This document shows, one piece after another, positions 1 to 64,000 of a stretch of DNA of 64,000 bases. Numbering within the stretch: position 1 is the first letter of the stretch; each line of letters opens with the position of its first letter. Source of the stretch: Leucoraja erinacea (lineage: Eukaryota); NCBI RefSeq assembly GCF_028641065.1, contig NC_073387.1, positions 15,810,001 to 15,874,000 of the forward strand, written 5' to 3'. Position numbers and translations under genes: made by a program. A model generated the notes under the pieces. It ran no database searches and was not told the DNA's origin. It saw only the letters and a list, made by a program, of their open reading frames with translations.

Positions 1-480
1 AACTTAAGTTCTCTCACAAAGGCTCTACCAAGACATTCCTAGATACATGGAACCCTTTCTTTGAACTTGTTAACTCTCTCAACTTGTCCCCGGACTCGGA
101 AGAGGACTGAACGCTTTCCACCATTGTCCTGCTCTACTGCAGCTGCTCTCCCCTTAACACCCCCCCCCCCCCCCACACTGATTTATTTAATTGCCTACTT
201 ATTTACTTATTAGTGCCCTTTTTTTTTTTTTTTTTAGTACTTTTTGTTTCGTTTATCTTACCATATTTGTGTGGTTGTGTATGTATGTGAGTGTTGTTTG
301 TCCCCGTTTGGTTCCGACCTGATTCGGGTGGGTTGAAGGTGGGTAAGGGTAAGGGCGTTGAGAGTCGCTTACATACTGTTGCACGATTATGCCGACTGTC
401 ACTGTCTGTTATCATTGTATGTATGCAAATTGCTGTGAAATTCAAATAAAAAGATTTAAATGTGAAATGAGGAAAAAAAA
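1..480 (+). mobile_element. L1-clade LINE 3' end (ORF2 C-terminus and 3' UTR), truncated by the window edge
   Basis: Reads LKFSHKGSTKTFLDTWNPFFELVNSLNLSPDSEED* (stop 108-110), like the C-terminus of fish L1 ORF2. Followed by a T/GT-rich UTR, AATAAA and A-runs to ~480. Confidence 0.65.
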
Positions 481-489
481 GTTTTTTGG

Positions 490-1515
490 AGGATAAAAAA
501 TGTCAACAGCAATGGGAAATGAGAGAATCTATTGGTTTGTAATGATGATTATATGTCAATCTTCTTGCATCCGTAGTGATCTGATTTAGTTTGGTTTTGA
601 GATACAGCATGGAAACAGGCCCTTCAACCCTCCGTCCACGCCGACCACTGATCACCCGTTCACGCTAGTTCTGTTATCTCACTTTCCCGTCCACTCCCTA
701 CACACTCCAGACAAATTATGGAGGTCAAGTAACCTGCAACCCCGCTCATTCGTACGATGTGGTAGGAAATCAGAGCACCTGAAGGAAATCCACGTGGCCA
801 CAGGGAGCGTGCTATCTCCACCCAGAGAGCACCCGAGGTCAGGATTGAACCCTATATTTTGTCCCTTCATGTTCAATTCAGTGTCAAGTTTCTGAGGTAA
901 AGAGAAAAGCTGAGTGCTAACCAGCCTGGGCAAAGGCAAGTATCATTAATGCTATTCACAACTGAACTTAGAATTGTTTCTTGTAACACATGTTCAAGCA
1001 AATGACTGCGTGATGTTTGAAATGTCTATGATAATGGCACAAACAGAATCGCTTGTTTTGTAATAAAGGGAACGATCATTATTCTTGCCTGTTCATGCTG
1101 TAGCTGGTCCGATAGTTCAAACCTATATTCAATTGCATCAGATCATGGTGGAGGTTGGACTGAGGAGGTCACAAATGAGCTGCATATGATAATCAAGCTA
1201 TTACAATTTTACAAAGGATGTCCAATATTAAGAGCAATCTTCTCCTGAGTTCTCAATTTCACTCAAGGTAGAACCTTCAGCAAACATTTTCACAATTATA
1301 AGTTTTTCCCTATGTCATTTGGTGTTCTCCAAGCCTAACGTCACAGAGTTGCACCAAGATCTTCACAGCCTGGAGATACAGACATGAGAGATACATTGTG
1401 TACCAGGCATACACTGGTCCTATCCCCGAACTCTATCCCCATTACATTGACGACTGCATCGGTGCTAGAAAATATATCCACAATATTCAAGCACAATTCA
1501 TACACAGAATTGTTG
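490..1515. repeat. Copy of the region upstream of the minus-strand Ig receptor gene
   Basis: Collinear direct match to ~28450-29248 plus 31013-31556, and to ~43670-45020, with an internal deletion near 860. Confidence 0.9.
585..855 (-). mobile_element. HE1/V-SINE-type tRNA-derived SINE, 5'-truncated
   Basis: Homologous to copies at 28555-28860, 43775-44090 and (inverted) 8972-9270; CR1-like tail ending in (TAAAC)n. Confidence 0.75.
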
Positions 1516-1757
1516 GATGGCAGGTCACTGACTCTAGGGGATAGATTTATTTGACATAAAATGCATCAAGATTTAACGGGAGAGAATTGGAATATGAGAT
1601 TGTTTTGAATGATGGAACAGGCTCAAAGTGACAAATAATGCTCCCCCATTCTCTTTTGCATGTTTCAATAGGTTTGGGGATGATTTGATGTTTTCTTTGT
1701 TCTTCACACTTCTGAAGTTTATTTACACATTGTGAAATTTAGTTGAGATAAACAACA

Positions 1758-1767
1758 GGAAGTGAAA
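1758..1767 (+). promoter_or_regulatory. Putative ETS-IRF composite element (GGAAGTGAAA) upstream of the plus-strand pseudogene
   Basis: Matches the GGAAnnGAAA consensus; copy B has GGAAGCGAAA at 52791-52800. Motif match only. Confidence 0.3.
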
Positions 1768-1861
1768 CAGCACAGAGCTCAGAATAGACAAATCATTGTG
1801 GTTAAATTGCAAGACCGCTCTTCATGCAGCTTTGAACATTTCTCTGAATTTCAAGCCTCAC

Positions 1862-2530
1862 ATTTTTAATATTCAAAAATAAACTTTATTTCAGAATAAA
1901 ACATATATACGAAACTAGTCTGAAGGGTCCCAACTCGAAACTCTCCTTGTTCTCCAGGAGTGCTGCCTGACACACTGAGTTACTCCAGTATTTCATGTCT
2001 TTCCTTGGTAAAATAGCATCTGCAGTTCCATATTTCTATACAAAACTAACACAAACGCTCTTTGTGTCTATACATTCAATAGTGTCACACTCAGTAGTGT
2101 TTCCACCTATCTTTACACAATACACCCATGACTGTCATTTGCACCCCCCCCCCCACCCCCCGGGGTGATATCCCTTCCATTGTATGAGGGGTGACCCACC
2201 AGACTCAGTCCTCAATGTCTGCAGTGGGTCAATCAGCCTCATTCCTAGATGGACCTCTCTTTGTCACATAGTTGTTTTATTCCTCAGCACAGTAACAGTG
2301 TGTGGGACATGGGGCAATGTTCCTGTCCACATTGTCCAGCCTTTGACCCACAGTGGGCAGCACCAGAACAAAAATAATGCATTTGAAGATTTGTCTTTAG
2401 AAACAAGTAAACAGAATGCTGTCTCCGTATCACCAGCGTCCTCAAGGAGAGCCAACCTGCGATCCTTATACAGTGTGTTCTGTACATGACCATGGGGCAC
2501 AATAATGTGGGTGACTCTGGAGTGGCTCAC
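1862..2530 (-). mobile_element. Degraded Tx1-like LINE 3' fragment with an inserted Penelope-derived short repeat (~1915-2035)
   Basis: A-rich 3' end at ~1862-1895 and decayed ORF2-like residues; paralogous copy at ~52945-53610. Confidence 0.45.
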
Positions 2531-4730
2531 AACTGGGTCAGTTGAAGGATAATTCAGGATGGCATGAAAATGTCCACATTTAATGGAAACATTAAAAATG
2601 AGAAATGTTCAACTTTTTTTCTTTACCAGTCCTCTGGAGTAGCATCATGACCTCCTGACTCTGATGTTCAATGGCCTTAGCATTGAAGGCAAGCATACCA
2701 TACCCATTCTTTTCTACCCCATCTACTTGTGCTGCCACCTTCAGTGTCCAATCAACTTGTAGTCCAAATGTGCTGAAGATATGTGTCTCAGATCGGCTCA
2801 GTCTAAAACTGCACTTTATTTCTCACAGGGAATCCACAAAATGAGGCTGAAGTTTCTGTTTTATTGGCTATACTCAATAAAACATTTGGCAACTATCAAT
2901 TTACTGATCAAAGCCTAAAACTGCACATTATTTCCAAACAGAGAATGCACAAAATGAAGCCGAGGTTTATCTGCAGAAGTTTGCCAATTGGTTTGATGCT
3001 CGGTTACTTTGTTTTCCTGCTTCGACCTGTTTCAACTCAGAGTAAGTGCTTTCTCTTTACCGGTCACAATCACCATGCTTTAATTTAATATTATCCGTGT
3101 AAACCCGCACCCTTTTGTCAATCTTGCTTTCAGCCGTGTGGGTGGGGGGGGGGGGAGAAGACTGGACCAGCTCTCATCTGGATAACCGCGTCTCGTTTGC
3201 AGCCAGGATTGAACCCGTACCCCCGCAACCACCAACGCTGCCGAACCGCAAGCGCTGCATAACCGCTAATGGACCGTCCATGGTTTCCCACCCCCCCCAC
3301 CCACACGGCTGAAAGTCCAAGGCCGCACCGCCAGCTCAAGGCCACCCCGGACATCTCCGGACACGGATGGGACACCGTGGATGGGACGGCCCAGCAGCAA
3401 CAAGAGCACTCCGACCCCGACCACGGACGAAACACAAGTCTGCACACAATGCAGCACCACTGTTGCCGAAACTTTATAGCTAGTGACCTATGACCTGGGC
3501 ATGGGCAGGCGTAATACTGAACTCCCTTATCCAACCTCCAACAATCTATTTCTCAGACAATGATTCACAGGAATGAAAAAAAACAAAGTGCTGTAGTAAC
3601 TCAGCAGGTCGGACAACACCTCTGGTGAATATGGATAAGTGACATTTCAGGTAAGGAACCTTCTTCGGATTCACAGTTGTCTGATGAAGGGTTCTGACAC
3701 AAATTGTAACCTATCCATGTTCCCTGGAGATGCTGCCTGACCCGCTGATTACTCCAGCACTTTATGTCTTTCAGAGGAAGGTCAAAACGTTCTGGAAATA
3801 AATGGAATTCAAAATCTTAAATTGCTGACATGGGGTGGAGGAAATGTGTTCTAAATTCCTTCATTGCTCCTCTTTCCAACAGAAAAGAGAAATCGGATTT
3901 ATTTTGTGGATAATGGAGGCAGCATTAAGTTAAAAGGACCGGAAAATCCTGGAGCAACGTCATTGTTTGGGAATGGGAACCACACTCAGGGCAGGGAATC
4001 CAGACAGTGTTAACTGGCAGCAGAGCGGACAAGCATTGGGCCATCCAGTGGGGCGATGGCTGGAGAGACAGAGACAAGAACCAGGAGGTGGATGTGGATG
4101 CCACTACTTGTAAACTGACATTAAAAAATAAGCATTTAAATGGGCGGGATTCTTCACTTTGACTAAAACACAGCCGAGGAAGCAAATCCTGAAACAATAT
4201 CAAATATTTGGGATCAAAGGTGAGTGGGTGAGACATGGATCTATAATGAGTTTCTCTGTTAATAATGTCACGTGTAAACCTGTGTGTTGATGTGAATACT
4301 CCAGTCAGTCAGGGCTATGTGTAATAATGGGGCTACAGTTAGTGTCTTCACTTTTCTTTGATCACAGACAATCGCAGTACAAGGTAACTCAACATGTCCA
4401 CCAGGGAACTTTTATATATTCCACATAATAAATCCCCAATACAACAGTAGGAACCAAAATCAATGGGAGAAGACTAACTCAGAAATATCTTATACAATAA
4501 TTATAATATGATTCGTAGCCTTATAATGACAACAATAGAAATAATTATAATATCATTAGTTGCCATATAATGACTTCAATAGAAATAATATATTGTATAA
4601 TATTATCATTGATATAATAAACATTTCAAAAATAAATGCAATACAATACAACTAAGATTACAATCTTCCCTTGGTGCAAAAAGAAATGTCCTCATTTAAA
4701 CAGTGACCAACAAGCCACAGCACTGGCAAA

Positions 4731-6350
4731 TGACACAAAAAGCTGGAGTAACTCAACGGGACAGGCTGCATCTCTGGAGAGAAGGAATGAGTGACGTTTC
4801 GGGTTGACATCCTTCTTCAGACTGGTTAGGAATAAGGGAAATGAGAGATATAGACAGTGATGTGGAGAGATAAAGAACAATGAATGATAAATATACAAAA
4901 AAGTGATGATGATAAAGGAAACAGGCCATTGTAAGCTGTTTGTAGGGTGAAAATGAGAAGACAATGTGATTTGGGTGGGGGAGGGATGGAGAGCGAGGGA
5001 ATGAGGGGCTACCTGAAGTGAGAGAAATCAATATTCATGCCACTGGGCTGTAAGCTGCCCAAGTGAAATATGAGATGCTGTTCCTCCAATTTGCATTTAC
5101 CCTCACTCTAACAATAGAGGGGAACGAGAACGAGGAGAAAGGTCTGTGTAGGAATGGGTAGGACAATTGAAGTGTGCAGCAACCGGGAGGTCAGGTTGGT
5201 TCACGTGGGCTGAACAAAGGTGTTCCGTGAAACGATCGCCCAGTCTGCCTTTGGTCTCGCCAATGTAAAAGAGTCTACATCTTGAACAACAGATACAGTA
5301 GTTGAGGTTGGAGGAGGTGCAAGTAAACCTCTACCTCACCTGAATGACTGTCGGGGTCCCTGGACAGAGTCAAGGAAGGAGGTATAACGACTGGTGTTGC
5401 GTCTTCTGCGGTTGCAGGGTAAGTTATTTGGGGAGGGGGTGGTTTGGGTGGGAAGGGATGAGTTAACCAGGGAGTAGTGGAGGGAACGTTCTCTGCAGAA
5501 GGTGGAAAGTTGTGGAGCTGGGGAAATGTGGCTAGTGGTGGGATCCAGTTGTAGGTGGTGGAACTGTAGGAGGATTATGTGTTGTATACGATGGCTGATG
5601 GGGTGTAAGGTAAGGACTGGGGGGATTCTGTCTCTGTTGTCACTAGGAGGAGGGGGAGCAAGGGCGGAGGTGCCGGGTACCAAGAAGGCATGAGTGAAGG
5701 CCTCATGAATGATGGGAGAAGGGAACCTCCATTGCCTATAGAATGAGGCCATCTTGGATTATGTAGCATGAAATAACTCATCTTTGCGGCAGGTGCAGAC
5801 TAGATGGAGGAATTGTGAGTAGGAGATAGAGTCTTTGCAGGAAGCAGGGTGGGAAGAAGTGTAGTTGAGATAGTTGTGGGAGTCAGTGGGTTTGTAATTG
5901 ACGTCAGTTAATAGTCTATTTCTTCTGATGGAGGCTGTGATCTCAAGAAAGGGGAGGGAGGCTTCGGAGAAAATTTGAATACCACTGAAAATTGGCGATG
6001 ATGGTCCATGAGTTCTGCATGGGTGCAGGAGGTAGCACCGACGCAGTCACCAATGTAATGGAGATAGAGTTTGGGTATATGGCCAGTGTATGCCTGGAAC
6101 AGGGATTGTTCAACGTACCAAACAAAGATACAGGCATAGCTGTCAATATGGATGCCCATAGCTACGCCTGGAGCATGGAGGAAGTGGGATGAGTCAAAGG
6201 AGAAGTTGTTGAGGGTGAGGACCAGCTCCGCTAACACCATTATTGATTTCATCACTTCTGACTGTCTGCCTTCCACAACCTGCAACCCAATCGTTTCCCT
6301 GCACCGCATAGCCCGTTTTTACCTTCTCTCCAGGACCAGGCCAAGCTGGC
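4731..6350 (-). mobile_element. Penelope-like retroelement, 5'-truncated and decayed
   Basis: RT motifs LVLTLNNFSFD..GVAMG..YIGD and YKPTD; GIY-YIG nuclease CSRCRLFYIGETKGRLGDRFTEHL; terminus with CTGAAGA..GAAACGTC. Confidence 0.9.
4789..4823 (-). ncRNA. Putative minimal type I hammerhead ribozyme of the Penelope terminus
   Basis: AGT-CTGAAGA-AGGATGTCAACCC-GAAACGTC-ACT: catalytic boxes, stem I AGT/ACT and palindromic ACGT stem III. Confidence 0.6.
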
Positions 6351-6354
6351 CATC

Positions 6355-6645
6355 CGCAAGTCAAGAGTCAAGTCAAGAGAGTTTATTGTCATGTGTCCCA
6401 GATGGGACAATGAAATTCTTGCTTTGCTTCAGCACAATATAATAGGCATGAGTACAGAACATATCAGTGAGTCCATATACCATTATAGAAATAAATACAC
6501 GCATCAACAAATAAGCAGATAAAGTGCAAATAAACAGATAATGGTCTATTAACGTTCAGAGATTTGTTCCAGTTGAGTTTAATAGCGTGATGGCTATGGG
6601 GAAATAGCTATTCCTGAACCTGGACGTTGCAGTCTTCAGGCTCAA
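6355..6645 (-). mobile_element. Rex1/Babar-like LINE 3' fragment
   Basis: (CTTGA)n-type tail; a longer copy with RT C-terminal coding sequence lies at ~57275-57770. Confidence 0.55.
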
Positions 6646-6770
6646 AATGTGACCTTGCATGAATTCCACAACAAAACACTTCAGGTTTTACACAATAATG
6701 AGCTGGTCTGGCACCCCAGCGATTCCCCCGTGGGAATGGTGAATGTCTCCTGACCCTCTCACTAACCCTC

Positions 6771-7293
6771 ATAGATTCATAATTCTGTTAGTTCATAATT
6801 CTGTTATTTCTTGTTAAAGAATAAAATGTTTATAAACACACATACATGAATGTGATATAAATATATATAATCATATAACACACACAATTATAGTTCTTCT
6901 GATCCAATGATGAACTTTATTTCAGCCTAGACAAGGGACATTAAATAAGAAACATTGTAAACCTCCCCGCAACTTCACACACACTAGGCATTATCCCACC
7001 ACTCAACTCTCTCCCCCAACCCACCCTCCGGCACTCCCTCGCCTGCCCCCACATTATAATGTCTCCCCCCCCCTGTTATGCCCCTCTCCCCGCTGCCCCG
7101 GGCCGCACACCCCCTCTCCCCAGGCCGCACACCCCCTCTCCCTGCTGCGGAAACAAAGATCCGATCTTTGGCCGGAACAAGATGGCGGGGACTGGTCGCT
7201 AAAATGGGTCCTATAATCACCCATGAATCTGCCCATGAGCGTACTACACGTTTGCGTGAGAGTAACCCTTCTCGCTCTGCTCTAAAACCTTTG
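6771..7293. mobile_element. Right half of a TIR non-autonomous DNA transposon
   Basis: Matches 58820-59341, including the terminus ...CTCGCTCTGCTCTAAAACCTTTG; the left half is deleted in this copy. Confidence 0.8.
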
Positions 7294-8971
7294 CTCTGAA
7301 TCTCATTGATCTGTTTTTCACAGTTGAGGCAAGTCCACAGTGCCCTCTGCTGGGCAGTGACGTCACAGCTGCACCATCTCCTGACTCTCAGATACAGTCA
7401 GTCTTCAGTGGAGACCAATGGACTAATCACAGCAGAACACGAGCAACACAGATCAGATCCGTCTGAATAACACGGTCTATCTGATGACCCAACATGTTAC
7501 AGTGGAGGATGGGAAGCTGTATGTGTGTGAAGTGCGGGAGAAAGGAAAAGTCGTTCATACAAGTAATGCCAATTTTAATGTTATTTTGGGTATGTGTCAA
7601 TATCTCATATTAGATATTGAGTATACACTTGTACCATTGGTGCTTATTATAACATCCTGTGTTATAACAAGCACAGTCTGTGAAGAATTGTAGTTCATGG
7701 CAAAAATCTCTCTTGTACAAAATGCTTCAGTGTTCAAGGAGAAGCTTCAAGAAAGTCCCCCTGTGGAGCAGCTGCCTGTTCATCTCTGTTTGACAGATAC
7801 ACAATACTGAAAGAATGAATTTAATATGTTTAGTAAGAGTAACTCAGTGGGGCATTACTGGAGAAGATTAATAAGTGATGTTTTGGGTCAGAACTCTTCT
7901 TCAGGTTGAAGTGATTCCAGCTGCTCCGGACTCGGGCTTCTGATCAGCATTCTGCTGGTAGCCGGACCCAGGGAGAGGGAAGGGCTGGGAACCAATGGGT
8001 GCGAATGGGAGAGGGATGGTGGGAATTCTTTGAAGGGAAGGTTGGAATTGGATGCAAAGAGAGGAAGGAGGCAGCTGGTGGACAGAGAAATGTGACAGAG
8101 AGTGGGGTAGGGCTGATGTTTGCAGCATGCTGGTTCTGTATGAGGGTTAGTGAGAGGGTCAGGAGACGTTCACCATTCCCACGGGGGAATCACTGGGGTG
8201 CCAGACCAGCTCATTATTGTGTAAAACCTGAAGTGTTTTGTTGTGGAATTCATGCAAGGTCACATTTTGAAACATCAGATGAACAAAACAGAAATAATTT
8301 TAATAAAAATCTGGTTGGGAATTTTTACCTGATTACCCCTGTGCCTCAGTAACTGTGATGCTGAAAGGAGTTATATTCTTTTGTCTCGCTGCTATGGACA
8401 TTTTCAGCACATGTCACACACTTCACTGCTCCAGCATAGATCACAGTGAAGTCCAGCTGGTTTGCGATTGTCTTCCTGGTTCCGGACCTGGACATCTAGT
8501 CGCCTAAAAGACCAGCAGAAAGTAATAGCATCAGCAACACTCTCTCAACCCATCAATGTCACCAAGGCCGCTTTCAGGAATTGACTTTCAAACTAATTTG
8601 TAGCTTTCCACCTTTATACCTGCTCAGACTTAACATAATCGTTACATCAAGCTTTTAAATGCATTGCATTTCCTGCCATTACTTAAAAGTGAGAATCAGT
8701 CTTCTTCACACCGGTTCAACATCTGTATTCAGCTTCCATAGATATTGTGGGAAAACAATGAAGATGAATGATGCAACAACAAAAATGACCATTGCTGGGA
8801 TATTTGTTGTCCCTTCAGCTTGTATTTCAGAATTATAACAACTAGCAATAACGATTTTACTAAAAAATGAAATTTCATTTCTCACTCAGGTGTAGAAGTG
8901 AGGGAGAACTAAACTGTTGGAGGTTGTATCTATAAGATTATATAATCACTGATATGTTGCCCGCAATCTCT

Positions 8972-9270
8972 GAGCACGGTGGTGCAGTGGCAGAGTTGCT
9001 GCCTTACAGTGCCAGAGACCCAGGTTAGATCCTGACTACTGCTGCTGTCTGTACCTAATTTGTACATTCTCCACTTGACCGCTTGGGTTTTCTCTGAGAT
9101 ATTTGGTTTCCTTCCACACTCCAAAAATGTACAGATGTGTAGGATAATTGGCTTGGTATAAATGTGAATTGCCTCTAGAGTGTGTATATAAGTGTGCGCG
9201 GTTTGCTGGTTTGTTGGGTCTCAGTGTGCCGAGTGGCCTCTTTCTGTGCTGTATCTCTAAACTAAACTCA
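8972..9270 (+). mobile_element. HE1/V-SINE-type SINE, full length
   Basis: tRNA-like head (GGTGGTGCAGTGG...GGTTAGATCC), V-SINE core, and CR1-like tail GCTGTATCTCTAAACTAAACT. Confidence 0.8.
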
Positions 9271-9719
9271 CCTGCATTTCGTGGATCTACAGATATCAAT
9301 AGGTGAATTGTTGCCATTGTCCTGACCATTATTTATCCACAAATCAACAGTTATTAATCTGAATATTAGCACATTGTGAGAACATTCTCTGTGGAGATTG
9401 GTTGCTGAATTTCCATCATTCTTACCGGGGCTACTCCTGCCAGTGCCCATCATTTTGTCAGTGGACTTTCCACCAAGATGGTTGTGAGACTGGGGTTTAT
9501 CTTTTGATGTGAAGTGTAGAGAGGGAGGATATCATAGTGCCAGACATTACTGTACAGTTATTGTAAACTTTCTATATCAACTAAGGGATTGTCACCACAA
9601 TAAAAACAAATGTGATCACTTTTCCTTTATTTTGAATGTAGGGTGGCAGAGGTCTCATAGATCTTGGCAATTACAAAAGGACACACATATATACCAACAG
9701 ACAGAGGTTAGGGTCCCTT

Positions 9720-10130
9720 GATAGAACAGCTGGTGATGCGTAAATTATCTCTCAAGGAAGGGTGGGATCATGTTATCCTTGAAGGGGATAATCCATGAGT
9801 GAGGCAAATCATGGATGCAGGAGCCATGTTTAAATCACCACAGGGAACTGAAGTGGGTCAGTGGCTGATGAAAAGCAGAGGCACTGTGTTGAAGAAGAAA
9901 TGGCAAAGTGATGGAAACAGAGAGCTGAGCTACAGTAAAGAGCTTGGAGCTCTGGAGGCTGTGGGGATCCACTCGGAGAGGAATTTAATGAGAAATGAAA
10001 TTCAGAGAAAGGACTTGATTGCCTTGAGGGAATGAGGGAACCAACATGGAGTTAGCTGCATCATCTGGCTGAGGGAGAGTGTGGGAGGGAAAGGAAGAGC
10101 CGAGGAAGGGGAGAATGCAGGGAACTGGAT
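9720..10130 (-). mobile_element. Old L2-like LINE remnant
   Basis: Decayed purine-rich stretch typical of antisense L2; duplicated at ~61770-62175. Confidence 0.4.
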
Positions 10131-11167
10131 CATCAGTCTGAGACAACTTGAAATTAGGAAATTCAATACTTGTGCCTTTGGGTTGCTGGCTACTCTAGTA
10201 TAGCCAGGCGTTTAGAAGAATACCACCTTATATTCCACCACGGAAAGTTTACAACCATTGGTATGTACATGGAATATTCTAATTTGAGGAAACATACACC
10301 TTCTGTGTTGCACTCTCCCCCTCTTTCTGAACCACCTCTAATACTCACATTTTTGTTTCCTCTCCCATCTCCCCTCTCCAGCACCCTTTCTCCTCTCCCT
10401 CTGTCTCCCGGCTCCATCTCCTCTCCACCCACACACTTCACCACTGGATCCCCTCCCCCATCCGGTTCCATCTGCCCTTTATCTCTCCCTTAATGGTTCC
10501 CATCAGCACCATCATGACATCAGATTCCAGCACTTGTTGGCCCCGTCTTCTGTCAAGTACAGAAATGGTAATAGATTCTTAAACCTTGTTGTTGGGAATT
10601 ATGTCTGATCTGATCTTGACCAAGGAACAAACTCATTCATTAAATGTTCTAAAGTGATTTCCCTCACACCGTTGTCACCGTGAATCATGGATTTGTTCTA
10701 CAAGGTCTGTATCATTCAATTGAAGAAGAAACCTAACAATTCTCTAATATTACACTTTAATCATTTTGCTGTAACATGGAGCGTGCATTTCAGCACCACA
10801 AACAGCGGCTGGCTGCCGGTAAACACCGGCACTGTAGACTGAGCTCTGGCCACAGTCACATCAGCCACGACTTTGTTCAAATACCCAGAATTGGATCAAC
10901 TCATCTGGACCTCATCAGCTTCCTATTTATAAGTTAGTTCCAGCCAGAGAGGAGAGAGAAGGAGGAAGCAGGGCAGGAAGAAAGGGAGGGAAAGTGGAAA
11001 ACCCTCTATTAACTGCGCAACTTTTCACAGGCTAGAAAGAAGACTGAGACCGCCAGCACCTCCTGGTGAGGCCAGAGTGAGCTGCTGGGACAAATCCAAG
11101 ATAGCCGGTGTCCTCCCTGATGTCGAATGACTTTGGCCCCGTGTGGACCTGGACCTTCTTGTGACTT

Positions 11168-13005
11168 GTGTGGTGGGCAGTGACTAGCGGGGTGCCGCAA
11201 GGCTCGGTGCTGGGACCCCAGTTATTTACAATATATATTAACGATTTAGATGAGGGAATTAAATGTGACATCTCCAAGTTTCAAAAGTTCAAGAGACATT
11301 TATTGTCACATGCACCAATTGGTACCGTGAAATTTGGGTCACCATACAGCCATACGAATAAAAAAGAACACAACACACGATAGATTTTAACATAAACATC
11401 CCCACACAGCGGACTCAAAGTTTCCCACTGTGAGGGAAGGCACCAAAGTTCAATCATCTTCCTCTTTGTTCACCCACGGTCGGGGCCTTCCGAGCTTTCC
11501 GCAATCACCGTTACAGGTGGCCCGATATACAGGCCCTCTCACCGGGATGATGGAACTCCGACTTCGGAATGGAAGAACATTCTCAGCGGATTGGACTTCC
11601 GAATCGGCCACTTCCTACCAGAGACCGTGGCTCCCGAAGTCCACAGGCCGAGCTGGGCGGAGATTCACACTGACGGGCCTCGGCAAAGGGATCCCAGGAC
11701 TCAGCGGCTGGGAGCGCCACAAACCACAGCTCCGCGATGTTGATGCTGCAGGCCCAACACTCCGGAGCTTCAAACGGCGATACCAGGTAAGGCATCGCCC
11801 GCTTCACGATGAATCCAGTGCTGCACCACTGCTGAAGCTCTGGCTGGTCTCCGGCAGGATAGGCTGCGCCAATCCAGTTGGTAGGTTGCGAGGGGGGGAG
11901 GGGGGCGAAGATGCAACTCGGAGAATAGTCGCACCCTTGCCTGGAAGTGACTGAGAAACGCTTTCCCCCTTACCCTCCCCACCTCCCCCACATAAAAATA
12001 CTAAGAAACCTCCAAAACATACTTTTCAAACATTAAAAATAACAAAAATATGGAAAAACATCCAGACTGTAGGCAGAGGCTGCCATCATACGGTGCCCGA
12101 AGTTTGCGGATGACACAAAGCTGGGTGGCAGTGTGAGCTGCGATGAGGATTGTATGAGGCTGCAGGGTGACTTGGATAGTTGGGTGAGTGGGCAGATGCA
12201 TGGTAGTTGCAGTGTAATATGGATAAATGTGAGGTTATCTACTTTCGTGCCAAGAACAGGAAGGCAGATTATTGTCTGAATGGGAGCAGATTAGGAAAAG
12301 TAGAAGTGCAACGAGATCTGGGTGTGCTTGTACATCAGTCACTGAAAGTAAGCATGCAGGTACAGGAGGTAGTGAAGAAAGCTAATGGCATGTTGGCCTT
12401 CATTGCGAGAGGATTTGAGTTTAGGAGCAAGGAGGTCCTACTGCAGGTACAGGGCCCTGGTGAGACCGCATCTGGAATATTGTGTGCACTTTGTTCTCCT
12501 AATTTGAGGAAGGACATTATTGCTATTGAGGGAGTGTAACGTAGGTTCACCAGGTTAAATCCCGGGATGGCGGGACAGACATATGATGAAAGAATGGGCC
12601 CACTGGGCTTGCATTCACTTGAATTTAGAAGGATGAGAGGGCATATTATAGAAACATTTAATTTCTTAAAGGATTGGACAGGCTAAATGCAGGTAATATG
12701 TTCCCGATGTTGGGGGAGTCCAGAACCAGGGGTCACAGTTTAAGAATAAGGGGTAGGCCATTTAGGGCTGAGATAAGGAAAAAATCTTCACCCAGAGAGT
12801 TGTGAATCTGTTGGGGAAGCCAATTCACTGAATGTTTTCAAGAGTTAGATTTACCTCTTAGGGCTAAAGGAATCAAAGTATATGGGGGAAAAGCAGGAAC
12901 TGGGGTACTGATTTCAGATGATCAGTCATGATCATATTGAATAGTGGTCCTGGCTCGAAGGGCCGAATGGCCTACTCCTGTACCTATTTTTCTATGTTTC
13001 TATGT
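11168..13005 (+). mobile_element. CR1 (HER1-like) LINE 3' portion, interrupted at 11282-12099
   Basis: [24 protein letters not shown]...ISK|FADDTKLGG...RDLGVLV..KKANGMLAFI; (TTTCTATG)n tail near 12990. Confidence 0.92.
11282..12099 (-). mobile_element. ~820-bp non-autonomous retroelement nested in the CR1 RT
   Basis: Splits the SK-FADD codons; flanked by an AAGTTT duplication (11276-11281 and 12100-12105); 3' tail resembles the Rex1-type tail. Confidence 0.7.
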
Positions 13006-13019
13006 CACCATTGTCTGTC

Positions 13020-13920
13020 ATTATAACTAAATGGGAAGGAATGAAACTGGGCTCAGTGATCACGTGAGTTTATGGTTACCTGGCATGACTACATTGGCCA
13101 CTCACACAGTGGAGGATTGGGAGGAAACACCTGTGCGATTTGTCTGATTGTAGATCAAGGAGAACATCACAGCAGTGCAAAATGAAATCACTATAAGATT
13201 ATCCAGTGAAGGTTTATGGGTGGAGCTCATAAATGAAAAGGGTTCAATCACAGTGATGGGATTCTACTGTAGGTCCTCAAATAGTCAAAGGGAATTAAAG
13301 GAACAATTATCCAGGGTGTTTGAAGAGTTTTTAACTTTCCTAATGAAGACGGGGACCCCTATAGTGCTGAGGGCTGACAGAGAATGATTAATGTCAAGTG
13401 TCTTCAGGAAGATTTCCCCAGGAAATAGGGGGCCCCACGAGAGAGAGGGCAATATTGATCGACTTTGGGGAAATAGGGCAGAACATATGATTGAGTTCTC
13501 AATGTCGAAACACTTTGGAAGAAGTGAAAATTCTTCGATTTGGTTAAAAATGTTGATGGTTTTACAAAAGTTGATCGGAGAAGGTTGTCTGCAGACAAAG
13601 TGACTCCTGGCAAGTGGGACGCTTATAAAAGTGAGTTAGTGATAGTTCAAGGTCTGCAGGTTGCTGTTAGAGTGAAGAGCAAGGCAGGAATGAGTATGAA
13701 ACCCTGGATGACAAGACATATTGGGCCTCTGGTCAGAAATAAAGAGGCAAGGTCAGGTCAGGTGCAAGCAGCTGGGATCAAGTGAATTGTTAGAAGAATA
13801 TAGGTTTACAAGAAGTAAGTCAGGAGGGCAACAAGAGATGTTGAGGAAAGCTTTGGTAGAGAAGATTGATGAGAAGCCAAATTGATTATCAGTATATAAA
13901 AGGATATGACAACAGGTTAT
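13020..13920 (+). mobile_element. Old CR1 endonuclease-region remnant
   Basis: Decayed LWVEL..KG.ITVMGFYCRSSNS and KPWMTR motifs. Confidence 0.6.
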
Positions 13921-14049
13921 CCCCAAGTGCCGATCTGATTCCTGTTGCCAGCAAACAGGCCAGGGGGAGTTGAAGACCAGCACCACGGACTGCATCTGCC
14001 TGCCTGGACAGCGCTCCGGGCTATCCCAGCTCAGCCCTGGAGAAAGTGG

Positions 14050-14175
14050 TAGGGGGGGTGAAGAGACACGAGAGAGAGGCGTGAGAGAGAGAGAGAGAGA
14101 GAGAAAAAAGAAAGAGAGAGAGAGAGAGAGTGAGGGAGTGAAAGAGGAGGGACAGTGGGGTGAGAGGGGAGAAAG
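14050..14175. repeat. GA-rich simple repeat
   Basis: (GA)n and purine tract. Confidence 0.9.
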
Positions 14176-14642
14176 TGGGTGCTTCCCTGATAACTGTGCT
14201 TCGCTCTGCAGACTTGAAATCAGCCTGGACAAATCTGTGGACCCTGCTCCTTGAAAATTCCTGGAACAAAAATCATCATACCTTTATTTAATCATTATAA
14301 TTGTGCCCAGTTCCATTAACTCTCCCTGCAATTGTCTTTCTTCCAAAGAAATAACATGCACTTCCCCAGTGTAGCATTATCCATATATATGTAGGACAGT
14401 GGCCTGAATTGCTTTGGGAAATATTGACATGCAGAAGGATTGTTTACACAATGCATTGAATTGGATTAGTTCAATAGCAAGACATTTGGGAGTAAGATAT
14501 GTAATTTTTTTACTTAAACATTTTGTATCAATTGCAATAATGAATATTAAATCTATAGACTGACACAGGTACTCCAGGGAGAGAGTTGAAATGATGTTTG
14601 CCAAAGTTCACGTGGGAGGGAGAGCGTGAAAACTGTGCTAGA

Positions 14643-14980
14643 TCAATTCAATTCAATTCAATTCAATTCAACTTTAATGTCATTGCACAAATACAAGTAT
14701 GGGTACAACGAAATGCAGTTTAGCGTCAGTCCATAGTAATAGTGCAATATAGAAATAAAAATACAGAATAATTAAACAATGTGGACGGAGAGACTGGATA
14801 AATCTATCGGCGGGACTCCGAGTTCAGCAATGTGATGGTATTATTGTAGAAGCTGTTCCTCATCCTATTAGTACGAGACCTGAGGCTCCTGTACCGCCTC
14901 CCTGATGGGAGGAGGGCAAACAGTCCATGGTTGGGGTGGGAGGGGTCTTTAATGATCTTCCCGGCCCGTCTCAGGCACCG
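14643..14980 (-). mobile_element. Rex1/Babar LINE 3' fragment with (TTGAA)n tail
   Basis: Reverse complement of ~42930-43266. Confidence 0.85.
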
Positions 14981-15982
14981 TCAAAGGGAGTTCTGCAGTT
15001 TCTATTGGTTATCACAGCAGGAATTTACCCTAAATTTGTTATGTTTCCAGCACAATTTTACTGCAGTCAGAGGGGCTGCAGTCAGTCTGTTACTGCAGTC
15101 AGGATGGGGTCTGCGCACAAGACAGACCTACGACAGTTAGGAGAGGCGATAATGTCACAGCACTCAGAAAGCATGAGTGGGTCATTCACCAGTAGATGTC
15201 AGCAGTTGGATCATTGAGGCAGGGACTGCAGTCAGGAAAGCGAGTTGGTTATTTGCTGAAGAAATGCTTCATTGGATCATTGATGGATTGAGCTCAGTAT
15301 GGTGGTGAGTGAATGCAGGGTTTAGCTGGTAGCAAGGACACGTCTGACAGTAATTATATTGCTGACTTTCCAATGCAGACTGTTTGCACTCTGCTGAAAA
15401 CAGTTCCCTGGGTTAGTGTGTGGAGACTGCCTTCTACCAGGGTTCCACTCTCACTGTGTGAACAGAATCAGGGGTGACCCCATGATCACCGAGCCCTGTT
15501 TCATACCTTCCCATTCGAACGGCTCTGCTTAATTCAACACTTAATCCAGCTGAGGTCACTCACTAGCAACGCACAGTCTCAAAATCCACATCCCATCAAG
15601 CTCCACACACAGTTGGGTCACCATCATTCCCTGCAGCTATAAAAATGTGTCAAAGTGTGGAACCTCACTGGACACAAGTGTAGGTCAGGAATTCACCCCA
15701 AAGTCAGCATGAGTTGCCCTCATACACATTTCACACTGACCTGAGGAGATGGTCTTTGTGAATTGAAATAACCAGCACCGAGACTGTTGACATGTTCACT
15801 GTGGGATAGAAACGACACCAGCAACATATCAAACAAGCACAAAGTAAATGCCCAATAAACCCACATATCTATTTAGAAAGTCTCCGTTCGGCTCAATATT
15901 TTTGTAGAAACACAGATTTCCTTGGGCATGAGCCTGATGGGCTGAATGGTCTCTTCTGCGCTGGGTCATTCATTCTGATCTC

Positions 15983-16066
15983 TCAAGATTTCAAGGTCTG
16001 CAATGCGACAGCTTCGTTTGAATTGTTTGTGACATTTCCTGTAACTTCCCGTGGATTTCTGCAGCT
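15983..16066 (-). CDS. Terminal cytoplasmic exon SCRNPREVTGNVTNNSNEAVALQTLKS*
   Basis: T-rich acceptor tttgttgttcttgtttgatacag; open in phase 0 for 27 codons. Confidence 0.6.
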   Translation of the reverse strand, partial: SCRNPREVTGNVTNNSNEAVALQTLKS

Positions 16067-19000
16067 CTGTATCAAACAAGAACAACAAATATTCTTTAAA
16101 ATAAAGAGTTTATCCTGCAATGATAAACAATAGACTGGAAGTGATAGGTAAGAGGCAGTTTGGAGACAAAGTTGGAAATATTTACATGGCTATTTCATGG
16201 TAAAAAGAATACTCATTAGGAGTACTAGGAGTTCTGGTAGCCCCATTAAAGGAAGGATATGAAGGCTTTGGAGAAGATGCAGAAGAGGTTTACCAGAATG
16301 CTGCCTGGATTTGATTGGAAAGTAAAATCAACAGTTACGAAGGGTTGTGGTAGAAACAGCTCTGAGAGTGTCATTTAAGAGGTTTTTAGATAGGCATATT
16401 AATATGCAGGGAATGGAGAGATTTGGATCACGAGTGGGCAAAATAAATTAGTTTAAATTAGCATCATGATCAGCTTAGACATTATGGGCCAAAAGGGCTT
16501 ATTTCTGTGCTGCACTGTTCTATGCAAAACACTAAAATACAGATTGTCACCACTCTAATATGTTCTGTGAACATTCATTTTCTCAACGTCAGAGACAACC
16601 TGTCATTGGTTTCTGATATATTGAAAAGCTCATGAAATTCTCACCCTGTTCATTCTCCATGAGTAGGAAATTAGTCCAAGTGCAACGGCCAGTTTAATCA
16701 ACAAATATCGCAGAACTGTGATGATCCTAATGTCTTGAAGTGCTCTCACTGTGAAGGACAAAGTTGATATTTTCATTTTTTTTCTCAACCGTGTTTCATA
16801 ATTAAATACTACTGTCTGTGATGTGACATCAAAAACATTCTGAATTAGATACTGGGACACAGTGAGAAATAATATGTCAAGAGTGAGAAATATTTGTGCC
16901 ACGTCTAAGTCCAGGGTACCTTTTATTTCGCGTCCATAACATCTGAGTACTAATGTTTGATATTTTCTGCCTCATTACTTTTGGAACATTGTGAATATTT
17001 TTTGGGAGAATGAGATGTGTCTGAACATACACAAAATAGGTTGATCCATTATCTAAACTGATGTCAACCAGGTGTCCACCAAGGCATCTACGCAAGAGGG
17101 ACTGGATAGAGATTCACGGCTGAGACTCTGCAGGATCTGAATTCTCACTCAGGCCGTATTGCCTGAGGACCTCATACAATCAGAGAGTCATAGAGTGATG
17201 CAGCGTGGAAACAAACCTTTTGGCCCAACTTACAAGTCCCAGTTAGCCTAATCCCACCTCCCCAAGCTTGGTCCATGTCCCTACAAACCTGTCCTATCCA
17301 TTACCCAGTGAGGTGTGAGAGGCACGACTCATTCACTTGGGTTTATTTAAATAAATGTTCATTTTACAAAGGTGCAATCTTGCTTTAATTTTACCCTCAT
17401 GTATGGGTTTGAAAGATCTGTGTTTCCATAACATGTATATACAAAATGCTTTATATTTTATTTTGATTTATTCACTGATATAATATTATGCCATCAATTG
17501 ACAGGCTCCAGTGAAATTACACTTTGATCTGTAGCATTGGGTATAGATGGAAATATGGGAGATTTAAAATCAGAAATTGTTTTATTTAGGATTATACAGG
17601 GAAAAATATAATTATTACTCCAGTAGTAGTTGAAGGTTGTTATTGGTCCTTGTGAAATCTGAGGTTAGAATTTTGTCAAGGTACAACTATAGTACCGGAT
17701 CTGAGATTAGTCAGATGTGAAGCCTATTGGAGAAATGATCACTGAAATCATCAAACCTGGAATTGTCCACATTGGAAAAGATTAGATTCACGTAGAGATT
17801 GTACCCAAGAGAACAATAAACATAAATCTAATCACCTTACAACTTAAATTATTGTGTATACTTACCCTTTAAAAATAGTTAATTCTGTGATTATTCTAAA
17901 TTGTTCAATTGACATACAACATATGCATGTAGTTATGGTTAAGAACTGATTTATCTTTAACATTTTAAAGATAATTAATGTGCACGTAATATACATGTGT
18001 GATATTTTTTACACATTGTTGTAGCAGCCACTGCTGTCAGTTGACTGTAGCAATTTTCATTGAAGTCTGTTGTTCAGCACCTCTCTCTTTATTCCTTGCT
18101 TGAGTGAACAGCAATAGAAGAAAGACCATAGACACTATACGAATGATTAGGGGGTGACCTCTAGTAAAAATATCAATCTGTGGCAAGGATTTTCCATGGA
18201 GGATCAATGCTGAGTTATTGAAAGTGAGGCAATTATGCGAAAGAGAGAGCAGCAACTGAGCGAAACATGTTGTGATGTGACACAAGCTGAGGAACTTACC
18301 GTTCACCTTAAGATAGATTGAATTTCTCAGCTTGAGGCTGTTTCGCTGAAACAATCCACATGTCCATTTCCTTCTCACTGTCTCAGCTTTTGGAATAATC
18401 AGCTGCAAAGACCACACTTTCTCTCTTGACTTGTTCAAAAATATCTCTCCCATACTTTTGCCATCACTGTTGATCCAAGAGAGTCTCATTGATTCAGCAA
18501 CACCAGACACAGAGCAGGTCAGTGTTACATTGTTTTCCTCTGTTAATGCATCAGATGGTTCGACTGTGGCTATGAAACAAGACCATCATTAAAATTTTGA
18601 ACAGCAGCCAGGGTTTTTACTCTATTGATTTCTTTATCAATCGCCTCATAACCCTATGACTGGCCAAACGGACAATTTGTATTGTTTAGAAACAGTTTTA
18701 TTGTATGCTGCAGTGAACAGCAATAGAAAAATAACCACAGACACGACACAAATGATGAAGGGGTGATCTCCAGTAAAAAGTTCAATCTGTGGGAAGGGTT
18801 TTCCATGGAAGGTCAATACTGAGTCATTGAAGCTGAATGGCAACACCTAATAATATGATTGTTTACATTTATATTGTGGAACTTGATTTTCCATGATCAA
18901 AGAAACCAACTAAAAAACACTGCACAATAAGCAACTGCTGCCCGCAGCACTGCCTCAGTCCACTGTGCTGGAGCCAAACCCTTCCACACACTGACACATT

Positions 19001-22000
19001 CCAATGGCAGGATGCCATCGAGGATCTCCTGTGAATGACACATGATACAGAGGATCCGGAATATACCCTCATTTGACCTGCATTGAGGTTTATTTATTTC
19101 TTCGATGGACCCATTTCCAGTGGGTGAATCAATTCCACATCATCGACCTTAAATATGAAAAGGAAAATGCTGTAATGCCATGTGCTGCCTGATATACTGT
19201 TTCATGATTCATTTTGTGTTGAGTAAAACACAAATAAATATCTGTAATTCTGGAATAAAACCTACTCTTTAAAAGAAGGGAATATTTGGAGAAATTTGCA
19301 CAGAAATTGCAGCTCGCATTCAATGTCGGAGTTCTACTACAATGAATGAAAAATACTAGCAGCATTCAGTCTCCTACCTGTAACAGTGATTAGGTCAATG
19401 GTCACATATATATTTGATCCCGTGGAACATGTGTAAACTCCAGCATCTTCAAATTGTATGGGGACAATCCTCACATGGAAATTCTTGCCATTCACATTTC
19501 CCTCTGCGGTTTCCAGTCGATTCCCAAAGTAGCTCCTGTCAACATGGATCGGCTCAGACCTGTGAGAAGAAGTTATTTCCTTCTCTTGATTCTGGAAATG
19601 TTGTGATCTCCAAGTCCATTTAGTTTCACTGAGATCAGGAGAAGCTTCACAAATCAGGTCGAGTTCACTGTGATCTGTAACTGAGCGATAAACTGTGTAC
19701 GTCTTGTTATGTAAACCTGCAAGAGAGGGACAGGGAACAAAGAATTGGATTTCCACAGATGCCGAGATACAATGTTGTGAGTTTCCACAGAGCCAAACCC
19801 CCAGCTCTGGGATGTCAGCTGGGATGGCCGCACTGGGACAGGGAAGTCGGCTAGGAGCTGGAATACGTCACCTGCTGGTCCAGGTGCCCTTTGTTCAAAT
19901 GCCGAGCTGTAAAGTCCATCTTCCCCACACACACACCCAGCAAAGTGATGCTGGTGGACTGGAGATAAATTCTGCCACAATAGCTCAACACTCAATTATC
20001 ACTCATGTAGCAGCTCCATTTCACTGGGACTGTCAAGTGTTATTGGGCAGTTAATTATTTAGAGTATTTTATTGACCAGTGGAACTCAACATGCCTCAGC
20101 CAATCTTGCACCTGTAGTTTAGTTAGTTCATATTTCTCAGCTCCATTCCAGATAGAATACCACTTGCTTCTCTCCATTGATTGATGTTATCCCCTTTGAC
20201 TCATGCAGGTGAACTGAAATGAATCCCTTGGTTCTCCTGTGTGGCTCCATCAATCTTAGTGCCACCATTTTATATTTACAACATGTCCCAGGGTAAAGGC
20301 TATGTCCACATAGTGCAGTGTGGAAGCCCATGGGTGGAGTCAGTGCTCACTGTACAATATGTGGAACAGTTTGATATCAGGAACTATTAATACCTGCTGC
20401 AAGGCAGCTTTGGACTCACCCTGATCCACTTCAACATTGGTGTCTCCAGTGAGAACAATGGAGCCATTTTCCAGCACTTCCCATGTGTACAGATTGGGAC
20501 TTCCTGCTCCAACGTGTTGGACCATCAGATATACGGTGTTAATCAGATGGATCTGATCAGTGTTGTTCCTCGTGTTCTGCTGAGATGGGCCTCTTGGTTT
20601 CCAGTGAAGACTGACGGTATCTGGAAGTCTGGAGATGGTACAGCTGAGGGTGATGTCACTGCCCATTACTGGCCTCGGTGAGTCTGCCTCAACTGTGGAA
20701 TCAGACACATGACATGTGGATCAGTTCCCCACCAATTTTATGAATAACTGTGGGCAGAATTGTCTCTTTCCTGCAAACAGTTGGCCATACTCAGTGATGT
20801 CATCAACACTTCCTGGTAGTGACCATCTGTCCCTCTCGGCCCCCTCGCCTCCCACATCAACACTTACAGGTAGGGATTTATTTAGTACAGGAGAAACATA
20901 GAACTGCAAATGCTGGTTAATATATAAAAGGACAAAAAGTGCAGGAGTAATTCAGCGGGTCATGCAGCAACTCTAGAGAACATAGAAAGGCGATGTTTCA
21001 GGTCGAGACCCTTCTTCAGACTGATTATTTTTCTTCGATGTCTTTTACTGAGGGGTGATCATATTGGGGTGAATCATGAGAGGCATATCGTTAGTAAATG
21101 CACATGGCCTTTTTCCCAGTGTTGGGGAATCAAAAACTAGATAGTACATGTTTAAGTTGAGAGGGGACAGATGTGATATATCCCATAATGTGAGGTGCAA
21201 TTTTTTGACAAAGAGGGTGGTACTTGAACAAACTTTATGGAAAGATCGAGCAGAGGAAATGGTTGATGCAGGTGCAACAACAATTAAAAGACATTTAAAC
21301 ATGCACATGGAAAAAAGGTTGAAGGGATAAGGGCCAAATGATGGCAAATTGGATGGTTAGATGTTCAGTTGGTCCATTTGGATGAATTGGGCTAAAGGAC
21401 CTGTTTCAGTTGTGTGTGACACTATAACTTACCTTTGATCCCAAATAGTTCCCACTGTCTCAGGATTTTCCCACCGGGCTCTGCTCGAGTCCAGGTGAAT
21501 AGTCCTGCAAGTTCAAAGATGGGCTTCCTGATCCTCAGATCAAGGGTACCCCAGTCCACACGCATGCTCTGGGAAATGCCTGGTATTTGATTGTACTCAT
21601 CACTCCATTGTACGGCCCACTGCTGATCTTCTCTGTGAAAAGTGGCCAATCGCTTTGTGGTTTGTTGCCCTGAGTGTGGCCTCCATTCCCAGTCAATGGG
21701 GCCATTTCCAGGACTGTCTGGTCCTTTCATTACAAAGTTGCCTTCCTGGTGGAAAAAGTAAATAGAATCTCCACATCCTGTAGGAAAAGAGAAGAATCTT
21801 TAATAAGTTTTACATTATAATTCATCATCCTGGAAGAGCATAGAAATAGGTCCTCTTTATCAACCCACCAACGCTGACCAGTGGGTATCCTTCCACGCAG
21901 ACACTAGAAACTGCAGATTATGGAATGTTGATCAAACGCAAAGTGCTGGAGAAAATCAATGGGTTAGGCAGCATCTGTGGAGGGAATGGATTGATGATGT

Positions 22001-25000
22001 TTTGTATCTGGACACTTTTTCAGACTGATGGTCTAGTTGAGAAAAAACTGGGGAAAGGGAAGTAGGCATGAGACAAAGCATGGCAAGTGATAGGTGGATA
22101 CAGGTGGGGAATGGTGATTAGATGGATGGAGATAATGACAAAAGCAAGCGGTGAAATGGAGACCGTAGTTTGTCAGATCCGTAAAAGAGGGAGGGATATG
22201 GGTGGAAGTGGAGCAAGAACATATAAGCAGAATTGTGCAATTGGAAGGGGTGGGAAATGAGTGGAAAGAGGAAGGGAAGGGAATAGTGTAGCTGGGTGGT
22301 GGGATAAATGCATGCACAATGAAGTGGGGGGGGGAGAAAATGGGGTTTGGGATGTTTTATTTGAAATTTGAGAATGAATTGGTCATAATAGACTACTCAC
22401 AAACCAGAAGAACATATTCCACTTTCAAATTTCAGGACATCAAAACTCAATCATGACTAAGTATGAAGAGCAAACCCTGAGTCACTTACCACGGGGCTCC
22501 TGATAGTACGGGACAAAAAGCCGGGGCAGGTCTTGATGAAACAAACCACATCTCCAGTTCCCTCTGCCTCTCTCATCTTTCTGAATAACCAGATTCTGTG
22601 ATTTCTCTTCCACAGTCAGTGACATTTCTCCAACACTTTTGCCATCGCCATTGATCCAAACCAGTCTCATTGACTCAGTAACGTGAGACACAGAGCAGGT
22701 CAGTGTAACGGTGTCTCCCTCAGTCACTGCATCAGACGTTTCTGCTGTGACTGTGGAAACAAGCAGGTTGTTTAGATTTTAAACATTGAGTTCATCAGTA
22801 AAAACACTGGTAGCATAATATCTCCTACCTTTCACGGTGATTAGATCAATTGTCAGATATGGATATGTTCCTATTGAACATGTGTAAGGTCCGGCATCTT
22901 GAAACAAAATCGGGACAATCCTCAAACTGAAATCCTTGCCATTGAAGTGTTTCACTGAGGTCATCAGTCGATTCCGGAAGTAGGTCCGGTTGACATTGAT
23001 GGGCTGAGAGCCTACGGCAGTTGCTATTACTTTTTGTTGTTGTTGAAGGCGACGAGATGTCCAGGTCCACCGAGCAGTGGAATAGATATAACTAGGAGAA
23101 CAAACCAGGTGAAGTTCACTGTGATCTGTGTTGGAGCGGTAAAGCGTGCATCTCTCCTTATATAAAACTGTATCAGTGAGACAAAAGATAACTCCTTTCA
23201 GTATTCCAGTTACCGTGCCATAGATAGATTCTTATCCGCGTTTCAAATGTAACATATTTCTTGAATGCCGCACCAAAACACATCAGATCTTCATAAAATA
23301 AAATGTTGTGTTCAGCAGTAAGTTGTAGTTAAGTTTGAATATTCCACTACATTTCAACATTAGGTTCGCCCCCACTCCCGACTGTCCGGGAATCTCCCGG
23401 GATGGAATGAAACCTCCCGGAGAATCCTGAGAGCGTCCCGGGATGTGAATCTCTTTGTCTGTCTGCAGGAGGTAGTGCAGGTTCAGGCTGCGGACAGAAG
23501 CAGCCCAGAGGATGCCTGATCCGGACAGGTTGGCAGTTCAAGTGGGTCAGGTCTTCCCGTCCTACCCTGTTCCTGGGTCCTGCTCTCAGCTCAATGCTGA
23601 TCTGAAGCCAGAGTATGCAGCAGCTGGAATCACTTCAAACAGCAGCAGGACTCGGAGAGAAGGGTCAGTGAGGTGAGAGGGGACGGATTTTATTCAATGC
23701 TGATGTGTGTACCGGGACCCCAAGTGTGAGTGTGAGCAGCAAGTGCTGGTGGTTGTCATGGTGACTACACTTTCTATCTGACACTTTGACGTGAGTCCTG
23801 TATCAGTATCTCAGTCTCAGATACTGGAGCATTGATGGCAAGTTAAACTGACAAAATACTTTACTAAACAATTGTTACAGAAATACATCATCACTCCTGT
23901 GTTGTGTGTCTGTCACACAGAGACAAGCAGGCAGCTGCTCCACAGAGAGACTTTCTGGAAACTTCTCCCTGATCATTCAGCATTTTATACAGGAGAGCAG
24001 TTGGTCACTGTCCACAGTTCTTCACAGGGCGCACGCATAATATTACAAGATGCACCGTGATACAAGTGTCTACTTGATATGTAATGGGAGGTGTTTACAC
24101 TTACACGTGTTTACAGTAAAATCTCCATTACTGGTGAGAACGATGTTTCCGTTTTCCTTCACTTCACACACATACAACTTCCCATCCTCCACTGTAACAT
24201 GTCGGATCATCAGATAGACCGTGTTATTCAGGCGGATCTGATCAGTGTTGCTCCTGTTCTGCTGGGATGAGTCCATTGGTCTCCAGTGAAGACTGACTGT
24301 ATCTGAGAGTCTGGAGATGGTGCAGCTGAGTGTGACGTCACCACCCAGCAGAGGGCGCTGTGGACTTGCCTCAACTGTGAAAAACAGATGAATGAGATTC
24401 AGAGTGAGTAGTGGTGTGGACAGTCCAATGACTGGGCTCAAGGCTGACAGCCTGGCTGAAAGTCAGGACAACTTCTCCCCCAGTGCGTTCAGCCCCCTGA
24501 CACGCATGGCTGGTCACAGTGACGCAGCTGTTCACCGTGGGGCAGCTGGTGGAACCGGCAACATTCAGGCTTTGTTGCATTTACACATGCTCTGTTTCAA
24601 ATATTCACAAACTGTTGAAAATGCATCTATTTCCACCCCTCTTATGTTTATCTGATTGTTCTCAAGAGGTGAACACCTTGATGGCAGAGCCCAAGTCCCA
24701 CAGATGATGGACTTTCATCGGCCTGGTCACAGGGTAACATTAAGCAGCAGTGTCACCCCGGAGCCACTGCACGGAGACATTGGTTTCATACCACCTTGCC
24801 GCGATCACCTTAGCGTCTGCCGGCGAGAAGACCATGGCATTCGCTGCGGGGTGGATTCATTGATTTGCTGTTCCCAGTGAAGTCAAACTAATTTCACCAC
24901 TGCTGATCATTTTAGAATCAATGAACAAAATCATTTCCCCAGTTGTTTTACTGGGAGATTCTCTTTTCACCGGGTGGATGATGTCTCACGTCCCACCATC

Positions 25001-26305
25001 TCTCATCATTATAGGTGACAATATAAATTAAACATTATTGATCCTTATCGCACCCACTCACCTTTGATCCCAAATATTTCATATTGTTTCAGGATTTGTT
25101 TTCTCGGTTCTGTTTGAGCCAAAGTGAAAAATCCTGCCAGTTTAAATGTGGGATTATAAATTGTCAGATCAAGTGTACCGTGATTTACATACATCTCCGG
25201 GTACAAGTCCACTTTACTCCAATAGTTCCCTTTTCTTCTAAAAGTCGCCAAATTCTCGACTTCCTTCCCTGAGTGTGGTTTCCATTCCCAGACAACAACA
25301 GAGTCTTTCTCGGGATTGTCCGGTCCGTTTAACACAATGTCGGCTCCGTTATCCAAGAAATACATTCGATGTCTGTATTCTGTTGCAAATACGAACAATG
25401 AAGAATTAACATTTAAAACACATTTCCCCCACTCCATATCTGTAATTATTAATTTTGAACAATTCAATTCCAGACAGTTGTGATCTTTCTTGGAAACCCA
25501 GCGAGGAAGACTCAGTTTGTGAAGAGATGTCTGTCTGTAGAACTCTGAAGTCTGAAGAAGGGTTTCGGCCGGAAACGCTGCCTGTTTCCTTCGCTCCATA
25601 GATGCTGTTGCACCCGCTGAGTTTCTCCAGCATTTTTGTGTACCATCTGTCTGGAATAACCTGGCCTGATCCAGGGATATTTCATCACATGAGAGGAGTG
25701 AGTGGGAGGGGATCGGAGGTGGGGATAGGGATTTGTGGTGGGGCAGTGGAGGAGCTCCCCCCGGTTTTGAAGGAACTTTGCGGGAGCGTGGTGAAGTGTG
25801 TTGCGCGTGGTTCTCGGGCTGCGACTGGATCGATAAGTTGAGGGCAGTTCCACCAGCCTGCACTGTGGTGGGAAGGTGTTGGGGCAGGATGATGTGAACA
25901 ACTGTGTCAAAGGCTGCAGAGGCTGAGCGGTATGAGTAGGGAGAGTTTAACTCCGTAACAAGCTCACAGGAGGCCATTTCTGACTTTGATAAGGACCGTG
26001 TCGGTGCAGGAGGAGAGAGAGTTGAGGGAGGAGGGAAGGGGGGGGGGCTGAGAAATGGAGCTCCAGTAAGGAATGGCGTGGATTTGTGAGGCATCAGCAT
26101 ATTCAGGGACGTGGAGAATAAAGCGACATTGACAATGGGGTGCCGGTTTACACGAACAATGATAACGTAATGCAACGTTATTGTGACCGGTGAAGAGAAA
26201 GCACTTACTCTGAGTTGAAACAGGTCGAAGCAGGAAAACAAAGAAACCGAACATCAAACCAATTGGCAAACTGCCGCAGAGAAACCTCGGCCTCATTTTG
26301 TGCAT
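15983..26305 (-). CDS. Eight-Ig-domain type I membrane receptor, 899 aa, 11 coding exons: 26305-26209, 25379-25062, 24374-24105, 23167-22829, 22750-22490, 21777-21433, 20692-20420, 19716-19378, 18569-18300, 16748-16645, 16066-15983
   Basis: All introns are GT-AG. The leader ends in phase 1, the eight Ig exons are phase 1-1 and open, the TM exon is phase 1-0, and the tail exon ends in TGA. Lengths 97+318+270+339+261+345+273+339+270+104+84 = 2700 nt. Confidence 0.85.
16130..16530 (+). mobile_element. CR1 3' remnant in the TM-tail intron
   Basis: Decayed ALEKMQKRFTRMLPG motif and CR1 3' tail. Confidence 0.65.
16645..16748 (-). CDS. Transmembrane exon VRALQDIRIITVLRYLLIKLAVALGLISYSWRMNR
   Basis: Acceptor tttgtccttcacag and donor AGG|gtgaga; phase 1-0 as typical of TM exons; hydrophobic stretch with embedded R and K. 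Confidence 0.8.
18300..18569 (-). CDS. Ig D8, C2 domain with WxC (paralog of D4)
   Basis: ATVEPSDALTEENNVTLTCSVSG..LSWINSDG..RRKWTCGL; donor G|gtaagt. Confidence 0.92.
19378..19716 (-). CDS. Ig D7, V domain (paralog of D3)
   Basis: ..DHSELDLIC..TKWTW..NFHVRIVPIQFEDAGVYTC..; same 339-nt length as D3. Confidence 0.92.
20420..20692 (-). CDS. Ig D6, C2-like domain (paralog of D2; F-strand Cys replaced by Trp)
   Basis: VEADSPRPVMGSDITLSCTISRLPDTVSLHW..PNLYTWEV. Confidence 0.9.
21050..21425 (+). mobile_element. CR1 3' remnant in intron D5-D6, preceded by a Penelope-derived terminus (~20895-21025)
   Basis: CR1 3' UTR-like sequence; CTGAAGAAGGGTCTCGACCTGAAAC on the minus strand. Confidence 0.65.
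21433..21777 (-). CDS. Ig D5, V-like domain lacking the canonical disulfide (paralog of D1)
   Basis: GCGDSIYFFHQEGNFVMKGPD..DWEWRPHSG..LDLRIRKPIFELAGLFTW..ELFGIK. Confidence 0.9.
21900..22380 (-). mobile_element. Decayed Penelope-like 3' terminal region
   Basis: Similar to 4731-5040. Confidence 0.55.
22490..22750 (-). CDS. Ig D4, C2 domain with WxC F-strand
   Basis: VTEGDTVTLTCSVS..LVWINGDG..RGNWRCGL; preceded by a 78-nt intron. Confidence 0.92.
22829..23167 (-). CDS. Ig D3, V domain
   Basis: ..DHSELHLVC..ARWTW..NRL..DFSLRIVPILFQDAGPYTC..; DxGxYxC motif. Confidence 0.92.
24105..24374 (-). CDS. Ig D2, C2-like domain
   Basis: VEASPQRPLLGGDVTLSCTISRLSDTVSLHW..EDGKLYVCEV..; canonical C-W-C. 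Confidence 0.92.
25062..25379 (-). CDS. Ig D1, cysteine-free V-like domain
   Basis: KYRHRMYFLDNGADIVLNGPD..VVWEWKPHSG..LDLTIYNPTFKLAGFFTL..YEIFGIK; acceptor gcaacag, donor G|gtgagt. Confidence 0.9.
25662..26130 (-). mobile_element. L2-like LINE remnant in intron 1 (copy at 40725-41175)
   Basis: Frameshifted TDTVLIKVRNGLL and SAAFDTVVHIIL RT motifs. Confidence 0.6.
26209..26305 (-). CDS. Exon 1: signal peptide MHKMRPRFLCGSLPIGLMFGFFVFLLRPVSTQ
   Basis: Basic N-region and hydrophobic core; donor CAGA|GTAAGT; conserved in four paralogous copies. Confidence 0.9.
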
Positions 26306-26673
26306 TCTCTGTTTGGAAATAACGTGCAGTTTTAGACTTTGATCAGTAAATTGCTAGTTGCCAAATGTTTTATTGAGTACAGCCAGTTTGAAACTCCTGA
26401 CCCAGGAGCACTTTAGAATTGGTCGCACACAATTACACGGGGAAAATACATTCGCTTGGTGGACGCTGCCGCTGGAATATTGTCACTTCTGTAATCTGGG
26501 ATTTCTCGTCCATATTAAACCGCTATCGATTGGCATTGTCCGAAATCACTCATCTGAACTCCGCCTTTTTAATTTTTGACACAATTACTTCCCACTACTC
26601 GGTAAAATAGTTTCAACTAAATTGGACCTCGCTATTGAGTCAATGAACAGAGAAGGCAACAGAATGGCAAGGG

Positions 26674-26760
26674 ACACAAAATTGCTGGAGAAACTCAGCG
26701 GGTGCAGCAGCATCTATGAGATGCTGCTGCACCCGCTGAGTTTCTCCAGCAATTTTGTGT
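26674..26760. repeat. Perfect inverted repeat (42-bp arms, 3-nt loop) from Penelope termini
   Basis: 26674-26715 is the exact reverse complement of 26719-26760. Confidence 0.95.
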
Positions 26761-28224
26761 ACCTTCGATCTTCCAGCATCTGCAGTTCCTTCTTGAACAG
26801 AATGTCAAGGGACATTGAATATTCTCAGACGGTCCCAAGACGTTGTCGGAGGTACGGGAAAAAATATTCAATTTAGATTGACTAGGAAACCAGTAGGAAA
26901 ATGGCATATGCTGGTCATTTAGCTGTGAGAAACACCCTCCATTCAGTTACTGGGGAACTAAAGGAGACAAAGCGAAATTAATAAAGTTTGTATGCCCTAG
27001 TAAAATCTAAAGTAGAACAAACTGATTGAACGAGTGATAGATCACAGTTTACAGGATATCCAACATTGTTCAGTTTCTGGATACCACTCTTTTACATGAA
27101 GTGAGACTGCAGTGAGGTCGCCTACTTTGTGAGAAGAGACTGATGGTGAACGAGTACAGAGACTGCGGTAAAGCTCCAAGCACGGCGACACACTGAGATT
27201 CACAGTCTCACTCGATGATTTACACAGTTTCTTTGGAAGGGCAAACACCCTTCAGCTATTTATCACCAGACTACTCCCAAGTAAACCAAATCATACTTAA
27301 GAATGTTTGTTCGTCGTGTGATCTTGAACGGAACAGGGGTACTAATAATTTGCAGAGGAAAAGCTGCAGTAAGTTGCTAGTTCGCAATTGTTGTATTGAG
27401 TACAGCCACTTTGAAAACTCTGGGCCCGGACCATTTGAGAATTAACCGCACACAATTACACGGGGAAGGACCATTCCTCTGTGGAATCTGCCACTGGAAT
27501 ATTGTCACTGCTGTAATCTGGGATTTCCACAACCACATTCAATCGGTTCGCTTTGACTGAAACGACTCATCTGTACGCAGACATTTTAATTTTTGACCCA
27601 CTTCCTTCTTCTCGGTAGAGTGGTTTTAACTCATTTGTACCTCACTAGTCAGTCATTTAATTGAGCGGGCAACAGAACAACGAGGACGTTGAACATCCTC
27701 AAACAGTCCCAGAGCCCGAAGATTTCCGGATAAATGGGAAAAATAAAATCCACATTGGCATGGATACATTATATTGACCCGGTAACAAATAAGAAAGCAC
27801 AAATGGGTAAAATGGCAGGTGCTGGTAATTTTGCTTCATTACGTTTCTAGGGGGAAACAATGGAGACAAAAATGCATTGATAAAGAATGGGTGATGTTTC
27901 GGATCTAAGAGGTCAGCGTATGAAACGTCACCCATTCTTTCTCTCCAGAGATGCTGCCTGTCCCGCTGAGTTACTCCAGCATTTTGTGTCTCTATTCATT
28001 ATTAAATAAGTTTCTATGTCCTTGTAAAATCTAAAGCAGAACAGACTGTAACAGTCTAATAAATGGTTGTAGGAGTAGAATATCACACATTAGAAATGAC
28101 GTTAGATCCCATTTAAACCACTCCTTTACCTGAAGTGAAACTGTAGTAAAGTAGCCTACCTTGTGGGAAGAGACTGGTGAACGAGGCCAGAGACTGGGCA
28201 GCAAAGCTCCAAGCACGGCGACAC

Positions 28225-28350
28225 ACTGAATTCCCCAGTCTCACTTTGCGCAATAACTAACGCTGTGTCTTATGAAAGTACAGGACCTTCCTCTTCCTCT
28301 CCTTCTCAGGGTTCAGACATCACTTCTGTTGAAAGTGTTTGCGTCACTGT
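28225..28350 (-). promoter_or_regulatory. Putative promoter: C/EBP palindrome, tandem PU.1/ETS boxes, kB-like site
   Basis: TTGCGCAA at 28246-28253; AGAGGAAGAGGAAG at 28287-28300 (minus); GGGGAATTCA. The C/EBP and PU-box motifs recur at ~43459-43515. Lies just 5' of a donor-bearing exon-like block. Confidence 0.4.
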
Positions 28351-28554
28351 AAAATCCACCTTGTTTTAAACCTAATTTCGGCAAAGTAAAATGGGAATTT
28401 ACTGAGCTCAAACATGAGCCATGAGGCATGGAACCTCATTTTTCTAAAGGTTATTGGAGGTTAACAAATGTCAACGGCAATGGGAAATGAGATAATCTGT
28501 TGTTTTGTAATGATGATTATATGTCAATCTTCTTGCATCTGTAGCGATGTTCTG

Positions 28555-28860
28555 ATTGAGTTTGGTTTTGAGATACAACATGGAAACAGGCCCTTCAACC
28601 CTCCGTCCACCGACCATTGATCTCCCGTTCAGGCTAGTTCTGTTATCTCACTTTCCGGTCCACTCCCTACGCACTCCAGGCAATTTATGGAGGTCAAGTA
28701 ACCTGCAACCCGCTCATTTGTGGGATGTGGTACTAGGAAACCAGAGCACCTGAAGGAAATCCACGTGGCCACAGGGATCGTGCTATCTCCACCCAGAGAG
28801 CACCAGAGGTCAGGATTGAACCCTAGTCTCAGGCAGCTCTAACATCTGTGCCACTGTGAT
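28555..28860 (-). mobile_element. HE1/V-SINE-type SINE
   Basis: Homologous to the other SINE copies. Confidence 0.78.
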
Positions 28861-29248
28861 TTGGATGGTTTGGCAATTTCAAACTATGAGTTTTGGGTTG
28901 GGGAGAACACAAACGAGCAGATATGATAATTGCTGTATTATTCAGTTATTCCAATGTTGAGTGTAATTATCACCTGAGTTTCACACAAGGTAAACCCGCC
29001 AGTCACCATTCTCATGATCATTCAATTTCTTCTGCAACTTTCAGTGTTCTCCAAACCAAACCGTACAGTTTGCACCAAGACCGTCATAACCTCTAAGAAT
29101 AAATCGTGTCCCTTCCAGTTCAATTCAGTTTAATTCAGTGTCAAGTTTCTGACGTAAAGAGAAAAGCTTTTGCTGAATGCTAACCAGCCTGGGCAAAGGC
29201 AAGTGTCATTAATGCCATTCACAACTGAAGTTAGAATTGTTTCTTGTA

Positions 29249-31012
29249 GGATCCGCTGGGGGCGACATGTTAGAGTAGTTACACGTTTCCACGCCGTAAA
29301 GATGCCAGGCAGAGGAAAGAAAGTGGAGCAATAGACGGAAGACCCGATGACCAGCATCGGCATGGCCACGCTAGCAGCCATGTTAACAGAGCACAAGGTA
29401 TCGCTACTGGCAGAATTCAACGCAGCGTTCACCAAACTGGAAACGAAGCTGGACAATATCCAGACCACAATTTTAGATCACCAACACCGTCTTTCATCAT
29501 TAGAGTCTTTTGCAGATACCACCAGCCAAGACATACGAGCTATAGCGATAATGCTAACTACGGTGACCAAAGAGAACGCCAAGCTAAAGTCTAAGCTTAT
29601 CGGCCTGGAAGGCAGGAGCCGCTGAAATAACATAAGGATAGTCGACCGACGCCGAAAAAGCTTTCGACAGGGTCGAATGGAGGTACTTATATGAGGCGAT
29701 GGACAGGTTTGGCCTCGGTAACAGTTTTATTCTTTGGGTCAGTCTATTATACTCGTCCCCGGTGGCCTCAGTACAAACAAACGGCACACTGTCGCCCCAC
29801 TTCCCCCTTCAGAGAGGTATCAGACAGGGTTTCCCGTTATCACCACTCCTGTTTGCTGTCGCGATAGACCCTTGGCAGTCTGGTTACGCTCAGAGAAAGG
29901 CTTTAAAGGTATTACACGGTTCGACGCAACTCATAAAGTCTCATTGTATGCGGATGACCTGCTGCTGTACATGTCAAACCCAGTCGGCTCTCTCCCTGTG
30001 ATAACGAATATTTTAGAACGGTTTGGTGCGTATTCTGGTTATAAACTTAACTACCAAAAGAGTGAGCTATTACTGATTAGCTCATTGGCTAAGCAGCTCC
30101 CTCGCTCTTTAACCTCATTCAAATGGGCAGAGGACGGGTTTCGCTACCTCGGCGTCTTTATCACAACACCTTTATCTGATATGCTCCGCACAAACTTTCT
30201 AACTCTGGTTGAGAAAGCTGAAAGAGATTTTGACCGCTGGTTAGTTTTACCGCTATCCCTCGTGGGCCAGATAAATCTGGTCAAGATGGTCGTCCTACCC
30301 AAATTCCTGTATCTTTTCCAGCACGTCCCTATACTTATCACTAAATCTTTTTTTGATAAATTAGAAAGGACAATATCTAAATTTTTATGGGGTAGCAAAC
30401 CGGCTAGAATCCGAAAGGCGATACTGCAGCCTCCTAAGAGTGACGGCGGTTTGGCACTTCCTGACTTTAGGCGATACTATTGGGCAGCTAACTTGCAAAA
30501 ACTCCTGTATTGGATGAATGATGATTGCGACCACCTACCGACCTGGGTACACATGGAAAAGGCGAGTTCACATCTCCCGTTGCGGTCTGTCCTATGCTCC
30601 CAACTCCCCCTTCCTATAACATCTGTGGGTGCAGAAGAAATGCATCTCTGTTTTGTATAACTTGTTAGGGTCGGTTATATTGAAACCTCATATCTCATTA
30701 AAAGCTGCGTGGGAGGGTGAGCTGAATACGAAACTAACAGACCAGCAATGGGACTGCCTTGGATTTGATCCATTCTTCCTCCATATGTGCCCGTCATGGC
30801 CTAATCCAATGCAAAGTCCTTCACAAAGTCCACTACACAAATGCAAGATTATCTAGAATTTACCCCGCTGTTAGGGACACCTGCAACAGATGTAATCAAT
30901 CTCCTGCCAACCATAGCCATATGTTTTGGTCTTGCCCTAAGCTAGCAGCCTTTTGGAGGAGTGCTTTCGACTTGATAAGCAGAGCCTATGGCCAGACTAT
31001 TCCTCCTAAATC
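29249..31012 (+). mobile_element. Internally deleted L1 (ORF1 N-half fused to RT and C-terminal Zn region) with ~16-bp TSD
   Basis: ORF1 coiled coil ..LEGRSR*NNIRIV joined to DAEKAFDRVEW..RQG.PLSPLLF..YADD; CNRC..HMFWSC; flanked by AGAATTGTTTCTT(G/A)TA; empty sites at ~970 and ~44477. Confidence 0.9.
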
Positions 31013-32629
31013 AGAATTGTTTCTTATAATACATGTTCAAGCGAATGACTGTGTGATGTTTGAAATGTCTATGATAATGTCACAGACAGAATCGCATGTT
31101 TTGTAATAAAGTGATTGGTCAACATTCTTGCCTTTTCATGCTGTAGCTGGTCCGTAGTGCAATCCTATATTCAATTGCATCAGATCATGGTGGAGGTTGG
31201 ACTTAGGAGGTCACAAATGGGCTGCATATGATAATCAAGCTATTACAATTTTACAAAGTAAGTCTAATATTGAGAGCAATTTTCTCCTGAGTTCTCAATT
31301 TCACTCAAGGTGGAAACGTCAGCAAACATTTTCACAATCATAAGTTTTTCCCTATGTCATTTAGTGTTCTCCAAGCCTAACCTCACAGAGTTACACCAAG
31401 ATCTTCACAGCATGGAGATATAGACACGAGAGATACATTGTGTTCCAGGTGTACACTGGCCCTATCCCCAAACTCTATCCCCATTACATTGATGACTGCG
31501 TCAGTGCTAGAAAATATATCCACAATATGCAAGCACAATCCATACCCAGAATTGTTTGGCTAAGTTAGCGGAGTGGCACAAGTTGACCCAGTTAGTCACC
31601 ATCATAACTTGGACATACATTGCTGGTCCTTCGTTATTTGGTGGGCCTACTCCTATCATTTACATTATTTACTAAACACCTCAGTGGTGAAATAAGGATG
31701 TTCACATCCTCATGGGTTAAAAATGGAAGCCTGAGCACTGAGGCCCACATCCAAAAACATTGATTTATAAGCAAAAATTCTGGAGGGAATAACAAAGTGG
31801 AGCTCATCATCAGCTCAGGAGTTAGTGTTGTCCTCATCGTGACAAGACACCTAATCAGGCTCCTTCCTTAATCCGGGTTAACTGCTCATTTCCCCCATAT
31901 TGTGTGAATTCTGCAGAAAAATAAAATTCATTTTTATTGCGGCTTCACCCTCTGCTTTGATATTTTTCCCCAGCACCTGAATATTTCTCTTTGTAATTCA
32001 TCTCATCTCCCCCTCCAGCCCACACTGTCCGTCACTCTCACATTCTAAACGCTGGGATCATCCCCTGTCTTATCTGGTGCAAATGTCTCCGTTGGGGCAC
32101 TTGCTGAGTTTGAAGTGTAAACAGGGCCTAACACAGATCATTCCTCTTTTACGCTGATGTTATCTTCAGAAATAACTTCTCTGTTTACCCTTTACATTTA
32201 AATGTAATTCCGTATAATTCTATTTATGTAATTGTTAAAAATACTTTGAGAACAGAACATGGGGCACGTGTGCTGAGGATATCATTTATTATAAGGATAG
32301 TAACTAACTATTGCATTGTTGATGTCTTGACCAAAAAGCGTAATTTTTAAAAATATTTTTGCTATTTCCCACTGATTAAAAAATAAAATAGTGGTGTTTC
32401 TCTCGACTAAATTACATCTCTTTATACTTTTCCACATATTAAATTTCCTGTTTGATACCTGCTGGATGAAAATATTTCAATTTCCAACCTGGTTTGGTGT
32501 TTCCGGGTTCCAAAACCGTGTTTGGATATTTAAAAATAATTTACGCGAGAAGACAATGTCTTTTTGAATTTATGTAAGCGAAATCATGGCAAACAAACCT
32601 ACTGGAGATTATTGTGATGTACCATTTTG

Positions 32630-33522
32630 TGTAACGCTTCTTTGCCCTCTACATGAGCTGCGCCCCAGGTTGGTAAACTTTAATTCCCTTATAGGTGTTA
32701 GTTAACCCTTAATTTAAGTATTTATGCACTCTTTTAATTTGGACAATAGGATACCTTTAATACAATTTTAAATAGTATACCACACTGTAGAAACAGTTAA
32801 AATAAATCAACTGTCAACTATGTTCCAATGAATTACCTTCACATTTATTCTATTAATTAAAATAAATGATATGTTGGTCAGGGAAATACAAAATAAAATA
32901 TCAATATAGTATTTTACTGGTGTTTCTCACACAGATATTTAAACAACACCACTCAAGAATCAATATTTTATAGTACCTTTAAGTATTAATTACTATGTGG
33001 GCCCACACACTCACTCACACAAGCCGGCAACATTAAAAACAAAAAAAGAATAACCCCACGTTGCAGGCCTGGTCGAAGCGGAGAGCGTCGCGGCCAAATA
33101 CAGTTGAAGCCGCCAAGTGCACAGTGCAGAAGCTCACAAGATGGCGGGGAGTTGGCTGACCAGAGAGGACCCCATGTGGCAGAAATCTTCCTTCTCCCTC
33201 GTTGTCTCCAGGGCTCAGCTAACCGCTGCTCTCACTCTCCCCGTAATCACAAAGTCCAAACAACGACAGTCTTTAATCCACACCTGCGAGCTGAAGGGGC
33301 AGCAGTTAGCCTAGGCTTCTTCTGTCTTCTTCTGGACTTCTTCTCTCTCTCTCTTGGACTTCGATTACCCACAATCCCCAGCTCCCACCCCCAAACCAAT
33401 CACCACACAGGAAAAATGATCTAACTCATTAACAACAAATCAAATGCAGAACACATATTCACAGCAAAACTTATATAAATCTCTTAATAAGAAAAACTAA
33501 TATGAAGTTACACAGGGCTACA
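32630..33522 (-). repeat. 3' LTR
   Basis: Direct repeat of 39638-40533; PPT adjacent at 33523-33535. Confidence 0.95.
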
Positions 33523-36500
33523 CCCTCCCCCTGCTAAACGTCTGATGTCCCTATCAGGCTAACCTACTGTGCACTAAACACATCTGCTTACTTGGGCTCT
33601 TTAGATGGATTCTGAACTTAACGTTAATCTTGGTTCACTAGTGTCTGTGGTCTCTGTGTCACAGCATATTTGAATAATCAGGCCTCTATAAACTATCGTC
33701 ACAGGTCTGTCAGTCGGCTGTCCAAGTTTGTCATAACTGAGGCGTAGGACAGGCTTCACAAGCCATTTGGCACAGGATGTCTGGGAGGACTCAGCAACCA
33801 CAGCTGAGGTGCTAGGGGTAGGGACGTCTCCCTCCCCCAGCTCTGTGTCCACCACAGAGTCTTGGTGTGGCTATAAGGGTTCTTCCAGATCTTCTGTTGC
33901 TACTGGCAGTTCATCCACTTGATCCTCCTCTTCAGGTGAGTCATGATCATTGGTACTGACGCTGATAGCTGTATCTATCATGACCGGACCATGTCTGTGT
34001 TCAGCCTCCAGGCCTTGGGTTTGCAGACGTAGACAGAGCTTTAGCTGGGGTAAGTAGTAATTACTCTCCTCTTCAGACTCTGAAGTCTGGTCCTCTTGAC
34101 TCACATGTTTTGGGTTTTGGGCTTGACACTTTACTTTCTGTGCTCTGGTTACTGGTTTCTTTGGTTGTGTTTTCCTCCCTGCAGGAGTAGGCAGACTTAC
34201 CAAGTAACCAATGGGAAGCAGGTGATCTCTGTGCATTGTTTTCACTATGCCTGTTCCTCTCTCTGGTTTCACACGATACACCGGAAGATTGGGCAACTGT
34301 GCTATCACCACATAGGGCAAGGGGTTCCATCTGTCCTGTAGCTTGTGTTTTCCAGTGATGCCAAGATTGCGAACCAGGACACGGTCTCCTTCTTGCAGTG
34401 TCTGATTTCTCACTCTTGCATCATAGAGTCTTTTGTTCCGTTCATGGTTTTTGGAAGCTGCTTCAGCTGCTAGCTGGTAAGCATCCCGCAACTCTTTCTT
34501 CATTTTGGCCACATATTGGTGATGCTTAAAACCATCCTCTTCCTCCCAACCAATGCCAAAACAAAGATCCACTGGTAGCCGCGCCTCTCTCCAGTACATT
34601 AAAAAGTAGGGTGAGTACCCTGTTGCATAATTTTGGGTGCTGTTATAAGCATGCACTAGCTGGCTTATGTGTTGGCTCCATTTGGGCTTTAGAGCTGGAT
34701 CAAGGGTGCCAAGCATGGACAGGAGAGTACGATTGAATCTCTCAGGTTGGGGGTCTCCCTGAGGGTGGTACGGAGAGGTTCTCGACTTGCGAATGCCCAG
34801 CATAGTCAGGAGCTCTTTGATAATTTTGCTCTCAAAGTCGCGACCCTGATCTGAGTGGATGCATGCTGGCAGTCCGTAGTGAACAAAGAACTTTTCAAAG
34901 AGGACTAGCCACGGTGAGGGCGTTTTGATCTTTCGTCGGGAATGCCTGAGCATACCTTGTGTAATGATCTGTGATGACCAGCACATTGGCAATGCCTTTG
35001 GAGTCGGGCTCAATAGAAAGGAAATCTATGCAGACCAAGTCCAACGGTCCATTACTCGTGATCTGTTGCATAGGGGCAGCTCGGTGTGGAAGGGACTTCT
35101 GGGCCACACATCTCCCACAGTTCTGGATGTAGGTTGCAATCTCAGAGGCCATTTTGGGCCAGTAAAATCAGTTTCTGACAAGCTCTGTGGTTCTTTCAAT
35201 GCCGAGATGACCAATGTCGTTGTGCATGGACTTCAGAACCATTGATTTGTACTGAGCAGGTAAGATAAGCTGACTCACCTCTCTTCCAGAGGGTCTTTTA
35301 ATGACTCTGCACAGGAGGTCACACTTTATCCGAAGCTTGGAACTTTCTCGCTGCAGCAAGGCGACATCAGCATTTGGATGTTTAGGAGCTGGGTCACATT
35401 TGCCTAGCTTCACTTGAGACATTACCACACTGATGACAGAGTCTAATCTCTGGGCCTCTATCAGTTCTTTACTGCTCAACTGCTCAAGCTCATTTCCCTC
35501 CACTTGAGTGAGGTAGGAATAAACAGCAGGAATAGCATCGGGGGAAGCACCTAGTTGGTCGACACATCTAGTGGTCCTTCGCCGAGACCACATGCAGCGA
35601 TTCTTCGGCAGAGTCTTTCGGCAGAGTTCTTTCATCCCAGAAGTAGGAACATCCACCCATCCATCCTCTGTCTCCTGATGATTTCTGGAAAGCAAGTCCG
35701 CATCAATGTTTTCACGACCAGGCTTATACTGAACGTTGAAGTCATAGGTGGAGAGGGCAGCTAACCACCTGTGGCTTGTGGCGTTAAGCCTGGCAGTGGT
35801 TAACACATACGTGAGCGGATTATTATCCGTTCTCACAGTGAATTTGGTGCCATACAAATAATCATGGAACTTATCGACTACCACCCACTTCAAAGCTAGA
35901 AATTCTAGCTGGTGGATGGGATAGTACTGCTCTGACTGGCTGAGCTTGCGACTGGCGAAAGCAACTGGATGGAGCCCTTCAGGATGCTCTTGATTCAATT
36001 CAGCTCCCAGGCCATTCAGGCTTGCGTCTACATGCAATATGTAGGATCTTGTCAGGTCCGCGAAAGCCAACACAGGAGCATGCGTGAGCTTGTGGATGAT
36101 GGTGTAAAAGGCGTCACCACAAGCTGAGGCCCAACGATCACTGAACGGCTCTGAGATTTTAAAGTAGTCTTTCTTGTCCTTGAAGGTGGCTTTGTTTTTG
36201 CGTTGAGCTGGAGGGTACCCTTTAGTTAGGTCTGTGAGAGGGCGGACAGTGGCAGAATAGTTCTCAATGAACCGCCGATAGTACCCACAAAATCCTAGAA
36301 ACGACCTCAGGGACTTTAGGTCAATGGGTTTCTTCCAATTGGTGACGGCACAAACTTTCTCCCTGTCAGTTGCGACGCTGGCGGCAGAGACAATGTGCCC
36401 CAGAAATTTCACTTTTGGTAGACAGAATTGGCATTTGTCAATGGAGATCTTGAGTCCACATTCCTCCAGCCGATCCAAAACTTTGAGAAGACATTCTTCG

Positions 36501-39500
36501 TGTTCCTCTAGTGTTTTTCCAAACACTATGATATCATCAAGACACACAAGAACTTGGATCAGGTTCATGTCTCCTACAGCCTTCTCCATCAATCTTTGAA
36601 AGGTTGCAGGAGCACCTGTGATGCCTTGTGGCACCCGCTCAAACTGGAAAAAACCAAGAGGGCAAATAAAGGCTGTCTTTTCTTTGTCTGCCTCAGACAT
36701 TTCCACTTGGTAATATCCGCTTCTCAAATCCAGCAGAGAACCATTTACTGCCAGTCAGACAATCAAGTGTATCATCTATGCGCGGCATGGTGTACTGGTC
36801 TGGGATGGTTCTGGAGTTCAGCAGACGATAGTCAATGCACATTCTCACTTTGCCATTCCTCTTCCTCACTATGACAATGGGAGAGGCATACGGACTTCGG
36901 GATTCTTTGATTATTCCGGCTGCCAGCAGTTCTTGGAGATGGCGCCGAACATCCTCAAAGTCTGCAGGTGCGATTCTGCGGGATCTCTCTCTGAATGGTC
37001 TAGAGTCTCTGAGTCTGATGTGGTGTGTCACACCTCTTGCAAGACACACATCCCATTCCTCCAATGAGAATACATCAGCTCTCTCTGACAACATGTTGGC
37101 TAACCTAGCTCTCCATGCTTCGGGAATGGGTGAATCCCCAAAATTGAAGAGCTCAGGATCAATTGACGTTGTTTTCGGAGACTTCTTTGGCTCAATGACA
37201 GAGTCAACCAGGTACACTTGGGCTAGCACTGTACCCGCAGGAAGAGCAGTTTCTTTTTGAGATTCATTTCTCAGCATGAGTGTGAAGCCATTGGTATCCA
37301 TAGCTGAGGGTGGCAGGACTACTGGCGGAACCAGCAGACCAGCAGGAAGGTTGGTACTTTCGTCAGCCTCCACCATTAGGATGCTTTTATCCATAGGTTG
37401 CTGCTTCTCCACTTCACAGACAGCATAGTGTGCTCCTCCAGGTGGGATTCTTAGACTCCCAGGGCCCTGCAATTTCACTTGGCCGACCACATCCATTTGT
37501 CGATTACAAGGTGATTGGGATTGTTCAGAATGAACAGTGTTTATTCTCAGAGAGGGAACCTCGTTGTTGCCTTTGAGTTCCTCACATTGGTACAGCAGGG
37601 AGCGCAGTTTTGTTGTATTACTGCTAATGACAACAGGAACTGGGTCAGGACTTGGCGGATCAGGGCATATTAGAGCCACCATGGGAACTATTTCTTCAAC
37701 TCCCTTGGAATTACAAGGCAGTCCCAGCTCAACTGCCACATAGCCTGTATATGGATAGCTAGTGTCACTCAGTCCCCATATGGCAAGGTCTTTGAGTGGG
37801 TGAATGGGCACCTTGGGAAGGAATCTGGTGTGCCAACTCTCAAAGATGATAGCCGCTGTCTAAAATGGCTCTACAGGGTTGACCATCAATTTTCACACCA
37901 GCCATCATGGATGGGGCAACCAGTCCTTGTGGCAGGTTACGAGGCTGCTGTGTGTAGACTGGACCAACCTGCTTGGACTCAGCAAACCTTATGTGTGATG
38001 CTTTATCTTCCTTACTTTTGCGCAGAGCACCGAGTAACTTTTGGATTACTTTTGGGCTGTTTTCTGGGGCTGTGCAGTGTGTGGCAATATGACCATTTTC
38101 TCCGCATCTGTAACAGAAGAAGCTCTCTGAGTCTTTGGCATTATGTGGTTTAGCTGCTGGGTTGGGTCTGGCCTTCCCATCCCTCTTTTTAGGGTCTGCA
38201 GTCAGAGGACTGTGAGATACAGACATCACAGTTAGCTGATGTTGTAGCTGCAGCACCTGTTGCCTCAACATTTGAGCTTTGTTTTCTTTTTCTGTGTCTA
38301 TAGTTTTCTTGGTGGGTTTGAATTTTGGCTCAATGTGTGTGTCTTGCTGCTTTTCCCTTAGCTCACCAAGCTCTGCACAAAGCTCTTGAATCTCTGCCTT
38401 CAACTTTTGGTCTTCTGTAGCTTTGGTATTGGCTTGGTCTCTGACTTGTACTTGTCTTACTGTTGTAGTTAATTTTCATCGAGCTGTCTCATATTCCTCC
38501 TCTTCACGAATCTCATTTAGGAGCTTTAAGAAGGTAGGAGGTCTCTCTCTTCTTTCTCTCAATCTCAGCTGTAACAGCATCATATCAGAGTCAGTAGCAC
38601 CTCTAATGAGTTGGTGAATTCGAGCATGATCGGCTCTGTGGCTGAGAAGACCTCTTTTCTGCACTACTTTGATCAACGAGCGTTCCAACCTCCTTAAAAA
38701 GTCAGAGTGCTTTTCACCAGACTGTTGGTGAAGGCTCCTGAAGGCAAAATATAAGCCTTGTCCTGACACAGGCGTGCCAAAGGCACTTTCCAAGGCCTTT
38801 AAATAACAGTCAGGGCTAGCATCTGGGTCGTTTAGCCGTACAGCCTGAATTATTTCCAGGGCCGGCCCATTTAAGCTCTCGACTATTCTCTTTCGTTTCT
38901 CATGTTCAGAGCAGTCACATTCTTCAATCATTAGATTGGCTTGTTCGAGCCAATGGTCAAGGCTCTCCTCTCCTGGCGGTGTGGGAAGGTTTCCAGAGAA
39001 CATCCGCAGATGTCGAAATGCATTGTTCTCACTGGTAGGTCTCATCGTTTTTCCCAACAGGTCTCCCACTGCTCGGATGATGGACTCTGGGGAGCTTCCT
39101 TGTGGAGTCTCTGTAGTCAGCATGGCGTGAACATCATTTACTGATTTTCCTTCATCAGTCATTAGTTTGTTTAGCTTAGCTAAAAAATCTTCAGCTGGGC
39201 TCACAGGTTCATTGAAGAGGAAATGTTTCCATTCTGAGCCTCCCTTCACTGGCTGCAGTTGGGGGGGAATGCAATCTGGCATTCACAGAGTACCAGGTTG
39301 CTGCCAGTCTGAATGTCACTTTGGACGTCCCGTACCTTTGGGCGTCCTGTACCTTTACTCTCCCAAGTGCCTTTACTGTCTGAACAGTCTCTTCAATGTC
39401 TGCTTGCGCAGTATTAGTCGGCACGTCAAACAGGACAAAAGCAAGGTTTGGGTCTAAGCATGCTACACTACACCAGCGATGAAGCTTAGCTGCTAACTGT

Positions 39501-39637
39501 GAGTCTGCTTGAGTAGCCATTATACTACAACTGCTATAGGCACTTTAATACAAAAGTCGGGAAACAAAAACACTTCTTAAAGGCAAAAACTAACAGTAAA
39601 TGAAATGGGAATTAATCCCAGTGGTGCCTCCATTTTG

Positions 39638-40533
39638 TGTAACGCTTCTTTGCCCTCTACGAGCTGCGCCCCAGGTTCATAAACTTTAATTCCCTTATAG
39701 GTGTTAGTTAACCCTTAATTTAAGTATTTATGCACGCTTTTAATTTGGACAATAGGGTACCTTTAATTTCAATATTAAATGGTATACCTTACTTTAGAAA
39801 CAGTTAAAATAAATCAACTGACAACTATGTTCCAATGAATTACCTTCACGTTTATTTCTATTAATTAAAATAAATGATATGTTGGTCAGGGAAATACAAA
39901 ATAAAATATCAATATAGTATTTTACTGGTGTTTCTCACACAGATATTTAAACAACACCACTCAAGAAATCAATCTTTTATAGTACCTTTAAGTATTAATT
40001 ACTATGTGGGCCCACACATTCACTCACACAAGGCGGCAACATTAAAAACAAAACAAGAATAACCCCACGTTGCAGGCCTGGTCGAAGCTGGAGAGCGCCG
40101 CGGCCTAATACAGTTGAAGCCGCAAAGTGCAAAGTGCAGAAGCTCACAAGATGGCGGGGAGTTGGCTGACCAGAGAGGACCCCATGTGGCAGAAATCTTC
40201 CTTGTCCCTCGTTGTCTCCAGGGCTCAGCTAACCCGCTGCTCTCACTCTCCCCGTAATCACAAAGTCCAAACAGCGACAGTCTTTAATCCACACCTGCGA
40301 GCTGAAGGGGTAGCAGTTAGCCTAGGCTTCTTCTGTCTTCTTCTGGACTTCTTCTCTCTCTCTCTTGGATTTCGATTACCCACAATCCCCAGTTCCCGCC
40401 CCCAAACCAATCACCACACAGGAAAAATGATCTAACTCATTAACAACAAATCAAATGTAGAACACATATTCACAGCAACACTTATATAAATCTCTTAATA
40501 AGAAAAACGAATATGAAGTTACACAGGGCTACA
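39638..40533 (-). repeat. 5' LTR
   Basis: Followed on the minus strand by CAAAA and the PBS (~39614-39632). Confidence 0.95.
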
Positions 40534-41256
40534 TAGAATAGATAAGGGAGAAGATGTGGAGGCCCAAGAGTTTGCAGATGCTGGAAACACGAGCAAAGAG
40601 CAAACTGCTGGAGGGAATTTGTGGATCAGGAATCATCTGTGGAAGTAAATGGACAAATGACCATTCGCAACTGAAGAAGGGTCACGATACACAGGGACAT
40701 CTGCACGTTTTCCTCGACAGACCTGCCCTGATCCAGGGATATTTAATCACACGAGAGGAGTGAGTGGGAGGGGGCTGGAGGTGGGGATAGGGGTTTGAGG
40801 TGGGGCAGTGGATGAGCTCCACCCGGTTTTGAAGGAACTTTGCAGGAGATTGAAGTGAAGACATTGCGCGTGGTTATCGGGCTGTGACTGGATCGATGTC
40901 GAGGGCAGTTCCACCAGCCTGCACTGTGGTGGGAAGGTGTTGGGGAGGATGGTGTGGACAACTGTGTCAAAGGCTGCAGAGGCTGAGCGGGATGGGGAGG
41001 GAGAGTTTAACTCTGTAACAAGCTCACAGGAGGCAATTTCTGACATGATAAGGACCGTGTCAGTGCAGGAGAAAGAGAGGGAGCTGATGGGAGGGGCTCA
41101 GAAATGGAGCTCCAGCAAGGAATGGCGTGGATTTGTGAGGCAGCAGCATATTCAGGGACATGGAGAATAAAGCGAGATTGACAATGGGGTGCGGGTTTAC
41201 ACGGACAATGATAACGTAATGCAACGTTATTGTGACCGGTGAAGAGAAAGCACTTA

Positions 41257-41353
41257 CTCTGTGTGGAAACGGGTCGAAGCAGGAAAACAAAGAAACCGAA
41301 CATCAAACCAATTGGCAAACTGCCGCAGAGAAACCTCGGCCTCATTTTGTGCA
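41257..41353 (-). other. Orphan duplicate leader exon encoding the same signal peptide as 26209-26305 (ends approximate to a few nt)
   Basis: MHKMRPRFLCGSLPIGLMFGFFVFLLRPVSTQ|gtaagt is intact; no Ig exons follow before the Gypsy element. Confidence 0.8.
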
Positions 41354-42627
41354 TTCTCTGTTTGGAAATAACGTGCAGTTTTAGACAAAGATCAGTAAAT
41401 TGGTAGTTGGCAAATGTTGTATTGAGTACAGCCAATTTGAAACTCCTGACCCTGGGTCACTTTAGAATTGGCCGCACACAATTACACGGGGAAATATCAT
41501 TAGCTCGGTGGACTATGTAGCTAGAATATTGTCACTTCTGTAATCTGGGATTTCACGACTATATTCAACCCTATCGGTTTGCCTTTTCCGAAATCACTCA
41601 TCTGAACTCCACCTTTAAATTTTTGATCCAATTACTTACGACGACTTGATAAATGGTATCAACTAAATTAGACCTCGCTATTGAATCACTGAACAGAGGC
41701 AACAGAATGGAGGGGAAATTAAATATTCTCAGAAGGTCCCAGGAAGTTGTCGGCAAAGCGGGAAAAAATATTCAATTTAGATTGACTAGGAAACCAGTTG
41801 GAAAATGGCATATGCAGGACATTTAGCTGTGAGAAACACCCTCCATTCAGTTACTGGGGAAATAAAGGTGACAAAACGAAATTAATAAAGTTTGTATGCC
41901 CGTGTAAAATCTAAAGTGGAACAATCTGATTTAACAAGTGATAAATCAGTTTACAGGACATCCAACATTGTTCAGTTTCTGGATACTTTTTAAACCACGG
42001 TTTGCCTTGACTGAAACAACTCTTCTGTACACCGACATTTTAATTCTTGACCCACTTCCTTCCTGCTTCTCAGTAGAGTGGTTTTAACTCATTTGTACCT
42101 CACTAGTCAGTCAATCAATTGAGCAGGTAATAGAACGACGAGGACGTTGAACATCCTCAAACAGTCCCGGAGGATTGCCGGAGAAATGGGAAAAATAAAA
42201 TCCACATTGGCATGGATACATTAGATTGACCAGGCAACACATTGGAAAGCCCAAAGGGGTAAAATGGTAGATGCTGCTAATTTAGCTTCATTAAGTTTCT
42301 AGTGGAAACAATGGAGACACAAATACATTGATAACGTTTCGTGTTGGAAGGAACTTCAGATGCTGCTTTATACCGGATATGGCACAAAAGTAACTCGGCG
42401 GGACAGGCAGCATCTCTTGGAAGAAGGAATGGGTGACGTTTCGGGTCGATGAAGTCTGGGTCTGAAGAAGGGTCTCGACCCAAAACCTCATCCATTCTTT
42501 CTCTCCAGAGTTGCTGACAGTCCCGCTGAGTTACTCCAGCATTTTGTATCTCTCTTCATTATTAATTAAGTTTCTATGTCCTTGTAAAATCTAAAGCAGA
42601 ACACACTGTAACAGTCTAATAAATGGC

Positions 42628-43266
42628 TACAAATTCCTCGGGGTACACATCTCGGAGGATCTGTCCTGGTCCCACAACACCTCCAAGCTGATCAAAAAGG
42701 CGCAGCAGCGCCTTTACTTCCTGAGGAGGCTCAAGAAAGCTCACCTGTCCCCCCAGATCTTGACCAAATTTTACCGTTGTACCATCGAAAGCATCCTGAC
42801 CACCTGCTTCACGGTATGGTACTGCAGTTGCACTGTAGCGGACAGGAAGGCACTACAACGGGTGGTGAAAACCGCGCAGTACATCATCGGTGCCCCGCTC
42901 CCTGTCATGGATGCCCTACACTGAAAACGGTATCTGAGACGAGCCGTGAAGATCATTAAAGACCCCTCCCACCCCAACCATGGACTGTTTGCCCTCCTCC
43001 CATCAGGGAGGCGGTACAGGAGCCTCAGGTCTCATACTAGTAGGATGAGGAACAGCTTCTACAATAATACCATCACATTGCTGAACTCGGAGTCCCGCCG
43101 ATAGATTTCTCCAGTCCCTCCGTCCACATTGTTTGATTATTCTGTATTTTATTTCTATATTGCACTACTACTATGGACTGACGCTAAATTGCATTTCGTT
43201 CTGCCCATACTTGTATTTGTGCAATTACTTTAAAGTTGAATTGAATTGAATTGAATTGAATTGAAT
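42628..43266 (+). mobile_element. Rex1/Babar LINE 3' fragment
   Basis: KFLGVHISEDLSWSHNTSKLIKKAQQRLYFLRRL..FYRCTIESIL; (TTGAA)n tail; absent from the paralogous site at ~28067. Confidence 0.9.
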
Positions 43267-43774
43267 AGGGGTGACATATCACACGTTGGAAATTATTTAA
43301 CACTGAGTTCAGTTTCTATATCCCATTCAAACCATTCCTTTACCTGAAGTGAACCTGTAGTAAGGTCACCTACCTTGTGGGAAAAGACTGGTGAACGAGT
43401 CCAGAGACTGGGCAGCAAAGCTCCAAGCACGGCGACACACTGAATTACCCAGTCTCGCATTGCACAATAACTAACGCTGTGTCTTATGAAACTAAAGGAC
43501 CTTCCTCTTCCTCTCTTGCTCAGGGTTCAGACATCACTTCTGTTGAAAGCATTTGCGTCAGTGTAAAAACCATCTTATAAAACCTTATTTTGGCAAAGTA
43601 AAATTGAATTTACTGAGCTCAAACATGGATTGGATGCGTTGAGGCATGGAACCTCATTTTTCTAAAGGTTATTGGAAGATAAGAAATGTCAAAGGCAATG
43701 GGAAATGAGAGAATCTATTGTTTTGTAATGATCAGTATGTGTCTCTTTTTTTTGCATCTTTAGTGAGGTTCTGA

Positions 43775-44090
43775 TTTAGTTTGGTTTTGAGATAGAGCAT
43801 GGAAACAGGCCCTTCAACCCTCCGTCCACGCCGACCACTGATCCCCTGTAGCACGCAAGTTCTGTTATCTCACTTACCCGTCCACTCCCTACACACTCCA
43901 GGTACTTTATGGAGGTCAAGTAATTTACAACCCCGCTCATTCGTGGGATGTGGTAGGAAACCAGAGCACCAGAATGAAATCCACATGGCCACAGGGAACG
44001 TGCTATCTCCACCCACAGAGCACCTGAGGTCAGGATTGAACCCTGGTCTCCGGCACTGTGTGAGGCAGCAGCTTTGACATCTGTGCCACT
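43775..44090 (-). mobile_element. HE1/V-SINE-type SINE
   Basis: Same position within the duplication as the 28555 and 585 copies. Confidence 0.8.
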
Positions 44091-45292
44091 ATGTTTTGGG
44101 TGGTTTGGCAATTTACAACAATGTGAGTTTTGGATTGAGGAGAACACAAACAAGCAGATGTGATTATAAAATGCTGTATTATTCTGTTATTCCAAATATT
44201 GAGTGTAATTATCACATGAGTTTCACACAAGGTAAACCACCAGCCACCATCCTCATGGTCATGCAATTTCTTCTGCAATTTTCAGTGTTCTCCAAATAAA
44301 ACCAAATCAAAATTTGCACCAAGACATTCACAACCTCTGAGAATAAATCGTGTCCATTCCAGTTCGATTCAGTTTAGTTCAGTGTCACGTTTCTGAGGTA
44401 AAGAGAAAAGCTTTTGCTGAGTGCTAACCAGCCTGGGGAAAGACAAGTATCATTAATGCTATTCACAACTGAAGTTAGAATTGTTTCTTGTAACACATGT
44501 TCAAGCGAATGACTGTGTGATGCTTGAAATATCTATGATAATGGCACAAACAGAATCGCTTGTTTTGTAATTAAGCGAACGGTCAACATTCTTGCCTGTT
44601 CGTGCTGTAGCTGGTCCGATAGTTCAAACCTATATTCAATTACATCAGATCATGGTGGAGGTTGGACTTAGGAGGTCACAAATGAGCTGCATGTGATAAT
44701 CAAGCTATTACAATTTTGCAAAGTAAGTCCAATATTGAGAGCAATTTTCTCCTGAGTTCTCAATTTCACTCAAGGTAGAACCTTCATCAAACATTTTCAC
44801 AATCATAAGTTTTTCCCTATGTCATTTGGTGTTCTCCAAGCCTAACATCACAGAGTTGCATCAAGATCTTCACAGCCTAGAGATATAGACACGAGAGATA
44901 CATTGTCTTCCAGGTGTACACTGGCCCTATCCCCAAACTCTATCCCCATTACATTGATGACAGCATCGGTGCTGGAAAATATATCCACAATATGCAAGCA
45001 CAATCCATACCCAGAATTGCTTGGTCAAGTTAGCGGAGTGGCATAAATTGATCCAGTTAGTCACCATCATAACTTGGAAACACATTGCTGGTCCGTCGTT
45101 ATTTGTGGAGCCTACTCCTATAATTTACATTATTTACTAAACACCTCAGTGTTAAAATAAGGATGTTCACATCCTCATGAGTTAAAAATGGAAGCCTGAG
45201 CACTGAGGCCCACATCCAAAAACATTGATTTATAAGCAAAAATTCTGGAGGGAATCACAAAGTGCAGCTCATCATCAGCTCAGGGGTTAGTG

Positions 45293-48200
45293 TTTTTTTT
45301 TTTTATAATTTTATTTATTAGAAGTGAGTACAATGCATTGGTACAAAAACGATGTTAACATATTACATTCTCTGTACAACTTCCCTTTTTTTAAAAGAGG
45401 GAAGTGAGAAAGGAGAGAAGAAAAAGAGGTTGTGAAAAGTGAGGAATAGATTAGTGAGCGTGGGTGAAAAACCAATAAAGAAAAAGTGAAAGAGAAGGAA
45501 TAAGTGAAGAAGGAAAGCAGGAGGGAGATTATTCCATTGCCACAGTGAGATGGGGTTTTTTTAAATATTCTAAATCATCTTTCACCCATACCTGAAACTA
45601 TTGGTTTTCATGATACTAGGTCACTAGGTCCAAGCAATCAATAAATGGGGACCAACTCCTTAAGAATAGGTCTTGTTTGTCTATTAGGAGGAGTCTCATT
45701 TCTTCCAAATGTGCTGTGTCCAGCATATTACTGATCCACATTTTAAATGTTGGTATATTAGCATTTTTCCAAAATTTAAGTATGTTTTTTTGCTGTTATT
45801 AACCCATAATTGAAAAATGAGTTTTGGTGTGTATTTAATTTGTTCCCATCTCCACTTACTCCAAATATATTCATTTCAGTGTTAGGTTCCATTTTTGTCT
45901 TAAATAGCTTTGAGAATATATCAAATATATCACACCAAAATTTATAACGTTTTGAACAAGAGACAAATTAGTGCGTAATATTGGCATTTTGAGGAAGACA
46001 TTTATCACAAATGGGCGAAATATTTGATAAAATGTATTCAACCTAGTTTTGGAGTAATATAATCTATATAATATTTTAAATTAAATTAAGTTATGCCTAG
46101 CATTGATCGAACATTTATGTATATGTATCAAATATTTTTCCCATGTTTCTTTTGAGATTTTTATCATTAATTATTTTTCCCAGTCTTCTCTAATTGCCTC
46201 TGTTGATGGTAATTCTATATTTAAAATACTGTTATACAATATGATATTAATTTTGCTCGACTCCGCTTGATATTCATTACTTCTTCCAGTGGATCTAAAA
46301 TTATACTTTAGAATCTTGGTATATATTTCTTCATAAAGTCACATACCTGTTTGTATTTAAAATATTGATTGTTATTCAATTTAAATTTTGATTTTAGTTG
46401 TTGAAGTGATAATAAATTTCCCAATTCATACAAATCACCTACCTTTTTAATTCCCACTTTTTCCCATTATATCCATACATGATGGTTTAAATACTGGATT
46501 ATTCACTATTGGTGTTAACACTGATAAATTTCTTAATTTTAAAGTTAATTTTATTTGTTTCCATATTCGTATTGTATTTTGTATAATTGGATTCTTCTTA
46601 TATAACATATTATTCAGCTTTATTGGGGAAAAAATGATCGCTCCTAGATCGTAGGGGGCGCAATCCTCTTTCTCCATTCTTATCCATTCCAACTGTTGAG
46701 CAGAACTGTCCAACCAATAAATTATATTTTTAATATGTACTGCCCAATAATAGTATAGAAAATTAGGTAATGCAAACCCCCCCCACCTCTTTGGGTTTGC
46801 ACAAGTGATTTATTTAAATTCTATGTGCTTTATAATCCCAAAGCAGCAGGAATCAATGATGTACTGACGGAAATGATACAGCACCTTGGACATAAAGCAA
46901 AGACCTGGTTCCTAGCAATGCTGAACTCATGCATGGCACATACAACAACCCCACCTGTATGGAGAAAGGCCAAGACTGTTGCAATTCCCAAACCTGGAAA
47001 GGACCCATCTTCCCCAAATTGCTACAGACCTATTTCCCTCCTCTGTATCACATACAAGCTCTACGAGAGGCTACTACTCGAATGCCTTATGCCACTTATA
47101 GACTCCAAGCTTACTAAAGATCAAGCTGGCCTCCGCCCTGACCGCTCCTGTGCCGGGCAGCTACTGAACCTTACCCAACACATTGAGGACGGTTTTGAGT
47201 GCAGACTCATCACCGGAGCAGCTTTCATAGATCTCACCGCTGCCTACGACACTGTCCAGCACCGCACCATGATCAGGAAACTTTTTGACATGACTGGTGA
47301 CCTCGACCTGTGCCAAGTCGTCAAAAGCCTTCTCAACAACAGGCGCTTCTTCGTTCAACTAAACGACAAGAAGAGCAAATGGAAAACCCAAAAGAATGGC
47401 CTACCAAAAGGCAGCGTACTGGCCCCCCTCCTCTTCAACATCTACACCAACGACCAACCACTTCCCCCACAATGCCGCCGCTTCATCTATGCTGATGACC
47501 TCTGCATCACCACCCAACAGGAGAACTTCCACAAGATCGAGTCTGTCCTGGAAAGCACCCTCCAAGAGATGGCAACCTACTACAATAACAACCACCTGAA
47601 ACCCAACACATCAAAAACCCAACTATGCAGCTTCCATCTTAAAAATCGAGATGCAGGAAAACAACTGAGCGTCTCATGGGATGGCCACAAACTCTCCAAC
47701 CACTTCCACCCCGTGTACCTCGGAGTCACACTCGACAGGACACTCTCTTTCAAAACCCACCTTCAGAACACCAAAGCCAAGGTCAACATTCGCAACAACA
47801 TCCTGCGCAAACTGGTAAACTCAAAGTGGGGCGCTGATCCACCAACCATCCATGCAACTGCCCTAGTCCTGTGCTTCTCCACAGCTGAATACGTGTGCCA
47901 AAGCTGGAGCCACTCCCAGCACACCAAACTGGTTGAAACAGCCCTCAACGACACCTGCCGCATTATCACGGGATGCATAAAGACAACGCCAGTCCCGTGC
48001 CTCTACGCCCTAGCTGGTATTGCGCCCCCCCATATCAGATGATCCATCGTCGCCCAAGACGAGCGGAGAGCACAGGAGATCGATACCAGGCACCCCCTGC
48101 ACGGACGCACAGCACCTCCACCCCATCTGAAATCTAGAGCCAGTTTCTTGCAGACAGTCCCACCTCTCCAGACAACCAAAGAAACAGCAAGGACCAACAT

Positions 48201-51200
48201 CTGGAAAGATGAATGGAACCAGCTCAACACACGAGCACACGACTGGATGGGGAGAGGAATCACTCCGACTGAATGCCTCGCCAGTGGGCACGACCTCCCA
48301 TGGCCAACCTGGAAGACCCTCAACAGATTACGAGTGGAGCAGGGGAGGTGCAAAGCACTTATGAAAGCATGAAACTACCAGGCAGAAGACACGTGCAGCT
48401 GTGGAGCAGTACAGACAATGTCCCACCTACTGGAGTGTGACGACGCCCCCCAGTGCAGCCCCCAGGACCTGGCTGAACCGACCCGACCAGCTGTGACCTG
48501 CGCCAGATACTGGCAGAATGACATCTGAGATTGCAATGGACTCGAAGAAGAAGAAGAATCCCAAATAAAATTAAAAATATTCAAGTTTTTTTTAAGTGTT
48601 TTGGTATATATATCGGTATAGATTGGAATAAATATATTATTTGTGGTAGCGCTATCATTTTTATAGCGTTTATTCTGCCGATTAGTGACAGTGGGAGCGT
48701 TCTCCAAAATGTAATCAGTGAATCAAATTTATTTAATAATGGTATAAAATTAGCATTAAATAATGATTTATATCTTCTAGTAACTTGAATAACCAAATAC
48801 TTAAATTTTTCCGTTGCGATTTTAAATGGAAATTTTAATAGGTGATTCGCTTTCTGGGGTTTTAATGACATAATTTCACTTCTATTCCAATTTATACTAT
48901 AACCGGAGAAAGAGCCAAATTCCTCTATTAGATTTAATAAATTCGGGATGCTCGTTTGGGAGTTTGTAATATATAAAAGTATATCATCTGCATATAGTGA
49001 TATTTTATTAATAGTATCCTTAGTATTATATCCCTGAATATCCGGATGCCTTCTTAACCTTTCAGCAAGCGGCTCTATCATAAGTGCAAATAGCAGGGGA
49101 GATAAAACACAGCCCTGCCTAATGCCGCTCGATAATTGAAATTTTGAAGATAATATATTATTAGTTAGTATTCTTGCCATTGGTTTATCATATAGTAATT
49201 TAACCCATCTGATAAAATTCTCTCCCATATTAAATTTTTGGAGTACTTTGTATAAATACTGCCATTCTACCTGATCAAATGCTTTCTCTGCATCCAGAGT
49301 TATAACTGACAAGCCTTCCTTTTCCGTTTTGTATGAATACATTATGTTAAAAAGGCATCTCAAATTGTTAGATGATTGTCTTTTAGGTATAAACACCGTT
49401 TGTTCCGGATTTATCAATTTATTAATATATTTACTCAATCTTCTTGCTAAAGTTCTTGCTAAAATTTTCTGATCTGTATTTAGGAGTGATATGGCTCTAT
49501 ATGAGCCCGGTTCTTCTAAGTCCTTATCTTTTTTAGGTATTAATGTAATTGTGGATTCGGCTAATGTTTCTGGTAATTTATTTTCGGTAAAGGCATATTT
49601 GTATAACTTAAATAACCGTGGTACCATTAACTCCTGGAAACCTTTATAGAATTCATTATTAAAACCATCTGGTCCTGGCGTTTTCCCATTTTTCAGCTCT
49701 TTTATTGTTTCACTTATTTCTTCCCTTGTGATCTGTGCTCCTAATTCCTCTTGTTCCAAAATATCCAATTTTGGCAGATTACACTTATCTAAAAAATCTA
49801 CAATTATATTGTCTTCTATTTTAGTTTTAGACGTATACAAGTTTTGATAAAATTGGACAAACCTTTTATTAATATCCTGGGGTAACGTTAGTAGTTCCCC
49901 ATTCTCTGATTTGATTTTAGTAATCGTCTTTTCCTTCTCCTGTTTCTTCAATTGTCTAGCCAGAAGCTTATGTGGTTTATCACCAAATTCAAACTGTGCC
50001 TGTTTTGTGATCTGAAATAATCTTATTACTCTTGCCGATAATATTCGATTAAGTTTAAATTTCAATAATGTGATCTTATTATGTTTATCTATAGTTGGGT
50101 CTTTTGCGTTATCTAATTCTAATATTTTAATTTCCTTTTCTAAAGTCTCTTGTTCTATGGAGTTCTTTTTATTTTGGCAACTTTGATATGAGATTATAAC
50201 TCCACGTATAAATGCCTTAAAAGTTTCCCATAATAAAGATGGTGAAATGCATGGTGTCTCATTAGTATCAAAAAATAATTTCATTTGTTGTTTTAAATAC
50301 TCATAACCTTGTGGATTATTAATTAACTGTGTATTAAAATGCCAAAACGATTTTATACCTGGCGTTCCCTCTAGTTTTAAAGTAAAGGTCAATGGCGAGT
50401 GATCAGAAATAATACTATTATGATATTTAGGGTTAATCGTATAAGGAATTAATTTTGTGTCCACTAAAAAATAATCAATTCTCGAATAAGTTTTATGCTG
50501 AGTAAAATGAGTATTCCCTTCCCGTAGGGTTGACTATTCTCCATACGTCAGTTATATTAGTGTTTTTTATATATATGTTTAAAAATTAACTAGTTTTAGA
50601 TTTAACCTTACTCTTCCTTACTTTTGTTGATTTATCTAAATATGTATCTGTAACACAATTAAAATCCCCCCCAATATTACATTTTTGTAATTATACTCAT
50701 CTATTATATCCGTAATTTTCTTAAAAAATTTGGGGTTATCAAAATTTGGTGCATAAATATTTATCAGTCAGTGGTGTAGAATAAATTGCTCCTGCCACTA
50801 TAGTGTTCCTTCCTTCCTTATTAGATATAGCATTCTTTGACATAAATGGTATACCTTTCCGAATAATAATAGCCGTACCTCTAGCTTTAGAAGTAAATGA
50901 CGAATAATAAGTTTGGCCTATCCAATTTGCTTTTAGTATCATCTATGTTTGTAATTTCACACGCGTTTCTTGTAAAAACGCAATATCCACCTTTAAAGAT
51001 TTTAATTGAGCCATAATCTTACCGCTTTTAATTGGATTGTTCGCACCCCTAATGTTCCAACTACAAAATGTGATTCCTCCATTCCTTTTTCCCCTAATGT
51101 CTTGCATTCTTAATTAGTTTTGCTAGTTTTAATTCATGTGGTGTGGTTAAATACCTTGAGGTTTTGGGTGTGGGGTAACCGTCCCCATTACCGTTATTTT

Positions 51201-51690
51201 ACATCTCCTCCGTCAATTGAACCTCCATAGGAAGAAAAAAGAAGTGCGTTGAAAAATACATAGAAAAAACAGAATAATATTATTAAGTAAACCATATAAC
51301 TGTGAATTATAATTTTAAAAAAAAGAGTGATTTTAAGATATCAAAAATGGGATACCTTAAATTCTCGTAGCCACCTAAGGTGGCCCAAACATTATTGACT
51401 TCCACCGTTGGAATTGTACATTGAGCTCAGCCCCCAAATTAAGCTGTCCTAGACAATATTATGCCATTTCCCCTTAATATAGCCAAAAATCTTAACCTAC
51501 ATAGAGAAAGAAAAAAAATGTAACCAGTCAAGCCAAAAAAAAAACAACAACCAAAATTTCATCATAAAAAATTATCATCATCATTACTTTTCCACCCTCT
51601 CTTAAATACCCAAACTTTAAACCTTCTATAATTCTTATTCCTTACTTACAATCTTGAAATCATAAGACATAAGGACAGGCCTTGTCCTTA
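45293..51690 (-). mobile_element. L1 LINE (ORF2 from 51107 plus AT-rich inter-ORF spacer, no ORF1), decayed
   Basis: Endonuclease SWNIRG and SDH; RT KTPGPDG, DAEKAFD, RQGC.LSPLLF, YADD; polyA at 45293-45304; frameshifts. Confidence 0.93.
46843..48556 (+). mobile_element. RTE-X LINE, 5'-truncated, nested antisense within L1 ORF2
   Basis: YRPISLL..AFIDLTAAYDTV..KNGLPKGSVLAPLLFNIY..YADD; CSCG..QTMSHLLEC; (GAA)n tail; TSD AATCCCAAA (46834-46842 and 48557-48565). Confidence 0.9.
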
Positions 51691-51691
51691 T

Positions 51692-52692
51692 AGGGTGATT
51701 TCACGAAAGGTCACTGGAGCATAGATCCGCACCCACGTGACCGAAAATCTCAAGTGGAGTACATGCTATACATCCGGTACATGTTAGTGAATGGGAAAAC
51801 ACGCACTTTCCCACCCGTTAAAAACATCAAAAACGGCCAGTTTTTGAGCTGCAATTTACTGTGCCAGTCGGGGTGACCGTGAGGCACAGCTACCTAGATT
51901 TACAGTCCAAAAAAAAGATAGAAACTAAGGTAAATTAAAGAGGGAGCTGAAGGTGCCAATCCAGCGGAAGTGAACAGCGGACATTTGCCGTGGAGATTTA
52001 AAGGTCCAAAATATCGGGAATTATCGCGTTTGCTCGCTGAATTTCATCAAAAGTAAGGCATTATTGACTTTTTTATCTTTATTCATTTGTTATATGAGAA
52101 GTTTTAAAAGTGAAAAATCCCTCAGTAAAATTGCAAAATCGCCCATGGTTCTCAGGTGGGTTTTAACATGCAAAATGAAAACGCTTCTGAAGCTACATTT
52201 ACCATTTAAATAATGGTAAACTATCAATGCATTTTGAAATAAATTTTACTCAGATGCAAGCTAAGGAATGGGATAATTGTCAGCTGTCAGTTGGACAAAA
52301 TTAGGACATTTTATTATTTGCCAAAATATATTTCTCAATGTTTCTTGTTTAAAGCCTGCACATTCACCCAAACTACTTATTTATTTATTTCTTTATCATC
52401 TAATAACAGACAAGCCTGATTTTGTCCAACTGCCGCCCTGATATAGAACCCTCCTCTGGTGGAGTCGGGCAGGGGGCAGTTTTCTTTGAGAGTCGCTTTC
52501 TTGTAGCCATTCTCGCAACTCTCCTTTCTCCTATTCAAAATACTTACCTGAACCGGTCGCGTTTTATACTGCAGCTGGAGAGCCTGACTACAGCTGCCAC
52601 CGCTGTTGCACTGCTGGCGTAATGCCGCGCCTGCGCACTGAGCGGGTTCTTCACGTAGTCACTCACGTGACTCCGAATTAAAATTCACCCCT
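51692..52692. mobile_element. Probable non-autonomous DNA transposon with imperfect TIRs
   Basis: GGGTGATTT..GTCAC at the left end vs GTGAC..AAATTCACCC at the right; absent from copy A; no TSD visible. Confidence 0.45.
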
Positions 52693-55600
52693 GATTCTCT
52701 TTTGCTTGTTTCAATACGTTTGGGGATGGTTTGATGTTTTCTTTGTTCTTCACACTTGTTTATTGTGCAATTTAGTTGAAATAAAAAACAGGAAGCGAAA
52801 CAGCCCAGAGGTCAGAATAGACGAATCATTGTGGTTAAATTGCAAGGCAGCTCTTCATGCAGCCTAACCATTGCTCTGAATTTTGCATCAGGTCCTGAAT
52901 GTGATATGGGGAAAGACAGAATCCGTGCACCCTTCAAACCTCACATTTTTTATATTCAAAAATAAACTTTATTTCAGAATAAAACATATATACAAAACTA
53001 GTCTGAAGGGCCCCAACTCGAAACTCTCCTTGTTCTCCAGGAGTGCTGCCTGACACACTGAGTTACTCCAGTATTTTATGTCTTTCCTTTGTAAAATAGC
53101 ATCTGCAGTTCCATATTTCTATACAAAACTAACACAAACGCTCTTTGTGTCTATACATTAAATAGTGTCACACTCAGTAGTGTTTCCAACTATCTTTACA
53201 CAATACACCCTTGACTGTCAGTTGCCCCCCCTCCCCCCCTGGGGTGATATCCCTTCCATTGTATGAGGGGTGACCCACCAGACTCAGTCCTCCAAGTCTG
53301 CAGTGGGTCAGGCAGCCACATTCCTAGATGGACCTCTCTTTGTCATATAGTTGTTTTATTCCTCAGCACAGTAACAGTGTGTGGGACATGGGGCAATGTT
53401 CCTGTCCACATTGTCCAGCCTTTGACCCACAGTGGGCAGCACCAGAACAAAAATAATGCATTTGAAGATTTGTCTTTAGAAACAAGTAAACAGAATGCTG
53501 TCTCCGTATCACCAGCCTCCTCAAGGAGAGACAACCTGTGATTCTTATACAGTGTGTTCTGTACATGACCATGGGGGACAATAATGTGGGTGACTCTGGA
53601 GTGGCTCGCAATTGGGTCAGTTGAAGGATAATTCAGGATGGCATGAAAATGTCCACATTTAATGGAAACATTAAAAATGAGAAATGTTCAACTTTTTTTC
53701 TTTACCAGTCATAGAGCTACATCATGACTTCCTGACTCTGATGTTCAATGGCCTTAGCATTGAAGGCAAGCATACTCCACCCTATCTACTTGTGCTGCCA
53801 CCTTCAGTGTCCAATCAACTTGTAGTCCAAATGTGCTGAAGATATGTGTCTCAGATCGGCTCAGTCTAAAATCTGCACTTTATTTCTCACAGGGAATCCA
53901 CAAAATGAGGCCGAAGTTTCTCTGCAGCGGTTTTCCAGATGGTTTGATGTTCGGTGTCTTTGTTTTCCTGCTTCGACCTGTTCCCACACAGAGTAAGTGC
54001 TTTCTTTTCACCGGTTACAATCACCTTGCTTTATTTATCATTGTCCGTGTAAACCCGCACCCTTTTGTCAATCTTGCTTTCCTCTCCACGGCCCTGGACT
54101 TTCAGCTGTATGGGTGGGTGGTGGGAGGGGGAAGGGGGGAAGACTGGACAAACTCTCACCCGGATAACCGCATCTCGTTTGCTGTCATAATTGAACCCGT
54201 GTCCCCGCAACCACCAACGCTGCCGAACCTCAAGCGCTGCATAACCGCTTCTGAACCGTCCACGGTTCCCCCCCCCTCCCACCACCCACCCACACGGCTG
54301 AAAGTCCAGGGACGCACCGCCAGCTCAAGGGCACCCCTGAAACCTCCGGACCTGGATGGGACACCGTGGATGGGACGGCCCAGCAGCAACAAGAGCACTC
54401 CGACCCCGACCACGGACGAAACACAAGTCTGCACACAATGCAGCACCACTGTTGCCGAGACTTTATAGCTAGTGACCTATGACCTGGGCATGGGCAGACG
54501 GAATACCAAACTCCCTTATCCAACCTCCGACAATCTATTTCTCAGACTATGCTTCACAGGGAATGAAAAAAACAACGTGCTGTAGTAACTCAGCAGGTCG
54601 GACAGCACCTCTGGTGAATAAGGATAAGTGACATTTCAGGTAAGGAACCTTCTTCGGATTCACAGTTGTCCGATGAAGGGTTCTGACACAAATTGTAACC
54701 TATCCATGTTCCGCAGAGATGCTGCCTGACCCGCTGATTACTCCAGTACTTTATGTCTTTTCTGAGGAAGGTCAAAACTTTCTGGAAATAAATGGAATTC
54801 AAATTTTTAAATTGCTGACATGGGTGTGGGAAATGTGTTCTAAATTCCTTCATTGCTCCTCTTTCCAACAGAAAAGAGAAATCGGATTTATTTTGTGGAT
54901 AATGGAGGCAGCATTAAGTTAAAAGGACCAGAAAATCCTGGAGCAACGTCATTGTTTGGGAATGGGAACCACACTCAGGGCAGGGAATCCAGACAGTGTT
55001 AACTGGCAGCAGAGCGGACAAGCATTGGGCCATCCAGTGGGGCGATGGCTGGAGAGACAGAGACAAGAACCAGGAGGTGGATGTGGATGCTAGTACTTGT
55101 AAACTGACATTAAAAAATAAGCATTTAAATGGGCGGGATTCTTCACTTTGACTAAAACACAGCCGAGGAAGCAAATCCTGAAACAATATCAAATATTTGG
55201 GATCAAAGGTGAGTGGGTGAGACATGGATCTATAATGAGTTTCTCTGTTAATAATGTCACGTGTAAACCTGTGTGTTGATGTGAATACTCCAGTCACTCA
55301 GGGCTATGTGTAATAATGGGGCTAAAGTTAGTGTCTTCACTTTTCTTTGATCACAGACAATCGCAGTACAAGGTAACTCAACATGTCCACCAGGGGATTT
55401 TTATATGTTCCACATAATAAATCCCCAATACAACAGTAGGAACCAAAATCAATGGGAGAAGACTAACTCAGAAATATCTTATACAATAATTATAATATGA
55501 TTCGTAGCCTTATAATGACAACAATATAAATAATTATAATATCATTAGTTGCCATATAATGACTTCAATAGAAATAATATATTGTATAATATTATCATTG

Positions 55601-55719
55601 ATATAATAAACCTTTCAAAAATAAATGCAATACAATACAACTAAGATTACAATCTTCCCTTGGTGCAAAAAGAAATGTCCTCATTTAAACAGTGACCAAC
55701 AAGCCACAGCACTGGCAAT

Positions 55720-57270
55720 TGACACACAAAGCTGGAGTAACTCAACGGGACAGGCTGCATCTCTGGAGAGAAGGAATGGGTGACGTTTCGGGTTGACATC
55801 CTTCTTCAGACTGGTTAGGAATAAGGGAAATGAGAGATATAGACAGTGATGTGGAGAGATAAAGAACAATGAATGATAAATATACAAAAAAGTGATGATG
55901 ATAAAGGAAACAGGCCATTGTAAGCTGTTTGTAGGGTGAAAATGAGAAGACAATGTGATTTGGGTGGGGGAGGGATGGAGAGCGAGGGAATGCGGGGCTA
56001 CCTGAAGTGAGAGAAATCAATATTCATGCCACTGGGCTGTAAGCTGCCCAAGTGAAATATGAGATGCTGTTCCTCCAATTTGCATTTACCCTCACTCTAA
56101 CAATAGAGGGGAACGAGAACGAGGAGAAAGGTCTGTGTAGGAATGGGTAGGACAATTGAAGTGGGCAGCAACGGGAGGTCATGTTGGTTCACGTGGGCTG
56201 AACAAAGGTGTTCCGTGAAACGATCGCCCAGTCTGCCTTTGGTCTCACCAATGTAAAAGAGTCTACATCTTGAACAACAAATAGAGGTACAAGGAAGGAG
56301 GTATAACGACTGGTGTTGCATCTTCTGCGGTTGCAGGGTAAGTTATTTGGGGAGGGGGTGGTTTGGGTGGGAAGGGATGAGTTAACCCGGGAGTAGTGGA
56401 GGGAACGTTCTCTGCGGAAGGCGGAAAGTTGTGGAGCTGAGGAAATGTGGCTAGTGGTGGGATCCAGTTGTAGGTGGTGGAACTGTAGGAGGATTATGTG
56501 TTGTATACGATGGCTGATGGGGTGTAAGGTAAGGACTAGGGGGACTCTGTCTCTGTTGTCACTAGGAGGAGGGGGAGCAAGGGCGGAGGTGTCGGGTACC
56601 AAGAAGGCATGAGTGAAGGCCTCATGAATGATGGGAGAAGGGAACCTCCATTGCCTATAGAATGAGGACATCTTGGATTATGTAGCATGAAATAACTCAT
56701 CTTTGGGGCAGGTGCAGACTATATGGAGGAATTGTGAGTATTAGATAGAATCTTTGCAGGAAGCAGGGTGGGAAAAAGTGTAGTTGAGATAGTTGTGGGA
56801 GTCAGTGGGTTTGTAATTGACGTCAGTTAATAGTCTACTTCTTCTGATGGAGACTGTGATATCAAGAAAGGGGAGGGAGGCTTCGGAGAAAATTTGAATG
56901 CCTGCTGAAAATTGGCGATGATGGTCCATGAGTTCTGCATGGGTGCAGGAGGTAGCACCGGCGCAGTCTCCAATGTAATGGAGATAGAGTTTGGGTATAT
57001 GGCCAGTGTATGCCTGGAACAGGGATTGTTCAACATACCGAACAAAGATACAGGCATAGCTGTCAATATGGATGCCCATAGCTACGCCTGGAGCATGGAG
57101 GAAGTGGGTTGAGTCAAAGGAGAAGTTGTTGAGGGTGAGGACCAGCTCCGCTAACACCATTATTGATTTCATCACTTCTGACTGTCTGCCTTCCACAACC
57201 TGCAACCCAATCATTTCCCTGCACCGCATAGCCGTTTTTACCTTCTCTCCAAGACCAGGCCAAGCTGGCC
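55720..57270 (-). mobile_element. Penelope-like retroelement (duplicate of 4731-6350)
   Basis: RT and GIY-YIG motifs; hammerhead-like terminus at ~55778-55812. Confidence 0.9.
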
Positions 57271-57274
57271 ATCC

Positions 57275-57770
57275 GCAAGTCAAGAGCCAAGTCAAGAGAG
57301 TTTATTGTCATGTGTCCCAGATGGGACAATGAAATTCTCGCTTTGCATCAGCACAATATAATAGGCATGAGTACAGAACATATCAGTGAGTCCATATACC
57401 ATTATATAAATATATACACGCATCAACAAATAAGCAGGTAAAGTGCAAATAAACAGATAATGGTCTATTAACGTTCAGAGATTTGTTCCAGTTGAGTTTA
57501 ATATGATGGCTATGGGGAAATAGCTATTCCTGAACCTGGACGTTGCAGTCTTCAGGCTCCTGTACCTTCTACCTGAAGGTAGCGGGGAGATGAGTATGAG
57601 GCCAGGATGGTGTGGGTCCTTGATGATGCTGCCGGCCTTTTTGAGGCAGCGACTGCAATAGATCCCCTCGATGGAAGGGCGGTCTGAGTCGATGATGGAC
57701 TGGGCAGTGTTTAGTACTTTTTATAGTCTTTTCCGCTTCTGGTGCTCAAGTTGCCGAGCCAAGCCACGAT
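57275..57770 (-). mobile_element. Rex1/Babar-like 3' fragment
   Basis: RT C-terminal coding remnant (..IIKDPHHPG..) and tail. Confidence 0.65.
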
Positions 57771-57771
57771 G

Positions 57772-58028
57772 CCAGGCCTGAGCCAGCTGCCTGCCCCTTT
57801 TCCGGGGTTACGTCCGTGCCCGAGTGGTTTGGAAAGGAACCATGCAGTCTCCATGGGCACTCTGGGGGATTTCCGGGACCGCTGGGCACTGCGGGGGGTG
57901 ATTGCATCCTTGACAAGGACTGTAAGATAGTTGTATAATAGTTTATTGTTTGTCATGTGTTATGGTGGTGGGTTGTATTGTGTTTTATTGTCTTGTAAAT
58001 ATTATATTAATATTTGAATAAATAATTT
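57772..58028 (+). mobile_element. Tx1-like LINE 3' end
   Basis: ..GDFRDRWALRGVIA.. followed by a GT-rich UTR, AATAAA and polyA. Confidence 0.55.
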
Positions 58029-58432
58029 TGATTAAAAAAAAATAAAAATGTGTCGAACAGCAACAACGTAACAGATCCAGATGAGTTGACCGATACAGGT
58101 CCAGATGAGTTGATTAACATAAACACCAAGATGCAAATACATTCTTTGTTCACATGAAGCTCATTGAGTAAAACTTAATGATGGATAAAACCATAAATAC
58201 AATAAATGCAACACAGCAGAACGGTGCAGAGTTTACAGAGCTGTCTGAATGAATGCAAAATAAAACTGCAATAACAGCAAGAACACGTGACCGCACCACC
58301 AGGAAGGTGATGATTGGTTCAAGAGTCAGAAACCACTGGGAAAGTTGTTCTTCTATCTGTATGTCTAGGTTTTCAGCTGAGGTGAGATTGAGCCCAGTCA
58401 TTCAACTGTCCACACCTCAACTCACTCTGAAT

Positions 58433-59341
58433 CAAAGATCTTAGAGCAGAGCAAGATAGGCCACTCCTGCGAAATACAATGGGCTGATGTGTAGTACGCT
58501 ACGGAGGGGATCATGGGCATTTTTCACCGCCTATTTTAGTAACCGGAGCCTACCTGACCCGACCTGACTCGCAGTGTAATCAATGTTGCGGGGCAACAGT
58601 TTGTGTGTGTGATATAGGGTTAGATTCATAATTCTGTCAGTTCATACTTCTTGTCAAGAATAAAATTTGACTCTGGTAATTGTCTTTTTTAATGTTTTTT
58701 AAATCATTTATTTTTAAATGGCTCACAAGCAGTGTTTGAGTTGATTTTGCAGTAACCGGTACCGACCTGACTTGCAGGGTAATTGACATTGCGGGGGAAG
58801 TTTTTGTGTGTGATACAGGGTTAGATTCATAATTCTGTTAGTTCATAATTCTGTTATTTCTTGTTAAAGAATAAAATGTTTATAAACACACATACATGAA
58901 TGTGATATAAATATATATAATCATATAACACACACAATTATAGTTCTTCTGATCCAATGATGAACTTTATTTCAGACCAGACAAGGGACATTAAATAAGA
59001 AACATTGTAAACCTCCCCGCAACTTCACACACACTAGGCCTTATCCCACCCCTCAACTCTCTCCCCCCCCCCCCCCCCCGGCACTCCCTCACCTGCCCCC
59101 ACATTATAATGTCTCCCCCCCTCTTATGCCCCTCTCCCCGCTGCCCCGGGCCGCTCACTCCCTCTCCCCGGGCCGCACACCCCCTCTCCCTGCTGCGGAA
59201 ACAAAGATCCGATCTTTGGCCGGAACAAGATGGCGGGGACTGGTCGCTAAAATGGGTCCTATAATCACCCATGAATCTGCCCATGAGCGCACTACACGTT
59301 TGCGTGAGAGTAACCCACCTCGCTCTGGTCTAAAACCTTTG
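58433..59341. mobile_element. Non-autonomous hAT/P-type DNA transposon, 909 bp, 8-bp TSD
   Basis: TIR CAAAGATCTTAGAGCAGAGCAAG / CTCGCTCTGGTCTAAAACCTTTG; TSD CTCTGAAT (58425-58432 and 59342-59349); empty site seen in the intact gene at ~24395. Confidence 0.88.
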
Positions 59342-61017
59342 CTCTGAATCTCATTGATCTGTTTTTCACAGTTGAGGCAAGTCCACAGCGCCCTCTGCTG
59401 GGCAGTGACGTCACAGCTGCACCATCTCCTGACTCTCAGATACAGTCAGTCTTCAGTGGAGACCAATGGACTAATCACAGCAGAACACGAGCAACACAGA
59501 TCAGATCCGTCTGAATAACGCGGTCTATCTGATGACCCAACATGTTACAGTGGAGGATGGGAAGCTGTATGTGTGTGAAGTGCGGGAAAAAGGAAAAATC
59601 GTTCATACAAGTAACGCCAATTTTAATGTTATTTTGGGTAAGTGTCAATATCTCATATTAGATATTGAGTATACACTTGTACCATTGGTGCTTATTATAA
59701 CATCCTGTGTGCACCCTGTGAAGAATTGTAGTTCATGGCAAAAATCTCTCTTGTACAAAATGCTTCAGTGTTCAAGGAGAAGCTTCAAGAAAGTCCCCCT
59801 GTGGAGCAGCTGCCTGTTCATCTCTGTTTGACAGATACACAATACTGAAATAATTAATTTAATATGTTTAGTAAGAGTAACTCAGTGGGGCATTACTGGA
59901 GAAGATTAATAAGTGAAGTTTTGGGTCAGAACTCTTCTTCAGGTTGAAGTGATTCCAGCTGCTCCGGACTCGGGCTTCTGATCAGCATTCAGCTGGGAGC
60001 AGGACCCAGGGAGAGGGAAGGGCTGGGAACCAATGGGTGTGAATGGGAGAGGGATGGTGGGAATAATGGGAATGAAGGGAAGGTTGGAATTGGATGCAAA
60101 GAGAGGAAGGAGGCAGCTGGTGGGCAGAGAAATGTGACAGAGGGTGGGGTAGGGCTGATGTTTGCAGCATGCTGGTTCTGTATGAGGTTTAGTGAGAGGG
60201 TCAGGAGACGTTCACCATTCCCATGGGGGATTCACTGGGGTGCCAGACCAGCTCATTATTGTGTAAAACCTGAAGTGTTTTGTTGTGGAATTCATGCAAG
60301 GTCACATTTTGAAACATCAGATGAACAAAACAGAAAGAATTTTAATAAAAATCTGGTTGGGAATTTTTACCTGATTACCCCTTGTGCCTCAGTAACTGTG
60401 ATGCTGAAAGGAGTTATATTCTTTTGTCTCTCTGCTATGGACATATTCAGCACATGTCACACACTTCACTGCTCCAGCACAGATCACAGTGAAGTCCAGC
60501 TGGTTTGCGATTGTCTTCCTGGTTCCGGACCTGGACATCTAGTCGCCTAAAAGACCAGCAGGAAGTAATAGCATCAGCAACACTCTCTCAACCCATCAAT
60601 GTCACCAAGGCCACTTTCAGGAATTGACTTTCAAACTAATTTGTAGCTTTCCACCTTTATACCTGCTCAGACTTAACATAATCGTTACATCAAGCTTTTA
60701 AATGCATTGCATTTCCTGCCATTACTTAAAAGTGAGAATCAGTTTTCTTCACACTGGTTCAACATCTGTATTCAGCTTCCATAGATATTGTGGAAAAACA
60801 ATGAAGATGAATGATGCAACAACAAAAATGACCATTGCTGGGATATTTGCTGTCCCTTCAGCTTGTATTTCAGAATTATAACAACTAACAATAATGATTT
60901 TACTCAAAAATAAAATTTCATTTCTCACTCAGGTGTAGAAATGAGGGAGAACTAAACTGTTGGAGGTTGTATCTATAAGATTATATAATCACTGATATGT
61001 TGCCCGCTAACTCTGAA

Positions 61018-61313
61018 GGGCACGGTGGTGCAGTGGCAGAGTTGCTGCCTTACAGTGCCAGAGACCCAGGTTAGATCCTGACTACTGCTGCTGTCTGTAC
61101 CTAATTTGTACATTCTCCACTTGACCGCTTGGGTTTTCTCTGAGATATTTGGTTTCCTTCCACACTCCAAAAATGTACAGATGTGTAGGATAATTGGCTT
61201 GGTATAAATGTGAATTGCCTCTAGAGTGTGTATATAAGTGTGCACGGTTCGCTGGTTTGTTGGGTCTCAGTGTGCCGAGTGGCCTCTTTCTGTGCTGTAT
61301 CTCTTAACTAAAC
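61018..61313 (+). mobile_element. HE1/V-SINE-type SINE
   Basis: Duplicate of 8972-9270. Confidence 0.8.
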
Positions 61314-62744
61314 TCACCTGCATTTCGTGGATCTACAGATATCAATATGTGAATTGTTGCCATTGTCCTGACCATTATTTATCCACAAATCAACAGTTAT
61401 TAATCTGAATATTAGCACATTGTGAGAACATTCTCTGTGGAGATTGGTTGCTGAATTTCCATCATTCTTACCACGGCTACTCCTGCCAGTGCCCATCATT
61501 TTGTCAGTGGACTTTCCACCAAGATGGTTGTGAGACTGGGGTTTATCTTTTGATGTGAAGTGTAGAGAGGGAGGATATCATAGTGCCAGACATTACTGTA
61601 CAGTTATTGTAAACTTTCTATATCAACTAAGGGATTGTCACCACAATAAAAACAAATGTGATCACTTTTCCTTTATTTTGAATGTAGGGTGGCAGAGGTC
61701 TCATAGATCTTGGTAATTACAAAAGGACACACATATATACCAACAGACAGAGGTTAGGGACCCTTGTAAGAACAGCTGTTGATGGGTAAATTATCTCTCA
61801 AGGAAGGGTGAGATCATGTTATCATTGAAGGGGATAATCTATGAGTGAGGCAAATCATGGATGCAGGAACCATGTTTAAATCACCACAGGGAACTGAAGT
61901 GGTTCAGTGTCTGATGAAAAGCAGAGGCACTGTGTTGAAGAAGAAATGGCAAAGTGATGGAAACAGAGAGCTGAGCTACAGTAAAGAGCTTGGAGCTCTG
62001 GAGGCTGTGGGGATCCACTCGGAGAGGAATTTAATGAGAAATGAAATTCAGAGAAAGGACTTGAGTGCCTTGAGGGTATGAGGGAACCAACATGGAGTTA
62101 GCTGCATCATCTGGCTGGGGGAGAGTGTGGGAGGGAAAGGAAGAGCCGAGGAAGGGGAGAATGCAGGGAACTGGATCATCAGTCTGAGACAACTTGAAAT
62201 TAGGAAATTCAATACTCGTGCCTTTGGGTTGCTGGCTACTGTAGTATAGCCAGGCGTTTAGAAGAATACCACCTTATATTCCACCACGGAAAGTTTACAA
62301 CCAATGGTATGTACATGAAATATTCTAATTTGAGGAAACATACACCTTCTGTGTTGCACTCTCCCCCTCTTTCTGAACCACCTCTAATACTCACATTTAT
62401 GTTTCCTCTCCCATCTCCCCTCTCCAGTCCCCCTTTCTCCTCTCCCTCTGTCTCCCGGCTCCATCTCCTCTCCACCCACACACTTCACCACTGGATCCCC
62501 TCCCCCATCCGGTTCCATCTGCCCTTTATCTCTCCCTTAATGGTTCCCATCAGCACTATCATCACTTATCCGATTCCAGCACTTGTTGGCCCCGTCTTCT
62601 GTCTGTATCGTTCAATCTAAGAAGAAACCTATCAATTCCCTAATATTACACTTTCATATTTTGCTGTAACATGGATCGTGCATTTCAGCACCTCAAACAG
62701 CGCCTGGCTGCTGGAAAACACAGGCGCCCTGGAATGAGCTGTGG

Positions 62745-62952
62745 CGAGAGATAGAGAGAGAGAGAAAGCAAGTTAGAGAGAGAGAGAGAGCAAGTTAGGG
62801 AGATAGAGGGTGCGACAGTGATTGAGAGAGAAGGCGAGTGAGATAGAGAGGGCGATATAGTGAAAGAGGGCGAGAGAGATGGAAAGGGTGGGCGAGGGAG
62901 ATAGTGAGAGGGAGAGAGAGAAGGAGAGAGAGGGTGGGAGAGATGGAGAGAC
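62745..62952. repeat. GA-rich simple repeat at the duplication boundary
   Basis: Degenerate (GA)n. Confidence 0.9.
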
Positions 62953-63465
62953 GATAATTAGCAATGTTACAACATTTTGAGATTTTAAAAATCAAGTCTG
63001 CAATTTATTCCATCAGATAAAGCATAACAAGTTTAATTTGACACCAAATTCACTTTCATATCTCAAGTATTAAAAAGGTTATGGCCATTTTCATACTCGG
63101 AAATTAGCATCTTGTTCCCTATTGATTTTCTATGGACATTACAAAAAAGCTGTGATCTTGGATAGTCAAAAGCCCGTAACTTTCTTAAGAATTAAGAGAA
63201 CTGAATGAAATTTTCACTTATCATAGATTGAAGCATTCTGAAAAAATATAAAACAATCTTACTTGGATGACCTGAAATTAAAGCATATAATTAGCTAATT
63301 ACCTAATTGTAGCTAATTACAAAATTGACCGATGTGACAGAAATGGTAATAAACAACCAGACTGCCTTGAAAATTCAAAAATGTGATATTCTCAAGATCA
63401 GAACTTTAATATTATTGTTTAATATGCTGTAAGTCAGTTATGGATAGGTAAATAAATTACAATTT

Positions 63466-63999
63466 CTAGCAAAAGACCAAGTCTTTATGGAGAAGATCAG
63501 CTGCTAGCTGGTACATTGGCATATCATAATCAGTAGCATCATCATACTCCTCAGACTGCAACCAATAAGCAACTCTGTACACGTTGTTTTTCCTCAATTT
63601 TTCAATTTTGGCATTGTAAACTACAAGTTTTTGATCTTCAAACCACGCATGGCATGCCTTTCCGCCAACTACTTTCCCACTAATAATGTCGTGTAGATCA
63701 TCACATTTGGAATAGTCCAAATTCGGATAATCTCTGCGAATGCTGTCGAAATCAGTCTCTTTCAATTCTTTCCCTAGTTTTTTGCTCTCTTTCGTGTCTC
63801 GAGCATGCTCCTTGCCTTTCTGTCGCTTGATGATTTCTGCTCTCAATTCCTTCTGTTTTTTCTTCCGTCTGTTCCTCTGCACTCTCCCCCATGTCACTGC
63901 CTTACAGAGCACCCCCTCCCTACGATGCTCCTCGAGATTATCAAGGAAGTTGACTGTTCTATTCTTGCAGGCCCGCATCCTACATGACAAATAACACAT
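63466..63999 (-). mobile_element. C-terminal part of an unclassified DNA-transposon-like ORF, running off the window
   Basis: 177 open, intronless codons with a basic coiled region and CHAWF..YNAKI..; AT-rich subterminal-like sequence at 62955-63460. Confidence 0.45.
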
Positions 64000-64000
64000 G

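What the first reader, a model, noticed from the sequence alone, without database searches (positions are those of the whole stretch)
15983..26305. Apparently intact eight-Ig-domain receptor built from a doubled CD4-like V-C2-V-C2 cassette
Seen: 11 splice-compatible, stop-free exons give an 899-aa protein, with D1-D4 repeated as D5-D8 (pairs D1/D5, D2/D6, D3/D7, D4/D8). D4 and D8 carry an F-strand WxC (NWRC, KWTC) instead of YxC. Known: V-C2-V-C2 order with WxC C2 domains marks CD4/LAG-3; teleost G6F-like has a comparable four-Ig layout and DICP D2 domains also show WxC. Inference: this belongs to a possibly uncharacterised, expanding chondrichthyan leukocyte receptor family. It lacks the CD4 CxC Lck motif and the LAG-3 tail motifs, so it is neither ortholog.
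Basis: partly seen in the sequence, partly recalled or inferred. Interest (0 to 1): 0.9.

Follow-up and report, generated by a model that had tools for sequence, protein, structure and literature searches.

The report
Skate activating CD4/LAG-3-like eight-Ig receptor
This little-skate gene is real and intact: it encodes an eight-domain, CD4/LAG-3-like surface receptor that looks like the "on-switch" partner of neighbouring "off-switch" genes, in a large, unnamed and unstudied receptor family of sharks, rays and primitive bony fishes.

Summary
Eleven minus-strand exons (26305-15983) with canonical splice sites encode 899 aa. Exon by exon they equal RefSeq XP_055498694.1, "uncharacterized protein LOC129701495 isoform X1" of Leucoraja erinacea. 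RNA reads cross the D5-D6 and D6-D7 junctions exactly; D4-D5 and D8-TM reads were not listed at about 1-8x depth.

The family reading holds but needs widening.
- The four-domain cassette occurs once, twice, four times (catshark) or five or more times (eel). It is found in chimaera, sharks, rays, bichir, sturgeon, paddlefish, bowfin and basal teleosts, always unnamed.
- The doubling predates the shark-ray split.
- A family profile hits LAG-3 first among all PDB sequences. Structure models match CD4 and LAG-3 best, and only these match as rigid two-domain V-C2 units.
- WxC is present only in D4/D8, and the CD4 and LAG-3 tail motifs are absent, so this is kin, not an ortholog.

The new point is that this member is the activating type. 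It has a conserved lysine-bearing transmembrane exon and a short tyrosine-free tail, while its paralogs carry ITIM tails. A sawshark pair of the two types is 97% identical outside the cell.

This scan had already reported an inhibitory paralog about 29 kb away (s1-141729).

The parts
26209..26305 (-). Exon 1: start codon and signal peptide (32 full codons, phase-1 donor AGA|GTAAGT)
   Evidence: equals P0122 residues 1-32
25062..25379 (-). Exon 2: D1, a V-like domain without cysteines (family type T1)
   Evidence: no Pfam hit; family-specific profile finds only 41 clusters in 1.84 billion proteins; P0122 34-138
24105..24374 (-). Exon 3: D2, constant-type Ig domain with YVCEV F strand (type T2)
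   Evidence: Pfam Ig_3/ig/C1-set; P0122 140-228
22829..23167 (-). Exon 4: D3, V-set domain with the canonical disulfide (type T3)
   Evidence: Pfam V-set 6e-6; P0122 230-341
22490..22750 (-). Exon 5: D4, C2-type domain with NWRC (WxC) F strand (type T4)
   Evidence: aligns to the WxC of LAG-3 D2 and D4 at profile level; P0122 343-428
21433..21777 (-). Exon 6: D5, second cysteine-less V-like domain
   Evidence: 45% identical to D1; P0122 430-543; spliced reads join its donor 21433 to 20692
20420..20692 (-). Exon 7: D6, constant-type domain with F-strand Cys replaced by Trp (YTWEV), as in nearly all eight-domain relatives
   Evidence: P0122 545-634; spliced reads on both sides
19378..19716 (-). 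Exon 8: D7, V-set domain
   Evidence: Pfam V-set 1.5e-7; P0122 636-747; spliced reads join 20420 to 19716
18300..18569 (-). Exon 9: D8, C2-type domain with KWTC (WxC)
   Evidence: P0122 749-837
16645..16748 (-). Exon 10: stalk and transmembrane segment with Arg and Lys in the membrane span (the family's GYLLVK-type motif, here RYLLIK)
   Evidence: conserved in thorny skate (87%), sawshark (54%) and sawfish (57%) proteins; predicted helix 839-860
15983..16066 (-). Exon 11: short cytoplasmic tail without tyrosine, ending in the conserved EAVALQTLKS, plus the stop codon

Best explanation
The locus is a functional little-skate gene, RefSeq LOC129701495. It encodes a type I membrane glycoprotein with eight Ig domains: two copies of a rod-like V-C2-V-C2 cassette of the CD4/LAG-3 kind.

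It belongs to a clustered multigene family whose members come in two signalling types. Most have an uncharged membrane span and a long tail with several ITIM-like tyrosine motifs (IHYGSI, VIYAQI), so they are inhibitory. This gene is the other type. Its membrane span carries a conserved lysine, plus an arginine specific to little skate, and its tail is short with no tyrosine.

By analogy with KIR2DS, LILRA, SIRP-beta and PILR-beta, I infer that the lysine recruits an acidic ITAM adaptor of the DAP12/FcR-gamma/CD3-zeta kind. Ligand binding by the variable outer V domains (D1, D3) would then activate the leukocyte, while ITIM-bearing paralogs with related ectodomains inhibit it.

Shown here: the gene structure, identity to the RefSeq model, partial splicing evidence, the family and its two tail types, and fold kinship to CD4/LAG-3. 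Inferred: adaptor coupling, the activating output, the cell type and the ligand.
For: - Gene model: canonical phase-1 exons with no stops, exactly equal to XP_055498694.1.
- Splicing: reads cross 21433>20692 (6 reads in run X3, 1 in X4) and 20420>19716 (7 in X3, 1 in X7).
- Ortholog: the thorny-skate protein P0121 is 95% identical.
- Fold: all eight domains are modelled as beta sandwiches (mean pLDDT 73.6), with continuous strands across all four V-to-C2 borders and a membrane helix at 839-860.
- Two tail types are seen. The K-type membrane motif [G/A/R]Y[L/F]x[V/I]K occurs in 14 fetched proteins from skates, sawfish, stingray, sawshark, horn shark, sturgeon and bowfin. Fifty-four others carry two or more ITIM-like motifs.
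- Sawshark P0009 (K-type) and P0105 (ITIM-type) share 421 of 434 ectodomain residues and diverge exactly after D4.
- Skate paralogs LOC129701489, 492 and 493 carry ITIM tails. Pseudogene copies lie in the window and an inhibitory paralog lies about 29 kb away.
- The outer V domains are the most variable. Mean identity for D1 to D8 is 51, 70, 56, 67, 73, 79, 63 and 66%.
- CD4/LAG-3 kinship: LAG-3 is the top PDB sequence hit for the family profile (E 3e-14), with WxC aligned. Foldseek ranks LAG-3 first and second and CD4 third and fourth. VIA-align gives CD4 Z 17.8, rat CD4 D3D4 Z 16.0 (rmsd 2.5 A over 169 of 177 residues) and LAG-3 D3D4 Z 13.2 at 22% identity. Other hits near Z 14 cover one domain only.
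Against: - No adaptor, ligand or expressing cell type was examined.
- Read depth was only about 1-8x in one of four runs, tissue unknown. No D4-D5 or D8-to-16748 junction was listed, and the latter lies partly outside the laid stretch.
- Reads from a close paralog could in principle supply the junction reads. However, variant reads with no other mismatch argue for an allele of this gene (table 3).
- The short tail carries a motif conserved from sawshark to skate (TGNxT...EAxALQTLxS). It may therefore signal or sort in its own right rather than be a stub.
- Little skate has Arg where thorny skate has Gly five residues before the Lys. Two charges in one span could impair membrane insertion.
- RefSeq also predicts a 749-aa isoform that ends after D7 and would be secreted.
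- The CD4-specific Pfam families did not match.
Confidence: 0.65

Rival explanations
1. It is mainly a secreted or decoy molecule. The dominant product would be the 749-aa isoform that stops after D7, or another form without a membrane anchor, soaking up the ligand of the inhibitory paralogs rather than signalling.
For: RefSeq isoform X2 (P0092, 749 aa) ends two residues after D7. In run X3 depth is higher over D5-D7 (about 4-8x) than over D8 (about 1.4x).
Against: The membrane and tail exons are conserved at 87-96% with thorny skate and recognisably with sharks, which argues that they are used. D8 is intact with canonical splice sites. Depth is too low to compare exons reliably.
Confidence: 0.1
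2. The family is a branch of the CD2/SLAM or CEACAM group, which has disulfide-less N-terminal V domains followed by C2 domains and paired ITIM and activating members. On this view the CD4/LAG-3 resemblance is only shared V-C2 geometry.
For: D1 and D5 lack both cysteines, as CD2/SLAM/CEACAM N domains do (general knowledge). NCBI names one homolog 'CEACAM5-like'. A CEA model is the second-best PDB sequence hit (E 1e-11). NTB-A aligns with D1-D2 at Z 13.5 over 101 residues. Two members weakly hit Pfam Receptor_2B4 (E 0.0025). A 2014 paper took a little-skate EST for a CEA homolog (PMC4079198); the EST itself was not checked here.
Against: LAG-3 outranks CEA in the profile search, with WxC aligned. 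Rigid two-domain superpositions of about 160-175 residues at rmsd 2.5-3.6 A are obtained only with CD4 and LAG-3, for both D1-D2 and D3-D4. The V-C2-V-C2 alternation with a disulfide-bearing second V is not the CEACAM N-A-B pattern.
Confidence: 0.15
3. It is an expressed pseudogene or a decaying copy. The extra arginine in the membrane span and the tail shortened relative to thorny skate would be early signs of loss, as in the two broken copies in the same window.
For: Two frameshifted paralog copies flank the gene. Skate has Arg where thorny skate has Gly, and its tail is 12 residues shorter. D8 is unusually divergent, at 52-55% to other members against a family mean of 66%. Expression is low.
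Against: A 2700-nt reading frame across 11 exons has no stop, and all 20 splice sites are canonical. It is 95% identical to the thorny-skate ortholog. Correctly spliced reads exist and all eight domains are predicted to fold.
Confidence: 0.07

Closest known systems
LAG-3 (CD223)
   Same: V-C2-V-C2 ectodomain. It is the best PDB sequence match of the family profile (E 3e-14): the D3-D4 module aligns to both LAG-3 D1-D2 and D3-D4, including the F-strand WxC. Foldseek ranks it first and second. LAG-3 D3D4 superposes at Z 13.2, rmsd 3.4 A, 22% identity. The paralogs, like LAG-3, are inhibitory by motif.
   Different: Eight domains rather than four. D1 and D5 lack the disulfide and the LAG-3 extra loop. 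There is no WxC in D2 or D6. There is no (F/Y)xxL(D/E) tail motif. This member has a charged membrane span and a short tail, and the family is multigene and clustered. Sharks have their own LAG-3 (PMC10768021).
CD4
   Same: Four-domain CD4 is the top structural match (Z 17.8). Rat CD4 D3D4 superposes on D3-D4 at rmsd 2.5 A over 169 of 177 residues, and CD4 D1D2 superposes on D1-D2 at Z 13.1 over 172 residues. Continuous beta strands run from the V domain into the C2 domain, the feature described for CD4/LAG-3 in PMC10768021. One V domain per cassette lacks a disulfide; I recall this for mammalian CD4 D3 from memory and did not check it.
   Different: No Cx(C/H) LCK motif. The profile E-value to CD4 is only 5e-7, within the general Ig background. 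The CD4-specific Pfam families are not hit. The cassette is doubled, and the family has paired activating and inhibitory members.
Paired activating/inhibitory Ig receptors (KIR2DL/2DS, LILRB/LILRA, SIRP-alpha/beta, PILR-alpha/beta; in fish NITR, LITR, DICP)
   Same: The logic is the same: clustered paralogs with related or near-identical ectodomains. One type has ITIM tails, the other a basic membrane residue and a short tail.
   Different: The ectodomain type and domain number are unrelated, and the membrane motif is its own. No adaptor association has been shown. The activating membrane exon seems as old as jawed fishes (bowfin, sturgeon) rather than recently derived.
Teleost G6F-like (G6fL), the thrombocyte collagen receptor
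   Same: Four extracellular Ig-like domains and one membrane span (PMC3528668). Sturgeon relatives of the family (P0028) have YxN-type tail tyrosines.
   Different: This gene has no YxN and no ITAM. No named G6F-like protein appeared in any search. A sequence comparison could not be run because no G6fL sequence was available by reference.

Membership tests
CD4/LAG-3 family | Four-domain V-C2-V-C2 ectodomain | tested here: met
   Pfam V-set on D3 and D7, and Ig_3/ig/C-type on D2, D4, D6 and D8. AlphaFold models show alternating larger V and shorter C domains. CD4 and LAG-3 are the top fold matches. The cassette is present twice.
CD4/LAG-3 family | WxC motif in the F strand of the second C2 domain (D4) | tested here: met
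   NWRC in D4 and KWTC in D8. W and C are invariant or nearly so in the family alignments and align to LAG-3 WGC and WQC.
CD4/LAG-3 family | WxC motif also in the first C2 domain (D2) (PMC10768021) | tested here: not met
   D2 reads LYVCEV and D6 reads LYTWEV. The family consensus is YxCEV and YTWEV.
CD4/LAG-3 family | Continuous beta strand from the V-domain G strand into the C2 A strand (rod-like V+C2 unit) | tested here: met
   Predicted only. The strands are 127-142, 330-344, 533-546 and 736-751 in the P0122 model and 132-147 and 336-350 in P0009. Rigid two-domain superposition on CD4 and LAG-3 supports it.
CD4/LAG-3 family | CD4 tail Cx(C/H) LCK motif or LAG-3 tail (F/Y)xxL(D/E) motif | tested here: not met
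   The tail is RMNRSCRNPREVTGNVTNNSNEAVALQTLKS. It contains neither motif.
CD4/LAG-3 family | CD4-specific Pfam families (named from memory as C2-set PF05790, CD4-extracel PF09191, Tcell_CD4_C PF12104) | tested here: not met
   None of the three appears among the hits shown at E up to 1: the first member's full table and the 25 families that most of the 20 four-domain members match, out of 49. For P0122 none appears at E up to 0.001.
CD4/LAG-3 family | Conserved synteny with the CD4/LAG-3 region; MHC class II binding | not testable with these tools
Binding needs experiments.
Paired activating/inhibitory Ig receptor system | Basic residue within the membrane span plus a short tail without tyrosine motifs | tested here: met
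   The span is IITVLRYLLIKLAVALGLISYSW and the tail has no Tyr. The Lys is conserved in 14 fetched proteins of several orders.
Paired activating/inhibitory Ig receptor system | Paralogs with related ectodomains that carry ITIMs, clustered in the genome | tested here: met
   Skate LOC129701489, 492 and 493 have IHYGSI and VIYAQI tails on the same 60.4-Mb record. The ectodomain is 65% identical to the ITIM-tailed LOC129701492, and 77% to LOC129701496, whose model carries no ITIM tail. The sawshark pair is 97% identical.
Paired activating/inhibitory Ig receptor system | Physical and functional coupling to an ITAM adaptor | not testable with these tools
   No skate adaptor sequence was available by reference.
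Teleost G6F-like | Cytoplasmic YxN plus ITAM (PMC3528668) | tested here: not met
   The tail of this gene has no tyrosine.
Teleost G6F-like | Sequence kinship of the four Ig domains | not testable with these tools
   No G6fL sequence could be obtained by reference. No named G6F-like protein appeared among the hits.
CD2/SLAM/CEACAM group | Disulfide-less N-terminal V domain followed by C2 domain(s) | tested here: inconclusive
   D1 and D5 lack cysteines. NTB-A scores Z 13.5 over one domain, and there are weak Receptor_2B4 hits in 2 of 20 members. However, the D1-D2 pair superposes as a unit on CD4 D1D2, and LAG-3 outranks CEA.

The most novel reading that the evidence does not exclude
The family would be a third, unnamed branch of the CD4/LAG-3 stock that became a germline-encoded paired receptor system. 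Inhibitory ITIM members and lysine-coupled activating members, such as this gene, would survey MHC or MHC-like ligands on other cells. On this view it is the cartilaginous-fish and basal-fish counterpart of KIR, LILR and Ly49, present in the jawed-vertebrate ancestor and later lost in tetrapods and most teleosts.
Probability: 0.15. Interest if true: 0.85.

Novelty: new variant of a known kind. Interest (0 to 1): 0.55.

Why it matters
As far as I know (from memory, not searched here), no KIR-, LILR- or Ly49-like natural-killer receptor system has been identified in cartilaginous fishes. CD4 and LAG-3 are so far treated as a two-member family with opposing tails (PMC10768021).

This family has dozens of genes. 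It shares the CD4/LAG-3 fold and occurs from chimaera to bowfin. It splits into ITIM-bearing members and lysine-bearing members, sometimes with 97% identical ectodomains. That gives a concrete candidate for such a receptor system, and a possible older context for how CD4 and LAG-3 came to have opposite functions.

This gene is a clean, intact activating member in a model species. The adaptor, ligand and cell-type questions can therefore be tested directly with it.

The gene is already in RefSeq as an unnamed prediction, and this scan had already reported its inhibitory neighbour. The news is therefore the classification and the pairing, not the existence of the gene.

Tried and rejected
- My first gene model used a hydrophobic exon at 18209-18081, just after D8, as the membrane exon. 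I rejected it because RefSeq and all K-type homologs use 16748-16645.
- I looked for remnants of ITIM-tail exons in the window with tblastn, using five inhibitory tails. None was found.
- I asked whether the two extra membrane-like exons derive from the inhibitory membrane exon. There is only a non-significant likeness (E 0.9) to a third membrane type in manta proteins.
- ESM Atlas features returned generic Ig clusters only.
- A search with the membrane-plus-tail region of P0122 gave no hit. A search with sturgeon P0028 gave only unnamed proteins of sturgeon, paddlefish and bichir.
- Literature searches for the LOC identifiers, for 'obscurin-like' in nurse shark and for paired receptors in cartilaginous fish found no description of the family.
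- The sigma-70 promoter/terminator scan and the AATAAA scan were uninformative for a vertebrate gene.
I repeated it by reference.
- I built no joined exon sequence and sent none to any tool. Full-length work used the public protein id P0122.
- Complex prediction was not used, because no adaptor sequence was available.

Full report
**What is in the sequence**

The stretch 15983-26305 holds a minus-strand gene.
- Stop-free segments in the expected order carry a signal peptide, eight Ig-type exons and two 3' exons.
- I checked each junction on its own and did not build a joined sequence. Every exon is bounded by AG and GT. All Ig exons are phase 1, no junction codon is a stop and no exon has an internal stop.
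- Exon lengths sum to 2700 nt, which is 899 codons plus a stop.
- Pfam calls D3 and D7 V-set. It calls D2, D4, D6 and D8 generic or constant-type Ig. It finds nothing in D1 and D5, which have no cysteines.
- D1/D5, D2/D6, D3/D7 and D4/D8 are 45, 61, 54 and 51% identical.
- D4 has NWRC and D8 has KWTC. D2 has YVC and D6 has YTW.

**It is an annotated but unnamed gene**

A profile of D1 and D5 was searched against 1.84 billion representative proteins. It found only 41 clusters. From these and a follow-up search I reached two Leucoraja erinacea proteins:
- XP_055498694.1, "uncharacterized protein LOC129701495 isoform X1", 899 aa (P0122);
- isoform X2, 749 aa (P0092).

The inner codons of the nine 5' exons and the peptides of the last two exons occur in P0122 in order, letter for letter. 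I had at first taken a nearer hydrophobic exon (18209-18081) for the membrane exon. Homologs show that the conserved one is 16748-16645.

**Transcription**

No indexed RNA run held the stretch. I laid raw reads of four same-species RNA runs on 18001-24000.
- Run X3 covers the exons at about 1-8x.
- Joints at 21433>20692 (D5-D6) have 6 reads in X3 and 1 in X4.
- Joints at 20420>19716 (D6-D7) have 7 reads in X3 and 1 in X7.
- Both joints sit exactly at the predicted sites, with GT..AG on the minus strand.
- The D4-D5 joint was not among those listed. The D8-to-16748 joint lies partly outside the laid stretch.
- Variant reads at 20590 and 21486 have no other mismatch. This fits another individual's allele rather than a paralog.

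**The family**

All relatives are "uncharacterized", "hypothetical" or automatically mis-named ("obscurin-like", "CEACAM5-like", "VCAM1-like"). They come from:
- a chimaera;
- many sharks;
- many rays and skates;
- bichir, sturgeons, paddlefish and bowfin;
- eel, conger and a mormyrid.

With profiles of the four domain types, the T1-T2-T3-T4 cassette is seen once, twice, three times, four times or at least five times:
- once in about 450-600-aa proteins;
- twice in 32 of the proteins fetched;
- three times in a sevengill shark protein;
- four times in a catshark protein of 1710 aa;
- five or more times in an eel protein of 2139 aa.

In a maximum-likelihood tree of 59 cassettes, the membrane-proximal cassettes of sharks and rays form one clade (SH-aLRT 99). 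The distal cassettes form another (SH-aLRT 89). The doubling therefore predates the shark-ray split and is not special to this gene. The Cys-to-Trp change in D6 is nearly invariant among eight-domain members, so it is a family trait and not damage.

**Kinship with CD4 and LAG-3**

- A profile of 20 four-domain members was searched against all PDB sequences. LAG-3 came first (E 3e-14). The D3-D4 module aligns to LAG-3 D1-D2 and to D3-D4, including WxC. CEA, CD22 and, further down, CD4 (E 5e-7) follow.
- An AlphaFold model of the sawshark four-domain member P0009 has pLDDT 81 and pTM 0.74. It shows continuous strands across both V-to-C2 borders.
- The model of P0122 itself has pLDDT 73.6. It shows continuous strands at all four borders, eight folded domains and a membrane helix.
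- Foldseek ranks LAG-3 first and second and CD4 third and fourth.
- VIA-align gives four-domain CD4 Z 17.8. Rat CD4 D3D4 scores Z 16.0 at rmsd 2.5 A over 169 of 177 residues. CD4 D1D2 scores about Z 13-14 over about 170 residues, against either half of the cassette. LAG-3 D3D4 scores Z 13.2 at 22% identity. Unrelated hits of similar Z cover only one domain.

Against membership as an ortholog:
- WxC is absent from D2 and D6, although the hallmark is WxC in both C2 domains (PMC10768021).
- The CD4 and LAG-3 tail motifs are absent.
- The CD4-specific Pfam families do not match.
- Sharks have their own CD4 and LAG-3 (PMC10768021).

I therefore file the family as CD4/LAG-3-like kin and not as either gene.

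**The new point: this member is of the activating type**

The regions after the last Ig domain fall into two classes. Most proteins have an uncharged membrane span and a long tail with HLYSN, EYMSV, IHYGSI and VIYAQI motifs, the last two being classical ITIMs. A minority, including this gene, have a stalk and membrane exon with the motif (G/A/R)Y(L/F)x(V/I)K. Their tail is short and has no tyrosine.

This exon is 87% identical in thorny skate, 54% in sawshark and 57% in sawfish. The same lysine motif occurs in sturgeon and bowfin relatives. Among 127 fetched proteins, 14 are of the lysine type and 54 carry two or more ITIM-like motifs.

Sawshark P0009 (lysine type) and P0105 (ITIM type) share 421 of 434 ectodomain residues and part exactly after D4. 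That is the signature of paired receptors.

In the skate, the ITIM-tailed paralogs LOC129701489, 492 and 493 lie on the same chromosome record. An earlier report of this scan describes an inhibitory eight-domain paralog about 29 kb from this window.

The distal V domains D1 and D3 are the least conserved, at 51 and 56% mean identity. D5 and D6 are the most conserved, at 73 and 79%. This fits ligand binding at the tip and a stalk role for the proximal cassette.

Adaptor coupling through the lysine, an activating output, the ligand and the cell type are inferences from the KIR, LILR, SIRP and PILR precedents. They are not results.

**Points that do not fit neatly**

- Little skate has Arg where thorny skate has Gly, five residues before the lysine, and its tail is 12 residues shorter.
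- The "stub" tail carries a motif conserved from sawshark to skate (TGNxT...EAxALQTLxS).
- D8 of this gene is unusually divergent.
- Two extra stop-free, splice-compatible, membrane-like exons lie between D7 and D8 and just after D8. They are in no model.

**Surroundings**

- Two plus-strand copies of a related gene (2945-8600 and 53896-60630) sit within 94-97% identical duplicated blocks. They have a frameshifted T1 exon and only partial T2 and T3 exons, so they are pseudogenes.
- A roughly 6-kb duplicate of the promoter region and signal exon lies at 40721-45294. Its signal exon is identical at the protein level.
- Next to that duplicate lies an LTR retroelement. The rest of 27-53 kb holds reverse-transcriptase ORFs. 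I only describe these.

**Limits**

- The G6F-like, DICP and true skate CD4/LAG-3 comparisons could not be run, because no such sequences were available by reference.
Full-length analyses used the public protein id.

**Verdict**

The gene is a new variant of known kinds: a paired Ig receptor with a CD4/LAG-3-type ectodomain. It is already annotated but uncharacterised, and its family was already met by this scan.

Noticed in passing
window 18621-18818 and 18081-18209, minus strand: Two stop-free, phase-1 splice-compatible exons encode hydrophobic membrane-like segments that are 49% identical to each other. One has an Arg, and both are preceded by a His-Pro. One lies between D7 and D8 and the other about 90 nt after D8. 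They are in no RefSeq isoform and resemble neither the K-type nor the ITIM-type membrane exon. There is only a non-significant likeness (E 0.9) to a third, Arg-bearing membrane type in manta proteins P0012, P0074 and P0077. They may be relics or alternative exons.
   Followed up: partly
window 41256-41354 (minus strand), within 40721-45294: A second copy of the signal-peptide exon, 100% identical at the protein level. It lies in a roughly 6-kb duplicate (78-93% DNA identity) of the gene's upstream region and first intron start (25659-31829). No Ig exons follow it. It could be an orphan 5' end or an alternative first exon and promoter.
   Followed up: partly
window 2945-8600 and 53896-60630, plus strand: Two copies of a related gene lie inside duplicated blocks (1850-10554 and 52933-62603, 94-97% identical). 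The T1 exon is split over three frames, and only parts of T2 and T3 are left. They were pseudogenised before the block was duplicated.
   Followed up: partly
window 32622-40533, minus strand: An LTR retroelement with 96% identical terminal repeats (32622-33522 and 39630-40533). Its ORFs match PNMA-type gag, reverse transcriptase, RNase H and a weak integrase. It is described only.
   Followed up: no
window 29734-30660 (+), 46825-48042 (+), 48581-50464 (-): Further reverse-transcriptase ORFs of non-LTR type by Pfam RVT_1 fill the space between the receptor gene copies.
   Followed up: no
window 20989-21026 and 21965-22102: Short intronic stretches have read piles of 30-78x in all four RNA runs. 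Most reads run on into unlike sequence and show odd joints, so these are repeats transcribed elsewhere in the genome, not part of this gene's message.
   Followed up: no
window 16645-16748 and 15983-16066, minus strand: Little skate has Arg where the thorny-skate ortholog has Gly, five residues before the membrane Lys. This gives an R-x4-K spacing like that of the T-cell receptor alpha chain (the resemblance is recalled from memory and untested). The tail stops 12 residues earlier than in thorny skate. The tail motif TGNxT...EAxALQTLxS is conserved from sawshark to skate, and its function is unknown.
   Followed up: partly
P0122 residues about 430 and 561; window D4-D5 junction and D6: D6 keeps its B-strand Cys, although the F-strand partner is Trp in nearly all eight-domain members. 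This gene also has a Cys at the D4-D5 junction where the family consensus has Ser. These may be free or unconventional cysteines.
   Followed up: no
P0001 (catshark, 1710 aa), P0007 (American eel, 2139 aa), P0061 (sevengill shark, 1404 aa): The cassette number varies widely: four near-identical cassettes in a catshark protein, three in a sevengill shark protein and at least five in an eel protein. Some may be fused gene models.
   Followed up: no
P0095 (nurse shark AGQ17915.1, 'obscurin-like protein', 916 aa): The only family member deposited by a laboratory rather than predicted by a pipeline is mis-named 'obscurin-like'. I found no paper describing it.
   Followed up: partly

Follow-up and report, generated by a model that had tools for sequence, protein, structure and literature searches.

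We found that LOC129701495 of the little skate, Leucoraja erinacea, probably encodes an activating-type member of a large chondrichthyan group of paired Ig-superfamily receptors, in which a Lys in the transmembrane (TM) helix most likely docks one dimeric adaptor and an Arg beside it is private to this gene and recent. A sequence-only reading of the DNA had taken this Arg and Lys together as the R-x4-K signature of TCR alpha and delta, and had proposed that the receptor assembles with two adaptor dimers. Had the claim held, a germline receptor whose helix recruits two adaptors as TCR chains do would have been a striking find. What remains is a paired-receptor family on a CD4/LAG-3-like scaffold with an invariant TM Lys and a conserved activating tail, and the non-conservation of R-x4-K spares costly bench work aimed at the wrong residue.

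The gene lies on the minus strand of the window, that is, the whole 64-kb stretch of DNA that was analysed. Its public isoform X1 (XP_055498694.1, here P0159; 899 aa) is reproduced in full, at 100%, by 11 exons of the window with GT/AG borders, eight of them Ig exons; the NCBI model of LOC129701495 derives from the same assembly as the window. The gene model is thus already in the public annotation, and the family lacks a functional description. For homology searches the exons were queried singly, and the public proteins P0159, P0158 and P0074 were used as spliced references. The eight Ig-type exons are located upstream of the TM exon on the same strand, and their acceptors and donors are all phase 1. 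Pfam assigns Ig or V-set to D2, D3, D4, D6, D7 and D8 and has no match in the cysteine-less D1 and D5, the latter two being 43% identical to each other. A second NCBI isoform, X2, terminates after D7. The rest of the 64-kb window contains fragments of the same receptor family and transposons but no further gene; broken D1/D2/D3-like exon remnants of the family are present, and the duplications in the window are recent and segmental (94-97% identity). The exons and the two codons of interest are as follows.

26209-26305, minus strand: exon 1, start codon and 32-aa signal peptide (MHKMRPRF..VSTQ) with a phase-1 donor (P0159 mapping; open reading frame list)
25062-25379, minus strand: exon 2, D1, V-like and cysteine-less (P0159 mapping; V-like in the P0074 fold model)
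24105-24374, minus strand: exon 3, D2, Ig domain with LSC..YVC (Pfam Ig_3/V-set/ig; P0159 mapping)
22829-23167, minus strand: exon 4, D3, V-set Ig domain (Pfam; P0159 mapping)
22490-22750, minus strand: exon 5, D4, Ig domain with W-x-C (WRC) (Pfam; P0159 mapping)
21433-21777, minus strand: exon 6, D5, second V-like domain, without the canonical cysteine pair (P0159 mapping)
20420-20692, minus strand: exon 7, D6, Ig domain with YTW replacing YxC (Pfam; P0159 mapping; RNA joint to exon 8)
19378-19716, minus strand: exon 8, D7, V-set Ig domain (Pfam; P0159 mapping; RNA joints at both ends)
18300-18569, minus strand: exon 9, D8, membrane-proximal Ig domain with W-x-C (WTC) (Pfam; P0159 mapping; RNA joint)
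16645-16748, minus strand: exon 10, coding for a short stalk, the TM helix IITVLRYLLIKLAVALGLISYSW and the stop-transfer sequence RMNR (30 relatives have a homologous TM)
16708-16710, minus strand: CGA codon of the private Arg, residue 851 of P0159 (Gly in the ortholog and in 26/30 relatives)
16693-16695, minus strand: AAA codon of the family-invariant TM Lys (alignment of relatives)
15983-16066, minus strand: exon 11, last 27 tail residues SCRNPREVTGNVTNNSNEAVALQTLKS and stop (homologous tails in P0148, P0152, P0158 and P0042)

The TM exon is coded on the minus strand (16748-16645, 104 nt); a plus-strand reading of the same interval was rejected, since all of its frames are stop-ridden. Its minus-strand translation, ..VRALQDIRIITVLRYLLIKLAVALGLISYSWRMNR, contains exactly the peptide on which the sequence-only reading was based, and the helix reads IITVL-R-YLLI-K-LAVALGLISYSW. 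The hydrophobic span is composed of 23 residues flanked by DIR and RMNR, of which the Arg is number 6 and the Lys number 11. The spacing is an exact R-x4-K (i, i+5), and the codons at 16710-16708 and 16695-16693 confirm the placement of both basic residues inside the helix. Mean Kyte-Doolittle hydropathy of the span is 1.66 here, versus 1.84 in the ortholog, which has Gly. The acceptor of exon 10 is ccttcacag/TG in phase 1 and its donor is AGG/gtgaga in phase 0, and the phase-1 donor of D8 (18300) joins the TM exon in frame. These splice signals, the in-frame D8 join and the exact mapping of the public protein indicate that the TM exon is far more than a chance open reading frame. The proposal of a genuine TM exon spliced to D8 on a germline-encoded receptor is therefore upheld, with P0159 mapping across the phase-1 join. 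No second copy of the TM exon was found within the 64-kb window.

Transcription was examined over the region 15001-20800 in one contig set and three RNA runs of little skate, tissue unnamed, with a threshold of three reads for a joint. Joints were found between exons 7 and 8 (20418/20420 to 19714/19716) and between exons 8 and 9 (19378 to 18569, seen in three runs); their ends are CT..AC on the plus strand, that is, GT..AG on the strand of the gene. Neither an exon 9-10 nor an exon 10-11 joint was seen at the three-read threshold in this contig set and these three runs. RNA depth was below 1x over exons 10 and 11 in most runs and near zero in the intron immediately upstream of exon 10. The cDNA support that had been sought for the exon was thus obtained for the exon 7-8 and 8-9 joints and not for the two joints of exon 10, so that the evidence for splicing of the TM exon comes from its splice signals, from homologs and from the NCBI model. 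Reads over the TM exon are also too sparse to check the Arg base at 16710, and support for this base comes solely from the assembly and from a gene model that was itself built on the assembly.

The two basic residues of the helix have very different histories. The TM region of the ortholog was compared with 159 proteins (E up to 0.02), no residue being required, and 29 relatives with the same type of helix were obtained by similarity; a motif scan brought in P0075, for a total of 30. They span 16 species, among skates, stingrays, mantas, sawfish, sawsharks, and cat, carpet, horn and cow sharks. The TM Lys is in the same column in 30/30 relatives, within the family pattern G-Y-L-x-x-K-L...G-L-I. 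In the column of the Arg, Gly is found in 26 relatives, Val in two, and Ala and Leu in one each, so a basic residue is found in 0/30. The ortholog from the thorny skate, Amblyraja radiata (P0158), which is 95.4% identical over 603 residues, has a helix reading IITVL-G-YLLIK; the two genes have D8 in common, and the next-best D8 match among the other proteins compared is 62% identical. Since Gly is also present in the nearest skate paralogs and in a Rhinoraja relative, the Arg is the derived state in Leucoraja, and since it is missing from the ortholog and from all 30 relatives, it is a private Gly-to-Arg change. The R-x4-K pair is accordingly the product of a single substitution beside a conserved Lys. 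One stingray protein (P0126) has an extra Arg eight residues upstream of its Lys, indicating that stray arginines occur in the outer half of the helix.

Failure of the Arg and Lys to be conserved had been named beforehand as refuting the sequence-only reading. The Lys was conserved (30/30) and the Arg was not (0/30, with Gly in the ortholog P0158), and R-x4-K cannot be kept as a signature of the receptor family because the Arg is unique to one gene. The functional feature of the helix is probably the invariant mid-membrane Lys rather than the R-x4-K pair.

The cytoplasmic tail departs from those of its relatives at the end. Exon 11 (acceptor ttgatacag/AGC) completes the tail in one exon, and the whole tail consists of RMNR plus 27 residues. 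The earlier description of a tyrosine-free tail of about 31 aa is correct, as exon 16066-15983 brings it to 31 residues with zero Tyr. Tails of the relatives are 8-44 residues long and Tyr-free in 27/30, with one Tyr in each of three ray tails. Neither the CD4 motif Cx(C/H) nor the LAG-3 motif (F/Y)xxL(D/E) is present in the tail RMNRSCRNPREVTGNVTNNSNEAVALQTLKS. The relatives end in ..EAVALQTLNSD(P/T)DL.. and the ortholog ends in ..ALQALKSDPGLRDQNE, which includes ..KSDPGLRDQNE. The frame of the skate tail stops at ..ALQTLKS, and LRDQNE-stop follows directly in another frame:

15966-15986, minus strand: out-of-frame remnant LRDQNE-stop of the ancestral tail end (frame 2 against the ortholog tail)

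This remnant shows that a deletion, not a multiple of three in length, removed the conserved tail end. The truncated tail retains most of the conserved stretch.

The claim of a CD4-like ectodomain was upheld at the fold level. Against PDB sequences, a profile of the family has LAG-3 (3e-11) and CD4 (3e-9) among its best matches, beside CEA; phmmer searches of PDB with D1 or D4 alone gave nothing or generic Ig matches. The structure of a four-domain member, P0074, which is ~60% identical to the skate protein, was modelled with AlphaFold (pLDDT 81, pTM 0.74). In a Foldseek search with this model, four-domain CD4 and LAG-3 structures rank first (5e-17 to 4e-15), the best being CD4 (E 5e-17) followed by LAG-3 (E 8e-17). 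VIA alignment of the model gave Z 18.3 with whole CD4, and Z 16.1 with rat CD4 D3-D4 (rmsd 2.4 A, 170/177 residues). Long strands at 132-147 and 337-352 of the model span the D1-D2 and D3-D4 borders. Members of the CD4/LAG-3 family typically have W-x-C in strand F of each of their two C2 domains (PMC10768021); in the skate protein, D4 has WRC and D8 has WTC, and D2 has YVC and D6 has YTW. Given the profile, Foldseek and VIA matches and a tail without CD4 or LAG-3 motifs, "CD4-like ectodomain" stands as a statement about fold. Two other candidates were set aside: CD276, the NCBI name of some short members, matches the four-domain fold more poorly than CD4/LAG-3, and SLAM/CD2, suggested by a cysteine-less V domain and a weak Pfam 2B4 match (E 0.009), has a fold match below that of CD4/LAG-3.

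The family was discovered by a search of 1.84 billion proteins with the D7 exon and a search with the whole protein. TM-plus-tail searches of a set of 5.8 billion proteins returned only the query itself for P0074 and nothing for P0158. Among the proteins compared, ectodomain matches with E < 1e-20 number 123, of which 84 are models with a TM helix. An uncharged helix is combined with ITIM-like motifs (for example ..IHYASV.. and ..VIYAQI..) in 39/84, and is found without such motifs in 10/84; Lys or Arg in the helix occurs without ITIM in 32/84, and Arg in the helix occurs with an ITIM-like tail in 3/84, all manta models. Members are found in sharks, rays, skates and one chimaera, under database names such as "uncharacterized" or, loosely, "CD276 homolog" or "VCAM1-like". 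In the little skate, at least LOC129701489 to LOC129701498 are located on one chromosome (60.4-Mb record). Two TM/tail types on related ectodomains are the layout of classic paired inhibitory and activating receptors, as judged from the protein models. The gene studied here has the features of an activating form, namely a helix with a basic residue and a short tail in which tyrosine motifs are missing, and the clustered and duplicated genes are a further feature of paired receptors. Literature searches for a description of this receptor family or for a shark DAP12 gave nothing relevant. Little is known of NK-type paired receptors in cartilaginous fish, which makes the family a reasonable candidate for such a role.

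How would the receptor signal? In receptor assembly, a single basic residue in the TM helix is matched by two paired acidic residues from a signalling dimer, and little else in the helix matters (PMC1440944). Type I partners of DAP12 bear a Lys close to the middle of the helix (position 9 in KIR), and partners of FcR gamma have an Arg in the N-terminal segment; the Asp pair is at TM position 6 in FcR gamma and the Asp of DAP12 is at position 9 (PMC1440944). An invariant central Lys with a short motif-free tail leads to the prediction of single-dimer coupling: below an ectodomain of CD4/LAG-3-like V-C2-V-C2 units that is doubled to eight domains, the Lys most likely would dock the paired acidic residues of one signalling dimer. 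By residue type and depth in the membrane, a DAP12-like adaptor would be the best guess. The opposing signal would come from sister genes whose helices are uncharged and whose tails are ITIM-like. The Arg is a recent replacement of Gly, private to the Leucoraja gene, on a conserved face of small residues (G6, A13, G17), and its effect is most likely neutral or mildly harmful.

Alternatively, the Arg and Lys may each dock a different acidic dimer in the manner of TCR alpha, as a new function of the Leucoraja gene. For assembly, a single basic residue at the right place can be enough even when the rest of the helix is arbitrary (PMC1440944). The new Arg is by this rule not necessarily inert, and a second site at position 6 is conceivable. 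With Arg at 6 and Lys at 11 of 23 residues, spacing and depth are as stated; the Asp pair of FcR gamma is at 6 and the Asp of DAP12 at 9, and assembly requires little more than one correctly placed basic residue (PMC1440944). The rest of the gene is intact, and at least part of it is transcribed. However, the Arg is missing from the ortholog and from 30/30 relatives and replaces a near-invariant Gly, which is on the same side of the helix as A13 and G17. The same copy also has a frameshifted tail end, and its TM exon has no similarity to TCR helices in PDB. Moreover, the FcR gamma chain was not found in cartilaginous fish by a 2014 screen (PMC4016189), so this partner is reported missing. We consider coupling to two adaptors unlikely. 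That the Gly-to-Arg change was adaptive, giving a second intramembrane docking site and two different dimers per germline chain, is a prediction we hold to be very unlikely; if it were true, the Arg would represent a recent, independent origin of TCR-type assembly logic.

It is also improbable that this copy is drifting to loss of function, the Arg and the frameshifted tail both reflecting relaxed constraint in a fast-turnover cluster. Two departures from strongly conserved features do fall inside the last two exons, broken exons of this family and segmental duplications of recent date are present in the window, and isoform X2 stops after D7. Nevertheless, the eight Ig exons are all open with intact splice sites, identity to the ortholog is 95.4%, spliced RNA is present, and the shortened tail keeps most of the conserved stretch. 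It is most improbable that CGA represents a rare allele or a fault of the assembly, with Gly as the usual little-skate residue. In favour of this, the evidence for CGA is the assembly plus its derived gene model, with no read row covering 16710; against it, the flanks are clean, a single base has changed in an exon that is otherwise well behaved, and there is no sign of error. The preferred reading is thus an activating-type receptor whose invariant Lys most likely engages one dimer.

The helix resembles those of TCR alpha and delta in that Arg and Lys are four residues apart, in the outer half and the centre of the helix, a pattern that is also present in the helix of pre-T-alpha. TCR chains conserve both basic residues, each of which a defined module requires, whereas in the skate family the Lys alone is conserved. 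The skate receptor also differs from TCR chains in having neither a C-domain nor a connecting-peptide context. A phmmer search with the 34-aa TM exon against all PDB chains, including TCR, had no match at E up to 10, which is a weak test with so short a query.

In its ectodomain the receptor resembles CD4 and LAG-3, sharing the four-domain V-C2-V-C2 architecture and, in the P0074 model, the strands that run across the D1-D2 and D3-D4 borders. As in LAG-3 (PMC10768021), the remainder of the tail is coded by one exon after the TM exon. On the other hand, CD4 and LAG-3 are encoded by one gene each, whereas the present receptors are a multigene family; in addition, the skate TM helix is charged, and eight-domain forms and longer models exist in the family.

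The modular domain immune-type receptors (MDIR) of the clearnose skate are a multigene Ig receptor family with activating and inhibitory forms, and their domains are of the CD300/TREM/pIgR type with extra cysteines. By this description they would be set apart from the present receptors, in which D1 and D5 have no cysteine pair and the fold match is CD4. MDIR was set aside as the identity of the family, the CD4/LAG-3 match to the four-domain fold being better.

The arrangement of membrane helix and tail is closest to that of the DAP12 users KIR2DS/KIR3DS, SIRP-beta and TREM, which are likewise type I proteins with a mid-membrane Lys and a short motif-free tail. As in other paired Ig-like families, sister genes join a nearly identical ectodomain to an uncharged helix and an ITIM-like tail, and the genes have been duplicated and lie in clusters. 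Functionally similar families are NITR and LITR in bony fish and CHIR in chicken. In contrast to the C2-type domains of KIR/LILR or the V domain of NITR, the skate ectodomain has the V-C2-V-C2 rod of CD4/LAG-3 type, present twice to give eight domains. Compared with activating paired receptors, this skate copy bears the extra Arg.

The leader exon of LOC129701495 (exon 1, 26305-26209, minus strand) has a second copy in the window, and an LTR retrotransposon is inserted between the two copies:

41354-41258, minus strand: second leader-exon copy, encoding a 32-aa signal peptide identical to that of exon 1, with the same donor
32622-40533, minus strand: LTR retrotransposon

The second leader exon is contained in a block (40721-45294) that duplicates the region upstream of LOC129701495 (25659-31829) with 87-93% identity. 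When the public protein of this gene, P0159, was mapped onto the window, either leader copy fitted equally well. The copy at 41354-41258 may serve as an alternative first exon, or it may be left over from a gene copy that has been lost. The retrotransposon has mostly open ORFs for gag, protease, RT/RNase H and integrase at 33871-39520, and its LTRs (32622-33522 and 39630-40533, each about 900 bp) are 96% identical to each other.

A direct segmental duplication was also found, in which window 1850-10554 matches 52933-62603, about 51 kb away, with 94-97% identity. Each copy contains one of each of the following remnants of the LOC129701495 receptor family; LINE-type sequences lie elsewhere in the window:

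3879-4221 and 54868-55210, plus strand: D1-like remnant, split over frames
7367-7582 and 59371-59630, plus strand: D2-like remnant
8415-8587 and 60458-60630, plus strand: partial D3-like remnant
11168-12539, plus strand: LINE-type reverse-transcriptase ORF or fragment
29734-30660, plus strand: LINE-type reverse-transcriptase ORF or fragment
46825-48042, plus strand: LINE-type reverse-transcriptase ORF or fragment
48581-50464, minus strand: long, open LINE-type reverse-transcriptase ORF of 627 aa

The D1-, D2- and D3-like remnants, opposite in orientation to LOC129701495, are probably pseudogene pieces.

In NCBI isoform X2 (P0083, 749 aa), the donor of D7, the seventh ectodomain exon, at 19378 is read through and a stop follows two residues later. 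The predicted product would be soluble, with seven domains and without D8, the transmembrane (TM) helix and the tail. Near the 3' exons, RNA reads differed from the assembly at 16041 (G>T on the plus strand, carried by five of the six X10 reads and one of the two X3 reads), a predicted Thr-to-Lys change in the tail exon, and at 15950 (T>C in all four X10 reads). These mismatches could represent an allele or reads derived from a close paralog. RNA depth over the intronic stretches 16165-16552 and 17135-17328 was far above that of the exons, with many loose read ends, and these signals look like fragments of a dispersed repeat transcribed elsewhere.

Lys-type members of the family, from cow sharks to skates, share the tail motif TGNET..EAVALQTLNSD(P/T)DL, which is present in P0007, P0090, P0091, P0092, P0094, P0096, P0148, P0152 and the Amblyraja radiata ortholog P0158. 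In LOC129701495 (tail region 16066-15966) a frameshift removes the end of this motif. Stingray and manta members have an Arg-rich tail (..QGCNRRGQARGHRRRG..) in its place. The eight-domain Mobula members P0002, P0078 and P0087 have an Arg within the TM helix (VVALRLIIIL) together with ITIM-like tails, and the Lys-type P0126 of the stingray Hemitrygon has an additional Arg eight residues N-terminal of the Lys. As the manta Arg and the extra Arg of P0126 show, basic residues come and go in the TM helices of this family.
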